Below are positions 1 to 64,000 of a stretch of 64,000 bases of DNA, one piece after another. The notes under the pieces are model-generated. The model ran no database searches. It was not told the origin of the DNA and worked only from the letters and a program-made list of their open reading frames with translations. The DNA is taken from the NCBI GenBank assembly GCA_964187785.1, contig OZ076409.1, forward strand, positions 27,654,001-27,718,000, read 5' to 3'. Numbering within the stretch: position 1 is the stretch's first letter; every line of letters begins with the position of its first letter. A program made the translations under genes and the position numbers. The DNA is from Amphiscolops sp. MND2022. Taxonomy: Eukaryota.

Positions 1-1994
1 AGACGAAAAATGATGAGGGCGAAGCCTTGTTCGTTTTTCTCAGAGCATTGCGAGCCACCTAAAATTCTTTTTCCCGAGCCAGATATTAGAAAACGTTATC
101 GTCAAGCAGTTTTTTGAGGCCCTCCAATGAAATATTGAATAAGTTACTAGCCAATTTTAATTTTCATACAATAGCCACTTATTGGTCATCATTAGTTACA
201 AAAGCCAAAATTTTTCAGAAGAAGGTACGGCCAGTGGCAATACAATAAAAACGTTCCACTAGACCTATCAGGCTAGGAACAAAACTTTTTAACCCGCTAA
301 TTTACTTGAAAACAAAAAAAATTAGCGATTTTTGTTTGTGAAGACCCAAAATGGCCTAACAGACCAAATGTGGTGAGGGCGAAGCCTTGAGCGTTTGTTC
401 CAAAGCTTTCAGAGCTGCCCAAAAACATTGTTCCCGAGCTTGGTGGTACAAAACACTACTGCCAAGACGTTTTTTACCCTTCCCCAATATAAATTAAAAG
501 TTTAACCCTTGACATTCTATTGTTATACATAGACCTGAGTAGAGGACCCCATAGACCTGAGAGTTATAACATCAAAACTAATAATTGAAACAATCCCAGT
601 CCCGTGAATAAAGTTATTACACCTTATTACGTTACGTTTAGAACTATCCCGAACATCTGAGAACCGAAGAATAAAAAGTTCCTAGGGAAAATACGTGTTT
701 TTCATAGGTGTTCCCAGAGTGTCCAAGGTGTAACCTAAAATCAATTTTGAGAGACCTTATTTGGAACCTGCCAGGTTTCGCTCGCCTATTTTCTGTTAGT
801 AGAGAGTACTAGATTACTAACGCCGAAAACCGCGAGTGATTCCAACCAGTGGTTGTTGAGAAATAGCCCAAAACGTGCTATTTTTGCGACCTTATCGGAA
901 CATCATTACGATACACGTACCGGTAAGCTGCCTTTAGTCAAGCAGCGTAATCTGAGTAAAATGGTAAAATGGTCATTCAGCGTAAGTTAGTCAAGACGGT
1001 CTATGCTTCAACGGTGTAGCAAAATCAACGCGCGTAATGGAAAATTGTGTAAGTTAGTCAAAACACGTAATTAGAAAAAAGCGGAAGTTAGTCCAAAAAT
1101 ACTCTTTTTCGTAAGTCAGTCAAAACGTTGACTAACTTCCACTTTTTGCAAATTGAGGGACTCCTATACTTCCGAAAAGTGGAATGTGGTCAAAGTTTTG
1201 ACTAACTTACACCATGTTTATATGCATTCAAAACTCAGTGTTCATTTTAATTCTAATTCGTACCACAGCATCATAAACCAGTCAAAGTAAACAATGATTC
1301 AATAAATAATTAGTTATCATTACTGAGCTCTACCGTGCATAGTACGTATAAACTGCATTCAATGCAAGTTGCACACGTGAACACGTGTGTTTCATCCACG
1401 CATTTACGTGCAAATAAAATACCTTGTAGCTTCTAATTAGTACAATTGATTGATCTGTCAACAGGTTTCCTATTTTAACAAAACAATTTTAAAGCAGCCC
1501 TCATTAATAGTTGCCTAACTAATTTTAATTTTGGCCCCTGTCGTGAGCACAGTCACCGGAATGATTGGTTAACTTGTTATTTTGGTCTGGGTATTTTGAG
1601 CCAGGGTATTGGCAAGGATCTATTTTGATCCCTGTCGTGAGCAACATCAAGAAAAGTTGTAACAAATAATCTATACGAAGTTGAAACTTTATCAAACCGA
1701 AAACAGTAGTTTATGGAATACCGATCTTGAATTATTGAACTAAAAACGAAGTTTGGACCATGTGCCTTATCCTCCCTCAGATAAATACTGTTTCTTATCC
1801 AACAACACCCCCCCCATCCTTCAATTGGTCAAATGGAAAAGAGAATGAGAGAATTGATTTCAAAATTGAATTACTTTGTATCATGGTTAAGCATTAAAAG
1901 CATTGAATAAAGCCACGTGACATATACGTCACGTTACATATACGGTACATGTATGTTTTAAAAGTTTTTGAACGTGTGCAAAGCAGCGGCAAGT

Positions 1995-2210
1995 GGGGAT
2001 GTTGGCGCGGTGGATAAGTCCATCGGATGTGACTGTTAGTCACTGAGTACCACAGGATCGATCCCAGCCATTAGCACACTGGCGAATCGATACATACAAC
2101 TCTTACAAAGATACCCTTCATATTTGGCAGCTCATGTCTCTCGGGCCGAATATTCCACATTGAAGGAATCAGCACCGCTGCAACATCCTTTTTGATGAGA
2201 GGAACTCCAA
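1995..2210 (+). mobile_element. tRNA-derived SINE-like head and body
   Basis: Pol III A box TGGCGCGGTGG (2003-2013) and B box GGATCGATCCC (2055-2065). No clean cloverleaf. Followed by a ~55-bp module repeated at ~2831, ~3300 and ~3383. Confidence 0.6.
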
Positions 2211-2307
2211 GGTGTGACCTTGTTCTGTGCCGCAACTTTGTGTGCCCCAAAAATGATGCAATGATGATTGCTAATGATTGCAATGATTAGAGATGGCGAG
2301 ATACTAG

Positions 2308-2732
2308 CAGGGATGTTAAAATATTTATTTATCGTTTCGATAACCGCGATAAAATATCGGAATACATTATTGTTGCCTAGAAAATATTCAGATTTTTTAT
2401 TGTCCAATAAAAATGAATTCCAATAATCGTGTGAAGCGTGCCTCGATTATCGACCAGTCTAAAAGCGAAACACATTTTGTCGCCAGAAAGAAAGCGATTA
2501 TACCCAATGCATGTTGAAGCCCTCATGTTTCTCAAAGCAAACGAAAAATTATGGGATGCAATATTGGTTTCGAAACTTTAGCAGCTAGAACTGTGAACAA
2601 CGATAATCGAAAATACTTCGATAATTTATTGTTGAGTTTGTAAAAATCCGATAATTTATCGCTGTGTTTGAAAAATATAAATAATTTATTGTTGTTCACA
2701 ATATTATTGCGATAAAATAATTAACATCCCTG
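2308..2732 (+). mobile_element. hAT-derived MITE retaining the transposase C-terminus
   Basis: 12-bp TIR CAGGGATGTTAA/TTAACATCCCTG and 8-bp TSD GATACTAG (2300-2307, 2733-2740). Internal remnant translates as AKHILSPERKRLYPMHVEALMFLKANEKLWD, resembling the hAT dimerisation domain. Confidence 0.9.
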
Positions 2733-3141
2733 GATACTAGTATCCAAATTCTGGCCCCCATTCCTGGCTGCCAATGATATTCATAAAACTCTGACAAAGA
2801 CACCCTTCCTATTCGGCGTCTCATGTCGCCGAATATTCCACATTGATGGTATTAACACCGCCGAAATATCCTTTTTGATGAGAGGAACTTTGATGGTGAA
2901 TTCCCAAATAACATAAGAGCAAATAACATAAAAACGAAATTAGTTTCAAATAACATAAAAATGAAATGAGTTTGACTAAACATAAAAATAAAATTGTTTA
3001 CGAGAAGGTTTTAGCTGTCAAAAGCATTCACAATTCAAAAGATTCACTCAAAAAAGTATGAAAATTACTAATAAACTTTCGTGAGTTCGATTACTTAACC
3101 GGGTATTCGGTTTTATTTTTATGTTATTTGAACCTAATTTT

Positions 3142-3291
<150 letters not shown>

Positions 3292-3535
3292 TGTAGTAGA
3301 AAATCCCACATTGAAGGTATCAACACCGCTGTAACATCCTTGTAGTAGTAGTAGTAGCCTACCCAGTAGGCTACCTTCTGAGAAAATCCCACATTGAAGG
3401 AATCAACACCGCTGTAACATCCTTGTTGATGAGAGGAACTCTTGAATGTAAACTTCCTTAAAAAGTTTAGACTGGTCCGATTAACTGTTTAAACTGATTG
3501 ATTACGCAAAAATAGTGTGAAGAATTGAGATTCTA

Positions 3536-3650
3536 AATTCCAAACTCTCAATTTGAAAAAAATTAAATTGATGGTTTCTAGTTTGTATTCAACTTGAATA
3601 CAAACTAGAAACCATCAATTTAATTTTTTTCAAAGTGAGAGTTTGGAATT
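3536..3650. repeat. Long palindrome, 57-bp arms, 1-nt spacer
   Basis: Centred on 3593; one mismatch seen. Confidence 0.92.
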
Positions 3651-6609
3651 GAGATACAAACATTCTTTTTTTGAAATCTTCTGATCTTTTTTTGATACCT
3701 GTCGTGAGCTTCAGCAAAAACTGTTCCGAAAAATTGTTTTTTCGATTAACTGTACTCTTTTGTACGAAAGAAAGGAAAGTAAAGACAAGATTAAAAAGCC
3801 ATTAGTTTAAAAGTAACCCGCTTTTGAGTTTTGTAAACGAACGATTTTCATAAATCAGGGAAGTTTACAAAAGTGTACTTCCCAAACAAATGAAAGTAGG
3901 TCTCATAATGAAGGGGCGGTTGCTTCATTGAACTTGGTAATTTTGGTCCCTGTCGTGAGCACTTCCTGTAGTCAGATTTACTGTTTATGCGATTTGATAC
4001 TGTGTAGGCGAATCAAGCAGTGTAGTTACGAGTCGGCGTGTGTAGCTCACCAGTAAAAACCCGTAATTGCCAGAACTATGTGTAAATATGAGATGCACAG
4101 TGTAGTTAGTCAAATTGCTTAAACTAGTCATATGGTGTAAGCTAGTCAATTACTGTACTATCCAATGGTGTAAACTAGTCAACGTACGTAGCAAAATCAA
4201 CGAGTGTAACGGCCTATCAATGCGCGTAATGTGAGAAAAGTGTAAAACTTCCAAAAAAAATATTCGCGCTCTGATTGGACAAAAATCGAACTAGCAGGAT
4301 CCTGCTAGTTCGTACCGGCATGTGTATCGTAATGATTGAAATAGTGTTTCAAAGAAAGGTCGAAATCTCTCCTAGCAGGAGTAGCCCAAAACGGATTGCA
4401 CCATCGTGTAGACCGCAAAAAGTTACGTTAGTGGTGTAATTTTCGTAGCGCTACTGTTACTAGTGATCGAGAAATCTTAGCCGCAGTTTTGCTCAAAAAT
4501 GATCCGAAAATGTCGAAAAAATTGAATTTTAGTTGAGCATAGTGCAATACCTCGCAGGTACCCCAACACTAAAATTCTTGCATTTTCGTGCACACGGCAC
4601 TGGATCACGACGATTTGTGCAATTTGAGCAGCCGGCTACTAGCCAAAGCTGAGAAATTGACATTATTGTGATTTTTGACCCGAAAAAGCGGTACCTCTGG
4701 TACATCAAGGTTTTGTCACTTCATATCGCCAGATATTGATCAAGGCACCTCGCCGCTCTGTTTTTCTCTTACGTGGGCAAAAGCTACGCTCGCATGCAAA
4801 TTTTCAGGTGGCTGGGAAGCCTAGAAGGCGAGTTTGACCACTTTTTGAGAATTTCACGACATAGTCAATTTTTCAGTGAACATTGTTAAGTGGCCGTGAC
4901 ACCCACAGGATCAATTTTAGCGCAATCGGAGAATCATTCCCCACGATTCAACCAGTGTATTAGACGGTGTGAAATTTTCAAATCGCTAGCAGCGCTAGAA
5001 GTGATTTTCACCTTCCCCGGAGGTGCATGTTGACGAAAAAATTGTTGATTTTGGGCATTTTTGCAAAAAATCACATAGTTTTTCTCAGTGTACATGCCAG
5101 TGAGGGCCAAGACGACCCAATTAGCATACCGAGCGCCCTCAGGACGTCTTCTTGAATCACTTTGAATAGTGCTAAGCTGACCCCAAGATCTCGGGTCTCT
5201 GAGAAAACCGATCTATGAGACATGGAGGTGAAAAACCGAAAATGGAAATTCGCCTCCCGGCTGCTATCAAAGTCACTTGAGTGCAATCTGTTCATTGAGA
5301 TTACGCATACTCAGTGCCCCATGGGCCCTACGGGTGCTGGAGCGCGTTTATAGGCACTTTTAGAAGTTTAGACTTTGTACGCAGTGCGTCTCAAAACAGG
5401 ACAACAAGTGCAGTAGCGACTACCATAGTCGAAAAAGAACGCTTTTTCTGATCGTGCTACGATCGTAAGGCAAGAAAGCACTTCAAACTCAGTGTCCATT
5501 GTCCTACTCACCCCCAAAGTCTACCGGTAGTCCCTAATTACATTTTTGTTATCACTTATGCTCTCCAGAAACATGGCAGCATGAGTGCCAAACGGACATT
5601 TCAGACAATCTAACATCTGTAGCCAAGCAGACTTCTCAAAAAATCAGTGTTCGCTGCTCAATTCTTGCCTATGGCGTACTTTGGTGCTCGGTACCACAGT
5701 TGCGTGAACCATGTTGATGTGAAAACACCGGACCAGAGATTGGCCCGGGGAGTACCCGTACTCACCCGAGAGAAGTCAACACCAAGCATGATGAAACACC
5801 TAGAGCTTCGAAGCTCTGAGAACTGCTTGGCCAGCGGCCGTGCTTTTAGAACCCGAATGATTGTTCTGGAACTTGTTTTTAATGCCGAAGACTGTTTTCA
5901 TGATCTATCATGCCTGATTTTTGACTCTTATTGGTTCTGCTCTATCACCGTTAGTGACATTGTCCCCTCTTGAGAAGTAGTTTGTTTCCATCTCTTGCAA
6001 ATACGCTGGTGCTTGTACTACCTAGACAATAACTTGAACTGAGCGTACACTGCTGACACAATAGATTGAATAGTTCCTCATTTTTGGTGATATTTTTGAT
6101 TTTTTGAGGCCTGTTTCACCATTGGTGCTAGTTATTGTGCAGTTTCTGTTGGCCATGAACTTTGCAAGACCACAGCTGTTACTTTTATTTTTCGCTTTTC
6201 AAGTGCTATCGTGCATTTTGTAAAACCTAACCTATCAGGCGGACCCCAGGTCAGTGCCAGGCCTATTGTGATGAGTGCTTTTTATGCAGATGCAATAAGG
6301 TGCTAAAAATTTTGAAATTTTGGTGCGAAATTAAAAGTTTGAATTTGTTTTGAATATAAGGCTAAGTGTCTAAAGTTGCTAATATTTTTCCAGTGCAAGA
6401 ATCCGTTGTTGGTGTGGAATCCAAAGAAACCTGCTAGGCTGGCAAAAACTCATGTTTTTGGGCAATAACGTGTTTTTGGGCAACGACTTCCATTTAGATT
6501 CCTGAAGTACCATGTTGCAACAGTATCACTGGATCACTGGATGGTAGCAACCAAGATGTGAACGTCCTCTCTCGTTTGTCGAGGACGACAAACTACGGCC
6601 CGGGGAGGA

Positions 6610-7363
6610 TGTAACGTCCGGCAGTCGGCGTTGCAGAAGTTTTAGAAAATTTCGATCAAAAATTCGAAATGTGCGACATCAAACAAGCACATTCAAGATG
6701 GCCGACCCGGCAGGTATGAAAACCGTAGAGGAAGCAAAAATAAAGGCAAAACACGCCCAAAAAGACCCAACCCACCACCCAGGAATGAGAATGTCCGAGA
6801 TGTCATCACCCAAAAGGCGTGAGAATCAGGAATTCGGCCATCTGACAGCAAAAAGACAGGGTTTTGGCAGAAAAGTGCCAAATGAGACCATTGTGCCCCG
6901 AAGATGAGGAATGATGCCAGAGGCAGGAAGCCGATGATCGCCACCGAACTGTAACTGTATACTTTATTGGGGCCTATCCCCACCTACTTTGACTGTTTAT
7001 AGCGTATTTGGATAATGTTTGACCTACTAGGGCCTCATTTTAGTCCTTATTCACCAATATAATGTATTTCAGCTAGACACCCTTTTGGACCTCGGAAGTA
7101 TGTAGGAAGTCGTAGGAACGTGCTAGAAACCTTAGGATACGTTTTTACAGGCTTGTGGGGCGTGTCCGGACTTTGAGAGTGCCGGCACGTCGCTTCGGAG
7201 CTCTAACTAGAGGAGCCTCCTTAGACGTTAGAAAAGTCCCCCTTGGAGACCATTTTGGGATCAAAAACTAGTGTCTAGGTATGTAGTAAGACAACGGTCT
7301 CCTGTTTAAGCATCCTAGGCATTGTCCCTCTTCCTAGATGTGCGCCGCTAGCCGGACGTTACA
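6610..7363 (+). repeat. 3' LTR of the deleted family A relative (754 bp)
   Basis: TGTAACGTCCGGC...GCCGGACGTTACA, preceded by GGCCCGGGGAGGA. Last ~280 bp closely match 19840-20120. Confidence 0.92.
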
Positions 7364-8825
7364 GATCTGAAAAAAAACATCTCATAAGACCCAAAAAATA
7401 TCAAAGGGATTGATGTCAAAGGAATAACGTCTAATATGTAGCCATCATGGACATAATTTCTCGTGTTTTTCGTCAGACCTTCAATTAATTCCAAATCTGA
7501 CAACATCAATCTCTAGAAACCAAACTTTATTAGTTCGTCCACATTTCTTCGTTTCAAAACTTTTTCGATTTCGGATAACTTTCCATCTTCTCGGATTCCT
7601 CGGATGTTCCAAGTTCCTACACAAAAAGTGCGTTTGAGATCCATAATTATTGCAGTGAAACAATAATCAAGCAGCTGATCACTTCTGCTTCCCTTGCTCT
7701 GAGATAAAGGAAAACCTGCATGAAAATGATGACAACCAAAAATGATAAAATTCAAAATGGCCGCGTCCTTCAATCAATTTCGAATTTTTCAAAGTTAGAA
7801 ATTTTTTTTTCAAATGGAAGTTTTTCTTTGACGCAACTTCAAGTTTCCAAAAAAATGAATTCAAAACTTTTTTTTCGCGATTTGAAGTTTTTCAATTTTC
7901 ACGATTAGTCCCATGCATGGCCATGCATGGTCCATGCATGGCCATGCATGGGATGTGACTTTTTACATGGACCATGCATGGCATCGCATGGGACCTCGGT
8001 ACGGGTAGTGTTTTGCCATTGAAATCTCTTCATGGTCATAAACACGCTAATGAAAACCTTTCACAAGTGGTACCAAGTTTCGAAGAAAGATCGAAAACTT
8101 GAAAAAATAGGCATTTTCAGAGCAATCATGTATCATTTTGCAGGGAAGCTTACTTAGATGAGTCCCATTTTGTACAAAATTTGATCGAATATAACAGTCA
8201 CTAGGTGTTTTCGTCAGATCACAGAATTTATCTGGATGGCCTCTATTCATTTTTTGAAAAGACTTTGTTCACGCAGCGATTGGCTCATTGGTTATGATGC
8301 GCTCTTCTGCGCGCCAAGCAGAAGGTCATGGATTGGAAACCGTCCATGTTTAAATGTTTTTGCTGGGTCAAATGGTCCCCTTAGGGTTTTTCGGCAATAC
8401 TTTTTTCCTGCTACTTTTTTCCTGTGGTAGCAGGATAATTATTCATATTTCAAAAATTCAACATTTTTTCAGTACAATTCTTGTCGTGATACTGAAAAAT
8501 TCAGATACTTTGTTCGGCAGTGAGTATAAGAGTGAGATTCAAATTTCTCAAGCTGCCCACAACAATTCGTTTATTAATTGTGCGCTATATAAATGAACAA
8601 TATATGCTTCTGTTATTGAACACGAAAGCCTAAAAGCAGAAATAATACTGTGCTCCGGAGGGGCCTATTTTTAAAAATCACATTGTACTTCAAAAAATTA
8701 TAAAAATCTAGAACAATTACAGAGAAAACCGATTTCAAATAACTTGCTGAACCAAACTTCTACAGTAATAGATACACCTAACAAAAGCTTTTACCATTTA
8801 TCATTCTGTCCTCTAGTTATTTCAT

Positions 8826-9428
8826 TCATGATTGTTCATGAATTCTGTCGTGGTCATCCCTACAGTCTAATGAGCTTAGTGAGCCATCTCTAGATTGGGG
8901 ATGATTGTTTGAATTCGATTGTACTCTACATTTGGTATTTTCCCAAACACTTTGGTGTTTTTTACCTTCGGTGTTCCTGCTTAGTCTACTAGACCTTGAG
9001 TCCACATTCGTCCCTAACCCACTATTTTGTCCTGACAATGAACTTTGGATCGAAGGAAGGATCGAGTCCTGAATCGCTGAGTTAATAGACTCTGTGATTT
9101 GTGTGTCGAGATTCCTTTTCAGTTCATCTATCTTCCTATTCATTTGGTAAGATATTTCCTCAGAGATGAGTCTATTGGTTTCCATTGTCATCTCACATCT
9201 ATTTCTATCTTCTGAGGTTAATAACGTCCTAAAATCCTCACAATTCCTGACCATGTCGGTCCTTGTCCTATTGGACCCTGAGTCCACTTCTACATTTTCA
9301 TTCAGATCAACGTCTGATTGATTTTCTGGGTAATTTCCTAACATGACATTCATATTTTCAAGATCAGAAAATACGTCTGATTGCCTCGCTCGCTTTTCCT
9401 TAGCTTTCTGTTTCCTTGTGGAAGGCAT
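8826..9428 (-). CDS. LTR-embedded ORF (MPSTRKQKAKEK...), coiled-coil; probable N-terminus of Gag/ORF1, open to the LTR end at 8846
   Basis: 200-aa ORF with a clear homologue at 45406-46055. The last codons are read-through into flanking DNA. Confidence 0.7.
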   Translation of the reverse strand: MPSTRKQKAKEKRARQSDVFSDLENMNVMLGNYPENQSDVDLNENVEVDSGSNRTRTDMVRNCEDFRTLLTSEDRNRCEMTMETNRLISEEISYQMNRKIDELKRNLDTQITESINSAIQDSILPSIQSSLSGQNSGLGTNVDSRSSRLSRNTEGKKHQSVWENTKCRVQSNSNNHPQSRDGSLSSLDCRDDHDRIHEQS

Positions 9429-10421
9429 TCAGAATGTGATGTTCCAAACAATAATTTATTGTTTGTAGCAATTTTATCAACAACTGAACGAAGTATAAAT
9501 GAGAACTAATATCATTATTTGAAACAATGCTGACAAAGTACAGGTTGACGTTGAGTACAAGAATGAACAATTATTGCAAGTAATCACTGATTGAGATTTT
9601 GGTGAGTATATCGTCTTGAATGATTGTCGGTGACCTGTGGTCCCTGTATAAATAGTTAGGGCAGCATGACACGCAAAATTGTTGCCATCACTTTCCCAAA
9701 AATAGCATCTTGTCCTGACGTCACAGTGACGCTACGGACGTAAATCTAAAATTAGCACTTCTTTGTGGGCAAGTAGGGCTAAGTGCTGAAAATAGCAACA
9801 ATTGATAGACTCAAAGGCTAATAGGACATCAAACGACTTAATGGGGGGGCGTTTAGCCTTCCAATCATCACTTTCATGATGTCCTAAACTATATTATTTA
9901 CATAGTAGTAATAACACCTACATGTAGTGGACTGTCGGTCCAAAGCAACTAAGCGAGACTAATGGTGAACAATGCACTGCAATATGATTGGTTAATTGGT
10001 TAATGTGCCATGCGTCCAAGTCGGCCAATGCTGACTACGATTTGAACACGTTTCCAATTAATCGTACAGTTTGCTTTATCGTTTACATTTCTACTGCTAT
10101 TCCAATTTCAACTAACTGGTTTACATGATAAAGTATACTATAATACATGTATAATCAAACTAATATGATGTACATTGTTAGCTCCGGATAAGTAATGATT
10201 CGACTATACGTCTATTGTAGACAGGTCGACCTAAGGTCCATAAACTAATAAGTAATTGGTTAAAACAGTACACAAGAACAGCATAATAATAAGAGTTGTT
10301 TTAAATGTACTACCAGTCTCCATACTTTAAAGTGGCAACACTCCATTAGGGAGGTATAATCCGTTGGCTTCATTTGGGGCTATTTGGTAATTGTTTCCAT
10401 CGCAGGCGGCAGTCTGCGACA
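8846..10421 (-). repeat. Complete family B LTR (1576 bp)
   Basis: Similar length, same termini and same ORF layout as the solo LTR at 44491-46055. Confidence 0.88.
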
Positions 10422-11148
10422 GTCCCCGGGGGACGAGAACGAAAGCGCCTGCCTGCATTCCGGCTTGAAAAGCGTGTCGTCCTCGCCGTCTTGTCTCGTA
10501 TGACTCTCCGGCTCGATGCGTCCTTTCTAAGTAGTTGAAAGTTACCTCCTCTTGGATTATGTCTGCCGATTTGCCACACACTAAACAATCGCCATGTTGT
10601 ACAAGGTTCTGTTCACCACAGTGTCCGCTCATCTTGACCGCTACTCCTGTGATATGCGAATATGGAGGCCAATAGATTTCTTCTTGGTCCCAGTGAGGCA
10701 TCTCAGGGGCGGGCTGATAACCTTGTTCATGTGGTGGCGGTGACTGAGGAGATTCCGGCAGTGGTTCTAGTTTACTGCATCCTGCTATTAGATGACTGTC
10801 CACGTCGGTTGGCCCTCCAGTCGGTGGGTGTAATCCCAGTACTAGATCGATCAACTCGCTGCTGGGTTCAGAGTTGAAGTAAGATCCTTGACTACAAAAG
10901 GTACTACCTTGAGATTCGCTACTTGCACAGCTGGACAAATCTAGTGTCATGCCACGTCTATCCGCTCTCTTGGGGATTGCTACTGGAGCTTCCCTGTAAC
11001 ATGCGATTACCTCAATGTCGCTGTCACTGTTTGGGTTCGCTCCGGTTTCAGACAACGGGCAGTCCACGTCCATTTCATCGTCTGATGACAAGTATGAGAG
11101 GCTCACCAATGGTTGGATGAGCTCGTCGACGGAAAATTGCAAAGACAT
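10327..11148 (-). CDS. 3' accessory ORF of family B (273 aa, Cys/His motif HCGEQNLVQHGDCLVC), ending inside the 3' LTR
   Basis: Intact ORF. Its last ~31 codons lie in the LTR and are conserved as protein at 44491-44582 and ~57264-57359. Confidence 0.7.
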   Translation of the reverse strand: MSLQFSVDELIQPLVSLSYLSSDDEMDVDCPLSETGANPNSDSDIEVIACYREAPVAIPKRADRRGMTLDLSSCASSESQGSTFCSQGSYFNSEPSSELIDLVLGLHPPTGGPTDVDSHLIAGCSKLEPLPESPQSPPPHEQGYQPAPEMPHWDQEEIYWPPYSHITGVAVKMSGHCGEQNLVQHGDCLVCGKSADIIQEEVTFNYLERTHRAGESYETRRRGRHAFQAGMQAGAFVLVPRGLSQTAACDGNNYQIAPNEANGLYLPNGVLPL

Positions 11149-12498
11149 CCCGGCTAGGTGTCTATTAAGAAGCAGTTTCTTAGCTATTTTGGTAGGTTAA
11201 GTAATCCGAAGTGACTGAATCTGGTGAAAATTGTGAGTTGAATGAGTCTTCGAGTTTTACCCCTTTTGCGAGATTTCCTTTCAGTCGGCGGGGAAATCAA
11301 TGGCGGGTTATATGGAGAACTATTCCCAAACATTTCCTTTTCTGGAGCCTTCGTAATTTTCCTTCTTGATTTTGCCTCTTTAATTACTCTCAACGTGATG
11401 GTAGCCACTCGTTCTGATAGCCCTTGAGGCCTTTTCAAAAGTTTACTGTTATAAATTAGGTGTCGTTAATTGCTAGCGAAAGTGTTTATTAACACTAATA
11501 TTCAGTCATCAAAGAATACCGGTCCGCCTCAACAAATGGCGACCTGCTAGCCAATCAAATTCTAGTGGTAAATGAATGAATTTTCTGAATGAAAATCTTG
11601 AATAGCTGAGTGAAAGAATGGAAAATGATGAAACTAATTTTAAAGTAATGGCAAAATGATGTACTAAAGGTGGTAGATGGTAGCAAATCAATAAGGACTA
11701 TAATCTGATTAAATAGAAAGTGTACTTCTCTGGAAGGTTCGGTAACACTTCATATCACAATAATGACGCAGTTTTAATTGATATTAGATAAGTAGGTAAG
11801 TTAACGTACATGTAGCCACGACGTCCTTTAATTCATAATGGAGTAATAATTATGTAATTAACCGTCTTGAAAGAATAGTAATGTAGCAGTGTGTAAGTAA
11901 TGGTGGTGTAGTCTCAAAGTCGAATTGACGCATGTCGTTGTAAACCAGTGTGCTTCAGTCGAATTTAACCTGTTATTGTGTAATGGTTAAACAGCATTCA
12001 AATTCAACATTTGAATTGTCTTAATTTCTCAATTCGCAATTTATTGAGCCAAATTGTGTTGCTCCTGTCTTCGTAGCAGCATCGCTCGCAGAATAGCAAT
12101 CTTCAGATCGCCTTTCTGTCCGACCTACATAGCCAAGAGATAACCACACTTTGCCTTCATCTAATTTGTTGTCACCTGTTGACTTCTAACTATTGCTATG
12201 TTACCTTTCTGTTCGTGGATCAGTGTCCCACCAGGCTGCTAGACCTACTTCGAACTAAAGTCAAGCCCGTATTACTGTATTCTCAAGCTGATCAGAACAA
12301 CTCAGAATTTGTTTCTCCCCAAATTCCTGTGGATTTATACTTGAAATTGGAGTTCTGTCTGTACAATCTAGTCAAACATCAGGTTGGTTCTTTTGAAATA
12401 TTTAGTCAAACTTGAGCTTGAGCTTGGGCTTGGGCTTCCTGTTGACTAAGAATTAACTTCCTCCATCGTGAGATTTCATACCTAGGGTATGAACAAAA

Positions 12499-13560
12499 TT
12501 GATAACTTGCTTTCGAAAGGCTTTCAAATGCGATAAGATGGATTTCTATAGCGGAAGTGGATCGCATAGTTTCATTTCCTTCCGTTTAGGCAACGGAATG
12601 AGTGGCCAACCTACTCAAGAGGATCCAGAAGATATGGAAACCAACACGTCGATTCCAACACAGCAGATTACAGTTACGGAGGTTCAGGCTTCTACGAACC
12701 TTGGGGCCATTGATGGTCATACTTCTGCAAGTGATTCGGAGAGCTGCGGAGCTTACTTCACTCGTAAAATGGAGTCCTTGGGAGCAGAAGAAACAACCTC
12801 CTTCCAGACTGGCGATGAATCTAGTACTCAGGACAAAGTCAGTACTAGCGATACAATGTCCATTACTCCCGGGCTTAATCTTTTGCTCCAAGAGACTGAA
12901 AATGCTGTTGCTGCTCCACAAGTTACCTTCCTTGACGATCCCGGACCTAGCTCCAGAACACTTCGTGTTACAGATCCAAATACAGGACAGGCGACCGAGA
13001 GTGGTTCCGAATGCCTTGGGACTGATACCGGAAGTGCCGGCCGAGGGCTAATGGACTACCGGACTCATACAGATGATGACTCCCATCTTGACATGGATCT
13101 AGAGACAGGATCACAAGCCCGGTACACTCTGGCGGATGCTCTTCAAAGTCCTCCAAAAACGACCACCATTGCTTGCCCAGGGGGTTCTAGTAATGAATCC
13201 AGTGATTTCATTGCACCCCACGAGCCAGGTCCGACCCCTCTTTCCGGGACTAGTAGGGCTATAATAAAACAGTGCTTCGAAGAAGTGAGCCCGATTCGAC
13301 TTGATCCAGGACATCCAGTGGTTGCTTTTAACCAGGAACAGATCACAAGTATCCTCAGGATAGTTGCAGACGAGAGTGCCCGCGCGTCGTTCGAGATGTT
13401 GAATAGTGTCGTGCAAAGGGCGAGCAGAATAAATCTGGGTGGCAACAAACCCACTACTTCCCGTATACGGACTCGGTCTTCATCCGGCCCCGAGACAGAC
13501 ACTGACGCCAGTTGCGGTTCAATAACAACCTACGGGGACAAAGCAACTAAGCGAGACTAA
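12499..13560 (+). CDS. Antisense ORF in the family B internal region (Ser/Thr/acidic-rich), truncated by the deletion at ~13538
   Basis: 353 open codons in AT-rich DNA, on the opposite strand to the LTR ORFs. First ATGs at 12538/12598. Confidence 0.6.
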   Translation: MITCFRKAFKCDKMDFYSGSGSHSFISFRLGNGMSGQPTQEDPEDMETNTSIPTQQITVTEVQASTNLGAIDGHTSASDSESCGAYFTRKMESLGAEETTSFQTGDESSTQDKVSTSDTMSITPGLNLLLQETENAVAAPQVTFLDDPGPSSRTLRVTDPNTGQATESGSECLGTDTGSAGRGLMDYRTHTDDDSHLDMDLETGSQARYTLADALQSPPKTTTIACPGGSSNESSDFIAPHEPGPTPLSGTSRAIIKQCFEEVSPIRLDPGHPVVAFNQEQITSILRIVADESARASFEMLNSVVQRASRINLGGNKPTTSRIRTRSSSGPETDTDASCGSITTYGDKATKRD

Positions 13561-16500
13561 TGGTGAACAATGCACTGCAATATGATTGGTTATTTGGTTA
13601 ATGTACCACGCGTCCAAGTCGGCCAATGCTGACTACGATTTGAACACGTTTCCAATTAATCGTACAGTTTGCTTTATCGTTTACATTTCTACTGCTATTC
13701 CAATTTCAACTAACTGGTTTACATGATAAAGTATACTATAATACATGTATAATCAAACTAATATGATGTACATTGTTAGCTCCGGATAAGTAATGATTCG
13801 ACTATACGTCTATTGTAGACAGGTCGACCTAAGGTCCACAAACTAATAAGTAATTGGTTAAAACAGTACACAAGAACAGCATAATAATAAGAGTTGTTTT
13901 AAATGTACTAGCAGTCTCCATACTTTAAAGTGGCAACACTCCAGTAGGGAGGTATAATCCGTTGGCTTCATTTGGGGCTTTTTGCTATTTGTTTCCATCG
14001 CAGGCGGCAGTCTGCGACAAATTCTTATCCATTATCCTTCGTGTCATCGTCGCTTTTCATCCATGATTCTCGATAAATTTTGAAATTTTTCCATGATCAT
14101 GGAATGATTCTCGGCATAGCAAACCCATTAGTCATAGGTTAGTCATGAATGAAAAGCCCTGTCCATTAAAACTGCAAGTATGATTTTATTTTGCATCTCG
14201 GTTTTTCGCTGTATTGATGTATGTGAAGTTTTTAGCGCAAACACTACCAGTTAATCAAGTGAGCAAACTCTGAAGCTGTTACTTGTTCGACCAATCATCG
14301 AGAAGCAATCAACACAGCATTACAAACAAACTGCCAATTTGATGTCAGTGGATCTGACTCAAAACAGCTTTGCTTGACTTGACGCGCTCGCAACCTCCTG
14401 GCTCTCATGTACCCCAAAATTGTTACCGGATATTCCCTAACGTTCAATAAAAGGACGGGTAATTAATTTAAACCTCATCCACAACTAATAACGAATGACT
14501 CGTGAAATTCTTTCAAAAATGCCGTCAGCCCCATTTACACCCATTTATTTTTGAGCTTACAATAGCTTTTCATGTTAACACTATAGTTATCGTAATTACA
14601 AGAGTGATTTTATCTCGAACTCTGTAGTAGTCAAAACTTGTGCTCGTCAAAACATCGTTTAAAAACAGATTCAATTCAACGTTTCCTGCCATTGCCCAGT
14701 TTCTCCACAAATTATTTTCACAAAATGCCGCTATTTTTGTATTCGGACTGTGCTGTAAGACTTTTCATTTCATTTGACCTAATCAACTCGATATCAAGCT
14801 TCTAAAAAGTTATGAAACTATGAAAAAAATATCATTTATTATGCCCACTTTTACAACCAAACCTCAAGAAGATGAAAGTTTTGAAAAGTCTATCAGCAGG
14901 ATCTATGTGATGAATGAAATGAACCTTAATTTAATGAGCTGATCAAATTCTTTATTCTCTCATGTGCTTCAATTTTAGCTGACTTCGAAATAGCAAATAG
15001 TTTTACCCTTGTCAAAATGCTTCGCAATTTTCCGTTAAACTGAATTATTTTTGTCTCATCTGATGTTATGCAGATCATTTTGAATTAGCACTTCAATTTC
15101 ATAATCAATGATCCCTCAACCAAATTTTTCTGCTGGTTTCTTTACTGATCTAACTCTATGTACAACTTGATGTGTTTCGAAATTTGAAACGACGTGTTTC
15201 TTCGCTATAATTTCATGTCGTAGTCCTTCGTGGGATTGTCTCCAATCAAAGTCTATAACATGACCATAAAATATTCAACCGCATATGAATGATTAAACGA
15301 CCCCTTCCCTTCTACAATTCTTGATTGCTCAAAAGTCATGAACAAGTTGCAAGTTGATCTACCTGAATTCCGCTTTCTATCATCGTAAGGTGATGAAGAC
15401 AGCTACTGCTTTCAATTAATTCTGTATGTGTGATGTGTAAAACGAGTCTCAATAATTTTATTTTCACTCTTTATGGTGGGCTCATTGTGATCTAACCCGT
15501 ACTTTCCAATTCATTTCAAATTGTTATTGCCCCGAAGTCCGAGTTCGAATTTGCTAATTAGCCTCAGAAGTCCATAGCAGAGTTCTGCACCTCATTTTCG
15601 ATGGAAACAATCGTGCTTTAGCAATGTATTCTCGACACTATGTATTCCTAGCATGTTTTCCTCTATAATATACTTTCATCGCTGCTTTCAAAATTGTTTT
15701 CCTCTCTCTTGACCCGAGCTTCTTTGAATCTTTTCAGATTTAGTATTCCAATGCTTCTCCCCGACCAGCCAGACCAAAAATTATGACCTTTGGTGTTTTT
15801 TCAATTATTGCTCAGTAGATTCCGGGATCATGTGTGGTCTCAACTTTTTCCCTAGAAAACCATTTGAATTTATACCCATTATTGATTGACATTCTTGGCC
15901 CATCGCTTCTAGTCTGACTGATCGGAGCCAAAGTTGTTAACGTACTGCAAATGCTCGAGACAATTCTTTGAAACGGACGCATTCGAATTTGATTTCAATG
16001 AAGTATATATACTTTTTCGAGATGTGTCCTCTTATTTTGTAACGTCCATTCAAACACTGGCTCTTGATCTCTCGACAGTGAATGGAATCATCGAACTCAA
16101 ACACTTTGAATATTTGTTGCCCTGCTGTGAAATATGATTGTATGTCCAACCCAGTTTTAAATACTACATTATTTCAACCAGATTTTTCTGCTCTGTTTTC
16201 TGTTTTTTTAAATCTCAGTCAGGGATTTGAGTGTAACCCCTTAACTAGCTTCGAAGTTACCCCATATTTCAGATTACCTTGAGCAGTTACTGCTGCACTA
16301 TGTGTATCATTGAATGAGCTAAGTATCGAGCGCCAGCTCCAACTCAAAAATTGAACAAAAATTTCATGCTTGCTCTGGAGTCTGAGGTAGTCCTACCGAC
16401 TTTGGCTGAAAAAAAATGTCATTCCATGTCATCAGTGGCTCGCAAAAATTGTTGTAATCTAGTTTTCAAAAGTAGATTGGCTCTTTCCAGTGAAATATAT

Positions 16501-17043
16501 ATCTTGTTCCTGTTCAGAACTACCATGTATACCATGTAAATCAGACCAAACTACAATCTAGGGATTCACCATGGATTGACCATTGATGACAATTTGAGAT
16601 ATTATCCATGACCTATGCAATTACTTCATGCAAGATTTTCATGACTAGACTTCACGTGAAACCATATGTAGTTTTGTGATAAGATATGTGATAATGGAAT
16701 ATACGTGGATTTCAATATAAAAGATGATACTGTGGTTCTGGTCAGATATGAATGTTTAAGAAACCCTTTTCTTCGGAAAAAATATCTACTATTGTAAATG
16801 TTTTCGAAACTTTAGGAAGTGATGTAAAACTTTTTCTAGTAATATTCAATTAAATCATATTTATCCAAGAGTTTCACGTCAAGGAAATAGCAGCAATTTT
16901 CCATTAGATTTTTATTAGAATCTGAATACTGGTAAATGATGACCATAGGTTGCATAACTGTATTTTTCTATATGCTAGTAACTTATAAGACTCAAAATTT
17001 ATATTCTAGTCATTATCTTTTGTTTTATTTTCGAATTTCCCTG

Positions 17044-19002
17044 CCCTGGTCGAAACTACAGGAACTTTTTACATGCAGCATTAATGCGCGCAGGCTAATT
17101 TTTTGAAAAACTTAGAAAATTCAGGGACCCTGCATGGAAAATTCTTGCAAAACTTCCCTGCAGCTTGGAAAATCCTGGCAGCATTTCCCTGTGCTTTGAA
17201 AAAATGCCCAAGCTGCTTAAAGCATTTTTGGAAAAAAATCCATGCAAGACTGTAAACATTTTCTTCGAAAACGACCGTTTTCTCAGCCCAAATCATATAT
17301 TCAAAAAAACATCGTGTCGATAACAGTATTGCTAATCCTGAACGTCCCTAATGGCTGAAAAAATAGGCGGAAGAAAACTTTCAATTGAAAAGATTTGAGA
17401 AAAAGAATCAATCCAATATAAAAAACATAAAAACCCGATATACGCATCTAGTTCCACAACTGTTGAGTTCATCGGTGAACTTTTTCCGTTAATTCAAGGG
17501 TTTCCCACATGACAACTAGCAACAAGACTTTGATACCATCATCGACTCCATGCATCAGCTTCAGACATTGATTCACAGCAGCGTCCAGGCAAAAGCCAGC
17601 ATTCTCCAATGAGGACCTGGAACAAAAAAGGAACGTTAAGCAACGATGCATGGAACGTTAAGCAAACATATGGCAACCCCAGACATTACAGAAAAGAAAT
17701 TACTCCTTATTCTACCGAAATCAAGTGTATTAGACGTTATTCCACAACTAATATGATTTTACAGGAATAAGGACTAAAATCGAGGAAAAAAGGTCCAAAC
17801 ACTGAAATAGCGACTAAAAATGCTGAAGAGACGTCTAAACACTGGAATTACGACCAAAAAAATTAATACAGTAAAATTTAGTCGTTATTTTACCAAAATG
17901 AAGGGTTTTAGACGTTATTCCACAACTAATACGATTTTACTGGAATAAGGACTAAAATCGAGGAAAAAAGGTCCAAACACTGGATTAGCTACGAAAAATG
18001 CTGAAGAGAGACGTCTAAACACTGGAATTACGACTAAAAAAGATGAATACAGTAAAATTTAAGCGTTATTTTACCGAAATAAAGTGTTTTAGGCGTTATT
18101 CCACAACTAATATGATTTTACCGGAATAAGGATTAAAATCGAGGAAAAAGGTCCAAACACTGGAATAGCGACTAAAAATGCTGACGAAACGTCTAAACAC
18201 TGGAATTACGACTAAAAAAGATGAATGCAGTAAAATTTAGGCGTTATTTGACGTTATTCGCGCCCCTATCAGAAATGAATTTAATTTTGCCGTAGTTTTG
18301 ACTAAAATTTACGAATTAGAACTTTTGTTTTCGAAAAATCTTTTGTGATTTTTTTCGAAAAACAGGCGATTTTTTTTCTTTTTCTCGCACAAAACTACGA
18401 AAGTACCGAGTTTTTGTACCGACCAAAATACCGAGAAAATACGAGAAAGTTTTGAGATTTTGTTTTTTTTTAGTTTCTCAGTTTTTTTCCGATTTACTGC
18501 GATGAAAAATTCCACCCAATCAAAACAGCTGATTCTAATATTCCGCTCTCAAAGTAGTTCCCCAAAAAACCTCGAAGAACTTCACAATTAACAAGTTTTC
18601 GCTTTGGCCAGATCAGAAAGATATAATAGTTACGGTTAGAAACAGTTTCCAAGCAGAAAAAAAATTTCCACCAAAAAAATTCCAGTAATACGAATTTGTA
18701 TACCACACTGGCACATGTAGACAATTTGTTTACATCATATTGTAGCGTCTGTGCTTACAAAATTTGAGGTTTTGCCCGCAAAAACATGGAAAAATTTTGC
18801 GGGGAATTTCTCTTGAACTTCCTTGATGTTGCTCTGAAAACCCGCCAAATTGTATAGAAATCCTAATAAATACTCGAAGAAATAGCATTGCATCAGGGAA
18901 ATATTTAGCATTAATGATTCTCCATGAAACTCTAAAAATCATGCTAAAAGTGCTAGGTAGCCTATAAAATCATGTAAAAGTTTCAAGCAGTTTCAACTAG
19001 GG
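17044..19002. mobile_element. Non-autonomous TIR element with CCC...GGG ends and 2-bp TSD (CMC/EnSpm-like)
   Basis: CCCTGGTCGAAACT / AGTTTCAACTAGGG (12 of 14 match), TG on both flanks; internal tandem array. Confidence 0.65.
17700..18258. repeat. ~180-bp tandem repeat, ~3 copies
   Basis: CGTTATTCCACAACTAATA recurs at ~17735, ~17913 and ~18094. Confidence 0.9.
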
Positions 19003-19400
19003 TGAACTTTGGAAGCGGATTTCCTCAACAGTGGCGAAACATACGATATAACCTGGCTGTCAAACGTATCACAGCTGCAAAATAGGTGCATTTTAATTTT
19101 TAAAAGCTTCAGCAGTTGCGTTTTGAACAAGTCAATGTTCATTCGAACCATCCAGTGCTGAACGTTTTGCTGTTGATGTTAATCCAAGCAACCAAGTATC
19201 TACTTAAAACCAAGCCCTATTAAATTTTTGCAAAACTTCTGTTGTTTTATAGAGTGTCAATGAGGAGATTCACCAGGGCACGAGAACGCTCAAGACACTC
19301 GATATCGCTGACGGAAAAATTCAAAGCGCGATAAGTTTTTGCATAATCACTTGACACAAAAGCCCTCGGGACAAAATTACAGACAAAATTTGTCTTTTAA

Positions 19401-20120
19401 TGTAACGTCCACCAGTCAACACCAAATTTTCGATGAAAAATTCGATCAAGAACCAGAAAATGTGCGAATCAAAATGGCCGACCTGGCAGGTCGTTGAAAC
19501 CCAAAAATGAAAAAAGTGAACACGCGAACAGGAAGAACAACAGGAGATGATAAAGAAAGGGAGCAAAACGACTATTGACATGAAGATTCACACGGTGCAG
19601 AATACGACGAACGCTACCCGGTGCTATGCCATCCCTCTGGGAGAGAAAGCAGAACTGTTCTAGAATGGCATGACTGGATCCCCGAAAATCTACAAACAGT
19701 AACTGTATTCTCACTTGGGGCTTATCCCCCTTTAATTTGTTAATTTATAATGCACTTTGTTATTTCCCCCATGCCTGACCTTCTAGGTCAGCATTTCATG
19801 TCCATAACTGTCGAAATGACATTTTTCGGATAAACATCTTTTTGGACCTCGGAAGTATGTGGGAGATGGCGGGAACGCGCTAAAAACCTTAGGATTTGTT
19901 TTTACAGGCTTGTGGGGCGTGTCCGGACTTTGAGAGTGCCGGCACGTCGCCTCGGAGCTCTAACTAGAGGAGCCTCCTTAGACGAAAGAAGAGTCTCCCT
20001 TGGAGACCATTTTGGGATCAAAAACTAGTGTTTAGGAGTGTAGTAAGACAACGGTCTCCTGTTTAAGCACCCTAGGCATTGTCCCTCTTCCTAGATGTGC
20101 GCCGCTAGCCGGACGTTACA
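19401..20120 (+). repeat. 5' LTR (720 bp)
   Basis: TGTAACGTCC...GGACGTTACA; only two substitutions seen versus 37989-38708. Confidence 0.97.
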
Positions 20121-20136
20121 TCTGGAATAGTTTTTA

Positions 20137-20153
20137 TGGCGACCACAGAGGGA
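20137..20153 (+). promoter_or_regulatory. Candidate primer-binding site (tRNA-Arg-like)
   Basis: TGGCGACCACAGAGGGA resembles the complement of the 3' end of eukaryotic tRNA-Arg(TCG/CCG), recalled from memory. It lies 16 nt from the LTR. Confidence 0.6.
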
Positions 20154-23100
20154 TATTTTTCAAGGATAATTTTCCTTACCGCGTCCTGCGAGGAGCAACT
20201 CCTGCTTTCCGGCCCTGAAAGGTCCGGATCTAGGAGAAGCTTTTGGGAGAGTCCTAGATTGTTTTTACTGCTTTATTCTAGCCCTTTGGGCCTTGTATTA
20301 GTGTTTTTCCTGCGTTTCCTGCATGTTTCCGAGGTCCCAAGCCTGAAAAAGACAGTTTGAAACGGTGTACCCCCTTGTACCTTATCTGTACTTGTTAAAA
20401 AAGCTATTCCGGCTTATCCGGAACGTGTTTTAACGGGTTTTCCAGCTTCTTTTCAGCTAATTGGCAATGTACAGGGACTGCGAGGACGGTTTGTGAAGAC
20501 CCGAGCTAGCTGAGTGCAGGACTGCAGGTGCTTCACCTCATAGCCTCTTCCTCCCCACCTGGTGCCGATTCACCGAAGACAGCTGGGTTATTTCGTTCCC
20601 TTTACGTTTTCTAGCCCAAAATTAGTATTCCCAGGCCTGTTTTTGCATAAATTAACTGTGAAAAATACCCACAGGGTATTTGCATCAGTTGTTTTAGGGA
20701 CTTGAGCTCGAAAACGCCAAAAATAACACTAATAACAGCTCAAATATCGAATTTTCCCGTTTTGAAAACCAGAATTTTATAGAACTGTGTACGGCCTGTG
20801 GGAATACCTGAAAAACGTTCTGTCGGACCTACCAGGTCGAGAACAAAAATTTTTGTTGGGCTGTTTTTCAAAAAAAACATGAAAATTTCAGCAATTTTTG
20901 TTCAAAAATCGGCAAAATTGGCCATTTTGACCAATTTTGGCAAGGGCGAAGCCTTGGGCGTTTGTTCCCAAGCCTCTTGAAAGGCCCAAAAATTTTGTAG
21001 TTGAGCTTGGTAGTATGCAACACTACTACCAAGACGGTTTTTGACTGCCCCCAATATAAATTGAAGTTTTAACATCACTTTTCTTCCATTAAAATAGACC
21101 TGAGTAAAGGACCCCATAGACCTGAGAGTTATTACATCAAAACCATCAAAACTAATTATTGAAACAACCCCATTCCCCTAAATAAAGTTGTTACACCTTC
21201 TAACACTACTGTTAGAACTATTCGGAACGTCTGAAAACAAAGAAATAAAAATTTCTTGGTGAAAATACGCATTTTCCGTACTGTTCCGAGAGTGTCAAAG
21301 GTGCAACTTAAAGTTTATTTTGAGAGACCTTATTTGGAACCTACCAGGTTTCGCTTGCCTATTTTCCGTTAGTATAGGGTACAACGTTGCAAACGCAGAA
21401 AACCGCAAGTGATTCCAACTAGTAGTTGCCGAGAAATAGCCAAAAACGTGTTATTTTTGTGACATTTTCGGAACACTGGAGTAGTGCTTCCAGTACAGGT
21501 CGAATTCTCTCCTAGTGGAAGCAGTCTCAAACGGATAGCACCATCGTGTAAACCGCAAAAAGTTACGTTAGTGGTGTAATTTTCGTAGCGCTACCACCAC
21601 TAGTGATCGAGAAATCTTAGCCGCAGTTTTGCTCAAAAATGATCCGAAAATGTCGAAAAAATTGAATTTTAGTTGAGCATAGTGCAATACCTCGCAGGTA
21701 CCCCAACACTAAAATTCTTGCATTTTCGTGCACACGGCACTGGATCACGACGATTTGTGCAATTTGAGCAGCCGGCTACTAGCCAAAGCTGAGAAATTGA
21801 CATTTTTGTGATTTTTGACCCGAAAAAGCGGTACCCCTGGTACATCAAGGTTTTGTCACTTCATATCGCCAGATATAGATCAAAGCACCTCGCCGCTAAA
21901 TTTTTCCGTCGTGTAGGCATAAAGTACGCTCGCATGCGAAATTTCAGGTAGCTAGGACGCCTAGAAGGCGAGTTTGACCACTTTTTGTGAATTTCGCGAC
22001 ATAGTCAATTTCTCAGTGAATATTGTTAAGTGGCCGTGACACCCACCGGATCAATTTTAGCGCAATCGGAGGCTTGTTCCCCACGATTCAGCCAGTGTAT
22101 TAGACGGTGTGAAATTTTCAGGTCGCTAGTACCACAAGAAGTGATTTTCACCTTCCCCGGAGGTGCTACTTGATGAGAAAAACAATATTTTGAGTGAATT
22201 TCAACTGAAAACCCATGCATTTCTAGTCCTGATGCACCTCATTCAGGGCTGAAACGACCTGTTTAGCGCATCGAGCAAATCCCACACGTCTTACTGAACT
22301 TATAAAATCCGTGTAGGGTTAGCCCCAAGATCAACGACCTTCCACTAAACACTCTACGAGACCAAGAGACGGTAACTCCAAAAACCGAAATTCGTTTCTT
22401 GCCCGCCACCAAAGTCGCCTAGGTGCAATTTGCTCGCCATAACCACCCATACTCTGCGCCTCGTATACCCTGAGGGTGCGAGAGTGTGCCCGGGAGCACC
22501 AAAACAGTCACAGACCAGGTTTGCGGAACGCGTAGAGAAACTAGAACAAGGACAGAGGAGATCATCCATATCGTTGTAACCTTTTTACCCACGAGCCATG
22601 AAGCCATAGACCAGGTCACCACTTGATACTCAACCCACGCGTTCCCAATCAAACCCCATATCATTCCCAATCCATTGCCCACCCATTGTTCCCGAACCAA
22701 CCTCCTCGCACAAGCAAAAAAAAACTTAAAGTGACCCCCACTGCGCTCCGCGCAAGGGATACAGCAGATACCCAGATACCCTCGCTGACGAGTTTGAAGC
22801 TAACCCAACAACTTTCAGTTCACGGCAGCAGCAAGGCCTGCGGTCACCTAAAAGTAGAAGCCAATCTAGCGTATAGTAATCCGTAGTAGTGATCAAAAAA
22901 AAAACTAAAAAATTTTTGTTAAGAAAGTCAAACCTTCTAAGTGAGGAAAAAGCAGACGAAATTTTAGTTAACCAAACCAGCGATAGTGTGCCTAGTGCAC
23001 TCCAAAAGTGTAGGAAGCAATTCAAGCCCATTTAGCAAGTCTCTACCCCAATACACAAAAGACCGGTAACGCCGAGTGGCAAAGCGCGCCAAATAGCTTA

Positions 23101-23317
23101 GTTAGTTAGTTAGTCAGTGCAGTTTAGATAGTAGCTTTTTGAGTTATTTAGCCAAAGCAAACCCTCCCCATTCCATCATTTACCACTTGTTTTGTGGGGG
23201 GAAGTGAGTAGAGAAAAGCCAAAAATCAAAAAAAAAATTATTTTTTTTGTTGTTGTTGTCGGCCACATCGTGGAAGCTTCGCACGCAGTGGAAGCTAAAA
23301 TATTACATTCCGTAGCC

Positions 23318-26011
23318 ATGGAACGACGTGAGACTAACGCCACCATAAGCGACTTCCATGCCACCAACCCTTTCAGAAGAAGAACGGAAGCCACAGCCGA
23401 ACAAAACGAATGTAGATTAGATTCCGCCATAGCAGCCGTGTTTTCAGAAGTTATGTCTGACTTCGTACCGAGCCAGGAGCAAAACGCGGAGATAGCCGTT
23501 GCCACCAGCCAGCCTAACTCCTCGCGAGCCTCCCCCGACAGCACCAATCCACCGGATGATGCTGAAACCACCACGCAAAGAAAAACATGGCCTCCGCTGG
23601 AAGTCACCGACTACAGTTTGGAAAATTGGCCAAACTCCAACCAAGGGCCCACAGGTGAGCCCAGCATTGCTGATACCCCCAACGAACAAAATGACACTCC
23701 AGTGACTCCACGGGCGGACCCACGGACGGCGGTTGTCGAAAGGAACCCCCGGGTTCCCAGGAGATGACCAATAGCATAGGCGGGAATCCCTTTCGAAGCG
23801 GATATGCGCTACCGGAAGCACCGGCGAAGATGTCGAACAGGCCAGCGGAGAACTCGAAGACAAACATAACAGAGAATCCGTTAAGATACGTTTTTCGAAC
23901 GCCACCCTCGGTGAGACCAAAGATTAATTATGCGAATGCGAGCCGAACATCCCACACGCCAGACTCTCAAGCTAGCGCCGACACCAATCTTGACTCAACA
24001 ATAACCAAAGCAAGAAAGGAAACGCAAACGGTTCGAGAAGACTTTCAAAGTAGCCTAGCTCAGCTAGCTCAAGTCCAGACAAGGCTAGCGCGGGAAAACA
24101 ACGAACATGAGATGCGCGCCGACATGATAATGAGAGACATGGACGAGCTGTGAAAAGGTCTTCTGGAAATGCAAGCGGAAGGGCGACAGAATCAGGGCCG
24201 ACTGGAGGCGTCCATGGCATCTCTCAATGATCTGATTAAACAGAGAGAAACTACAGCGGACGCCCGCATGGCCGAGATGTCCGCAATAATGAGAGAAAGA
24301 GACCGCCAGGCCGACGAACGCATGAAAGCAATGACAAACACAATGCAGCGCCGCGACATGGACTCCAATGTCCGCATGGCGGACTTGATGATGGCAATGC
24401 AAGATTTAACACTGGGCGTGAAAGCAATTGTGTCGCAGACCCCCGCACAGCAAACACAAACGGCGTCACGGGTGCCCCAAAAATACCAGCAGGCCGAGAT
24501 GCCATCTACAAGTGAAGCTCCCCAACCTCACTATAGGACGGTGGCACAGCACACAGTGGAGCCTCCTAGGCCCCCAAAACTAGTGCCACCCGCGACGTAC
24601 AGGCGTGACCTGTCGAAAGCTAGTAAGATGGCTAAGGTAACCCACACGGAGTCACGAGACGCCGGCACAGACCCCATGACTGACCCGCCGTCGTTTGACC
24701 AGTACACTCGCGGGGCATCGACCTCGGGCGACTTTCATTCCGCTGCCGACGAAACGAACACCCGCAGGACCAGCTACTATACGGCCGATTCCAGCGCGGC
24801 ATTCCGCCCACCTGCGCGAACGCAGACGTTCAGAGACTTCGTTCCGCGGCCAGTGGCCACCAGTACGCAGCGCAAGGTGACGACCAAGCGGAACCTAGAA
24901 CAAGGCAAAGGCGAACATAGTGACATTGAAGAGATGCCCTCGGTGGCAGAAGAGGCCCCGGACACACCGAGAACTACCCAACGACAAGCACTAGCAGAAG
25001 CAATATCCACAGCCTTGTCTAAAGGCTTGGAGCCGTTGCTCGCCGTCAAGGAGTCTAAAAACAAGCCCACGAAATACAGAGGAACCCGAGACGGAAATGC
25101 AGATGGGTGGATGATGTTGATGAAACGCCACTTGGAAAAAGCACACCCGAAGGCGACCCCCCTCGATAAAGCATGGACGATAATTGAGTATCTAGAGCAT
25201 GAAGCCAGAGACTACATCACGAATAAGTCCGAAGCCGAGAGGGACACGGATGAGAAAGTATTCGCATTGCTGGCGCGTCGCTTTGGGACAGGCTCCAGCA
25301 AAATCCACATCCAGCAGCAATTTAGAACCCGCAACCAGAATAGCGAAGAGGACTACATGCAATACCTTGATGCCCTCGAGGGCTTGCGTAGTCAGGGTTA
25401 CCCCAATGAAGAGGTAACAGTTCGTCGATACGAAATTATGCAAAGATTCATTGAGGGAGTACGCAACTTTGAACTAAAAAGAAACCTCGCGCTAATGTAT
25501 GCACCGGAACAATACGTGGAGACCCCGCCAACAGTGGAAGCCCTCCGCTTCACGGTACAACAATACTTACGCACGCATGCGTGGCTCCACTCGCTCGGAC
25601 AACTACCCGATGATACCCCCTCCACAACAACAAGCCAACATCCCACAACCTAATCAGTCTCCGGTAGCACCCACGCCTGCCCAAAAAATGCAACAACAAC
25701 AGCCTCCCCAACCAGCAGCATACCAACAACAACCCATGCCACCGGCAGCCTATCGACAACAACCCCAAAGGGCGTGCTTCAACTGCGGAGACCCATCGCA
25801 CTTCGTGGTGGACTGGCCCCTGAAGGACCGTGCACGGAAGCCGGTGCAACAGCAAGTAAACTCCTGTCACACGAACCCGACCGGCAGTTGGGTGTGCCCC
25901 TCTCAGCCACATGGCTTGAACTATGATGTTTTCCCAGCATCTCTGCCAACCCAAGGCACAGTTGCATTCTGCATTAATTGCGGCCGTACTGAGCACTCGG
26001 CGTCGGAATGC
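23318..26011 (+). pseudogene. gag: Gag region (disordered N-terminus, coiled coil, capsid-like domain, two CCHC knuckles), disrupted
   Basis: ATG in GCCATGG at 23318. Frame change near 23760, in-frame TGA at 24151, ACGC duplication at ~25570. Knuckles CFNCGDPSHFVVD(W) and CINCGRTEHSASEC. Confidence 0.8.
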
Positions 26012-29000
26012 ATGGCCTCGGAACAAATGAGTCACGAAGAACAAATCCGTGCAGCGTGGTATGCTCCTTCACCAAGTCAATTCGACGGCCTGAGCCAAGA
26101 CGACCAGGTCCGGGTAATATCGATAGCAGAAGATGGAGGCCCCTCCCGACCTGTAGTAGTCACCTGTGGCGAGAAGCAAGTACTCACCACGCTGGAGGCA
26201 CCCGCCCCAGATTGCACAGAAACACTTATCTCGATACACTTACTTCTCTCGGCCGAGCAAAAATCGCGACCCACGCTGACGCTATCGCAACTAAAGGAGG
26301 AGTTATGCAGAAACGTGAAATATACAATCGCAGCGCGACCGCTCCCGCATTTCGCAAGAGAAGACGAAACGAAACTGGCCCCAATACAGAAAGTCAAAAC
26401 CGTTTCTCCGGTGCCGGTAGCCATCAACGTAGACGGTGTAGACATGAAGTTTGACGCTATCGTAGTCTTAGAAGGTCACTTCCCTCAGGGATTGTACTTG
26501 GGCCGCCAGGAGTTGCGATGTTATAACATCGGAGTGCAAGATGCCCATGGGGAGGCTCGCATTGATGAACGGGCATCCCTGGTAGTTGCCTTTGGCAACA
26601 CAATCCAGGAACCAATACCCTTGTACGGGATGATTGACACCGGCTCGGGTGTCTCCATTCTCTCCCTAAAGGCCTATCAAAAGATTGCATCAGCCCACGC
26701 CTTGAGCCTCCTGCCTTATGACATCCAACTGTATGCCGCCAATGGCAAAACCATCAACACCATCGGCATTGCCGAAAATGTTAGCTTCCAGTTGGGCGGA
26801 CATACCCTTCGAACCAATTTTATAGTCATCGCCGATCACCTAGGTGCGGAGGACTTTTTGCTTGGCAGAAACTTCTTGCGCACTTACAACGTTCTCGTGG
26901 ACCTGACGGCCATGAGGGTCACCATACGAGACCCCAAAGCGCCACGCTACTTCAAACCCGTCCATGAGGTAAGTGACCACGAGCCATCCTTAGTGATATC
27001 CACCGAAAAAGTAGTCCTAGGCCCTTATGAGCGTAAACTGGTGCGAGCCCAAGTTTTTTCTCAAAAGCACAATGAGTACCTTTTCCGAAACGTAATGATT
27101 CGCCCCCTGGGGGTACATAAACGATGCCCCTTTGTTTCAGAAGATACATTGACGTCTGTTGGAGACGAGGGCATTGTTTTCATAGCCGTACGAAACACTG
27201 CCACCTTTGAAAACGTAACCATTCCAACCAAAACTGTCCTCGGTAAGGCAGAACCTACAAACTTTGTGTTGCAACCTGTGGCTGCCGACACGGCAACCGA
27301 AATTGATAAACCTTTGTTTGAACAAGTTAATAGAGTTTATACCGATGAGTGGTTGAACGAAACGAGTTCGGAATATAGTTCTTTTGCTCAAAACTTTTTG
27401 TCCTCTACTGAGATGTCTGAAGAAGGGTTGTCGGAAAGTGAGAAGCGTGCTCGGACTGACCCACAGTTACTAAGACCTATACCAGGTCCAGACCTCTCTT
27501 CTGTCCTTTCTTCATGGGGGGAGGGAGCGAGAGATCAACTAGCAAGCGTCCTGAGCGAGTACGATGATCTTTTTATGAAGCATAAAGCTGACATAGGGAG
27601 GTGCAAAATAGCGAAACATCGTATAGAACTAGAGCCGGAAGCTATCCCGCATAGAGAAGGCGCTCGGCGCATGTCCCCGGATAAGGCGGCGAAGGCTAAT
27701 CAAGAGGTGCGGAATGTGTTGGCCCTTGGCCTAATTCAACCCTCCTATTCACCGTGGGCAAGCGGAATAGTCATGGTCAAAAAGAAAACAGGCGAACTTC
27801 GCTTCTGCTGCGACTTCCGACCGCTCAACGACGTAACGGTCAAGGACGCGTTCCCATTGCCCAGGATTGATGAAAGTCTATCCCGGATAGGCAATGCGAA
27901 AATTTTCACAAGTATTGACCTAGCGTGGGCCTTCTGGCAGATACCGCTAAAGAAGCGCGATAGGAGGAAAACGGCGTTTGCCTGCGAACTGGGCTTGTTC
28001 GAATGGCGACGCATGCCCTTTGGGCTGTGCAATGCCTCAGCCACATTTCAGCGTTCCATTACACGAGCCCTGCAACGGATCCAACAGCGACACGGGAGTG
28101 TCGTCATGGCTTACATTGACGACATCGTTATCGCCACGGAAACCATAGAAGACCACATCGCACGAATCAAGGAAGTATTCGAGTGTCTCCGAGAGGCTGG
28201 ATTCAAGATGCGTGCCGAGAAATGTGACTTCATGCGCACGGAGACAAAGTACCTGGGGCGAGTGGTGTCCTCAGAAGGCATCGAGCCAGACCCCGAAGCA
28301 GTAATCAAAATCCAAGAATGGATGCCCCCAAGAAGCAAAGAGGAGCTTCAGAGCTTCCTAGGGTTCGCGAACTATTACCGAGACTTTGTGCCGTTTCATG
28401 CAGCCAAGGTGCAACCCCTGCAGGAGTTGCTCAAGAAGAGTCAGCATTTCCACTGGGAAGTGAAACACCAAGAGGCCTTCGATGCCGTAAAAGAGGCACT
28501 AGCAAATGCGACCGCCTTGGCAGCCCCAAATGAAGACGGACGGTTCGTGCTCGATACCGATGCTAGTGCGGTAGCAATAGCTGGAATCCTGCACCAGGAA
28601 CAAGAACACAACGGGAAAACTATCTTACGGCCAATAGTCTTCGGGAGCAAGTCCCTAACGAAGACGCAACTGAACTATGGAGCACCCAAGTTGGAAATGT
28701 ACGCAGTATTTAACTTCATAGAGAAATTCCACTCGTATCTCGCAGGCCGAGAGTTCACGCCCCGCGTGGACAACCAGGCCCTATCGTGGCTTAAAACGTA
28801 CTCCATGGACCAAGCCATGATAGGTCGCTGGATAGCCCGTCTGGATCAATATAACTTCAAGACGATCCACCGACCTCGCACACAGCATCGAAACGTGGAC
28901 GGCCTCAGCAAACGGACTAACGACTATGTGCACCGAGAGAAAATCCTTGAGAAGTTACCGGAAGTGAGTGAAGGATTCAACTTCATGACCCAGGAAGACT

Positions 29001-31243
29001 ATGAAGCACTCCCCACCGTGCCATACTTTGATAAACACGGACGCCTAATACCAAACCATCCAGAGCTTCCACCGGAAGCTCGAGCCCAACTCCCACTGCT
29101 GTATATCTTGGGAAAAAGGCCCAAAATGAGCTTGCAAGAACCCCCGGTGAGTGATGCCCCGTGGTACCCCCAAATACAGTGGGAAGCGACACCCACCATC
29201 GATGAGGATCACCGACCGAGTCACATCCTCAGCATCACAACCGGAAGGCCACCGGCACGCCTAGACACTGGAGATCCTGATCCTGTGCTTGAAGGGATGC
29301 CACCCGAATGCCAAAGACAAGCCCACGCCCTCAGAACAGTCGGGACAGAGCTGCACGAACACTTTCTAACTAGACGTGGTCTCAAAGACCTGCACCTAGC
29401 GCAAAATAGGGACGTGCACCTCCTGGCGCTGAGGAAACTCATGAAAGGCGAACCACTGGAAGACACAATATTCCCCGAAGACGTGCAGGACTTCGCGCGA
29501 CGCTACTTCCATCAAAAGAAAGACCTGCTCTTCCTGAACCCAGACGACATCCTCTGCGTCAACTACGTTCCGCAACAACGTGCGCTGCACGTGCGACCGT
29601 GCATGATAGTCATGCCCCAACTATACCAACACGAGATTTTGTATAGGGCGCACGACGAATCGGGACATCAGGGCGTAGGGAAGGTGCTAGCAAGAGTACA
29701 AGAGCGGCACACCTGGCCGGGCATCAAGCGTGACATAGTCAATCATATTAAGCACTGCTTAACCTGCCAGCAAACAAAACACCCTGCCGGGAACCCCTGC
29801 TACCCCTTGCAGAACATTAACAGCAGCAATTTCAACGACTTGGTGCAATTCGACCACCTCAAACTATGCAAAACTGAGTCGGGGAACACCGGTCTCTTGG
29901 TCATGATAGACCACTTCACGAAATTCGCCGAGGCTATCCCGTGTGCCCACGACGAATATGATGCCCAAACCACAGCTAAGATCATCCTTAATAAATGGTT
30001 TGCCAGGCACGGCACTCCAGCACGCATGCAGTCGGACAATGCCACGAATTTCACAGCTGAAATCGCGCAGGAGTTAATGAAGGCATCGCAGGTAACAAAG
30101 GTGACATCCACAGCAGCGCATCCCCGAGGAAATGGACTCGTGGAGAGACAGAACCGAACGTTACTCACACTGCTCAGAGTCTACACATCGCGGCGAATGC
30201 AGGATTGGGATGAGCACATCGATGGAATCCTCGGTGCTTACAATTCAACTAGACACGCAACCACGGGATTCTCTCCCTACATGCTCCAACATGGAGCCGA
30301 AAAATCCATTCCCTTGTCGTTCATCTACCCAGAGTTTGCTGCGCGAGGATTCGATTCCAAAGAAGAATTCGTAGAACACCTTCTAGCCAGGCAACAAGAA
30401 ATCCATGAACTCGTCAGAAGAAATACGCACCAAGCACAGCTAAGGCAAAAGCTAAAGTTTGAACGCCACCGGAAGGCCAAAGCGCACGCCGTAGGCGATG
30501 CGGTGTGGGTATTCTGCCATATCATACCCAAGGGTGGCACCCGCAAGCTGATTCGCGCATGGCGTGGACCGCACAAGGTGACTGACGTGTTGCAGGACGG
30601 ACGATTATATGTGCTAGACACTGGTCAAAAGGTCCATTACGAAAGATTAAAAAAACACGTGCCCGCCCCTTGGGACTGGGCTGCACACCAGCCCTTTGGG
30701 CCGGATCAAAACGTAGCCATCATTGCTGATCCGTATGTAGAAGAAAGCAATGAAGAGATAGCGTCCGACATCTCTCGAGAATCTTTTCTACCAGAACAAC
30801 TTCCGGAAGCGTCGTTCGAAATGGAGCCAACAGGATCGGTTCCACCTCGTACCATTCAGACTCGTACCCAAACGGCCCTCGAGCAAGGAATACCCCGAAG
30901 AAGATTCAGCCACTTCGGATACCCCTCTGACTCAGACTCCGAAAGAGAAGAAAATGAACCGCCGATCCAGAGCCCAGCACCGCCAGTAGTGTTCCCCGAC
31001 TTGGACGACCTAGAACCACTGTACTCCGACCAGGAGGAAATTCAGCCAGCCGCACCTACAAATCTGATACCATCACCCTCAGGGACCTCGGCCCCACTAC
31101 TATCCAATCCGTCCCTGACGGATACCCTGAGTAACTTTCCCTTGTTTGGCCCCCTATTGGAGGACCCAATCGGTCCGATGGAAATTAAACCAAAGTCAGG
31201 AACTGAAGACGAAGAAGAGATAGTCCATCGCAGTCCAAACTAA
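25499..31243 (+). CDS. pol: Pol polyprotein: aspartic protease, RT, RNase H, integrase
   Basis: DTGSG (~26636), MPFGL/YIDD (~28112), DTDAS...E...D RNase H, HDESGH...CLTC zinc domain, FDH/SDN/VER DDE core, WRGPHKV GPY/F motif. Confidence 0.97.
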   Translation: MHRNNTWRPRQQWKPSASRYNNTYARMRGSTRSDNYPMIPPPQQQANIPQPNQSPVAPTPAQKMQQQQPPQPAAYQQQPMPPAAYRQQPQRACFNCGDPSHFVVDWPLKDRARKPVQQQVNSCHTNPTGSWVCPSQPHGLNYDVFPASLPTQGTVAFCINCGRTEHSASECMASEQMSHEEQIRAAWYAPSPSQFDGLSQDDQVRVISIAEDGGPSRPVVVTCGEKQVLTTLEAPAPDCTETLISIHLLLSAEQKSRPTLTLSQLKEELCRNVKYTIAARPLPHFAREDETKLAPIQKVKTVSPVPVAINVDGVDMKFDAIVVLEGHFPQGLYLGRQELRCYNIGVQDAHGEARIDERASLVVAFGNTIQEPIPLYGMIDTGSGVSILSLKAYQKIASAHALSLLPYDIQLYAANGKTINTIGIAENVSFQLGGHTLRTNFIVIADHLGAEDFLLGRNFLRTYNVLVDLTAMRVTIRDPKAPRYFKPVHEVSDHEPSLVISTEKVVLGPYERKLVRAQVFSQKHNEYLFRNVMIRPLGVHKRCPFVSEDTLTSVGDEGIVFIAVRNTATFENVTIPTKTVLGKAEPTNFVLQPVAADTATEIDKPLFEQVNRVYTDEWLNETSSEYSSFAQNFLSSTEMSEEGLSESEKRARTDPQLLRPIPGPDLSSVLSSWGEGARDQLASVLSEYDDLFMKHKADIGRCKIAKHRIELEPEAIPHREGARRMSPDKAAKANQEVRNVLALGLIQPSYSPWASGIVMVKKKTGELRFCCDFRPLNDVTVKDAFPLPRIDESLSRIGNAKIFTSIDLAWAFWQIPLKKRDRRKTAFACELGLFEWRRMPFGLCNASATFQRSITRALQRIQQRHGSVVMAYIDDIVIATETIEDHIARIKEVFECLREAGFKMRAEKCDFMRTETKYLGRVVSSEGIEPDPEAVIKIQEWMPPRSKEELQSFLGFANYYRDFVPFHAAKVQPLQELLKKSQHFHWEVKHQEAFDAVKEALANATALAAPNEDGRFVLDTDASAVAIAGILHQEQEHNGKTILRPIVFGSKSLTKTQLNYGAPKLEMYAVFNFIEKFHSYLAGREFTPRVDNQALSWLKTYSMDQAMIGRWIARLDQYNFKTIHRPRTQHRNVDGLSKRTNDYVHREKILEKLPEVSEGFNFMTQEDYEALPTVPYFDKHGRLIPNHPELPPEARAQLPLLYILGKRPKMSLQEPPVSDAPWYPQIQWEATPTIDEDHRPSHILSITTGRPPARLDTGDPDPVLEGMPPECQRQAHALRTVGTELHEHFLTRRGLKDLHLAQNRDVHLLALRKLMKGEPLEDTIFPEDVQDFARRYFHQKKDLLFLNPDDILCVNYVPQQRALHVRPCMIVMPQLYQHEILYRAHDESGHQGVGKVLARVQERHTWPGIKRDIVNHIKHCLTCQQTKHPAGNPCYPLQNINSSNFNDLVQFDHLKLCKTESGNTGLLVMIDHFTKFAEAIPCAHDEYDAQTTAKIILNKWFARHGTPARMQSDNATNFTAEIAQELMKASQVTKVTSTAAHPRGNGLVERQNRTLLTLLRVYTSRRMQDWDEHIDGILGAYNSTRHATTGFSPYMLQHGAEKSIPLSFIYPEFAARGFDSKEEFVEHLLARQQEIHELVRRNTHQAQLRQKLKFERHRKAKAHAVGDAVWVFCHIIPKGGTRKLIRAWRGPHKVTDVLQDGRLYVLDTGQKVHYERLKKHVPAPWDWAAHQPFGPDQNVAIIADPYVEESNEEIASDISRESFLPEQLPEASFEMEPTGSVPPRTIQTRTQTALEQGIPRRRFSHFGYPSDSDSEREENEPPIQSPAPPVVFPDLDDLEPLYSDQEEIQPAAPTNLIPSPSGTSAPLLSNPSLTDTLSNFPLFGPLLEDPIGPMEIKPKSGTEDEEEIVHRSPN

Positions 31244-32989
31244 TGCTCAACACAACCCGATACCACGAACCGCAGAGGACGGCCTCGAGGCCGACCACCA
31301 GGTCGAGGACGACCCCGCGCCATACCATCCAGTAGAACCACGACATCGTCGCGAACCCAAACCACACGATCCAGAAGAGGCCCTAGGACAAGAGTGAGCA
31401 CTCGTGCACCCCCTCGAAAGCTAGACCGAGCAATGACTCTACCAGAGATACCCGAAAGCCAACAACCACCGGAGAACCAGAATTCTGAACCGAGACCGTC
31501 ATCGCAAACATCACGATATCAACTGCGAGCTAATAGAGCACCACGATACAAGTGTGGAACCTGTGGTTCCCGCAACTGTAGTTGCGTCAAGCAACTGACT
31601 CGCGATTCACCGGACAACCGATTGGCCCGGGGAGCGGTAGTCCCTGCCAGGGACCTCCTAATGGCCAGGGCACATTATCATCCACAACATGAGATCCTGA
31701 CTGTACAAGCCCAGCGAGAAAAAGTTGAGGCCCCTCCGCTAGTACACCATCTAATCATCACGGTAGAGAAAACATTCACTAGTGTGGAGCGAGAAGTGAT
31801 ACCACCGCTGGAAGAAACACTCAGAGCAATGCACGCGACATCTCCCTCCGACTGCCCCACTTACCGATTCAAGGAATGGACACCACCTCACCGAGGCGGT
31901 TTAGAGTTCACCCTACATGCCATCATACCGCCCTTGCCACCCTCAATGACGTTCGGCGAGCTAGCGGAAGAGGATAGCAGCCCGGAGATGGTTCGCTGTA
32001 CCACTGCACACCAACTGTGGGAGAAATATCGCATTGCCTCCCCGCCGGGAGACATATACCAGCCCACCAATGGATGGTGGCTACTCGTCACTTCTCTCGA
32101 CGCAACGACATTGGTGTCTCCCACAACTCTATTAATGTGCTTAGAGAGCTTGCGCACTGTAACAGAACCTGAGAATACGCTCTGTTTCCACATGGCCGAC
32201 ATTCATCGCGGCAAGTTCCTAAGCCAACATTGGCTACAATTAATAGCGGTCATCTTCTGCCGACAGGCGAAGATACACTTCTTGGATCGGCAATCTTATA
32301 CGCCGGAAAAACCCGTCACGGTCAACGAAGCACTCTCGATAGCACACGATTGGTCATCTACCAACATGGGAGATAGACCGCTACGCCGCACCGTCTGGGA
32401 GGACCGCAAAGCGATCTTACGGCATTTAGCACCCCAACCTAATGATGACCAGAGCAATACCACCGGCAAATGGCTCATAACCCAGCCCAAGACCAGACCG
32501 AACAACCTGCCTTGGATAACTTATGCCAATACAGATATCCTGCAGGCCCCTGGCACTGTGATACTGTGCTGCCCTGCAGATTTGCTCTCTTACTCTTCCA
32601 CCACCCGTTATGTTATTCGCGAGTACGGTCAGGAAAACATATTTCGCCTAAGGCCGGCAGTTGGCACCGCAATTCGCTTAGTCCGCTCGCCAACTGCACC
32701 CTGGAATAACGAAATTTTCCTTCTATGTACAAGAGCATCGAATAAATACCCACTCTTACATGAAGTACTCCATGCGTGTTTGACAAATTTGATAACCCAG
32801 CTCCATCGAAACCACATTACCAGAATCCACTTGCCCATATATGATCCCGAGCGATCAATGAACCTCCTACCAGCCTGGTACGCCACGCTACGCGACCACT
32901 TTGCAGACCATAGTATTGCAATAATCTTGCACGATCGCGTCTATGTCTCGATAGCATCGGTGACCTCAGTCGATTTTGGCGGTAGTTAA
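31244..32989 (+). CDS. In-frame extension after integrase: AT-hook cluster, CxxC-CxC motif, two degenerate macrodomain-like repeats
   Basis: Same frame as pol, separated only by TAA at 31241-31243. RRGRPRGRPPGRGRPR at ~31271-31318. WITYANTDILQAP...IFLLCTR...ITRIHLP resembles TARG1/OARD1. Confidence 0.72.
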   Translation, partial: CSTQPDTTNRRGRPRGRPPGRGRPRAIPSSRTTTSSRTQTTRSRRGPRTRVSTRAPPRKLDRAMTLPEIPESQQPPENQNSEPRPSSQTSRYQLRANRAPRYKCGTCGSRNCSCVKQLTRDSPDNRLARGAVVPARDLLMARAHYHPQHEILTVQAQREKVEAPPLVHHLIITVEKTFTSVEREVIPPLEETLRAMHATSPSDCPTYRFKEWTPPHRGGLEFTLHAIIPPLPPSMTFGELAEEDSSPEMVRCTTAHQLWEKYRIASPPGDIYQPTNGWWLLVTSLDATTLVSPTTLLMCLESLRTVTEPENTLCFHMADIHRGKFLSQHWLQLIAVIFCRQAKIHFLDRQSYTPEKPVTVNEALSIAHDWSSTNMGDRPLRRTVWEDRKAILRHLAPQPNDDQSNTTGKWLITQPKTRPNNLPWITYANTDILQAPGTVILCCPADLLSYSSTTRYVIREYGQENIFRLRPAVGTAIRLVRSPTAPWNNEIFLLCTRASNKYPLLHEVLHACLTNLITQLHRNHITRIHLPIYDPERSMNLLPAWYATLRDHFADHSIAIILHDRVYVSIASVTSVDFGGS

Positions 32990-33320
32990 GAACACGTCTC
33001 GCTCTCTCCTTGGCAAATCAGGCCACTGGCCTTTTGCATTGCCTTTCGTAATTTCGAAGCACCTTAAATTTTAACAACGATGCACCGATAAGCGCAAGTT
33101 TTAGTAGCAACCACATAAAATTTTTTTAACCTTGTGTTTGTGTGTTCGTCCTAAAAAGTTTGACTGACCACCCATTTATGTAACGTTTTATCCCCAACTG
33201 TGACCTGTTTTTCAGTTTTGTCTTGTTGCCTCGCCTCTGCGCGGCTCCCCCACTTATCACGCCAAATCAGTCTTGCCATCACAATCTTCGGTGCTAAACA
33301 TTCCTTTATCATTGTTTCCA

Positions 33321-36300
33321 ATGGACCCATCTGCGCGACACCGCCTGCCTGCACCCCAGAACGCTGCGCGTGCCCAACCATCCACAAGGAGCGATCCACC
33401 TCCAATGATGAGTGAAATAGATGGTCGAGTCGACCAACTAGCTCTTGTCCAAGACACTCTACTAAACGGAGCGACACCCACAATGATCGCTGGCTTTGCC
33501 ATGATCATCGCCCAAATCCAAGCTCAGGCAGAGTACCCTGATGTTAGCCTCACCATCACCAGCCGGGTCGGCCCGATAGAACGCTCTGCCACCTTTCGCG
33601 ACGGTACCTGGCAAGGGTATGACTTGACCCACAGCCTCATAGATCCTCGCTCCCACTTAGTCTATGGAGAGCCTACTAGGCCTCCCATGGACCAAGAGCG
33701 ATCACTGCGCATTTCGCAATCGGCATTGCAGACACAAACTACGACCCCGTTGCCCTCACCACACCCTGTGCAATTCAGCTGCACACTGCCAATCATGCCA
33801 CCCCCAGTGCTAACACCGCCCATGCCTCTGGCATCGGAAGGCATCCGACTACTCACAACCCCATCTTCTAACTTCATGCTTCCATCTACCTTTCAGGGGG
33901 GAGGGGTGCAAGTAGACAATACAACAAGCGCTACCCTGAGCGAAGAACAGCCCAGGAGAACGGTGACGTTCAAGGACTCATATGAAGAATTGACTCAAAC
34001 GTCCTCCAGAACCGAATCACAAGTCTCGGAACCTCCACAAGTCTCAGAACCAGCCAGCCTAGTAGGCTTCCAGATGGACCCACAATTCCGAGAACGTCAG
34101 CGAGAACAACAGAAAGCTGAAAGTAAGGCGGCCAACACCGTGGTAGACCTCCGGGAGGAGATTAAAGCTGGAAAGCGAGCTAGAGAGGCGGCCGGGCAAG
34201 GTAGGCAATCGAGCTCGACCAGTATCCCGCAACCCCCGTCTACCTCGCCCACACAACCAGAAATCAGGAGACCTAGAATAACGCACGAATTCCTCACAAA
34301 TGCAGAAAAACGACAGCTAGACATCACTGCACGCGACGCACTGCGTCTCAAGCGGGAAATACCAACCACGACGTCACCAGAAGACCCATTACAACAGAAG
34401 TTCGAGGTCGCTACAGGAACAGGGGACCTTGCCAGTAGACAGAAAATAGAAAAAGCCACGGTAGGGGTACTCTACAATCGCCCCGTCAAGAAACCCGTGT
34501 TCACTCGGGATGGATGCCCCCCCTGGTTCAACCGCATGCGGGCAGAACTGGAGAGAGTGGATTCAACATACATGCGTGTTCCCGACGGCTTCCTCCGACA
34601 GCGCCCAGGCCGCTTTGACGAAGACCGCTTGCGAACCAAGAACTATGCGAGGGACCCCATTACAATCCTGCCCATGGGAAAGGACCTCCTACAGAAAACC
34701 AGAATAGCCTTCTTCGTCGACTCGACGATAAAGTCTTCTTTCAATTCCCACAATACCCTCATGGACGTCAGAATACTGAACATGCCCTGTACTACACTGA
34801 ATGAAATGGCAGAGGTGACTGATAAAATGTTCACCCAAGCGGGAACAGAGACTATCCCACTACCTCCGTTGTTGGTATATTCGAATGTGATAGACCACCT
34901 CGCTCTGCGAGGGACCCTGGAATTCTTCCGGCCAGACCATGAAAGGTTTACCGAGGGGTTCGTCACTGACGAGGTAACTAACTACGTGGAGACGATGGCC
35001 AATATTGCCCAAGCTATGCGCAGAAAGAAAGCCACCACTGGGACGGTGTTTATGTCACCTCCAGGCTACGTGTACCTTCCTCGGACCCTTCAGCAATTCT
35101 TGTACCTAATAATGGAGGCCGCGTACGCGAGAGATCTGGCTTTCTACATTGTGGCCCCTAATTTACGCATCAGTAACAATAGCTGGCGCCCCTGTGAAGC
35201 CTCATACCCAGCCTTCATTGCCGAAGTCTCCAAGGCCCTCCAATCATACGTCGGTTACCGCGGCAATTCCCAAATGATAGTAGATGAAGCAACAGCGTTC
35301 GATTATGGGATGGAAATGGCTCGTCGATCAATGAACGAGCGTGGAGACCGAATAGTGAATAATCCAAATGAAAATGAGCGCAATAACCTGGTGGATAACC
35401 TCTGGTTTGAACGCCGGGACGAATCGACCATAGACGAGAAAACGCATGAGCCCAAGTTCCACAAAGAACTCACGAGTCTGATGAAGGAAACCGAAACGAT
35501 TCAAAGTGATAGGAAGAATTCCTCTATCTTCCCTATAACACAAATATCGTTGGACGCTGAACCTGGGCAAAGATCACCCACATTAGCCATGCTGTTGATA
35601 CAGGCTCAAGATATTGTACGAAGGAATGCTCAAGAGCCAACACACACATACCAAACATGGCACGACCAACTGCGAGAACCTCTGGGCCAAGTCGCGGACC
35701 AGCTAGGCATATCATTTCCCGTATTCCTCCATAACATCTCTCCCTTCTGGCTTCCTTCCCTAGTACAGGCCGAGTACGGCCTGGATGAGCAGCGAATGCG
35801 ACTATACATGGAGTCCATGGAAAGAGCCACCATTAGTGAAATACTAGCGTATTTGATGGCCGTGGGGTTGACCATGATGTACCGAGGACCGTCAGCCCTC
35901 ATACAAAAGTTCGTGCTCAACAAGGGAGGCTCAGCCCTGTTCAGCTTCCTGGTCTTTTCGCAGAATCAAAGGAGTTGGATATCTGCGCTCATTAAAACTC
36001 TGGACCCAGCGGGTTCCTTGAAGTTAAAAGCGCAACTAGATTTGAACATTCAAGCACTTCTAGTGTGGATTTATTCCACTTGGGTCAATGTTTCTGGCGT
36101 TATGCATCCTCTGGATGAGTGCCCAGCTATTAACCGAGATCCCAGTCAGCTTCCAGGGTTCCTGTTCCCTACACAAATAGCAACGTTGATGCTCGTGGAA
36201 ACAGAGGACCTGATCCCACTCATTGCTCCTGTAATCTGGCCTATCTTCGGCGCAGTTATGGCCTTGCGCTATCCAACGCAGGCCTTGCGAGTGGCAGCAG

Positions 36301-37405
36301 TAGCCCCATCCCTCTCGATTCTACACTTCGTGACCTCTAATGGGCCCCTTCAGGGTCCCACCTATCAATCAGTGATACACAGCTTTGCCAACTTTCGACC
36401 TCCCATGGCATACACCATAATCAAAGACCGCCAACAAGTGGAGCACAACTATCTTACGTTGATCAAAGCGCGAGCACGCAGCTCGCTCCCATTGCCAATG
36501 GAAATCCACCCGGTCGTTTGGCTACATACCCCCTCAATCCAAACAATGGAGCAGTGGCAACGTTTGATGGGTGGGACGTGCCAGTTGTCCTGCGTATCTT
36601 GAGAGCGATTATCCAAAGATTGGGTGGTCGCCGAAAAGGAGAAGAACCTACTAGGTTATTATATCCCTATGCGTGTGACACTTCCAGAGCATACTGTGCA
36701 AGAGCGGATCCCCGTGAGCATACCGCCAGAATTTTAAATACCATTACGTGTTGGGCCCAGCCGGAACTCGTAGACCTCGCTATCCACCAGACCTTTCAAC
36801 AGCTGCCAACGACTATTCCAACAGTAGCAAGAGAACCAAGCAGGAAAGATCTGCCCGTGAGCACTGACGTTCCCAGCAACCCGCGCATTGCGCTAGAGAT
36901 ATTCGTGCGCCTGCATGGTCTCCAGCGAGAACATACTCGAGCTGTAGGCGAAGAATACGTTAGGGGAATACAAACATTCAAGCAGCTATTCACCCAGCAT
37001 GGTCATCAAGAATTGGCGGACGGACTGCCGAACTTAGAGCCAACCGAAGCTATCCCAGGGATCAGCGACTTGAGCGAAGCTGCCTCTGGCAGCTCTCGCA
37101 CCGTCCTTCCCACACCCCACCTCACTCAAGACACCGATGAATTATTGGTATAAGGGGTACAAGACGATGTCCCAAACGTCATGCCACCATCAGAGGAGCC
37201 TATGACCGACAACAACTTCACGCTCTCTGATGCCACTACTCCTGTAAGAGACGAAGCGGAGACTAAGATCTCAAACATGGAGGCAACGGACATAGAGTCA
37301 GAGCTTAACAACTTACTGACCATAGATGAAGAATACCAAAATACAGTGGACACCATGGGCAGCACTTCCATGCAAGAAGCCCCACAGAACCAGCTGTTGG
37401 AGTAA
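33321..37405 (+). CDS. Large extra ORF3 (~1350 codons if one frameshift near 36520-36600 and TAA 37151 are repaired), with an SGNH-like domain
   Basis: 1109-aa ORF, an overlapping 211-aa ORF and an in-frame 74-aa tail. Motifs IAFFVDS, ILNMPCTTL, LLVYSNVIDHL, VFMSPPG. Confidence 0.75.
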
Positions 37406-37951
37406 AGGAGTCCTCTGGACCCTCCAAGACCGTTGGAATACAATTAAGCACAAAAGACCTTATCATCAAAGCATTGATGCCAACTCTTGATTTTAGTTGT
37501 GCTACACCATCTTACTGGTGCTGAAAACATTCGGTGCAATAAAGCTTGATTTCAAAATTTTGTTTGATATATATTTTACTATGCTACCAATGCAACAATG
37601 CAATATAGCTACATCCTCTGGGCGGGTCCCGGTTCGGTGCCCTCCCCTTTTGATTTGAATTTAAAACTTCTACTAAGCCCAAAAGTTGTTGTTACTCACT
37701 TGGCCGCGCAGGGGTCCAATTTTAGAAAAAGAAATTTTACCTTGAACTGAGTGATTAGTGAAAAAACTTTTTTTAAAAGATCCGACTGTAGAGTTTTTAA
37801 CCTAGAAACCCGTGCTTTTTGAATTTGATGGCTTTAGAGTGCTAAACATGCAGTAACGAAACGAAAAGAATAGTAATGTGAAATCAACATAGTCTTGATG
37901 TAAGACCTTTTCTGTAAATCTCAGAGTACCCTTTGGGTGCGAGCATCCTCT

Positions 37952-37988
37952 CGTTTGCCGAGGACGACAAACTACGGCCCGGGGAGGA
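37952..37988 (+). promoter_or_regulatory. Pre-LTR hairpin and polypurine tract
   Basis: GTTTGCCG-AGGA-CGACAAAC stem (perfect in the 6575-6593 copy), then GGCCCGGGGAGGA abutting the LTR. Confidence 0.85.
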
Positions 37989-38708
37989 TGTAACGTCCAC
38001 CAGTCAACACCAAATTTTCGATGAAAAATTCGATCAAGAACCAGAAAATGTGCGAATCAAAATGGCCGACCTGGCAGGTCGTTGAAACCCAGAAATGAAA
38101 AAAGAGAACACGCGAACAGGAAGAACAACAGGAGATGATAAAGAAAGGGAGCAAAACGACTATTGACATGAAGATTCACACGGTGCAGAATACGACGAAC
38201 GCTACCCGGTGCTATGCCATCCCTCTGGGAGAGAAAGCAGAACTGTTCTAGAATGGCATGACTGGATCCCCGAAAATCTACAAACAGTAACTGTATTCTC
38301 ACTTGGGGCTTATCCCCCTTTAATTTGTTAATTTATAATGCACTTTGTTATTTCCCCCATGCCTGACCTTCTAGGTCAGCATTTCATGTCCATAACTGTC
38401 GAAATGACATTTTTCGGATAAACATCTTTTTGGACCTCGGAAGTATGTGGGAGATGGCGGGAACGCGCTAAAAACCTTAGGATTTGTTTTTACAGGCTTG
38501 TGGGGCGTGTCCGGACTTTGAGAGTGCCGGCACGTCGCCTCGGAGCTCTAACTAGAGGAGCCTCCTTAGACGAAAGAAGAGTCTCCCTTGGAGACCATTT
38601 TGGGATCAAAAACTAGTGTTTAGGAGTGTAGTAAGACAACGGTCTCCTGTTTAAGCACCCTAGGCATTGTCCCTCTTCCTAGATGTGCGCCGCTAGCCGG
38701 ACGTTACA
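37989..38708 (+). repeat. 3' LTR (720 bp)
   Basis: Direct repeat of 19401-20120. Confidence 0.97.
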
Positions 38709-39223
38709 TAAAGTCAAACAAAAAATACGAAAGTTGCCATACTTTTGGCAATTTTAGAAATCTATCATGCAATATCTTGAAAATCGCTGGTCGCAGCGAA
38801 AACTGTCTCATACAGAAATTAAACCTTTGACTCAGATCTCTAGCTTTTAGGTTTAACATTTTTTTGAAACGTTCATCTTTAGAATTTATACCTTGAAACG
38901 ATCGGAAAATACGAATTCTTCAATTTTTCCTGCAAAAAAGCTGCAAAATTGATTGTAGATTGAATAAGATTTAACTACCGGCTAAGAGTTTTGGGTTCCC
39001 TGGTTGGAACTGGTTTAACTTTTTACATGTTTTTGTAGGTTACCACGATGTTATTAAAATCTCAAATGAGAGTCCATACATCAAAACTTCACTGATTTGA
39101 TTTAATTTTATCAAGCTGCCTGTAAGATGCATCCTAAATTTAACGGCAATTCTGCGCCGCAAGGTATTGCAGGTTTCAATAAGATGCCGTTCTAATTTTG
39201 AAAGCAGCTGAGACCTTCATAAA

Positions 39224-40328
39224 TGTCGGAACGTGCACAGGTCTTGGCAGACGCTGTATTCTGACTGTTCCCTTCTCCAGAATTGGAGGATAACTTTTCA
39301 GTTAATGCCAAAACTAGTCAAGTTAGGTCGCTGATTTGCTTATTCATGTCGGAGAAACGTTGGTCTATCGATTTTTGCTCTGGATTATTATCGGTACTGA
39401 TAAGGTTTCCTTTGTTTAATTCATCGATTTGGTCTCTAGAAAGGACCTCTGGAACACTACATTCGCTTTCCGTGTCGCTACTTCTGTCATTCATATCCAT
39501 TCCACCCAAGAACACTGGGATAGAACTTCTCTTGTTAGAACGAGTGTTAACCATTAGAAAGAGTGTTTAGAAATTAAGATTTATTGATCGAAGAAAGTTT
39601 ATGTTAGAAGGTATGTGGAACGAAGTTAGTGTAAATAATGTGTATGCAGGTAGGTACTGAACGTTAAGGTACAAAATGCTCTAATGGTAGCACCTATTTG
39701 CTTCGTGTCAATTATGGCGATACTGGTCACACGACCACATCGACCAATCATATTGCAGTACTCATTCGCACCTTAGTGGGTAATTGCGCAATTCGCGCCT
39801 CAATTTGGTACAACACAGAAAATGATGTGCAATCTTGTTGCTATGGCTACATGACTCATTGCTTAGTGTATATGGTAATATGATGATGGTAATATAAGCT
39901 CATCATAGCACGGTAATACTATATTCACTGTACGTGCACGTGGTAATGCATTGTGATGTTAATGGTGTTGCGTATATCGTTAGTTGGTTGGGTAATGATA
40001 CTAATTGCACTTACAAGCACCAAATGGATGAAGTGAACACTGATGATAAGACATTAACTACATCATTGACTAAATGCTACGAGATTGATTCTACTGAGTA
40101 TATGTAAAAAGGGAATGATTATCGTAAATAAATAGTTAGACACTGCTTCGAGATTAAATATAGTAGATGCATGTAATAAGTTTGAGTTTATTTTACTTGA
40201 TGTAATTTGCCCAACTACCTTCTTTCCTTTCAGTTTTTCGGTCATGTTTTCATTTAATAAATCTGCTTTTTGGGTGTTGTATGATTGAGCTCATTCTTGT
40301 TCGGTATATTCATGCGTCAGGCATGACA
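39224..40328 (-). mobile_element. Solo LTR (1105 bp) of a third family, with embedded ORF MVNTRSNKR...
   Basis: TGTC...GACA termini, 5-bp TSD ATAAA. ORF from 39554 reads, past one TGA, to the LTR end (...TCARSD). Confidence 0.8.
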
Positions 40329-40775
40329 ATAAATTTTACCGCGGTTTTAATGCAAAAAAACTTGAGTCACATAAAAAGCTTCAAAGTAGCGTCATATTTA
40401 GCATGCTATTTGACTACCGGTGATTACATAAGGTACATATTTGAGAAACTTACGCGTGGAAACAAAGTGATCGCAGCGGTGAAAAAGTGGAATTTTTTTA
40501 AAATTCGTTTAAATAGTGAAGGCTGCTTTGTAATCCTGCGAAATGTTTCCATACAGGCTGCCGTAATTTGCCATGTTTTGTAAAAAAAATTGCCTGAATG
40601 TTTCCATGCAGCATGTAAAAAGTTCAAGCAATCTCGACTATGGTTATTACGTTATAAACTTAAAGTTCGACAAATTTCAAAACTCCTCGTGTTAAAATGT
40701 ATCGACAATCTGCAGCGTGAATAACCATTGTGAGCGACAAAAGCCGTAGAAGGGGTCCCGCTTCTCATGGATATC

Positions 40776-42684
40776 CAAGGGTTGGAAAATAATATTTGTT
40801 TAAACAATAATTGTCAATATCAATTTTGCAATTCGAAGTGTTTCGTTTTTTCAAAGTACAATTTTTGATTGAGGAGTTGCACAATTATTGTCGCCGAGAA
40901 ACTCCGACTCATTTACTAATTCACTGTTGGACTCTTAGCGGAAATCGAAAGAAGTTACATCATGCGGCTGGCACGAAGATCTGTAAACAATTCGATTGTT
41001 TACTCAACTCGCAGTATGCTGTGTTGCTTGTACGTTTTCCATTTACCTGCATTGTTTGCATCATTCTTCAGACATGTTCAGCAGAAAAGAAATAGCCAAT
41101 TTTTATTTCGTTGAACTTGAAACCACGGGTAACTCCAGCAATCACCAATGCAAATGTGGCTCCAAGCCATTGAAGCAAGACAAGACCAATCTAATACAAA
41201 ACGTTCACAGAGTGCATCCTGATTGGAAAAAGGAAATGAAAACGGCAATGACGGCAAAAAGTTTTGATTTTGCGTTGAACCAGAAGACAAAGGACATTTA
41301 CCAACGGCTCGACTGGGTTATTATGGAGGGTTTACCTTTCAATTTTGTCGAAAAAGTGAGGACACTCGAAAACACGAAACTGGATCGTATCTCCACAAAA
41401 CGTTTAGTGAAACTTATCGAAAATCTAATCCCGTTAGTGGAAAATGAAGTGGCTAAAGTATTTCCAGATAAAATCGGTCTCATTATCGATGGTTGGTCCG
41501 ATGGTTCTACTTCTACCCACTTTTTTGCAATTTAGCCTGCTATCAAGGTGAAAACAAACCTGGAAATTCCAAGTCGCCGTTGTTAGTTATGTCGCCACTC
41601 CTCGACGAAGAAAAACTTGATGCTGGAAAGCATTTGAAATTTGTTGAGGCAACTTTGAGCATTTACGGCAAAAACTGGGACAGTGTTTCTTTTCTTGTCG
41701 CGGACAACGAAAACACCAGCAAAAGTTTTCCTCAGCAACTCAGTGTGCCAAATAGTTTTTGAGGGATTACGAAGACAGGATACAGCAAGTACATTTCCTG
41801 ATGTGAAAATTACTTGGTTCGTACAAGCGTTCGGGAAATTTTCGAAAAACCACGAATCTCCGCCCTGTCATGAGAAATGACACCCGTTGGTCATAAACCT
41901 ACAACATGTTGAAACGATACTTCGAATGGAAAGAACACCTGGATCATTTTGACGTGGAAGTTGTTAGGCACTTACCGACGCCCTCGAGGGACTTGGCAGT
42001 CAAAAAAGTGTTTGAAGAATTGAAAAAAAAATTGAAGAAGTCACCAAAGCTTTTCAAGGAGAATCCATCACTTTTCTCCGAATGCTGTTTGACGATCTAT
42101 TGGGTACTCATCCTAATTTCAAACACTACCTAGCAGTTGGAGGAATCTCAGAATCCCGAAACTTTGGAAAAGCTTTATTGAAGTATCTCCAAAAAACCGA
42201 ACGTAACTTGAACGAAAAAGCGACACTTGAAGCTGACTTTGAAAAATGTGGTGATGCGCCTGGTTCTTCTCCTTCATCTTCTTATGTGGAGAGGGTGCTC
42301 TCTCAAAAAGTTCTACAAGTCGATTCCCAAGTTTTTGGTGACTTATCCTGGGTACCATCTACTTCAAGTGTACCAGAAAGGCCCTTCAGCGTCAGTCGTT
42401 ACCTTTTTAGAACGACTATAGGAAAAAAATCTAAACCCAATGTATTTCGAAAGTCAACTGTTTCTAATGATGAACCGCAACTTTTGGGACGCACATTTGG
42501 TTTCCAAGCTTCAACTTTGAGTCGAAATTTACATTTCATTGCATAGTACAGTTTTCAACAGTAATCGTAGGTGTTTTTACAATATACTGCAATTATTGCA
42601 TTAATTGATTGTAAGAAGTGAGTGTGAAACAATAATTGATTGACATGTCACAATTAAATTGCAATTCGACTTTTCCAGCCCCTC
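40776..42684 (+). mobile_element. hAT DNA transposon, decayed
   Basis: 8-bp TSD TGGATATC; imperfect 14-bp TIR CAAGGGTTGGAAAA / TTTTCCAGCCCCTC. Confidence 0.88.
41073..42520 (+). pseudogene. hAT transposase pseudogene
   Basis: BED-like CKC...HRVH, LPFNFVE, IIDGWS, VADN, NDTRWS*TYNMLKRY, PSTS...ERPFS across several frames. Confidence 0.9.
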
Positions 42685-43496
42685 TGGATATCCTTCCTAC
42701 TATCAATCTGTCCGTAATTGCTAAAGACAGAGCCACCGCTCAGATATCTTTCAGAAGTAGCGCCAATTAAACGAAGATCACTTTCCCGTTGAGGGATGAA
42801 GATAACAAAGGAACAAAAAATTGTAAGCAGCAACTCACTGGCTTAACGATCTTGCAAGATGATCAAAAATACAGCACTACAAGACCTCACATAGTCAGTC
42901 ACAGATCTGTATAGCTCGAGCTCGGACGCTGGGGCTCTACGTACCGAACAAAAGTGATAAAGCGCCAAGACTCATTTCGAGAGTATAACTATAAACGGTA
43001 GCGTCTTGCTAAGGTATAACAGAAGTACAGCAACTATACACGTTATTGCAATAAAGGTGTTTTTGGCACGTGCTAATTCGAACTCATTTGCCGAGTTGTA
43101 TAGTTTTTCTTTACGCACTTTCCTCGGGTTTTTCTTCTCGGATCGTCGTATCGCTTCATTCAAGTTCTCTTCTAAAGTAAAACGTTTGATCAACCAGTCA
43201 TCTGTAGTTCATCGAATTTTTCAATGTATCCCAGAAGGTATCGTTGCATAACCCTCTAAAATTTTTCGGTTCCAAAACAATAACTATCGTTGTAAGTCTG
43301 ATCGCAATTTTTTGAACCTTGAACACACAAGTCCAAAGGAAAATCCGCTTTTCCGTCTTTATCTTTTTAGTACCATTGTGTACCTTTTTCGAAAAATGCA
43401 CGGCTTGTTCGGTGAAGTGTGAAATCATAGTTTTGACACCCAAATCATACAATCGACCATTGCGATAGTGAAAAGTCAGTGAAGAGAATACTATTC

Positions 43497-43675
43497 TCGG
43501 AAAATTATTCAGTGACTATGAACTGTGCCATTGTCGGACGAAATTGCCATGAGAATTCGTGGCTTTTCAGGTTAAAAATTTGATAGTATCAAATTTTTGA
43601 CCTGAAAAGCCACGAATTCTCTTGGCAATTTCGTCCGCCGATGGCACAGTTCATAGTCACTGGATAATTTTCCGA
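43497..43675. repeat. Long palindrome, 89-bp arms
   Basis: Centred on 43586; few mismatches. Confidence 0.92.
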
Positions 43676-44490
43676 ACAAGTTTGTTTCAAGTAGTACAAC
43701 TGCTGAAGTATTTTTTCAAATGTCAGGCTTTTTATACTAGTGATGTTCGCTTACATGCGTATGTATTACTTTGCTAATTCAATGCTGACGCAATATGTGT
43801 TTATGAGTTATTAGGCCTCGCAAACTTCGTTTTAAAAATATATTTTTTAAAAATTTCCAGTGGACTCTGCAAAGGCAAATAGGGTATAACTGATATCTGC
43901 TTTGCATGTACACAAAACCGATGTACGCGGTCAAGATGACCAATCAGTTTTTTTCCACTGAAAAAATTCCTCTTTCATTTCTCATTTGGCACTAAAAATT
44001 CAGGTTTTCGACCTTTGCAAATCTGTTCCGATCTGCAGGATTTTTTCTGTGGGTTTCTGCAAAGATAGATGCACTGAATCATACAGATCTGCAGAATTTT
44101 CAAGATACTCAAAATTCTTCACAAGGAATTTGTGTCCTCATCACGGTAAGTTTGGTGGTCGGAGAACGTGCGGTATTGGTTATACACCGTAATTTATCCA
44201 TTTCACTCTCCAGAAATAGTTATTGAAATTGTAGAGGCTCGTTTGCCATATTGACTTCGTTTTGACGGATGAAATTTGACACGTGGCAACTTTCTGGGTT
44301 AATAGATGTGTTGATAAAGTGCTGTTGTTTTAATATTTCGGGAACATGTTTGTTGGAGTAATTCTAGTAATTGCTGGCAACTCGGAACACGTTGTTGCAA
44401 TTTATTGGTCATTGTTTGGCTCTGTAAAAATCTGTAATCTCTACAGATCTGTACAAATTGCTGCAGAAAAATGCTTTATCATTTTGACAT

Positions 44491-46055
44491 TGTCGCAAGC
44501 TGCCGCTTGTGACGGCACCCTATACCAGATGATGCCAGAAGGTAATGAGACACTTCCAGCACCCGGAGTATTACCAATTTAGAACAAACTCTAAAACAAT
44601 CTTTTAGTATTCCTTTTGCCAGTTTGATGTTCATTTCACACATATAACGACTGATTTGTTAGTGAAAAACATGTAAATTTCTAATTGCCATTTTCGACTT
44701 AAGGTCAAACTGACCACATTCAAATAGTGCATTCATTCAAATATTATTATTGATATACTACTATTTGGAATTTCCCATTGACGAAATCATACACTATTAA
44801 CCCGGACTTAAAGTAAACAGCTTAGTTAATAATGTAAACCTTAGTAAATTAACTCAAGTGCTGTTAAATGGTGTTTAAATAGTGCTTTAAAACGCTTCCC
44901 CGAGTGCTTATTCAATCTGTACACTACTGCAGTCAAATTAACGTGTGGTCCCAATTAACTGTTGACCAATCAGATTGCAGTACCAGTTATTTAATGCAGT
45001 CAAGCTGACGCTCGGTCTGAATTGGAATTTTATTGAATATCGATGACGCTGCCGCATGAAATGTTGCTTTTAAGCTACAATTGAAGACATGTAAAGGTAC
45101 ACACTGTTTGTTCGATGCTATTTATATCCCCTCACTTGGGTGACGTAATGTCAAGACCCCCCAGTTTATTTTTAGAACAAATGACCTAATAATGAAACCG
45201 GGACTATTTTTAGGATGATATCACCCTAAATTTAGTTCCTGACGGGCAAAATATTGCGTGTCATGCAGTATCAACTATATATATGCGAAATTTGTGATAA
45301 AAGGACATTCATTCATTGATTGATAACGCTACTCAATTACGATACAAAACTTGTTCAATTTGTTACTGTTGGTAATTCACTGTTGAAACCAATTTCATTT
45401 TGAAAATGCCTTCAACTAGAAAGCAGAAAGCGAAAGAGAAACGCTCTAGCTAGACAGTCTGACGTGATGTCTGATATAGAAAATCTAGATGTAATGTTAG
45501 GAAATTACCAAAGGGAAAATAGTGAATCACGAAATGAGAATGAAGAAAATACATTAGACCAAAGGTCTGATAGACGGGAAAAATTAATCCAAAATGAAAA
45601 TGACTTCCGGTCTTACTTGAATCCGAATCCCAGTGAGAACAGTTGTTTAACTGTGGAAACTAGTAGAGCAATTAGTTCGGAAATTTCAACACAAATGTCT
45701 AGGAAATTTGAAGAAATGCAAACAAGCTTGAATTCTCAGATATTAGACGTTATTAAGGCTGCAATTGAGATTAAAGTGCTTCCCGGCATTAAAAACGCTG
45801 TTAAAAGCCAGTCTTTAGCCAAAAATATGAATTTGGACCTTCGGTCAGACGGACCGCATCCGAGTAGTTTCAGTCAAGTACATCCTCAGAAGGACCTTCA
45901 GTCAAATAGACTGCACCCAGAAAACGTCAGCTACGTAGCCGGGGACGCTCAAAATGATTTCCCCAGGCTAGTAACGTTGAGAAGTGACCGTATAAATCAC
46001 TGTAGAGAGAATTCAGTGGAATCTTACGAAAGTGATGATGAAGATGGTTTCGACA
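44491..46055 (+). mobile_element. Family B solo LTR (1565 bp)
   Basis: TGTCG...CGACA, 5-bp TSD GACAT. Carries SQAAACDG...GVLPI* at its start and MPSTRKQKAKEK (ATG 45406, CTAG-duplication frameshift) to its end. Confidence 0.92.
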
Positions 46056-47223
46056 GACATCAATAAGAATCCTCTCCAGTTTTACACATTTTTTTATAAT
46101 TCGTTTGACATCGCTGTGGGGTTTTTATTGTTTCTGAGTAGGTCATTTTTTCGAATCTGCACAGATCTGCACACATTCGCAAAGATCGAAAACCTGGGAT
46201 GCATTTGGCAATCTTGGAAGACGTCGAGTTTGCTGTGGATTTTAACTTTTCCACTGAGTGAAATGTAACATGGGGTCTGAATAATGTTGGTCGTTTCTCC
46301 GAACCGTTTTTGTCACTCACGTTATCGGTTATTGCCACGACAAGGTACCTCAGGTTTCTTTTCAAAATATCTGTTATTCAGCCACTCTCTGTTGTGAAAA
46401 AATTATTCTTCAAAATTTTTGATTAGGAAAGGTCTTTGATTCCTAGAAAGGAACACTTTTTCAATGTGAAAGACAATCGTAGCTTGGCACTAGTGTCTAT
46501 GTGTTTTATCTTCTAACGTCGGATTGTTTAGCTTTTTTGTAGTTCACCATTGTATAACTCACCATAACTGACCAGTGTATAATTCACCATTGTATTTCAG
46601 CTTGCACTCAATGAAAGGTAGCAGCTGAATAGTCGAAATAGATACTTTCAATAATTTTAAGTGCTTGTAATTTTTATGCCATTTTCATTATTCAAAGATT
46701 ATACTAACAATGGGTTTTTAAACATTACACTCAAGTTTTTGAGTTTTGTAGGTTGGAGTCCATTGCGGCGGGCGCATAATACACCATTTGTAATCCAAGT
46801 GAAATTAAACTGACAATCATGAAAGATGATATACGTTCAAGTAAAATGTGTAAAACTAACAGTTTGTTTAATTATCAAACCTTCAGGTGAAATAAAAACG
46901 GAAATTCGACTGTCTTTCAACATTCTTTTCTTCCTGTAAAAATTGTTCATTTATTTTTCAATCGAATTCGGTTACCAAGGAGAGGCGGTCCAAAATCTGA
47001 AACTTTGCAAAAACCAATCGCAGCAGTTTTCAGTGGAGAAAAAAACATTCTCGAAATTGCAAGAGTACTGAATATGAACTGCAACACTACCTACTCCATC
47101 GTATCTCGCCGCGATCAATCTGTCAGAAGTCAAAGAGACAAGTGATATTAGTTTGACGAAGAGAGGAACTTTAAGAACCCATAGAATTCTCGGAAAAACT
47201 TTTCGATCACTCTTAAAAATCTG

Positions 47224-47335
47224 AATGAAAGACCGCAACTTGAGCTCACAGAATAACCCATATACGTTTAAAGACACCATGGTGTCTTTAAACGTATATG
47301 GTTTAGTCTGTGAGCTCAAGTTGCGGCCTTTCATT
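47224..47335. repeat. Long spacerless palindrome, 56-bp arms
   Basis: Centred on CCATGG at 47277-47282. Confidence 0.92.
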
Positions 47336-47905
47336 GGCTGCAGCCAATGCTTTTCATTGACTCAACTAACACTGAAAAAACATCGTGACGTACCTGCTGA
47401 AAGAATTCGGCCAGATATGGAAGTAGACAAATTTGAATAGGCAAGATGGCTGACTAGGTCTAACGTGATCAACACATCACGTGATCAAGATACTCATCGT
47501 CGAGTTGGAATATACAAGAATCAAGCACTCAGACTCAGAGGAACAAGGGCCTGCGGCCTATCGCATCGTCTCAGCCAGAATGGACAAACGCAAAAGCGTG
47601 TTTGGGAATCGCTGCAGAGTATGGAATTGTGTATTATCAGTTGTTCACAGGAGGTATTACTATATCCAACCATCGTGAATTTTTGGAATTTGATGGGAAC
47701 CTGCTAGAAGAGAATGTATAAAGGTACCTCATATTTGACACGGCATCAGCGCATTGTAAGATTGCATCACTAGGAAGCGTGTTCAAAAATCAGCTGTGAC
47801 CAAGGAAAAGCTATTTTATTGGGATGACATCATGAGAAGGAACATGCACAAATCATCGATTCACAGAGCTCTCTGGGATTTTGAAATCAACCAAACGGGA
47901 GACAA

Positions 47906-48442
47906 CCCAGTGTAAAAACTCTTGGAACTCTTGCCAAGATCTTGCATATTCTTACATATTCCCGTTTACTCTTGAAAGTCTTGATAAGATCTTGTTTATT
48001 CTTGCTTCACACAAACCTCTTGAAATTCTTGATAGGACTCTTGGTAAGAGTCTTATCAAGAGTGTCAAGAGAATAAATAAGTTATAAAACAAACAGTAAT
48101 CTTGTTTACAAATACTTCGCTGTTCGCACTACCAGCTACACAATCATTCTATGAAGTATTGGATATAGAGCAACACAAAATATTGAATTTCAGAACGTGA
48201 TAGCTTGGTTGGTAGCGCGGAAAGCTGCGGCATAATAGGTACACTGATCAAGCTGCAGTTGGCGTCGGTTTTTGTTCGTTTTCATTCACTTTTGTCAGTT
48301 TTTCCCTTGAATTTCTTGGCACGATCTTGCAAGATCTTGCAAATTCGTGGATTTCTTGGTAAGAATCTTGGCAGGACTCTTACGAAGAAATCCAGGAATA
48401 ACCAAGATTCTTATCAAGAGTTGCAAGAGTTTTTACACTGGG
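47906..48442. mobile_element. MITE with CCCAGTGTAAAAAC TIRs, 2-bp TSD AA
   Basis: TIRs, TCTTG/CAAGA subterminal repeats; second copy at 60644-61194. Confidence 0.9.
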
Positions 48443-49006
48443 AACTGCCAAAAAATGAAGAGAGTTATATGTACTTTTGTGAGGCGAATATTTGTCACAG
48501 AAATTTCATCGTATTAGCAAATCCAGATATTTCGTCGCCAGAAGTATCGTCGTCAAAAATTTCGTCGTATTGATTAAAATTAACAGCGTTCACGAGAAGA
48601 TATCATTGGAGTTTTCAATTATTTAATTATTAAAGTGAGATCGTAAGAACAAATTTCATTTTGACACCAAAATTGAGTTCAATCAACTCATCAAGACGCC
48701 TATTGAGCAATGGTATAATTTCACAGAAAATTTGCATTAAATTTGAGGCCTCACTATAGAATTTAAGCTTGGTCCAGGGGTGAATTTTTGCTGTTTTGTC
48801 AGAAAATTTTCAAAGAAAATCAGGAGAATTTTTTGCTTCAAGTGTTGAAACAACTTCGCGTTGGGAGGGGAAAAACAAGGTGTATCTGGGGTGGGAGAGA
48901 TAAGGAACAAGATTCGAAACTTTTTCCCTTGGAACCAAAACAATTAGAAGTCAATAATAGCAATGATCGCCCAATTAACGACCCGCGTTTCCCTCCCATA
49001 CAAAAA

Positions 49007-49777
49007 CAGGTTGATCATACTCTGGACCATAGAGGTTTATGGTTCCAGGCTGACCACACACTGGACCGTATATAGTCCAGAGTATGATCTGTCTGGAACC
49101 ATAAACTTTTTTTTGGCCCAGAGTATGGTCAGCCTGGAGCCATAAAAAGAAAAAAATAGGATCACGTTGCCAATTAACGCATACACTGATGAAATTACTA
49201 CATATCTCTCGACCCAAGTGCCAATACAATCATCGAACTGAAAACAAGGTAGCAATCATCAATTTTTGGCAGCTTCTGCTGAATTATTGGTAATTTTTCC
49301 CGAAAGAATCAAAAATCACTCTGCAAAGTGGACACTGCTATAACTAAAGTGTTAGATATTAACTAAGGAATGGCTGTGAAAAAATTGATTTGCTATAGTT
49401 TATCTTTAACTCCGCTACGAGTTTAACGGAGTTCGTTCATGAAATGTTTTGTTCGCAGATACAAAAGGTCGAATATGGCTCTAATGCTTTCAGCCTATGA
49501 AGCTGGCGGTTCTCAATATTTGGAAATATTTGCTTAAATTGCATAATACGTCAACCCATGTTTGGAACAAAATTATTGATTTCAGTTTGATCATAATCCG
49601 GGCCATTTATGATTCCAGACTGGTCCATTTATGTTTTCGGACTGGACCATAGAAGTTTATGGTTCCAAGTTTACCATACTCTGAATCATCTATGATTCAG
49701 ATTGATCTTGGTAAGATAATAGAAAAAGTTTGTATGATTTGTATGGTACCATATGTGATCAGAGTATGATCAACCTG
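49007..49777. mobile_element. MITE-like foldback element
   Basis: Perfect 18-bp inverted ends CAGGTTGATCATACTCTG; internal GGACCATA/TATGGTTCC repeats; no TSD found. Confidence 0.55.
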
Positions 49778-50267
49778 GTCGAGAAACCTGGAATTGTCGA
49801 GTCTTGATAATCAACCTAATTTTTATTATATACCCTAGGGCCATAGAAACCAGAAATATTCGAGCCATAGAGAGTATCGGGAAGCGACTTACCCTTGGCC
49901 AAAGCGAGTATTGGCCAAAACATCATATAGGAAACTTCCACGGTAACGGTAATAGCATCAATTTAAATACCGGCCTAATTGATGATTGCATGCAACTGCA
50001 CAGGTAGCTGCGGTAAGCGAGAACGGAATATCACTATGACGTCACTATACTCTCTCTGGCACTATTACGTATTCAATTTTCCCGCGCTACATTCGATTGC
50101 GCTGGTAACAGTACATCTAATTATATAATACTGACATTGCCTTGCTATAAGCTTGCCAAAATTCATTTAACTGTTGCCAATTGCTTGCGTTTTAAAAACT
50201 TTTCATCAAAAAGTGTAATTTTCTTATACTTACTCTCTCTGTATTCTACATTTTAATTAGACATCCA

Positions 50268-52699
50268 ATGGCCCCCAGACTTCGATCGCGTAGAATTGTA
50301 CACAAAAGTGAAAAAAGATAATTCAGAACAGAATTTACCTAGCAATGATAGCCCTAACCAGTTCGATCCAGACAGTAGCTTTAATCTACCACCCCCAGGA
50401 CCAACTACCCAGGCTCTTATCGAGCAATTAGCGACTTCCGAAACAGAGATTGAGGGTTTAGATGACATCCTCGAATGTGATCTTTTCGATGAAAACAATG
50501 ACGTTTTGATCACTAACCCCCCCCCCCCACACACACTGCCAAAACCAGATGCCCCACAAAAAATATCCCCACAGAAAATCACGCGGAAACTTCGCCTGGC
50601 CCAGAACTGCTGAAAACGAAAAAGAGGGGCAAAAGACCTAAACAAGATTTGGACAAGCAATGTCCAATTTGTCCGAAAACTGTGAAATACTTCCGTCAAC
50701 ACTTGACAAAAAGCCATGGCTGGGAAGGGAAGCCGCTAAAATTTATGCTAAGCGTTTATTCCACCCAAAAGCTAAAATCTAGCGTTTTTGAATGCGCCGA
50801 TTGTCTGTATCGATTCACCCACCGCCAGCGTCATCTGGACAAATATCCCAATCATGAGGTCAAAAAAGTAACAACAGAGGAAATAGCCGTTTATCCAAAA
50901 CAAGTGATCGACTACATGCGTTTTAAAAGCATGCTTTCTGAGCGGGGAAGCGAAGTTTTGAAGCAATATGCTGATTATTGCCGTGACAAACTCAAAAAAC
51001 CCCTTTCAGGTTTTCAATTTGATGCTATTTCCAGAATTTTCAGAGGGACACACAGTCTAAAAAGGACCGATTTGCTTGGCGATTGTATCACGAAATTGAA
51101 AGAAGAAAAAAACTACACCTTCAGTTCAGCCCGTGAACCTTCAGTTCAACTTTGTTTCGACCTTAAACTCTTCATAACCTGGATGAGTAGTGGCCATCAA
51201 AAGTCCTATAAAATCTCCAAACAAGCGTTAGACGATGCCATCAAGCTCTGGTTAAAAGAGACGTCCAAAGAGTGCATGAAAGAGCAACATAAAAGAAAAG
51301 TGGAAAGGTTTACTCTCATTCCGTCAATGGAAATTTTGTGTGAAGCTCAAGATATGGTCGAGAAATTTATTGAAGAAAGAATATTATTGGACTCTAAATG
51401 GCACAGTCTAACAGTTCATGAAAAGTTATCGCTTCTTTTGTTTCAAATTCACTCGCGGGCCAATTGCAGAGTTGGAATTTTGCTGAATTTCACAACGGAA
51501 GAACTCGAAAAATATCAGCCTGGCACATTCATCCGCTCCAATGACCACAAAACGGGCTCGATCTTCACAAATTATGCATACATTACTCAAATTGAAAAGA
51601 ATGTTTTCAAATTCACTCGCGGGCCAATTGCAGAGTTGGAATTTTGCTGAATTTCACAACGGAAGAACTCGAAAAATATCAGCCTGGCACATTCGTCCGC
51701 TCCAATGACCACAAAACGGGCTCGATCTTCACAAAGTATGCATACATTACTCAATTTGAAAAGAATGTTTTGAACGAATTACACACAGAATATACAGAAA
51801 ATTTGGGTTTGAAGCCCACTTCAGTTTTTCCCCGGTGTCAACGACAACAGTTTGACTACACAATCAGCGACAATCGCTAAGCTAATGAAAAGTCTTTTCA
51901 ATATTACCGCTTACAAATTTCACCCCAAATGCTTGCCGAAAAGTTTGGGAAACTTATTACGACAAAAACAAAGAAAAAATCCCGGGGACACTCCAAAAAA
52001 ACTTCGAATCGAACTCCGGTCATTCCAAAAAAAACAAGAGACAAACATTATGTTGCGCCGCCGTCTGATTCCGACCTACAACAATTGTTTAATGCAACGG
52101 ATGATATCAGAAAACAATTCCGCGAAAAGCGAAAAAATCCAGATTTTTGCAGCGCAATAAACCGCGAAATGCCAGAATATGAAAGTGAGAACACTGCTGA
52201 AACCCCTAGTATTGTCAGTGAGGGCCCCGCAGAGCCACCGTGTGAACCATCAAGTTCAAAAAGTCCGAAAATTTTTGATGCTAATACATCTACTCCAGTA
52301 AAATCTAAAAAACGCACAGAAAACTCCACTGAATCAGACGATGACTCCGACCAGGCTTCTGTTGACACACGAACCGAAAAAGATTCCATTTACAGGCCTC
52401 CCCGACAATTAAAAGTAGAAAGAATCCCTTCAGGCAACAAAAAAACCCGCGCACAAACAGAAGAGCTATTTGACAATTTTGCAAAAAAGATGATGAAATT
52501 CACCAAAAATACAGATTTTGCTCTCCAAAAACAGTACAAACATGCTTGTGGGATGGTAGCGTCCAAGCGCGTGAAACTTTCAGAGTCAAACATTCGAGAT
52601 ATTGTTAAAAATATGAACTTGAATGAACAGGACACAATTGTGATTTTCAAAAAAGTTTATGCCAAAACGAATCATTTGTACTCAACATTGAAAATTTGA
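50268..52699 (+). pseudogene. C2H2 zinc-finger + tyrosine recombinase gene (Crypton-like), frameshifted
   Basis: CPICPKTVKYFRQHLTKSH and CADC...H...H fingers. NCRVGILLN (box I Arg), DHKTG. After frame repair, HPNACRKVW and SGHSKKTRDKHY (box II His/Tyr). Confidence 0.75.
51441..51768 (+). repeat. 164-bp tandem duplication inside the recombinase gene
   Basis: TTTCAAATTCACTCGCGGG at 51441 and 51605; length is not a multiple of 3. Confidence 0.93.
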
Positions 52700-53335
52700 T
52701 CTGAATGCTTTGTAAAATGCTTAGTTTGTTTCGCTCTAGCATTTGTGTGAAGGTTTTTGTTACTTTGGTAGCTATGAAAAAGAGTTAAAACGCAGATAAA
52801 GTCAGATTCAAATTCAAACGGGGTGCCAAAAAAAGTCTTATGTATTTACCGTTTTTACAAAGCGAGTATAAAAATAAGTGAGAATACAGAGAGAGTCTGA
52901 TAATAAATCCAAAGTCGATTGAGTAAACTAGCTTCTACGGCCACCACACAGCTAGATTAGTGTTTAGAGAACTTCTTTACAGTTGTAGAACAATTGACCA
53001 ATGAGAGTAGAGAGCCATCTCGCATTTCACAGCTCATTCCAATTCGTGTTTAATACTCTCGCTTGACTTACATAGAGAGTCTGATAAGTACAAAATCTGT
53101 GTGAAAAATGTTTGGGCTTCTGAAAACCATTTCAAACAGGAATGGCATCAACGGAAAAATATGCAAAGTTGTTCTTGCTATTGGCGAGAATGTTTTCAAG
53201 CATTTTCAAATTCCCATCGTTGTTGCGTTGATGATTTTGAAGCCACTAAATCTGAAAAGTAGCCTATAGAGAGTTTTCCAGAAGACATAGTGAGTAGTAT
53301 TATTATTGATTTTTGGCCATAGCGAGTAGTATTAC

Positions 53336-53337
<2 letters not shown>

Positions 53338-53416
<79 letters not shown>
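53338..53416. repeat. (TAA)n microsatellite
   Basis: Direct reading. Confidence 0.97.
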
Positions 53417-53418
<2 letters not shown>

Positions 53419-53529
53419 TTATCGATAATTATTAAGATGATTATCAAGACTCGACAATCAATAAAACTCAATAATAAGGGGCGATTCCTAATAGCATAGA
53501 TAAAATGCGACGTTTTATAGAACGTAATT

Positions 53530-53620
53530 GCCGACGACGAACTTTCTGACGACGAAATTTCCGACGACGAAATTTCTGGCGACGAAAATACTGACGACGA
53601 AAATTCTGACGACAACATTC
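53530..53620. repeat. 15-bp minisatellite GACGACGAAATTTCT, ~6 copies
   Basis: Direct reading; an inverted degenerate array lies at ~48490-48570. Confidence 0.85.
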
Positions 53621-54205
53621 CTGGTAATCGTACTTTGTACTTGCAGGTGTGCATGGTACAATAAAATAACGAATCTTTCATAAATTGTAATTGTTTCCAA
53701 CTGTCTTTTATATAGTGTATGGTGTATAGTGTATGGTTTTATATTTTTAAATTAGATGTATATTCAGATTCTGTTTTATTTCACAAAAAAAATACACTGT
53801 TTGATTCTTCAATTGAAAGTTAATTTTTGCATGTTTTCACCTGAATGTATTTCATCTTTCATTTGTAAGTCAGATTTCCTGCACAATACTGCAAGATGAG
53901 TAATTGTGAGGCTTTTCAATATAATTGGGTATCAGGTTGAAGTCTCCGAAGTAAAGTTTTCCTATGTTAAGTTCTCTTGCGTATAGTGAGTGATTAGCCA
54001 CGTTTACAAACATCACAACGAATAATTTCATTAGGGATTTCAATGGCTCCATTATGGGAGAATTTAACCTAGGAATTTTTCCTATAGGAGATATTACCTT
54101 AGGGGGTTTTGGAAATTAGCCACATAACTAACATTAATCATGAATTCACCTTGTTTCATGTACTAAAAACTCTACTTATAAAAACAATGAAAATAAGGAA
54201 GTCCT

Positions 54206-54394
54206 ATAATTTGTTACAAATGTGCTAATATTTGCAAAACATCGATAGCAAAATATCGATATCCTCAAAAAAAAGGAAATTGCTAATTTAAAAATATAAT
54301 CAACATTTTTAAATTAGCGCTTTCCTTTTTTTTGAGGATATCGATATTTTGCTATCGATGTTTTGCAAATATTAGCACATTTGTAACAAATTAT
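54206..54394. repeat. Long palindrome, ~90-bp arms, ~9-nt loop
   Basis: ATAATTTGTTACAAATGTGC...GCACATTTGTAACAAATTAT. Confidence 0.92.
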
Positions 54395-55274
54395 TGTTAG
54401 AAAAACAAAATATTTCATTGCCCTATAATGGAATGAGGCTGATGTCAATTTTAAGATGAGTTTTCGCGAACAACTGAACTATTCAAAATGAGAATGAATT
54501 TCTGTCACAATCTCCACGATTTCTTCAACTTCATGTAGATGCAGTAATCAATTAACGAACTAATCTTTGCACTGATCAGTCGAATCAACATTCCGAACGG
54601 ATTGTTCAAAACAGACTTGCTTTGTTTCATCTTCGAGTTCTAAAAGTGAGCCAATCAGGGATTCATGTATAACTCTGCACCCGCAGTTTCGAATACAATA
54701 GTTATATAACTAATTAATACAGTCTAAAACTAACGATACCATACCGGTATGTCACATTAATCTGCTCCACGTGAATATATTATATTGTTCACGGAGACAA
54801 TGTCGTCTTAGCGAGCATTAGAGGTTTCCGAGATTCATTCTCAAGCTTATCTCCTCGTGTGCAAACATCCATCCCTTTTTCAGAAGCATCAAACATTGAA
54901 ATCGATACAAGGCGGTTGACTGGGTTCAATTCCAAAATGACGTCATTTCAAATCAACTAAGTTTTTCGAAGGAGAGTTTTATTCAAACATTTCCATTGCT
55001 TACGTTTTGTTTTCGCCCCAGCTTATAACATTTTTAAACTTCGGAAAAACACTCGACTAAAGGGTAAGTTGAATTTAAATTTGGAAAAATTGAAGACTTT
55101 CACTAGAGTAAAATCTAACACCAATGAAACAAGATCTGAAATTACATGATACGGCGTTCTAAAAGGAATTAAACGAGGTCTAAAATCACTGGGATAATCT
55201 CTAAAAATCACAGGGAATATCTAAAAACCTCACACATAATAAAGTGCCGAATTAAATCCAAATGGAGTCTTGAG

Positions 55275-56065
55275 AAAACAAGCCGAGAACGCCCAAAGTC
55301 AGCGCTATATCTAAGGCTCAAAAAGTGCAAACATTTCAAAATATGCTCATGACGTTTTTTTAAATGAAAAAATCACAAAAAAGATTCACCCAAAGGAAGC
55401 CTTCCGTGCTGGGAAAACGCTTCAGAAGTTCGGATCTAGCGGCTGGGACAAATGCGAGCACTTGTTTTCGAACCTCCGCCTCCTCCTCAGTAAAACGGAA
55501 TATACTTCGGAAATAACGTCAAAAATTCGGATATAGCGCTTTACTCCGGATATTACGTTCAAATTTCGGATAGTATTTAAAAAAGTATTGGTGGATATGT
55601 ATTGAGAAAACCTAAAGTCCGATGAAAAATGACAATTTTAAAACAGTTTCATAGTGCCGAAAAATGTGAAAGGGGGGACCCTTTGGGATTTTCAAACATC
55701 TATTATGTTCTAAAATATCAAAAAATTGAAGGGGGTACCCTTTGGTATAATCAAAAATTTATCGAAAAAAGGTTCATAGTGCCGAAAAAAAATCCAAGTT
55801 AAAAACACCCAGATAGCCCCAAAGTGGGGATCCTTAGTTGTTTTCGAGGTTCTGGACGTCGGTTTTATAATTTTGGATGACGTTCTGGGTTTGCGGTATG
55901 TTTTGGTCAAATTGAACAAATGAACAAAAAAGTGGACCTTACGCGAGTAGAAAAAAACTACCCACTGTAAGAGTCGGGCGCATTTTCTACTAAAATGCGC
56001 CGACTAAAAAAACTACCCACTGTAAGAGTCGGGCACATTTTCTACTAAAATGCGCCAACTAAAAA
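55275..56065 (-). mobile_element. Helentron-associated (HINE/DINE-1-like) non-autonomous element
   Basis: Minus strand begins in a T-run with a sub-terminal stem-loop AGTCGGCGCATTTT...AAAATGCGCCCGACT (duplicated as a 54-bp tandem) and ends ...GCGCTGACTTT...CTTGTTTT. No TSD. Confidence 0.5.
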
Positions 56066-56281
56066 CAAAAAAAACATTTGGTGAACAATTTGTCGAACAA
56101 GTTTCGAGAAAAATCAGCACCGTGCCGAAATACCCTAAAGGTTCGTCTATACCCACAAAACGCTATTCCAAGTTTCAGAAAATGTTGCATCTCAGTTTTT
56201 GTGTCAATAATTATTATTTAAAAACTCAACGCAATTTGGACATTTCATCATCAAAAACCAGTGCATTTAGCTTTTGGTACC

Positions 56282-57359
56282 TGTCGTAACCATCATCGCC
56301 ACTCAGATCGGAATCCACTGAATTCTCTCTACCGTGAATATGTTGGTTACTAATTCAGGCGTTACTGACGTGTTTTTGATTCTTTCGTCTTTTATGGAGG
56401 TTTCACAACCTTGGACACACTCTTTGACATTTTTCGCAATTCTTGGATAATAATATATTTGAGGGATTTCGTGAAGCATTTTGGAAATTCCCGGATGTTT
56501 ATTCGCGGTTCCATGCAGTGGTTGAAGTAGTTCCGTCACGAGGTGTTTAGGTATCAGCGCTGAGCAATATTGAATGCTGCCTCTTTCATCATAGTAGTCT
56601 CTAATGATGAAATCGTCTTGAACGGACAGCCGGTCAATTTGACTGCAGTAGTGTCGGTAACCCGGATCTTGCTGCAAGGTAGTTTAGGAAGATTCTTCCT
56701 TCTGCAATCTTGGGCGGGGAGATATAGATAGCATCAAACTGGTAGCGTATTAACTTGCATATTACTACCTTTACTACTTAGAGTTAAGTTTAAAAGCATC
56801 ATTTCAATAGATGCAGCATCGATATTTAACAAAACACTAATTCTGACCGAGCGTCAGGATGACTGCAGTGAAAGGCTTGTTTTGAATTCTGATTAGTTAA
56901 AATATCTTTGGACCGCGCGTCAACTTGACTGTAACATTAAGTTAGTTGAACACGTTTCCTTCTTTCTAGTCTGTATTACAAGCTATTAAAGCGTCTTTCA
57001 ACTTATTTTACAGCGCAATTACTGAGCTTTTACACTGAAAATATCTGCTGCATTGTCGATGTATTAGAGTTACTTTGCAAAAACGAAACAAAGGAACATC
57101 AAAAACAGTATTTGGAATAATTTGAGTCAAAAGTTGCTGTCAAGTTGACCTTTGGTCAATAGTACAAAATAATACATGTTGATTAAAATTACTACACTAC
57201 TTTTAACGGTATAAATTCGTATCAGTTTGTCGGTTTAAGACCCCAAGAGGGTTAAGATGTTTCCTATACAGGCAAGACTCGCGGTCCGGGGTGGGTTGCT
57301 TTCATCGTTGTTGGGCATAATTGGGTAGAAGATGCAGTCGCAGGCGACAGCCTGCGACA
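56282..57359 (-). mobile_element. Heavily deleted family B element: LTR start + integrase zinc-domain fragment + LTR end
   Basis: TGTCG...CGACA, TSD GTACC. LH...HPGISKM...YYYP...VQGCET at 56303-56677. Both ends match the family B LTR ends. Confidence 0.85.
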
Positions 57360-57809
57360 GTACCCTAGTGTACTCGCCTGAAACTGGGCGACATTAGTAA
57401 AATACTGTAAAAACTGATCACAACTTGACCTACTTTTATATAATATCAAAAGTTATTTCAGTTACAAAATTCTTCAAGTTGATAACAGCTAATTGTTCAG
57501 CTGAATTCGAAAAGTTTTCAGATTCGAGAATTTTTAGAGTTCAACTATTTTTTAAATATCCCACCGAGCTTTGTTCGAACTTTTCGCGTAAGAGCAGAAG
57601 TGAACAGAACTTGTCACAAAATATATTCGAAAAACGGTTTTCTGAAAGCGCCGACTGAAAGTGGTCTGAAGATATGGTGTGTACCGTCAAAATTAGGAAA
57701 GAAACTCATCATAAGAGTGATAAATTGTCAAAACAACATTGTTATTATAACAAAAAGACGTAGGACCAGGGCTGGGAACCAATTAAAGACCAGTTATTTT
57801 TTGTGTATC

Positions 57810-58460
57810 TTTTAGGGTACCTCAACATTTACCTTCTTGACACAATGTTTGGTTCTTCGGACCAATTCATCTCTTGAAGTTGCTTGAAAATCGTTTTCGT
57901 ACACCAATTGTTCAGGAATAGACCAAAATTGTTCAATAGGTCTCAGCTGGGGACATTTTGGAGGGTTGTTTTCACGTTTCACAAACTCGATGTTTACCGA
58001 AGTTACCCAAGTTTGACGTCAGTTGCGTAATGAGATGGGCAGAAAACACAATTATCACAACCTCCACACTGTGTATCAAAAATTGACTGGTAGCGTTCTT
58101 TGTTCATCGTTTCTCCTTTTTCTGCCACGTAAAGACGACTGACACCATTGTTTGAAACTGCGCACAAAATCAATCACTACTTGCGATAAAAAAATCTTCT
58201 AAGGGTAGTATTTGGTATCACGAGGTGCTTGTTTGATATTGACGGTTCGGTTGATTGTCATGGGCGAAACTTTGAACTTTTTCGACAATTTTCGCTGCAA
58301 CTTTCCAGCTCGGTGGTTGAGGTCTATTCGGACATCATTTCGTCTTGATTACTTCTTATTATGGCCTCCGCAGCATACTTGACGCAAGACGGGAGTATTT
58401 TTTGAGTGTTTCTAACTTGTGTTTTTTCTTCATTGTTGAATTTTTCGAAATTCTTGCATG
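57810..58460 (-). pseudogene. Tc1/mariner-superfamily transposase remnant
   Basis: Minus strand ~57925-57990 translates IEFVKRENNPPKCPQLRPIEQFW (SPDLNPIE-type motif); SHYA upstream. Confidence 0.7.
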
Positions 58461-59937
58461 AGTTTTCTAGACTCCTCTTCAGAGAAGGGATTGGATCTCC
58501 GAAATTTCATATTGGGAAGATTTTTTTGGTCTATACCCTTTTCATCTGATTTTCGCCGAAAGGAATGTCAATTCCGCCGGAACAAAATTGAAAATCTCCA
58601 ACGTGCAACTCAACTTTGCCAAAAAGAGAATCAATTTTCCATGAACGAAATTCATTCCCGCCATAGCGAAACTCAATTTCACATAATTTTTCTGTTTCTA
58701 ATTTGGCAAAATTCAGTTTCATATTGGCGAAAATTTTTCACGAAAACAATATTGAAATTCGTTCACGTGATCTTGGTTTTCATCTTGGCAAAGGTCAATT
58801 TCATTTTGGCGAATTTGACATGGAAAAGGTATAGTATGAAAGAGAAATAATCGCAGATTGAGTCAATGGAGAGTTGAACTGCGAAGTATTGGCTCTAGTT
58901 AAACGTTTCATAAATGACTGAAAACAATTATCTAAATGAAAAGTTGTATTAGGTGATTAAATGAGAGAATCCGACGCGACCCCGTAGTTTTCGAAAGCAA
59001 CTTTATCTGACAGGAACGCTTTCTGTGATTCCACAGGTCTTCTTAAGGATTTACTTTCACTTCTTAGAAGTTTCTTTACTTTTCTTAGGAGTTTCTTAGG
59101 ATTTACGTTTCACTTCTTATTTGTTTCTTGACAACTTGCTGGAACTCAAACGTGTGCAACGCGCATAAAAAGACGAGTCATTAACACTAACACGCCTCAC
59201 CGGATACAAATTCGGCGTTCTTAAGGGGGCCAGATTACTCTGAAAGACACTGCCAACTGTGCCTGCTCAACAAACTTAGTATCGCTGGTTATCAAACCCT
59301 TGAATCTCCGTTCTATATGACTCTTTCTGTGCCAAAAACCCGACACGTAAACTGCAGTTTTTCTACTGAATGTTACTCAATGTGAATACAACTTGATTGC
59401 ATCAAGAACGTCTCGATTCAGTTACACCAATTGGAACGCGTCTCCATTTATTACAAATTTCTAATTAACATGAAACGGTTAATTGAAAACGGTAACACTA
59501 AGAAACATTCTGTAGAAATAAATCCTATTTAAATTGCTCTGTGTAATGAAGCTAACGGGTAAAGTATAAAAAGAAGCGATTCAGAATGAATCACGGAAAC
59601 CGCTAATCTCTGAAAACACCCATTCATTGCTTCGATGTTTTCAAAATTGATAGATAGACTACACCACTTTTTTCTCAAAATTGTCTGCAATTTTTTGTAA
59701 AAATTTTGCAAAATTTATGCATTTTTGTATCGTTATCAACAGGCATTTGCAAATCTTACAAGAATCTTATTATATTTATTGACTGAAATAGTATTTTCTA
59801 GCAAAAACCTAAACATTCTTTGCGAAAATTTGAAATGAATCTGTTTTTTTAACTAAGATTGCGAGAGCAAATGCATACATATTTCTCAAAACCCTGCAGT
59901 ATTATGTTTCTATATTTTCATGTAAACTTCTAAATTA

Positions 59938-60633
59938 TGTAACGTCCAGCTAGCAGCGTACATCCTAGAAGTGGGACAATGCCTAGATTGCTTGAACAGG
60001 AGACCTTACTACAACCTAGACATTAGTTTTTAATCCTAAAATGGTCTCCTAAGGGGACTTTTCTAACGTAAAGGAGGCTCCTCAAATTAGAGCTCAGAGG
60101 CGACGTGCCGGCACATTCAAAGTCCGGACACGTCCCACAAGCCTGTAAAAACGTACCCTAAGGTTCCTGCGACTTCCTACATACCTATGAAGTCCAAAAT
60201 AGGGTTTAGCTGAAATACATTGAATTCGGGGAATAAGGTCTAAAATTTGGGATCTGCTAGATCCTGTTTCATCACAAATCTGTTAAACGACATGAATCAA
60301 TATTGAAATATACTGGCATATTCTGACGTTTCATGAAGTTTCAAGAGTCTTCGGGGTAAACCATTAAAGGGTTCGGCTCCTTTTTCGGGGTTTCCAGGTC
60401 ATTCTTTTGAAAACACGGCACATAACTGTGATCTATCTTCTCACATTCCTGGGATTTCTGTCCGTGTCTTCTCTTATGTCGATATAGGGTGGGGGGGTTT
60501 TGTTCTGCGTTGTTTTTATTTCCTCTTCGATTTTTGGCACCTGCTAGGTCGGCTATTTTAAAGTGTCCTATTTGATATCGCACACTTTTTGAATTTCAAC
60601 GAAATTTTGTTTCGCTGGGTGCCGGACGTTACA
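59938..60633 (-). mobile_element. Solo LTR related to family A (696 bp)
   Basis: TGTAACGTCC...GGACGTTACA; reverse complement of the conserved LTR 3' block; TTA on both flanks. Confidence 0.9.
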
Positions 60634-60643
60634 TTAATTGTTG

Positions 60644-61194
60644 CCCAGTGTAAAAACACTTGGAACTCTTGCCAAGATCTTGCATATTCTTACATATTCC
60701 CGTTTACTCTTGAAAGTCTTGATAAGACCTTGTTTGTTCTTGCTTCACACAAGCCTCTTGAAATTCACACAAGTTCTTGATAGGTCTCTTGGTAAGAGTC
60801 TTATCAAGAGAATAAATAAGTTGTAAAACAAACAGTAATTTTGTTTACAAATACTTCGCTGTTGTTCGCACTACCAGCTACACAATCATTTTATGAAGTA
60901 TTGGATATAGGACAACACAAAGTATTGAATTTCAGAACATGATAGCTTGGTTGGTAGCGCGGAAAGCTGCGGCATAATAGGTACTCTGATCAAGCTGCAG
61001 TTGGCGTCGGTTTTTGTTTGTTATCATTCACTTTCGTCAGTTTTGCTCTTGAATTTCTTGGCACGATCTTGCAAGATCTTGCAAGATCTTGCAAAATCGT
61101 GGATTTCTTGGTAAGAATCTTGGCAAAACTCTTGCTAAGAAATCCAGGAATATCCAGGATTCTTATCAAGAGTTGCAAGAGTTTTTACACTGGG
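60644..61194. mobile_element. Second copy of the CCCAGTGTAAAAAC MITE, 2-bp TSD TG
   Basis: Near-identical to 47906-48442. Confidence 0.9.
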
Positions 61195-61981
61195 TGGTAC
61201 ATTACTTGATGTTTGTAATCTTTGAATTTGGGAAATTTATTTAGGCCATTAGAGCTCCATAGCATGAGCGGAATCATGTGAATCTTTGACAGAGGGACAA
61301 ATGATACACGGCTTGAAATCTCTAATAAGTTGAAAGTTACATCTGACTTCCTTTTACTACATCTTAAGTTTAACAAGTTGAAAAAAAAGATGTCATGGCC
61401 TATATAGACTCGGTTTGAAATGATACTATGCATTTTTGAAAACTGAATTTTTAATTCACGGATTTATTGAAGTTCTTTTTTGAATAATTGACTTGACGGA
61501 AAGTTACATTTTAAAAATTTACTATGAAAGGAAATTCAACTACAACTACACTTGCAACGAACGAGTCATTTTCATACCGAGTGAATCAGTGAGTCTAGGT
61601 TAGTTTTTTCAACGAGTCTTTTGAAGTGTTCTTTAGAAAACAGACAACTTGTTTCAGAAGGGTCTGAAACTCGCTTACTTGGATTCAAAATACACACTTT
61701 TCTGCAAGTGAATTGAGTTCGTTATAAATACCTTTGAAAAAATCTGTTCGAAATCTGTCCGCGAGGACAAGGAAGGTAGATAACATTTCAAAAAATCCTG
61801 AAATTTGGAATTATATATTATTGATAACCTTCACATCAAGTAACTTCTTCACAAAACGTTGAAAACGTTTTTCCACAATGGATGCTGTCACTTTACCAAC
61901 AGTCCCTATAACTATAAAATTGCGCTCGAAACGTCCCTCCAGCAACTTTACACATCGATGTATGCATGCAAAGTTTTTAAA

Positions 61982-64000
61982 CAGGTTTAAGCACTTTGAA
62001 TATGAAAACGAGTAGAAAAAGTGTCGTTGTTGGGTGAAATGAGCCTTTAGATTGAGTCTTGGCTGCTTGTACCGAAGGTATAGTGTTTTTTTATAATCTT
62101 AAAATTTTGTCCGTCGTGATAAGATACGATCTTGGAATAGGTATTATCTTAGTAAGATCTTAATAAGAATCTTGCCATGGGATGATTTGAAATTATCGTG
62201 ATCAAAGCTTGTTTGAAAATTTCTCGAGCAGTCTTCATGAAGAAACTAAGGCGAGCTAAGACGTTGGTTCTGACGGGGTTCTAACGAACCCTTTTACGGT
62301 ATAACGAAGTAAACACGTTATATCCGAATTTTTGCCCGACGGCAACGAAGACGGGCAACGCACTGATCTAACCAGGGTTGAAATTTTGTCTTTCAAGGTT
62401 GACCGTCAGTGGAACCGTTTTCAAGTGTAACGTATACATCAATAAAAATGCACTGAATTCAATTCTGGAAGTTGGAAGTTATATCCAAAGTATATATCGT
62501 CTTGCCTTTGTTAGGTTCTTCAAGTGACAGAAATCAATGTGTCGCGAGCAGGAATCCGGGTGTCAACGAAGGATAATCTTTTCTGTCAACGAAGGAATCT
62601 TTTCTGATGAAAAGATTTGAATAAATCAAGTATTATATGCATAGTATTATATATACTATATATATGCAAAGTATGTTATATTATATATGCAAAGTATTAA
62701 ATATACTTTTGCACAGAAGTGTTAGAAATTTGTTCTTCATGATGGAATTTGGGCTTACTGATTTGACGATTTGCGATACACTAAGGACATCATCATCATG
62801 AAGAACAAATTTCTAACACTTCCGTGCAAAAAAATTGTTTTTAGTAGAATCTGGTGATTTTCCGGGTCGACCCTCCATGGATATCTTAGTGGAAAAATTT
62901 TAGCTAAGATCGTGACAAGATATTGCCCAGAATTGCAAGATGCCATGGTAAGATCTTATCAAGAAAGCCATGTTTCCCAGAAAAATCTTACTAAGAAGCC
63001 CAATATGGCAAAAAAAATCTTACTAAGAAGACCAATATGGCAAGAAAAATCTTAGTAAGAAGCCCAATATGGCAAGAAAAATCTAACTAAGAAGCCGAAT
63101 ATGGCAAGAAAAAAATTGCTACGAACTGCTCGATATCGAGAAAAAGTAGAATCAGAAAACCATTAAATTAAGAGTTATGGAAAATCTAGACATCACTCAA
63201 AACAAAATTTCTGAATGATTTTTACAACCATTTCGATATCGATATTTTTCTTTCAATTGCAAAACTGTCGCCAACAGCGGCGTCAGAAAAGACTTGAGCT
63301 GAATCATTATCCAAATTAGAGCCATGACCGCCGTTTATAGCAGTGATAAGGCTGCTGAAACAGGCCCTAAGAAAGCTGAAAATATGAAATTCACAAAAAT
63401 TTCCGGATTTTAAAATCTTTCCTTTGTAACTTTCCGATAGTGGGTCTGGACGTTTGAGAGCATATTTCTCCGTCTCTGAAATTGACAGGAGTGATAAATT
63501 ACAAGTTTTGGAAAGCCCTTGAATTGATCTTTCATTTGGTACATTCGGCATTTTTCAGACTTAAACAGGTGAGGAGTTATTAGGTTTCTCGTCAAAATTT
63601 CGGAAGCCAGAATACTTTATCGTAATTTTTCACGCAATTTTGCATGCAAAATTTTTTCAGCAGGTTTAAGCACTTTGAATATGAAAACGAGTAGAAATAG
63701 TCGTTGTTGGGTGAAATGAGCCTTTAGATTGAGTCTCGGCTGCTTGTACTGAAGGTATAGTGTTTTTTTATAATCTTAAAATTTTGTCCATCGTGATAAG
63801 ATACGATCTTGGAATAAGTATTGTCTCAGTAAGATCTTAACAAGAATCTTGCCATGGGATGATTTGAAATTATCGTGATCAAAGCTTGTTTGAAAATTTC
63901 TCGAGCAGTCTTCATGAAGAAACTAAGGCGAGCTAAGACGTTGGTTCTGACGGGGTTCTAACGAACCGTTTTACGGTATAACGAAGTAAACACGTTATAT
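61982..64000. repeat. Direct repeat of at least 340 bp (61982-62322 and 63661-64000), running off the window
   Basis: CAGGTTTAAGCACTTTGAATATG...CACGTTATAT present twice. Confidence 0.88.
62978..63113. repeat. 32-bp minisatellite, ~4 copies
   Basis: AAGAAAAATCTTACTAAGAAGCCCAATATGGC units. Confidence 0.9.

Follow-up and report, generated by a model that had tools for sequence, protein, structure and literature searches.

Central polypurine tracts (PPTs) are known from several groups of retroviruses and LTR retrotransposons. In foamy viruses, element D is described in the passages cited here as a perfect internal copy of the 3' PPT within pol that leaves a gap, and as lying in CAS-II, a segment required by vectors (PMC6669543, PMC5035957). 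Central PPTs inside the coding region are likewise described for Ty1 (PPT2), HIV-1 and the copia element EVADE, and the purpose of such tracts, for which nuclear import, protection from editing, speed or recombination have been proposed, is unsettled in the sections cited (PMC7197481, PMC2829016). The upstream PPT copies of Sireviruses are presented as exact, without the dinucleotide plus TG attachment site and without the inverted repeat of the terminal PPT (PMC2829016). Among Ty3/gypsy elements, one extra PPT is recorded for Athila4 and Calypso (PMC2829016) and for Bongo3 (PMC3605345), and Ty3, the model gypsy element, has no central PPT according to the relevant portion of PMC5371799. PPTs that contain pyrimidines exist, as stated in an excerpt of PMC3185511. 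An exact-word search of the open-access literature turned up nothing on central PPTs kept by non-autonomous LTR elements.

The window, that is, the whole 64,000-nt stretch of DNA that was analysed, holds a full-length and a short LTR element, each with an internal copy of its own 3' PPT (Table 1). The full element is a 19.3-kb Ty3/gypsy LTR retrotransposon with TG...CA LTR ends and the pol order PR-RT-RH-IN, and the best solved-structure match of its RT-RH part is Ty3 (E 2e-107). It resembles Ty3 (Metaviridae) in this match and in domain order and differs from it in its length, its long Pol tail and an extra ORF, whereas among the carriers of central PPTs HIV-1 is a retrovirus and Ty1 and EVADE are Ty1/copia elements. 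Two in-frame stops, at 24151-24153 and 31241-31243, and a frame change near 25.5-25.65 kb interrupt the copy in the window; the first stop and the frame change were read by eye from the frames. The stop at 31241-31243 is absent from the Pol of relatives; homologs read through it, so that the separate "ORF3" of the initial annotation is in fact part of Pol, namely its tail; P0083 and P0095 combine integrase domains and the tail in one protein. The tail consists of an AT-hook-like motif, a Cys motif, a linker and a predicted macrodomain fold, in this order. In its structural model, about the first 100 residues are of low confidence (the PPT-encoding motif corresponds to residues 65-67, in a block with mean pLDDT 36) and are followed by two alpha/beta domains; the best fold matches of the model are the macrodomains of TARG1 and DarG (E 1e-7, TM 0.83 on target). 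Nothing significant was found for the tail in Pfam, and the literature searched gave no clear description of a gypsy Pol tail containing a macrodomain. The AT-hook-like stretch, GRPRGRP, and the Cys motif (CxxC...CxC) lie at 31244-31600, upstream of the internal PPT copy, and occur in all three main Pol subfamilies.

Table 1. Features of the full and the short element (positions in the window)
Feature	Position	Strand	Remarks
5' LTR, full element	19401..20120	+	720 bp, 2 differences from 3' LTR
pol, full element	25496..32989	+	PR-RT-RH-IN, then same-frame tail
Internal copy of 3' PPT 11-mer, full element	31624..31634	+	candidate central PPT
Two alpha/beta domains after integrase	31740-32940		predicted macrodomain fold
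Extra ORF	33204..36602	+	1132 codons stop to stop, no Pfam match
3' PPT region, full element	37948..37988	+	11-mer at 37976-37986, then GA, then TG of LTR
3' LTR, full element	37989..38708	+	
5' UTR part, short element	201..903	+	77% identical to 20765-21476
Nested insertion	904..4334	.	terminal inverted repeats, apparent 2-bp AT duplication, splits 5' UTR
Remaining alignable 5' UTR, short element	4337..5342	+	91% over 4337-5041, 63% over 5042-5342
Open frame through island	5665..5976	+	common to 67 protein clusters
Retained Pol-tail island	5679..5752	+	corresponds to 31561-31634; 15-nt exact core 5738-5752
Internal copy of 3' PPT 11-mer, short element	5742..5752	+	candidate central PPT
3' PPT region, short element	6569..6609	+	40/41 identical to full element
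3' LTR, short element	6610..7363	+	TG...CA

The 11-mer GGCCCGGGGAG occurs in exact form on the plus strand at four places in the window (5742, 6597, 31624 and 37976), as initially annotated, with no fifth match at up to one mismatch anywhere in the 64,000 nt; its chance mean is 0.28, and none of 100 shuffles gives four copies. Two copies are the 3' PPTs, each ending two bases (GA) ahead of the TG of the 3' LTR, and the other two are internal, one in each element. In both elements the internal copy is identical to the 3' copy at 11/11 positions and on the same strand, and this identity ends two bases short of the TG of the LTR. An order-2 Markov model predicts 0.002 exact internal copies for the 17,850 nt that make up the interior of the full element. 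There the copy takes in the final base of a Leu codon, the Ala-Arg-Gly codons and the base that opens the codon after them. It lies past the integrase core, in the 3' part of pol and at 63% of the length of the element; the distance to the 3' PPT is 6.35 kb, and 855 nt in the short element. Both kinds of site are devoid of a long purine run, with six consecutive purines in the internal copy and eight at the 3' site. In both elements the 3' PPT lies within an inverted repeat, whose upstream arm in the short element pairs with the PPT/LTR junction, whereas the internal copies do not. The lentiviral cPPT/CTS flap involves an A/T-tract termination sequence about 100 nt downstream; after the internal copies of the two window elements no conserved tract of this type was seen, the A5 tract at +85 in the full element and the T4 tract at +92 in the short one being non-homologous. 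The 2-nt GA spacer before the 3' LTR is mirrored by TC after the 5' LTR, which would fit trimming of two bases by the integrase; the most tRNA-like primer site, however, seems to begin 16 nt past the 5' LTR, which complicates this view of the cDNA ends.

As a 3' PPT copy located past the integrase core, the internal site is like that of foamy viruses and also of lentiviruses; unlike the foamy cPPT, it lies in the tail ahead of the macrodomain fold and is not all-purine, and 74 nt are kept by the natural non-autonomous family here, compared with about 1.8 kb in an engineered foamy vector. It differs from the HIV-1 cPPT/CTS, Ty1 PPT2 and EVADE in its position at 63% of the element and in being a candidate, assigned by sequence, after which no conserved termination tract was found. 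As in Sireviruses, the internal copies lack both the spacer dinucleotide plus TG and the inverted repeat. However, the extra copies of Sireviruses, Athila4, Calypso and Bongo3 sit close to the 3' LTR in a non-coding linker or overlap the stop codon of gag-pol, whereas the full element has one such copy, in frame and 6.35 kb upstream. The site would thus work like a known kind, the central PPT. It stands out by lying in frame within the Pol tail of a gypsy element, by the depth of its conservation and by its retention in a natural family without genes.

The short element runs from before base 1 of the window to 7363, its 5' end lying outside, and has an estimated length of about 5.1 kb once the 3.4-kb inverted-repeat insertion is removed. 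The window copy possesses a 3' LTR and PPT and no detectable genes. Its identity to the full element is 98% over the 41 nt that precede the LTR and 61% and 85% in the two LTR halves; in windowed tests against the full element, the flanks of the island (approximately 340 nt upstream and 810 nt downstream) hardly rise above noise. Apparent colinearity between the UTRs of the full element and the segments 5343-5670 and 5990-6470 was considered and rejected: it is significant globally, but windows of 110-120 nt mostly equal shuffles, and among them only 6473-6592 reached 2/200 shuffles. Several other observations concern this layout. The segment 4337-5041 matches 21477-22181 over 705 nt at 91% identity, with a 206-nt exact run, compared with 52-77% elsewhere in the UTR, and could either stem from a recent exchange with the helper family by recombination or mark a strong cis element, for example a packaging signal. 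A GC-rich motif of about 21 nt (6233-6253 and 37619-37639) precedes the 3' PPT by about 360 nt in each of the two elements, within 3' UTRs that are otherwise barely alignable. The repeats of the nested element at 904-4334 start with CATTACG, and it contains a long GTA microsatellite (approximately 3143-3291) and internal repeats.

The retained island aligns without gaps to the Pol tail of the full element (50/74 identical), with a local score of 52, whereas the highest score reached by any of 60 Markov-simulated queries was 42; the seven next-best interior-versus-interior matches score 27-31, within the null distribution, except for the continuation of the 5' UTR. When eight frames of the full element were compared by tblastn with 5000-6609, the island was the best match (E 2e-4) and the next had E 0.052; a Pol-tail profile of 85 sequences found the island alone in the six frames of 4337-6609 (E 1.4e-6), and profile-profile comparison returned solely this stretch. 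By these sequence comparisons, the island is the only detectable coding relic of the short element, with no other coding fragments at similar identity. It had been annotated as retained, which holds, although its extent is about 74 nt from near 5679 and not about 60 nt from 5695. A longer coding remnant, suggested by a resemblance seen by eye about 40 codons past the motif, failed profile, HMM and DNA tests, 105/300 shuffles scoring as well. A randomly placed relic of 74-310 nt would contain the motif 0.5-2% of the time. The island is closest to the subfamily of P0023/P0024 (18/24 amino acids, versus 12/24 for the Pol in the window), so some of the "conservation" shared by the two elements goes back to coding ancestors, in keeping with the codon-like pattern of mismatches (10:4:10 by codon position, p=0.06). 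The short element, initially taken for a deleted copy of the full one, derives instead from another subfamily. In the adjacent Cys-motif region two residues, including one Cys, are changed in the short element; the motif is unchanged.

Whether DNA or protein is constrained at the site was judged from relatives seen as proteins, whose codons were deduced from amino-acid variants: 287 Pol-type proteins yielded 141 covering the region and 113 distinct 32-residue segments. Protein, alignment and DNA-pattern scans of viral, metagenome and prokaryote contigs produced no locus of a relative. At least two residues of A-R-G are in register in 103 of the 113 segments (A in 99, R in 97, G in 94), a filter that itself demands two of the three, and A-R-G is kept down to a subfamily of about 35% identity with an unrelated flanking linker; in the first tally, linker columns -12 to -3 are variable (1.35-3.2 bits). 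The ten remaining segments comprise decayed, deleted or frameshifted copies (P0081, P0107, P0108, P0346, P0350 and P0351) and the distant P0130, P0143, P0178 and P0257, which are without A-R-G in register, two of them showing a similar tripeptide one residue earlier. In the 103 segments, A-R-G is preceded by L (87), G (12), F (2), E (1) or M (1) and followed by A (63), V (31), E (6), D (1), L (1) or T (1); the following residue, chemically mixed, is GNN-coded in 101/103, versus 30% in the linker, a count that stands for a handful of independent changes, as homologs share ancestry. For the six Arg variants (W, W, L, L, P and Q), CGG is the sole Arg codon one step from all of them, and GGA or GGG is one step from 8/9 Gly variants; a control Arg at -18, encoded by CGC in the window, gives C and H variants instead. 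The motif is also read in other frames in frameshifted copies from at least four subfamilies (P0108, P0350 and P0045 by pattern search, P0344 and P0351 by eye from the listing). Given L-A-R-G, codons would spell the PPT with a chance of 0.005 under the codon usage of this pol, in which CGG, implied in several subfamilies, makes up 11% of Arg codons. As the next residue is GNN-coded and decayed and frameshifted copies point to the same codons, the constraint looks nucleotide-level, and the proteins of relatives suggest a motif conserved in other copies. The suppression of synonymous variation that the initial annotation proposed as a check does not reach significance in the one DNA pair available, that of the window: third positions are identical in 4/4 core codons and in 10/20 elsewhere (p=0.09).

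The island-spanning frame retrieved 67 protein clusters with about 124 member sequences at 64-92% identity, and the short element therefore belongs to a multi-copy family, whose other copies are known by this internal frame as proteins. The frame is probably not a real gene: when its approximately 130 codons were considered as such, the Cys motif proved decayed, and Trp and Met columns vary like neutral DNA. All 67 clusters carry the island, a count biased by a query that itself includes it. The five motif residues are intact in 49/67 copies; 58/100 columns are likewise without shared variants, and 5806-5830 is as conserved as the motif. Most motif variants are spread over copies whose mutual similarity does not exceed the background, a pattern consistent with decay after insertion. 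Three copies sharing one Gly-codon change form a weak group in the tree (support 0.78), and a copy with an altered motif may have moved. The evidence on whether the short family needs the site is mixed. Two parts of the initial rationale are not supported: that the site is needed in cis, given that among the copies of the short family the motif has decayed as much as the DNA around it, and that it would be useful for a 19-kb genome, which cannot account for retention in an element of about 5 kb whose site is 855 nt from the 3' PPT. A search among short proteins for other independently deleted families gave 38 matches, 29 of them new and, by eye, resembling Pol fragments.

We favour, though with a modest degree of confidence, a reading in which the internal copy acts as a central PPT, priming a second plus strand, and still serves the short family. 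That it is a working central PPT in the autonomous elements, whatever its role in the short family, appears likely. The central-PPT reading of the initial annotation gains from the perfect and apparently conserved PPT copy downstream of the integrase core and from the multi-copy family that carries it; the cis requirement and the argument from length are not supported. In the proposed mechanism, the 11-mer would be the plus-strand primer of the element family, and RNase H would spare both copies during minus-strand synthesis. The 3' copy would prime strong-stop DNA, ending two bases before the LTR, and the internal copy a downstream plus strand extending to the 3' PPT (over 6.35 kb in the full element, over 0.86 kb in the short one), so that a gap or flap would be left in linear cDNA at the internal site. 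Selection for priming would then fix codons in the otherwise variable Pol-tail linker, and the non-autonomous family, borrowing Pol in trans, would keep a site that improves its cDNA and shed other coding sequence. In Ty1, PPT1 alone was reportedly found by Heyman et al. in 1995 to be sufficient for transposition, which counts against the central-PPT reading. The run of six purines, the failure to see a conserved CTS-like tract, the decay of the motif within the short family and the four distant segments without A-R-G in register weigh against it as well.

An alternative that we regard as rather improbable grants the autonomous elements a working central PPT and makes the copy of the short family a by-product without advantage, either since the priming site was a template-switching hot spot where the deletion ended or as part of a hitch-hiking island. 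Detectable homology does stop within about a codon of the 3' end of the 11-mer, the predicted initiation point, and the lack of excess motif conservation inside the short family, the small size of its element and the 855 nt to the 3' PPT all suit a by-product. Presence of the island in every cluster found, with the bias stated above, speaks against it, as does the distribution of differences between the window copy and the nearest Pol subfamily: four of the five non-conservative-looking ones fall in the first half of the island, and its last 12 residues differ at one position only.

It is unlikely, in our estimation, that the island is instead another cis-acting RNA signal for packaging, Pol binding or dimerisation, comparable to foamy-virus CAS-II, with the PPT copy serving as part of the signal or as a protein-binding site and not as a primer. 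Conservation reaches upstream of the 11-mer (CACCGGAC), a small hairpin using CCGG is possible in both copies, the motif contains the palindrome CCCGGG (self-duplex -14.3 kcal/mol), and foamy vectors, in the passage cited, require a pol-derived CAS-II that ends in the cPPT (PMC5035957). Nevertheless, folding is mostly no better than in shuffles (z +0.28, -0.68, -0.53 and -1.97), the palindrome lies in a stem and not in a loop, no match was found in Rfam, and the stop of identity two bases before the LTR would be left unexplained. A long-range duplex between the island and the 3' UTR was also considered and dropped, as it is confined to the full element (7/500 shuffles, compared with 119/500 for the short element).

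We give little credence to a protein-level reading, in which L-A-R-G serves the Pol tail as a cleavage site or linear motif and owes both its resemblance to the PPT and its survival in the short element to coincidence. The codon-like divergence of the island and the neighbouring Cys motif, which is as conserved as A-R-G, agree with it; yet two coincidences are required, of 0.005 for the codons and 0.005-0.02 for retention, the flanking residues (Leu or Gly before, Ala, Val, Glu or Asp after) are chemically mixed and all fit flanking G bases, and the rare CGG codon is implied across several subfamilies. A splice junction at the site is unlikely, the upstream pyrimidine content being only 35-50%.

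A deeply conserved in-frame copy in a gypsy family, together with a family devoid of genes that retained this one site near its 3' end, would help to separate two views of central PPTs, that they shorten the synthesis of a long genome and that the discontinuity itself is needed, and a single genome would provide hundreds of copies to test both. It is conceivable, if doubtful, that internal priming is near-obligatory in this gypsy lineage independently of genome length, with the gap or flap needed for maturation or integration of the cDNA. If true, the 5-kb non-autonomous family had to keep the site and would parallel, in nature, the minimal vectors built from foamy viruses or lentiviruses. A more speculative extension is that the TARG1/DarG-like domain modelled from the sequence encoded behind the site might strip host ADP-ribose marks from the discontinuity.

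Further observations concern the full element and other repeats. The most tRNA-like primer-binding site appears to start at 20137, about 16 nt and not 2 nt past the 5' LTR, and this candidate (region 20121-20154) would correspond to tRNA-Arg; no tRNA gene was found in the window. The extra ORF gave Atlas feature matches scoring only 0.75-0.76, including SGNH/GDSL clusters, which serve as a lead only, and a 270-codon frame (36341-37153) overlaps its end. The full element is flanked by TAA on both sides (19398-19400 and 38709-38711), as is a minus-strand solo LTR at 59938-60633 (60634-60636 and 59935-59937); no perfect 4-6-bp duplication was found around either. A 481-bp direct repeat of 98% identity (9941-10421 and 13539-14019) encloses ORFs of 289 and 355 codons, neither with a Pfam match, and is possibly another young LTR-type or other mobile element. 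An inverted-repeat element of about 540 bp is present in two copies of 90% identity (47906-48442 and 60644-61194), and a 360-bp direct repeat of 96% identity occupies 61963-62323 and 63641-64000.

Follow-up and report, generated by a model that had tools for sequence, protein, structure and literature searches.

A giant Ty3/Gypsy-type LTR retrotransposon from Amphiscolops sp. with an apparent 3-bp target-site duplication

How far apart the two active sites sit in the intasome determines the length of a target-site duplication (TSD). Published descriptions give TSDs of 4-6 bp for retroviruses and LTR retrotransposons (PMC12440569). A preliminary description of a 64,000-nucleotide stretch of Amphiscolops sp. 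contig OZ076409.1 (the window) noted a large LTR retrotransposon whose flanks repeat over only 3 bp. We asked whether this element inserts with a 3-bp stagger, or whether its flanks are misleading.

Anatomy and coding content of the element

The element spans positions 19401-38708 and is a Ty3/Gypsy-type LTR retrotransposon of 19,308 bp, with TG at 19401 and CA at 38708. The 5' LTR (19401-20120, plus strand; TG..CA, perfect 10-bp terminal inverted repeat) and the 3' LTR (37989-38708, plus strand) are 720 bp each, differ at two positions and enclose an interior of 17,868 bp. A polypurine tract (37981-37988, plus strand) abuts the 3' LTR. The LTR ends were placed where the 5' and 3' LTR sequences diverge; this leaves an ambiguity of one base per side, as an A before TG and a T after CA are common to both LTRs. 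Family LTRs in the window are 696-754 bp long, and all four have TG..CA termini. A broad TG..CA scan returned 1,918 candidates, mostly chance matches. A motif match at 16038 has no LTR homology and was attributed to chance.

The gag-pol region (23318-32989, plus strand) contains two CX2CX4HX4C-type knuckles, protease, reverse transcriptase (RT), RNase H, a GPY/F integrase and a C-terminal macrodomain, the order protease-RT-RNase H-integrase being given by Pfam; a PNMA-like capsid is seen in relatives. Gag-Pol is a single open reading frame (ORF) of about 3,000-3,240 residues in intact relatives. In the window copy, the reading frame shifts near 23.75-23.8 kb and again near 25.57 kb, and stop codons ending at 24153 and 31243 interrupt it further. 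The RT motif is YIDD in the window and YIDD or YVDD in 16/16 relatives examined; ten of these 16 have a CX2CX4HX4C knuckle, and none has CX2CX8-10HX4C. The macrodomain that closes the Gag-Pol frame (32516-32938, plus strand) is TARG1/OARD1-like (profile E-value 1.5e-9; Foldseek E-value 5.6e-9, r.m.s. deviation 2.3; mean pLDDT of the predicted fold, 84). It is followed by a family-specific extra ORF (33321-37402, plus strand), which encodes about 1,360 residues in relatives and has a frame change near 36.55 kb in the window. A weak lead (score 0.75) points to an SGNH hydrolase, and relative P0101 has a Lipase_GDSL_2 match after the integrase. That the extra ORF encodes an SGNH hydrolase is unconfirmed: its predicted fold has a pLDDT of 34, and we found neither a PDB profile match nor a BLAST match to an SGNH-bearing relative. 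No envelope gene was detected in the element.

Two candidate priming sites lie downstream of the 5' LTR. The 14 nucleotides directly after it (20121-20134, plus strand) can pair with LTR nucleotides of about 251-264 at -16.7 kcal/mol, a value equally low in 1 of 300 block shuffles, and may serve in self-priming. A candidate tRNA primer-binding site (20137-20153, plus strand) starts with TGG, 16 nucleotides downstream of the LTR, and presumably resembles the 3' end of tRNA-Arg.

Target-site duplications and their possible origins

TAA abuts the 5' LTR at 19398-19400 and the 3' LTR at 38709-38711 (both plus strand). The preliminary description had found no longer match at 4-5 bp; we widened the comparison to 2-8 bp, and the flanks match at no length other than 3 bp (at 4 bp, TTAA versus TAAA). 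Its second case also stood up to flank comparison. This is a solo LTR of a related subfamily on the minus strand (59938-60633, 696 bp; 59935-60636 with its 3-bp flanks), bordered by TAA on both sides in element orientation and without a match at 2 or 4-8 bp (at 4 bp, TTAA versus TAAT). The solo LTR is 78% like the LTR of the full element over aligned columns, and the two are therefore separate insertions from different subfamilies. Thus, both insertions with two known flanks have an exact 3-bp repeat and no 4-8-bp repeat.

A third junction belongs to another family member, shortened by deletion and non-coding (1-7366, plus strand), which retains leader homology (201-902, 4342-5041), a polypurine tract and an LTR of 754 bp (6610-7363), has no pol homology by tblastn, and has its 5' end outside the window. 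The tract, at 6602-6609, is identical to that of the full element and marks the LTR as a 3' LTR; its 5' partner probably lies about 1.2 kb before the start of the window. As previously noted, this LTR is followed by GAT. A strict TAA target is therefore not supported. That the two TSDs share one A/T triplet, in flanks of 64-71% A+T, counts against a 3-bp TSD, as does their small number.

The same junction bears on where the element ends. An extra base might be kept at each end, an A contributed on the polypurine-tract side and a T on the primer side, so that the termini would be ATG..CAT and the true duplication a single A. An A does precede all four LTR starts, and a T follows three of the four LTR ends. 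Against this, the upstream 3' LTR ends CA-G, the CA-3' end is where retroviral-type integrases join, and we know of no precedent for a 1-bp stagger. We consider a single-A duplication highly improbable.

How often would 3-bp matches arise by chance? Junction pairs drawn at random from the window agree over 3 bp in 2.1% of draws, so two of two would be expected with a probability of 4.5e-4, and a true 3-bp TSD is expected to lack any 4-6-bp match in 98% of cases. Because very many windows were scanned, a coincidence of 4.5e-4 could not be neglected should chimeric flanks be frequent. It is conceivable, though unlikely, that the family makes ordinary 4-6-bp TSDs and that the flanks became mismatched, through chimeric assembly or recombination between loci for the 19-kb copy and through inter-element recombination for the solo LTR, with chance 3-bp matches aided by a preference for A/T-rich targets. 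With 633 members in the closest protein cluster, the family has a very high copy number, which together with a length of 19.3 kb makes the element hard to assemble. Nearby, an LTR-like direct-repeat pair (9933-10421, 13539-14019) shows that the element containing it was locally rearranged. Such an account calls for flanks to have been exchanged twice independently and for a 2.1% coincidence to have occurred each time; other families in the window keep their TSDs. The clean 5-bp TSDs previously noted for the other LTR families hold up, being perfect in 3/3 related TGTCG..CGACA insertions (8846-14019, 44491-46055, 56282-57359), and CCC-ended MITE-like copies keep 2-bp TSDs in 4/4 cases. Moreover, the flanks of the full element pair as an 8-of-9 hairpin across the junction, a level reached by 12 of 1,154 random right flanks starting with TAA, which weakly favours one original locus and so argues against exchanged flanks. 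The solo LTR flanks have an ordinary 6-of-9 pairing, with no hairpin continuity. We also considered whether one interrupted MITE runs through the flanks; the inverted repeats on either side are two separate MITEs and thus give no proof of flank continuity.

A 4-bp TSD obscured by substitutions or by inexact repair (TTAA versus TAAA in the full copy, TTAA versus TAAT in the solo LTR) seems less likely still. TSDs of 4 bp are common among LTR elements (6.2% of 13,566 plant elements; PMC6317226), and the full copy is only one base off, at the edge of a T-run where errors are likelier. The solo LTR, however, would need two substitutions, and random change would rarely leave the observed perfect match over 3 bp (2.6% of cases for the full copy, 1.9% for the solo LTR). 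The LTRs of the full copy differ at 2 of 720 positions (0.3%); this copy is very young, with almost no time to mutate, and decay of a longer TSD is therefore improbable.

The proposal of a 3-bp TSD is thus the most economical reading and passes both the chance and the substitution tests, with the qualification that it is based on two insertions and that no empty site was observed. That a 3-bp stagger is the rule for the family is what these two cases suggest.

Comparison with Troyka and other systems

One correction applies to the premise that LTR integrases normally make 4-6-bp TSDs: Troyka/Kuafuorterviruses make 3-bp TSDs, and 3 bp is used as a Troyka marker (PMC12440569). They were the only LTR group with 3-bp TSDs that we found in literature outside Repbase and most subscription journals; the remaining matches on 3-bp TSDs apparently concern DNA transposons such as CACTA. 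If our element were a divergent Troyka, its TSD would already be accounted for. It shares with Troyka the 3-bp TSD, the order protease-RT-RNase H-integrase (PMC12440569), a single ORF running from Gag to integrase in intact relatives, and no detected envelope gene. Troyka elements, however, have CG..CG ends (CGCCA..TGGCG), an IADD, VADD or LADD motif in RT, no GPY/F and a CX2CX8-10HX4C knuckle, with LTRs of 100-400 bp and interiors of 1,553-7,691 bp (PMC12440569; PMC11673190). The present element has TG..CA ends, YIDD, GPY/F and CX2CX4HX4C, and its 720-bp LTR and 17.9-kb interior fall outside both ranges. Of the Troyka features compared (TSD, ends, RT motif, absence of GPY/F, knuckle and sizes), only the TSD agrees. 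On these features the element is almost certainly not a Troyka, and the oddity of its 3-bp TSD stands.

The element instead resembles Ty3/Gypsy elements (Metaviridae) in its TG..CA LTRs, polypurine tract, domain order, YIDD motif, HHCC/DDE integrase with GPY/F, CX2CX4HX4C knuckle and the PNMA-like capsid matches of its relatives. It differs in its apparent 3-bp TSD (4-6 bp in 0/2 copies, a typical trait of the group and not a taxonomic criterion), and also in its 19.3-kb length, the macrodomain ending Gag-Pol, the extra ORF of about 1,360 residues and the position of the candidate tRNA primer site 16 nucleotides from the LTR. A quick RT-RNase H tree of 59 rows, which had neither an outgroup nor labelled references for the clades, places the family (21 rows, SH-aLRT 99) within a set of Gypsy-type homologues. 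Capture of a macrodomain, and possibly of an SGNH-like ORF, behind pol recalls the macrodomain ORFs of fish endogenous retroviruses (PMC4977317) and the GDSL/SGNH ORF3 of rotifer Vesta elements (PMC5408684); in our element, by contrast, the macrodomain is TARG1-like and fused to Gag-Pol, and the SGNH assignment is unconfirmed.

Pfam searches of the element found RT, RNase H and retroviral integrase only, and no Harbinger transposase family. PIF/Harbinger transposons make 3-bp duplications at TAA/TTA targets using a DDE transposase and a DNA-binding ORF, with no RT, and IS3-family insertion sequences combine 3-bp duplications with TG..CA ends and a related DDE enzyme. Unlike either, the present element is a retroelement: it has LTRs, an RT and a polypurine tract.

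We also searched for further copies. The LTR-end pattern gave no matches in viral, metagenome and genome collections, and protein-alignment scans confirmed 0/380, 0/40 and 0/47 stretches. A metagenome scan confirmed 93 of 160 stretches, of which 80 loci (24-53% identity) were kept; none has both LTRs plus flanks (the ends of ten loci were viewed).

The integrase core and a possible 3-bp stagger

The integrase (29576-30775, plus strand) has an HHCC motif, a DDE core and GPY/F. Its core carries a 2-residue loop insertion and an Ala replacing the conserved Gly two residues past the second catalytic Asp. Among 155 scored homologues, a 29-residue loop occurs together with Ala in 101 and with Val in one (102 in all), and a 27-residue loop together with Gly in 52; within this dataset, the insertion and the Gly-to-Ala change are confined to the subclade of the element. 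The closest integrase of known structure is that of Ty3 (PDB 7Q5B, E-value 2e-31), whose YVGPF aligns with WRGPH of the element; GPY/F occurs in 14/16 relatives, the other two ending or diverging before it. By alignment, the changed Gly adjoins the position equivalent to Ala188 of the PFV integrase, a target-DNA contact (PMC9410886). In Ty3 integrase, too, the loop is longer and the changed site holds a residue other than Gly. As Ty3 makes 5-bp TSDs, these residues alone do not fix the stagger, and the core changes are no more than a lead towards its cause.

On balance, we favour, with a probability of about three in four, the view that the integrase of a Gypsy subclade evolved a 3-bp cutting stagger independently of Troyka. 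An element of this abundant, very large Ty3/Gypsy (Metaviridae-type) lineage would be copied by reverse transcription, its integrase would link the two CA-3' ends to opposite strands of the target at points 3 bp apart, and the duplication of 3 bp would arise when the gaps are repaired. Troyka shows that the chemistry of an LTR integrase permits a 3-bp stagger (PMC12440569), and shorter staggers accompany more flexible YR steps (PMC4422553). The TpA step in both TAA TSDs suggests a preference for bendable A/T-rich sites with such a step; the third junction, GAT, whose partner lies outside the window, has none. More speculatively, the two subclade-specific changes may reshape the target-DNA cradle towards a tighter stagger. 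The fuller proposition, that a recently active giant TG..CA Gypsy subclade independently evolved the 3-bp stagger and that the switch maps to two integrase-core changes lacking in sister subclades, is tentative and carries clearly less than even odds; if it held, these subclades would provide closely related natural integrases that differ in target spacing.

A 3-bp family would have escaped any survey that, like that of PMC6317226, requires a 4-6-bp TSD during prediction; if our reading is correct, such families would be missed or mis-trimmed by LTR finders with that requirement, and the 3-bp TSD would lose weight as a classifier. Which residues set the stagger is an open structural question (PMC4422553, PMC9410886). 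A second origin, in canonical Gypsy, would mean that the stagger can fall to 3 bp without CG ends, and the close natural relatives of the element (about 45-60% identical in pol) would be material for finding the residues responsible.

Target-site duplications of the LTR insertions

The full element, a Ty3/Gypsy-type LTR retrotransposon, extends from TG at 19401 to CA at 38708 (19,308 bp, interior 17,868 bp). Its LTRs, at 19401-20120 and 37989-38708, are 720 bp each and differ at 2 positions (0.3% divergence). The flanks are TAA on both sides, and among repeat lengths of 2-8 bp only 3 bp gives a match (4 bp: TTAA vs TAAA). A solo LTR of a related subfamily on the minus strand (59938-60633; 696 bp, matching the full LTR in 503 of 647 alignment columns) is also flanked by TAA/TAA in element orientation, with mismatches at other lengths (4 bp: TTAA vs TAAT). 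The flank comparison thus confirms the preliminary description, which had claimed TAA flanks lacking a 4-5-bp match for both insertions; it had also placed GAT after an LTR ending at 7363, where we find the 754-bp 3' LTR of an upstream copy (1-7363). This copy has leader homology to the full element and the same polypurine tract, and no pol homology was found in 1-7363. Judging from the offset, its 5' end probably lies ~1.2 kb before the window start, and the partner of its GAT flank is outside the window. An exact 3-bp repeat is therefore present at both of the two insertions that have both flanks. The leader of the upstream copy contains a ~3.4-kb insertion (903-4335) with 14-bp terminal inverted repeats and possibly a 2-bp AT duplication at its ends.

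The 3-bp flank repeats are real. When 400,000 junction pairs were sampled at random from window DNA outside the elements, 2.1% had a 3-bp match, so that two matches at two insertions would arise by chance with a probability of 4.5e-4. The main loophole for a 3-bp reading is that mis-assembly or recombination may have joined flanks from different loci, which then match by chance. The two flanks of the full element pair at 8/9 positions in a hairpin across the junction, a score reached by 12 of 1,154 random right flanks beginning with TAA, which weakly favours a single original locus; the solo LTR flanks score an ordinary 6/9. Overall, we consider chimeric flanks that match by chance unlikely. 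By computation, a true 3-bp duplication shows no 4-6-bp match in 98% of cases, whereas an intact 4-, 5- or 6-bp duplication never gives the observed pattern and one that has suffered one or two substitutions does so in 1.6-2.6%. With 0.3% LTR divergence, the full copy has hardly had time for a longer duplication to decay by substitution. A blurred 4-bp duplication is very improbable, and there is scarcely any case for extended element ends with a real duplication of 1 bp. The best reading of the flanks, to which we assign a probability of about three in four, is a 3-bp integration stagger: the integrase would join both element ends 3 bp apart on the target, and gap repair would then copy the three target bases.

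Other insertions in the window

Two groups of insertions served as controls. Three related insertions with TGTCG..CGACA ends (8846-14019, 44491-46055 and 56282-57359) all have perfect 5-bp duplications, in agreement with the earlier claim of clean 5-bp duplications in other LTR families here. Two of them have an ORF of 200-220 aa reading to the element end (127 homologues), and 8846-14019 has a direct repeat of 481 bp in its interior as well as two additional ORFs. The MITE-like copies with CCC..GGG ends, one of them imperfect (17044-19002, 38998-40643, 47906-48442 and 60644-61194), keep 2-bp duplications in 4/4 cases, of varying sequence (TG, TT, AA and TG), as CMC/EnSpm-type elements do. We rejected the idea that the full element interrupts a single MITE, the inverted repeats being the first two of these copies, which are separate elements.

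A TG..CA segment of 1,060 bp (41962-43021) with a 5-bp flank repeat is a candidate solo LTR in a degraded transposase-like region. A 177-bp, almost perfect hairpin element (54212-54388) has TG..CA ends and lies between two copies of a 4-bp repeat (AATT), and further long palindromes with 1-nt spacers are found at 3532-3654 and 43497-43675. On the plus strand, the ORFs in 50257-52699 are broken; they carry C2H2-like zinc fingers as well as a helical stretch that, by eye, may be a tyrosine-recombinase (Crypton-like) remnant; a Pfam search of these ORFs gave no match. Direct repeats of 361 bp (61963-62323 and 63641-64000; 96% identical, beginning with TG) could be the two LTRs of a small element that runs past the window end.

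Coding region, priming sites and relatives

The full element is an LTR retroelement with the usual TG..CA ends, a polypurine tract and a DDE integrase, and its family shows exact 3-bp duplications at two insertions. Gag-Pol is a single ORF of about 3,000-3,240 aa in intact relatives; in the window copy, two frame changes and two stops interrupt it. Among solved structures, the integrase matches that of Ty3 best (E 2e-31), and the WRGPH of the window integrase falls on the GPY/F motif of Ty3. The last ~150 residues of Gag-Pol form a TARG1/OARD1-like macrodomain (32516-32938, plus strand), a fusion kept across the lineage, including relatives that are ~28% identical. A macrodomain profile built from 47 sequences (the window and 46 of 134 hits) matched human TARG1 with E 1.5e-9, and the predicted model (mean pLDDT 84) matched TARG1 with E 5.6e-9 and rmsd 2.3. 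Such a macrodomain could counter ADP-ribosylation-based host defence.

An extra ORF of ~1,360 aa lies 3' of Gag-Pol (22 homologues among 7,996 candidates). Its likeness to SGNH hydrolases (score 0.75) is only a lead, and three follow-up tests (fold model, PDB profile search and BLAST against an SGNH-bearing relative) gave no confirmation. P0101, a Pol protein of a sister subclade, has a Lipase_GDSL_2 (SGNH) match 3' of the integrase (E 9e-7), which indicates that the lineage swaps accessory domains at the pol end. Such accessory ORFs have precedents in rotifer LTR elements (SGNH; PMC5408684) and fish ERVs (macrodomain; PMC4977317).

There are two candidate priming sites. One starts 16 nt past the LTR, within 20121-20153, and is presumably a tRNA-like primer-binding site. 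The other comprises the bases directly 3' of the LTR, from 20121, which pair with LTR positions 19651-19664 over 14 bp (-16.7 kcal/mol, as low in 1/300 block shuffles); this site is not conserved in either of the other LTR subfamilies.

LTR patterns gave 0 matches across viral, metagenome and genome collections, and protein scans for further copies confirmed 0/380, 0/40 and 0/47 stretches. The productive metagenome scan confirmed 93/160 stretches, from which 80 short loci of distant relatives were kept; none of the 80 includes both LTRs plus flanks. The family is abundant on long ENA contigs (626 of 5,772 candidate proteins passed), and the protein cluster nearest to the window element has 633 members. 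Its nearest named homologues and the repeat content point to a host that is probably an animal, and neighbouring ORFs may resemble acoel repeats. In an RT-RH tree built quickly from 59 rows (28/29 chosen proteins, 30/80 loci and the window) without labelled references, 21 ENA-family rows share one branch among Gypsy-type homologues (SH-aLRT 99), and the window falls in an 8-row subclade (SH-aLRT 99).

Integrase core and comparison with Troyka

In an integrase-core alignment of 53 rows (the window, 20/22 chosen proteins and 32/80 loci), an insertion of 2 residues in the loop that precedes the first core helix is confined to the 6 rows of the window subclade, and these 6 also show Ala for Gly two residues past the second catalytic Asp. 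A pattern search captured 155 of 230 proteins: 101 combine the long loop with Ala, 1 the long loop with Val and 52 the short loop with Gly, the remaining one being an artefact of the pattern; these are counts of related copies, not independent events. The changed position adjoins that of PFV Ala188, described as a target-DNA contact in PMC9410886 and PMC4176367. The subclade-specific changes are a lead to the cause of the proposed 3-bp stagger. The Ty3 integrase has a loop one residue longer and also no Gly at that site, and Ty3 makes 5-bp duplications, which cautions against over-reading these changes. Shorter staggers require a more sharply bent target and go preferentially with flexible YR steps (PMC4422553). 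Each of the two duplications holds a TpA step within A/T-rich DNA; the third junction (GAT) has none, which speaks against a strict TAA target.

The preliminary statement that LTR integrases normally make 4-6-bp duplications stands as a generality, with Troyka as the exception at 3 bp, according to Kojima 2025 (PMC12440569). Among 13,566 plant elements, duplications were of 5 bp in 93.4%, 4 bp in 6.2% and 6 bp in 0.4%, in a survey that had them among its prediction criteria (PMC6317226). Our literature search, with Repbase and most subscription journals outside its coverage, found no TG..CA LTR family with 3-bp duplications. Kojima 2025 further describes Troyka as lacking a GPF/Y motif and having CG..CG ends, 100-400-bp LTRs, an interior <7.7 kb and a CX2CX8-10HX4C knuckle. 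Gong and Han 2024 name the group Kuafuorterviruses and report IADD/VADD/LADD as its RT motif (PMC11673190). The window element has duplication length alone in common with Troyka and failed on all five other features tested, leaving a divergent Troyka a negligible prospect. Thus, the element integrates like Troyka yet is not Troyka, and probably represents a Gypsy lineage whose integration footprint resembles that of Troyka.

Follow-up and report, generated by a model that had tools for sequence, protein, structure and literature searches.

The window, by which we mean the whole 64,000-nucleotide stretch of DNA that was analysed, contains a recently active Ty3/gypsy LTR element of 19.3 kb (19401-38708), and the module described here lies inside this element. 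Its LTRs of 720 bp each are 99.7% identical, and its Ty3/gypsy membership is evident from an LTR pair with TG...CA ends and from the Pol order protease-RT-RNase H-integrase, as identified with Pfam. In the host assembly (1.07 Gb, 1929 contigs, probably of an animal), copies of the window family occur on all 13 large contigs. The element is organised as follows:

19398-19400: target duplication of 3 bp, directly 5' of the 5' LTR
19401..20120, + strand: 5' LTR, 720 bp, TGT...ACA
23135..31243, + strand: gag-pol, interrupted in the window copy by stops and frame changes (ORFs, Pfam); pieces 23135-23767, 23695-24153, 24154-25653 and 25496-31243, + strand
within gag-pol 23135..31243, + strand: protease (Pfam)
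about 27776-28258, + strand: RT (Pfam)
about 28454-28852, + strand: RNase H (Pfam)
about 29615-29782, + strand: integrase zinc domain (Pfam)
about 29834-30124, + strand: integrase core (Pfam)
31241..31243, + strand: nonsense codon, private to the window copy
31271..31318, + strand: three AT-hook-like RGRP cores in the sequence, basic stretch, RRGRPRGRPPGRGRPR
31517..31585, + strand: Cys motif Y-x-LR-x2-R-x-PRY-K/R-C-x2-C-x4-C-x-C, kept in families
31742..31927, + strand: conserved segment of ~60 aa ahead of repeat 1 (dN/dS 0.09; 41-67% identity across families)
31934..32290, + strand: pseudo-macrodomain 1 (repeat 1), shortened predicted TARG1 fold (pLDDT 73, Z 11.7; dN/dS 0.11)
32501..32941, + strand: pseudo-macrodomain 2 (repeat 2), predicted TARG1 fold (Z 17.4; dN/dS 0.11)
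33204..37153, + strand: second ORF (33204-36602 plus a piece in another frame, 36341-37153), without Pfam match
37989..38708, + strand: 3' LTR, with a polypurine tract directly 5' of it
38709-38711: target duplication of 3 bp, directly 3' of the 3' LTR

The second ORF has homologues in families F52 and F62 (31-32% identity; lengths 1488 and 1430 aa), and no counterpart was found in the F16 copy examined; some of its motifs may point to an SGNH-type fold. The region from the 5' LTR to gag (20121-23134, ~3 kb) holds no long ORF, and positions 20765-22182 are similar to window positions 200-902 and 4342-5041. A primer-binding-like sequence that starts with TGG (20136-20152) lies ~15 bases inside from the 5' LTR instead of adjoining it, and the same offset was seen in families F16, F52 and F62. 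Directly upstream of the element, a unit of about 180 bp is present in three tandem copies (17697-18252). At another locus, L082, an LTR has element-internal sequence on both sides, which indicates a tandem or internally rearranged copy.

The initial annotation had noted that the pol frame stays open past one stop. We confirmed this, locating the stop at 31241-31243, and all motifs quoted there lie in frame within 31244-32989. It had also asked whether this TAA is a sense codon in sister copies, which is the case in 29 of 29 sisters (from the best 30 of the 40 DNA matches listed, the thirtieth being the window copy). In a second set of copies, used for the selection test below and sharing three copies with the former, the stop was absent in 18 of 18. 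Single frames of ~3250-3300 aa with the tail at their end occur in many of the sisters, and in three further families the tail ends single frames of ~3100-3300 aa. Because the stop is private to the window copy and the codon is sense in its sisters, the 581-aa tail is part of Gag-Pol and forms its C-terminus. The sense codons in the sisters also rule out programmed read-through of this stop. The position assigned earlier to the module, namely the integrase C-terminus, where chromoviruses hold a chromodomain, is supported.

Of 2399 candidates from a database search, 89 were homologues, 36-95% identical. An AlphaFold2 model of the tail, built from 31 of these (mean pLDDT 67), contained one strand/helix order that is present twice. 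For repeat 2, the best structural match of this model was human TARG1 (Foldseek E 6.5e-9, target TM ~0.8; VIA Z 17.4 with an rmsd of 2.6 across 140 residues), with DarG ranking after it. When repeat 1 was modelled alone (41 sequences, pLDDT 73), human TARG1 was again the best match (Z 11.7, rmsd 3.3 over 118 residues; Foldseek E 8.8e-5), its lead over the Bt_1257-like 2afc and DarG being just ~1 Z unit. TARG1 thus held rank 1 for each repeat in both structure-comparison programs, and the top rows for both models were nearly all macro-fold proteins. A structure prediction devoid of a macro fold had been named in advance as evidence against the macrodomain reading; what we obtained was a predicted macro fold for both repeats, with TARG1 as the closest known structure.

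No significant Pfam match was returned for the window sequence, the tail, the single repeats or the 31 homologues, and PDB searches with single sequences or with a two-domain profile gave nothing relevant. With a repeat-2 profile of 35 sequences, the five top-ranking PDB matches were TARG1 chains, at weak E-values of 0.02-0.03, and the 33-residue spacing from the Lys84 position to the phosphate loop fits the TARG1 family pattern. The two repeats matched each other by profile with a probability of 85 (E 6e-6), against at most 11 for 20 reversed or shuffled controls, whereas the match of repeat 1 to catalytic-pattern TARG1 reached a probability of 6, level with the best control at 5.4. In the ESM Atlas, unnamed clusters scored 0.90-0.91 and a Macro cluster 0.89, which is a lead only.

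Selection on the tail was assessed in 19 window-family copies that are 92-99% identical to the window, 18 of which were picked for long open frames, a choice that biases against stops. Each repeat gave a dN/dS of 0.11 (p about 1e-11 in a shared-variant test). The enzyme domains were lower, at 0.03-0.07, and the linker (0.30) and the AT-hook stretch (0.37) higher. Purifying selection, whose absence was the other refuting observation named at the outset, is therefore detected on both repeats. The tail is common to three further young, high-copy families (83, 96 and 98 scored matches); between these and the window family, the repeats are 43-74% identical in amino acids at saturated synonymous sites. 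All four families retain both repeats, the RGRP cores and the four-cysteine motif. Between families, the repeats change ~5-10x faster than RT and the integrase core (pN 0.17-0.19 vs 0.01-0.04).

The smaller motifs of the tail differ in how strictly they are kept. AT-hook R-G-R-P cores with basic flanks number three in the window and 1-3 per family, varying in number and place between families. They are present (1-3 cores) in 7 of 7 tandem-clade sister frames that reach the region, versus 0 of 13 RT-bearing Pol frames with a single TARG1 domain. The AT_hook model of Pfam matches 4 of 31 homologues weakly, below significance, with a best E of 0.2. The Cys motif, a possible zinc site, showed zero amino-acid changes among the 19 copies and was retained in 5 of 5 representatives of the 4 families. 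Its silent sites (31517-31590) were identical to F16 at 15 of 15 positions versus 41% overall (p 0.0005; a second F16-type copy gave p 0.30), possibly reflecting an overlapping DNA or RNA signal. A search for an RNA hairpin at this motif was negative, as 20 of 200 shuffles folded equally well (z -1.4).

The TARG1 pattern TKx(30,35)Px[IL]GxGxD contains Lys84 and Asp125 (available text of PMC6397177). It was found in 0 of 83 repeat-2 segments and 0 of 98 repeat-1 segments. Individual residues were mapped by ungapped profile alignments and not by model coordinates, a mapping that is weak for repeat 1. Among 45 non-redundant representatives of repeat 2, the Lys84 position is occupied by Arg in 44, the Gly121 position by Asp in 44, the Gly123 position by Glu in 39 and the Asp125 position by Pro or Ser in 38; the Gly43 position holds Ala in 42 and Gly in none. 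The adenine-binding Asp is retained in 39 of the 45, and each of four arginines around the mapped pocket is found in nearly all of them (41, 45, 44 and 41). In the window copy of repeat 2, the adenine Asp lies at 32534, the Arg at the Lys84 position at 32732, and D-P-E-R-S replaces G-C-G-L-D at 32843-32857. Repeat 1 has no equivalent of Lys84 or Asp125, its adenine Asp is missing from most copies and its loop-1 region is shortened, while its Gly123-equivalent is retained in 34 of 35 representatives. The glycine loops, described initially as missing, are thus gone from repeat 2, but in repeat 1 the Gly123-equivalent persists.

These substitutions bear on function. The proposal that the macrodomains are catalytically dead agrees with the loss of catalytic residues in both repeats, so that both are probably inactive as judged from their sequences. 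In human TARG1, the G123E substitution abolishes ADP-ribose binding and activity, while RNA binding via surface charge and nucleolar entry are retained (PMC5928194, in the portion available). Since repeat 2 carries precisely this TARG1-blinding Glu, together with Asp at Gly121, the data argue against the earlier suggestion of an ADP-ribose reader, and we infer that ADP-ribose binding and hydrolysis have been lost.

Macrodomains with the catalytic pattern are present in other gypsy lineages of the same genome. A Pfam Macro search of the host genome matched 6 of the 150 candidates that were scored; three of these resemble host macrodomain exons, and the other three are integrase tails with a canonical TARG1 domain. 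With that canonical domain as the query, 150 of 150 scored candidates matched, out of 1448 candidates. The catalytic pattern was present in 17 of 21 sampled domains (L035 and 20 others); one misses it by one hydrophobic residue and three are without Lys84 and Asp125. It was also present in 7 of 7 database Pol proteins. Separate loss of the TARG1 catalytic residues was seen at loci L087, L088 and L102. Single TARG1 domains occupy three sites in Pol, namely the integrase C-terminus, the RNase H-integrase interval (seen in an element that also has an env-like ORF) and the interval between protease and RT, and one is also found 3' of the protease in an RT-less ORF of 834 aa. The latter belongs to a many-copy element of ~8.7 kb (L099:2993-5494, with L115 and L116) that has LTRs of ~1.95 kb and a 5-bp duplication; its one protease-plus-TARG1 ORF retains the catalytic pattern, and without RT the element looks non-autonomous.

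From protease to RNase H, the window clade shares 21% identity with the lineage that carries a single C-terminal TARG1 domain, and in an RT tree it forms its own supported group (98/97). This tree comprises only host-genome elements and unnamed database relatives, with long branches and no macro-free outgroup, and does not distinguish a single from a repeated capture of TARG1. Outside the host genome, an L035-type domain was found in 0 of 95 candidates among long database proteins, which is weak evidence, and an L097-type search matched 7 of 31 candidates, all of them unnamed ENA records. The RNase H-macro-integrase stretch gave no usable match in the ESM Atlas.

The insertion sites of the tandem clade revealed a further peculiarity. 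In the window family, 14 of 15 paired copies have a target duplication of exactly 3 bp, and none matches at 4-7 bp. Of the 8 copies that could be tested in sister families, 6 have 3 bp, one has a mismatch and one no match (a ninth had no LTR pair). For other gypsy lineages, where duplications were read by eye from the flanks, six elements showed 5 bp, a seventh probably so, and one showed 4 bp, two being unreadable. Ty3/gypsy elements usually duplicate 4-6 bp, a range outside which the tandem clade falls, and this is an odd trait of the clade, not a ground for excluding it from Ty3/gypsy. As LTR finders generally ask for duplications of 4-6 bp, the 3-bp duplication is relevant to annotation. 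Our literature search found no paper on a 3-bp target duplication in gypsy elements.

The composition of insertion sites was compared for 49 insertions, 48 of them with full flanks (of 40 extra stretches, 5 did not include the LTR end). GC content beside the insertions was 0.356-0.365 versus 0.376 at greater distance (n=48; p 0.04-0.24 across four windows), AT-run cover was equal (0.163 vs 0.164), and no common flank sequence was found among the 49 insertions. These data give no sign of strong AT or repeat targeting. The AT-rich targeting put forward in the initial annotation finds at most slight support, in a GC content lower by 1-2 points at the flanks.

What might the tail do? We tentatively favour, without considering it probable as yet, that it would serve as a non-catalytic, ADP-ribose-blind tether of the integrase to nucleic acid or chromatin, a reading that leans on predicted models. 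We commit to it because of the C-terminal position, the AT-hook cores, the near-invariant arginines at the closed pocket and the pocket-independent RNA binding of TARG1. An ancestor of the element would have captured a TARG1 gene, whose ligand pocket was closed before the domain was duplicated; that duplication came after the onset of decay is suggested by repeat 1 being far closer to repeat 2 than to catalytic-pattern TARG1. In the present-day tail, the AT-hooks would engage the minor groove, and the arginines around the former pocket would contact the nucleic-acid backbone, so that the integration complex could be held on chromatin with little sequence preference. The flank data imply that any tether is not strongly sequence-selective. 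At the matching position, chromodomains steer gypsy integration (10.1101/2021.11.30.470311, part of the text). Several observations run against a tether: the pI of repeat 2 ranges from 5.3 to 9.0 between families, so that it is not always basic, and that of repeat 1 is 5.65, the viral protease may cut the tail from integrase, the GC dip at the flanks is just 1-2 points, and the RGRP cores lie in the stretch with a dN/dS of 0.37.

Two other readings, each of which we regard as unlikely, also assume a blind pocket. One is counter-defence mimicry, in which the dead domains would divert a host ADP-ribosylation factor or TARG1 partner, or shield integrase, without binding ADP-ribose. The catalytic pattern in most sampled TARG1 domains of other gypsy lineages suggests a pressure from ADP-ribosylation, TARG1 strips ADP-ribose from DNA as well as proteins (PMC8501950, available text), and the repeats evolve faster than RT and the integrase core. 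However, the whole-domain dN/dS carries no arms-race signal at that level, and a closed pocket could not absorb ADP-ribose. The other, of similar standing, is that the tail is cut off and binds the element's own long RNA (element length 15-19 kb) in packaging or reverse transcription. This would suit the RNA binding retained by ADP-ribose-blind TARG1 (PMC5928194, portion available), the basic stretch and Cys motif in the tail, and the oddly conserved Cys-motif codons between two families, which may mark an RNA signal. The codon conservation, though, was seen against one F16-type copy and not the other, and the predicted RNA fold at the motif is ordinary. AT-hooks, moreover, bind double-stranded DNA.

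We consider it improbable that the tail is a structural part of the integration complex that shapes target bending and cutting and thereby produces the 3-bp stagger. The duplications of 3 bp in the window and sister families, against 4-5 bp elsewhere, fit such a role, but the link is one clade-level correlation, and the integrase core, which normally determines the stagger, is likewise clade-specific here. Very improbable, in our judgement, is that the repeats still read or hydrolyse ADP-ribose via other residues. The adenine-binding Asp kept in most repeat-2 representatives and the Gly123-equivalent retained in repeat 1 would allow it, and SCO6735 is active without the Lys/Asp pair; yet a G128E substitution in the phosphate-binding loop of SCO6735 strongly lowers its activity (both PMC9411070, in the text available). 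Repeat 2 has acidic residues at both phosphate-loop glycines, in TARG1 one of these substitutions suffices to abolish binding (PMC5928194, portion available), Gly is never found at the Gly43 position, and repeat 1 mostly lacks the adenine Asp and has a shortened loop-1 region. Lastly, that the tail is neutral baggage or a chance open frame, as the lack of significant Pfam and PDB sequence matches for the window sequence might suggest, has next to no chance of being right: the selection test refutes it, and both the conservation at saturated synonymous divergence and the confident predicted folds speak against it.

The insertion sites of LTR retrotransposons are determined by integrase tails, among whose known modules the chromodomain is foremost. 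If the tether reading is true, the selected dead TARG1 pair would be a new integrase module that is invisible to Pfam. A broader conjecture, possible in our view but rather doubtful, is that ADP-ribosylation is an unrecognised host defence against LTR retrotransposons. Gypsy elements would have repeatedly captured TARG1 and kept it active at three Pol positions to strip ADP-ribose from their own DNA or proteins, as a eukaryotic parallel of DarG versus DarT; one giant clade would then have reshaped it into a tandem module blind to ADP-ribose, which would represent a novel type of domain for integrase targeting or for decoy and would be carried by an integrase whose 3-bp stagger escapes standard LTR finders. 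The occurrence of catalytic-pattern and degenerate TARG1 in one genome makes host ADP-ribosylation of retrotransposon DNA or proteins, and element-borne erasers, testable with small purified domains. In addition, a natural Gly123-to-Glu domain under selection offers a probe of TARG1 function without the pocket.

Poa1p/OARD1-like macro domains appear to be annotated automatically in Pol proteins of animal retrotransposons, so that single-TARG1 fusions may already be known in annotation, though undiscussed. Our search, which left subscription journals mostly outside, found no description of a tandem dead TARG1 tail; the supplementary tables of 10.1101/2021.11.30.470311 may list fusions. The only direct precedent that we found in the literature is the macro-domain ORFs of fish endogenous retroviruses (cited in PMC4977317, available part). 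These fish elements resemble ours in being reverse-transcribing elements with a captured macro domain. They were reportedly described by Basta et al. in 2009. Whereas the fish domains are described as encoded by additional ORFs of epsilon-like retroviruses (PMC4977317, available part), those found here are in frame with gypsy Pol, duplicated and without catalytic residues.

Among cellular proteins, TARG1/OARD1/C6orf130 (ALC1-type, with DarG, Poa1p and SCO6735) is the best structural match for both repeats, which differ from it in lacking Lys84, Asp125 and the GxGxD motif, in being arranged in tandem and fused to a retrotransposon Pol, and in sharing only 12-18% identity with TARG1-type proteins. 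The coronavirus SUD/Mac3 domains are likewise tandem macro folds for binding nucleic acid or protein instead of ADP-ribose, and bind G-quadruplexes (PMC6397177, available text). They stem from an RNA virus and match the repeats less well (Z 7-8 vs 11.7-17.4 for TARG1), and we take the likeness for analogy rather than kinship. Giant gypsy elements with captured domains, such as Burro and Ogre, are similarly large, with long polyproteins and extra ORFs; the terms 'macro', 'AT hook' and 'ADP' do not occur in the available text of the review that covers them (PMC6431247). Chromoviruses such as MAGGY also carry an additional host-derived, selected domain at the integrase end. Here, by contrast, the tail consists of a predicted macro pair with AT-hooks and a Cys motif; Pfam found no Chromo match in the element, and the modelled parts of the tail, all after residue 215, are predicted macro folds. 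Host-domain capture on a gypsy integrase tail is known; unusual here are the selection on a tandem pseudo-enzyme, its catalytic-pattern counterparts elsewhere in one genome and the stagger of 3 bp.
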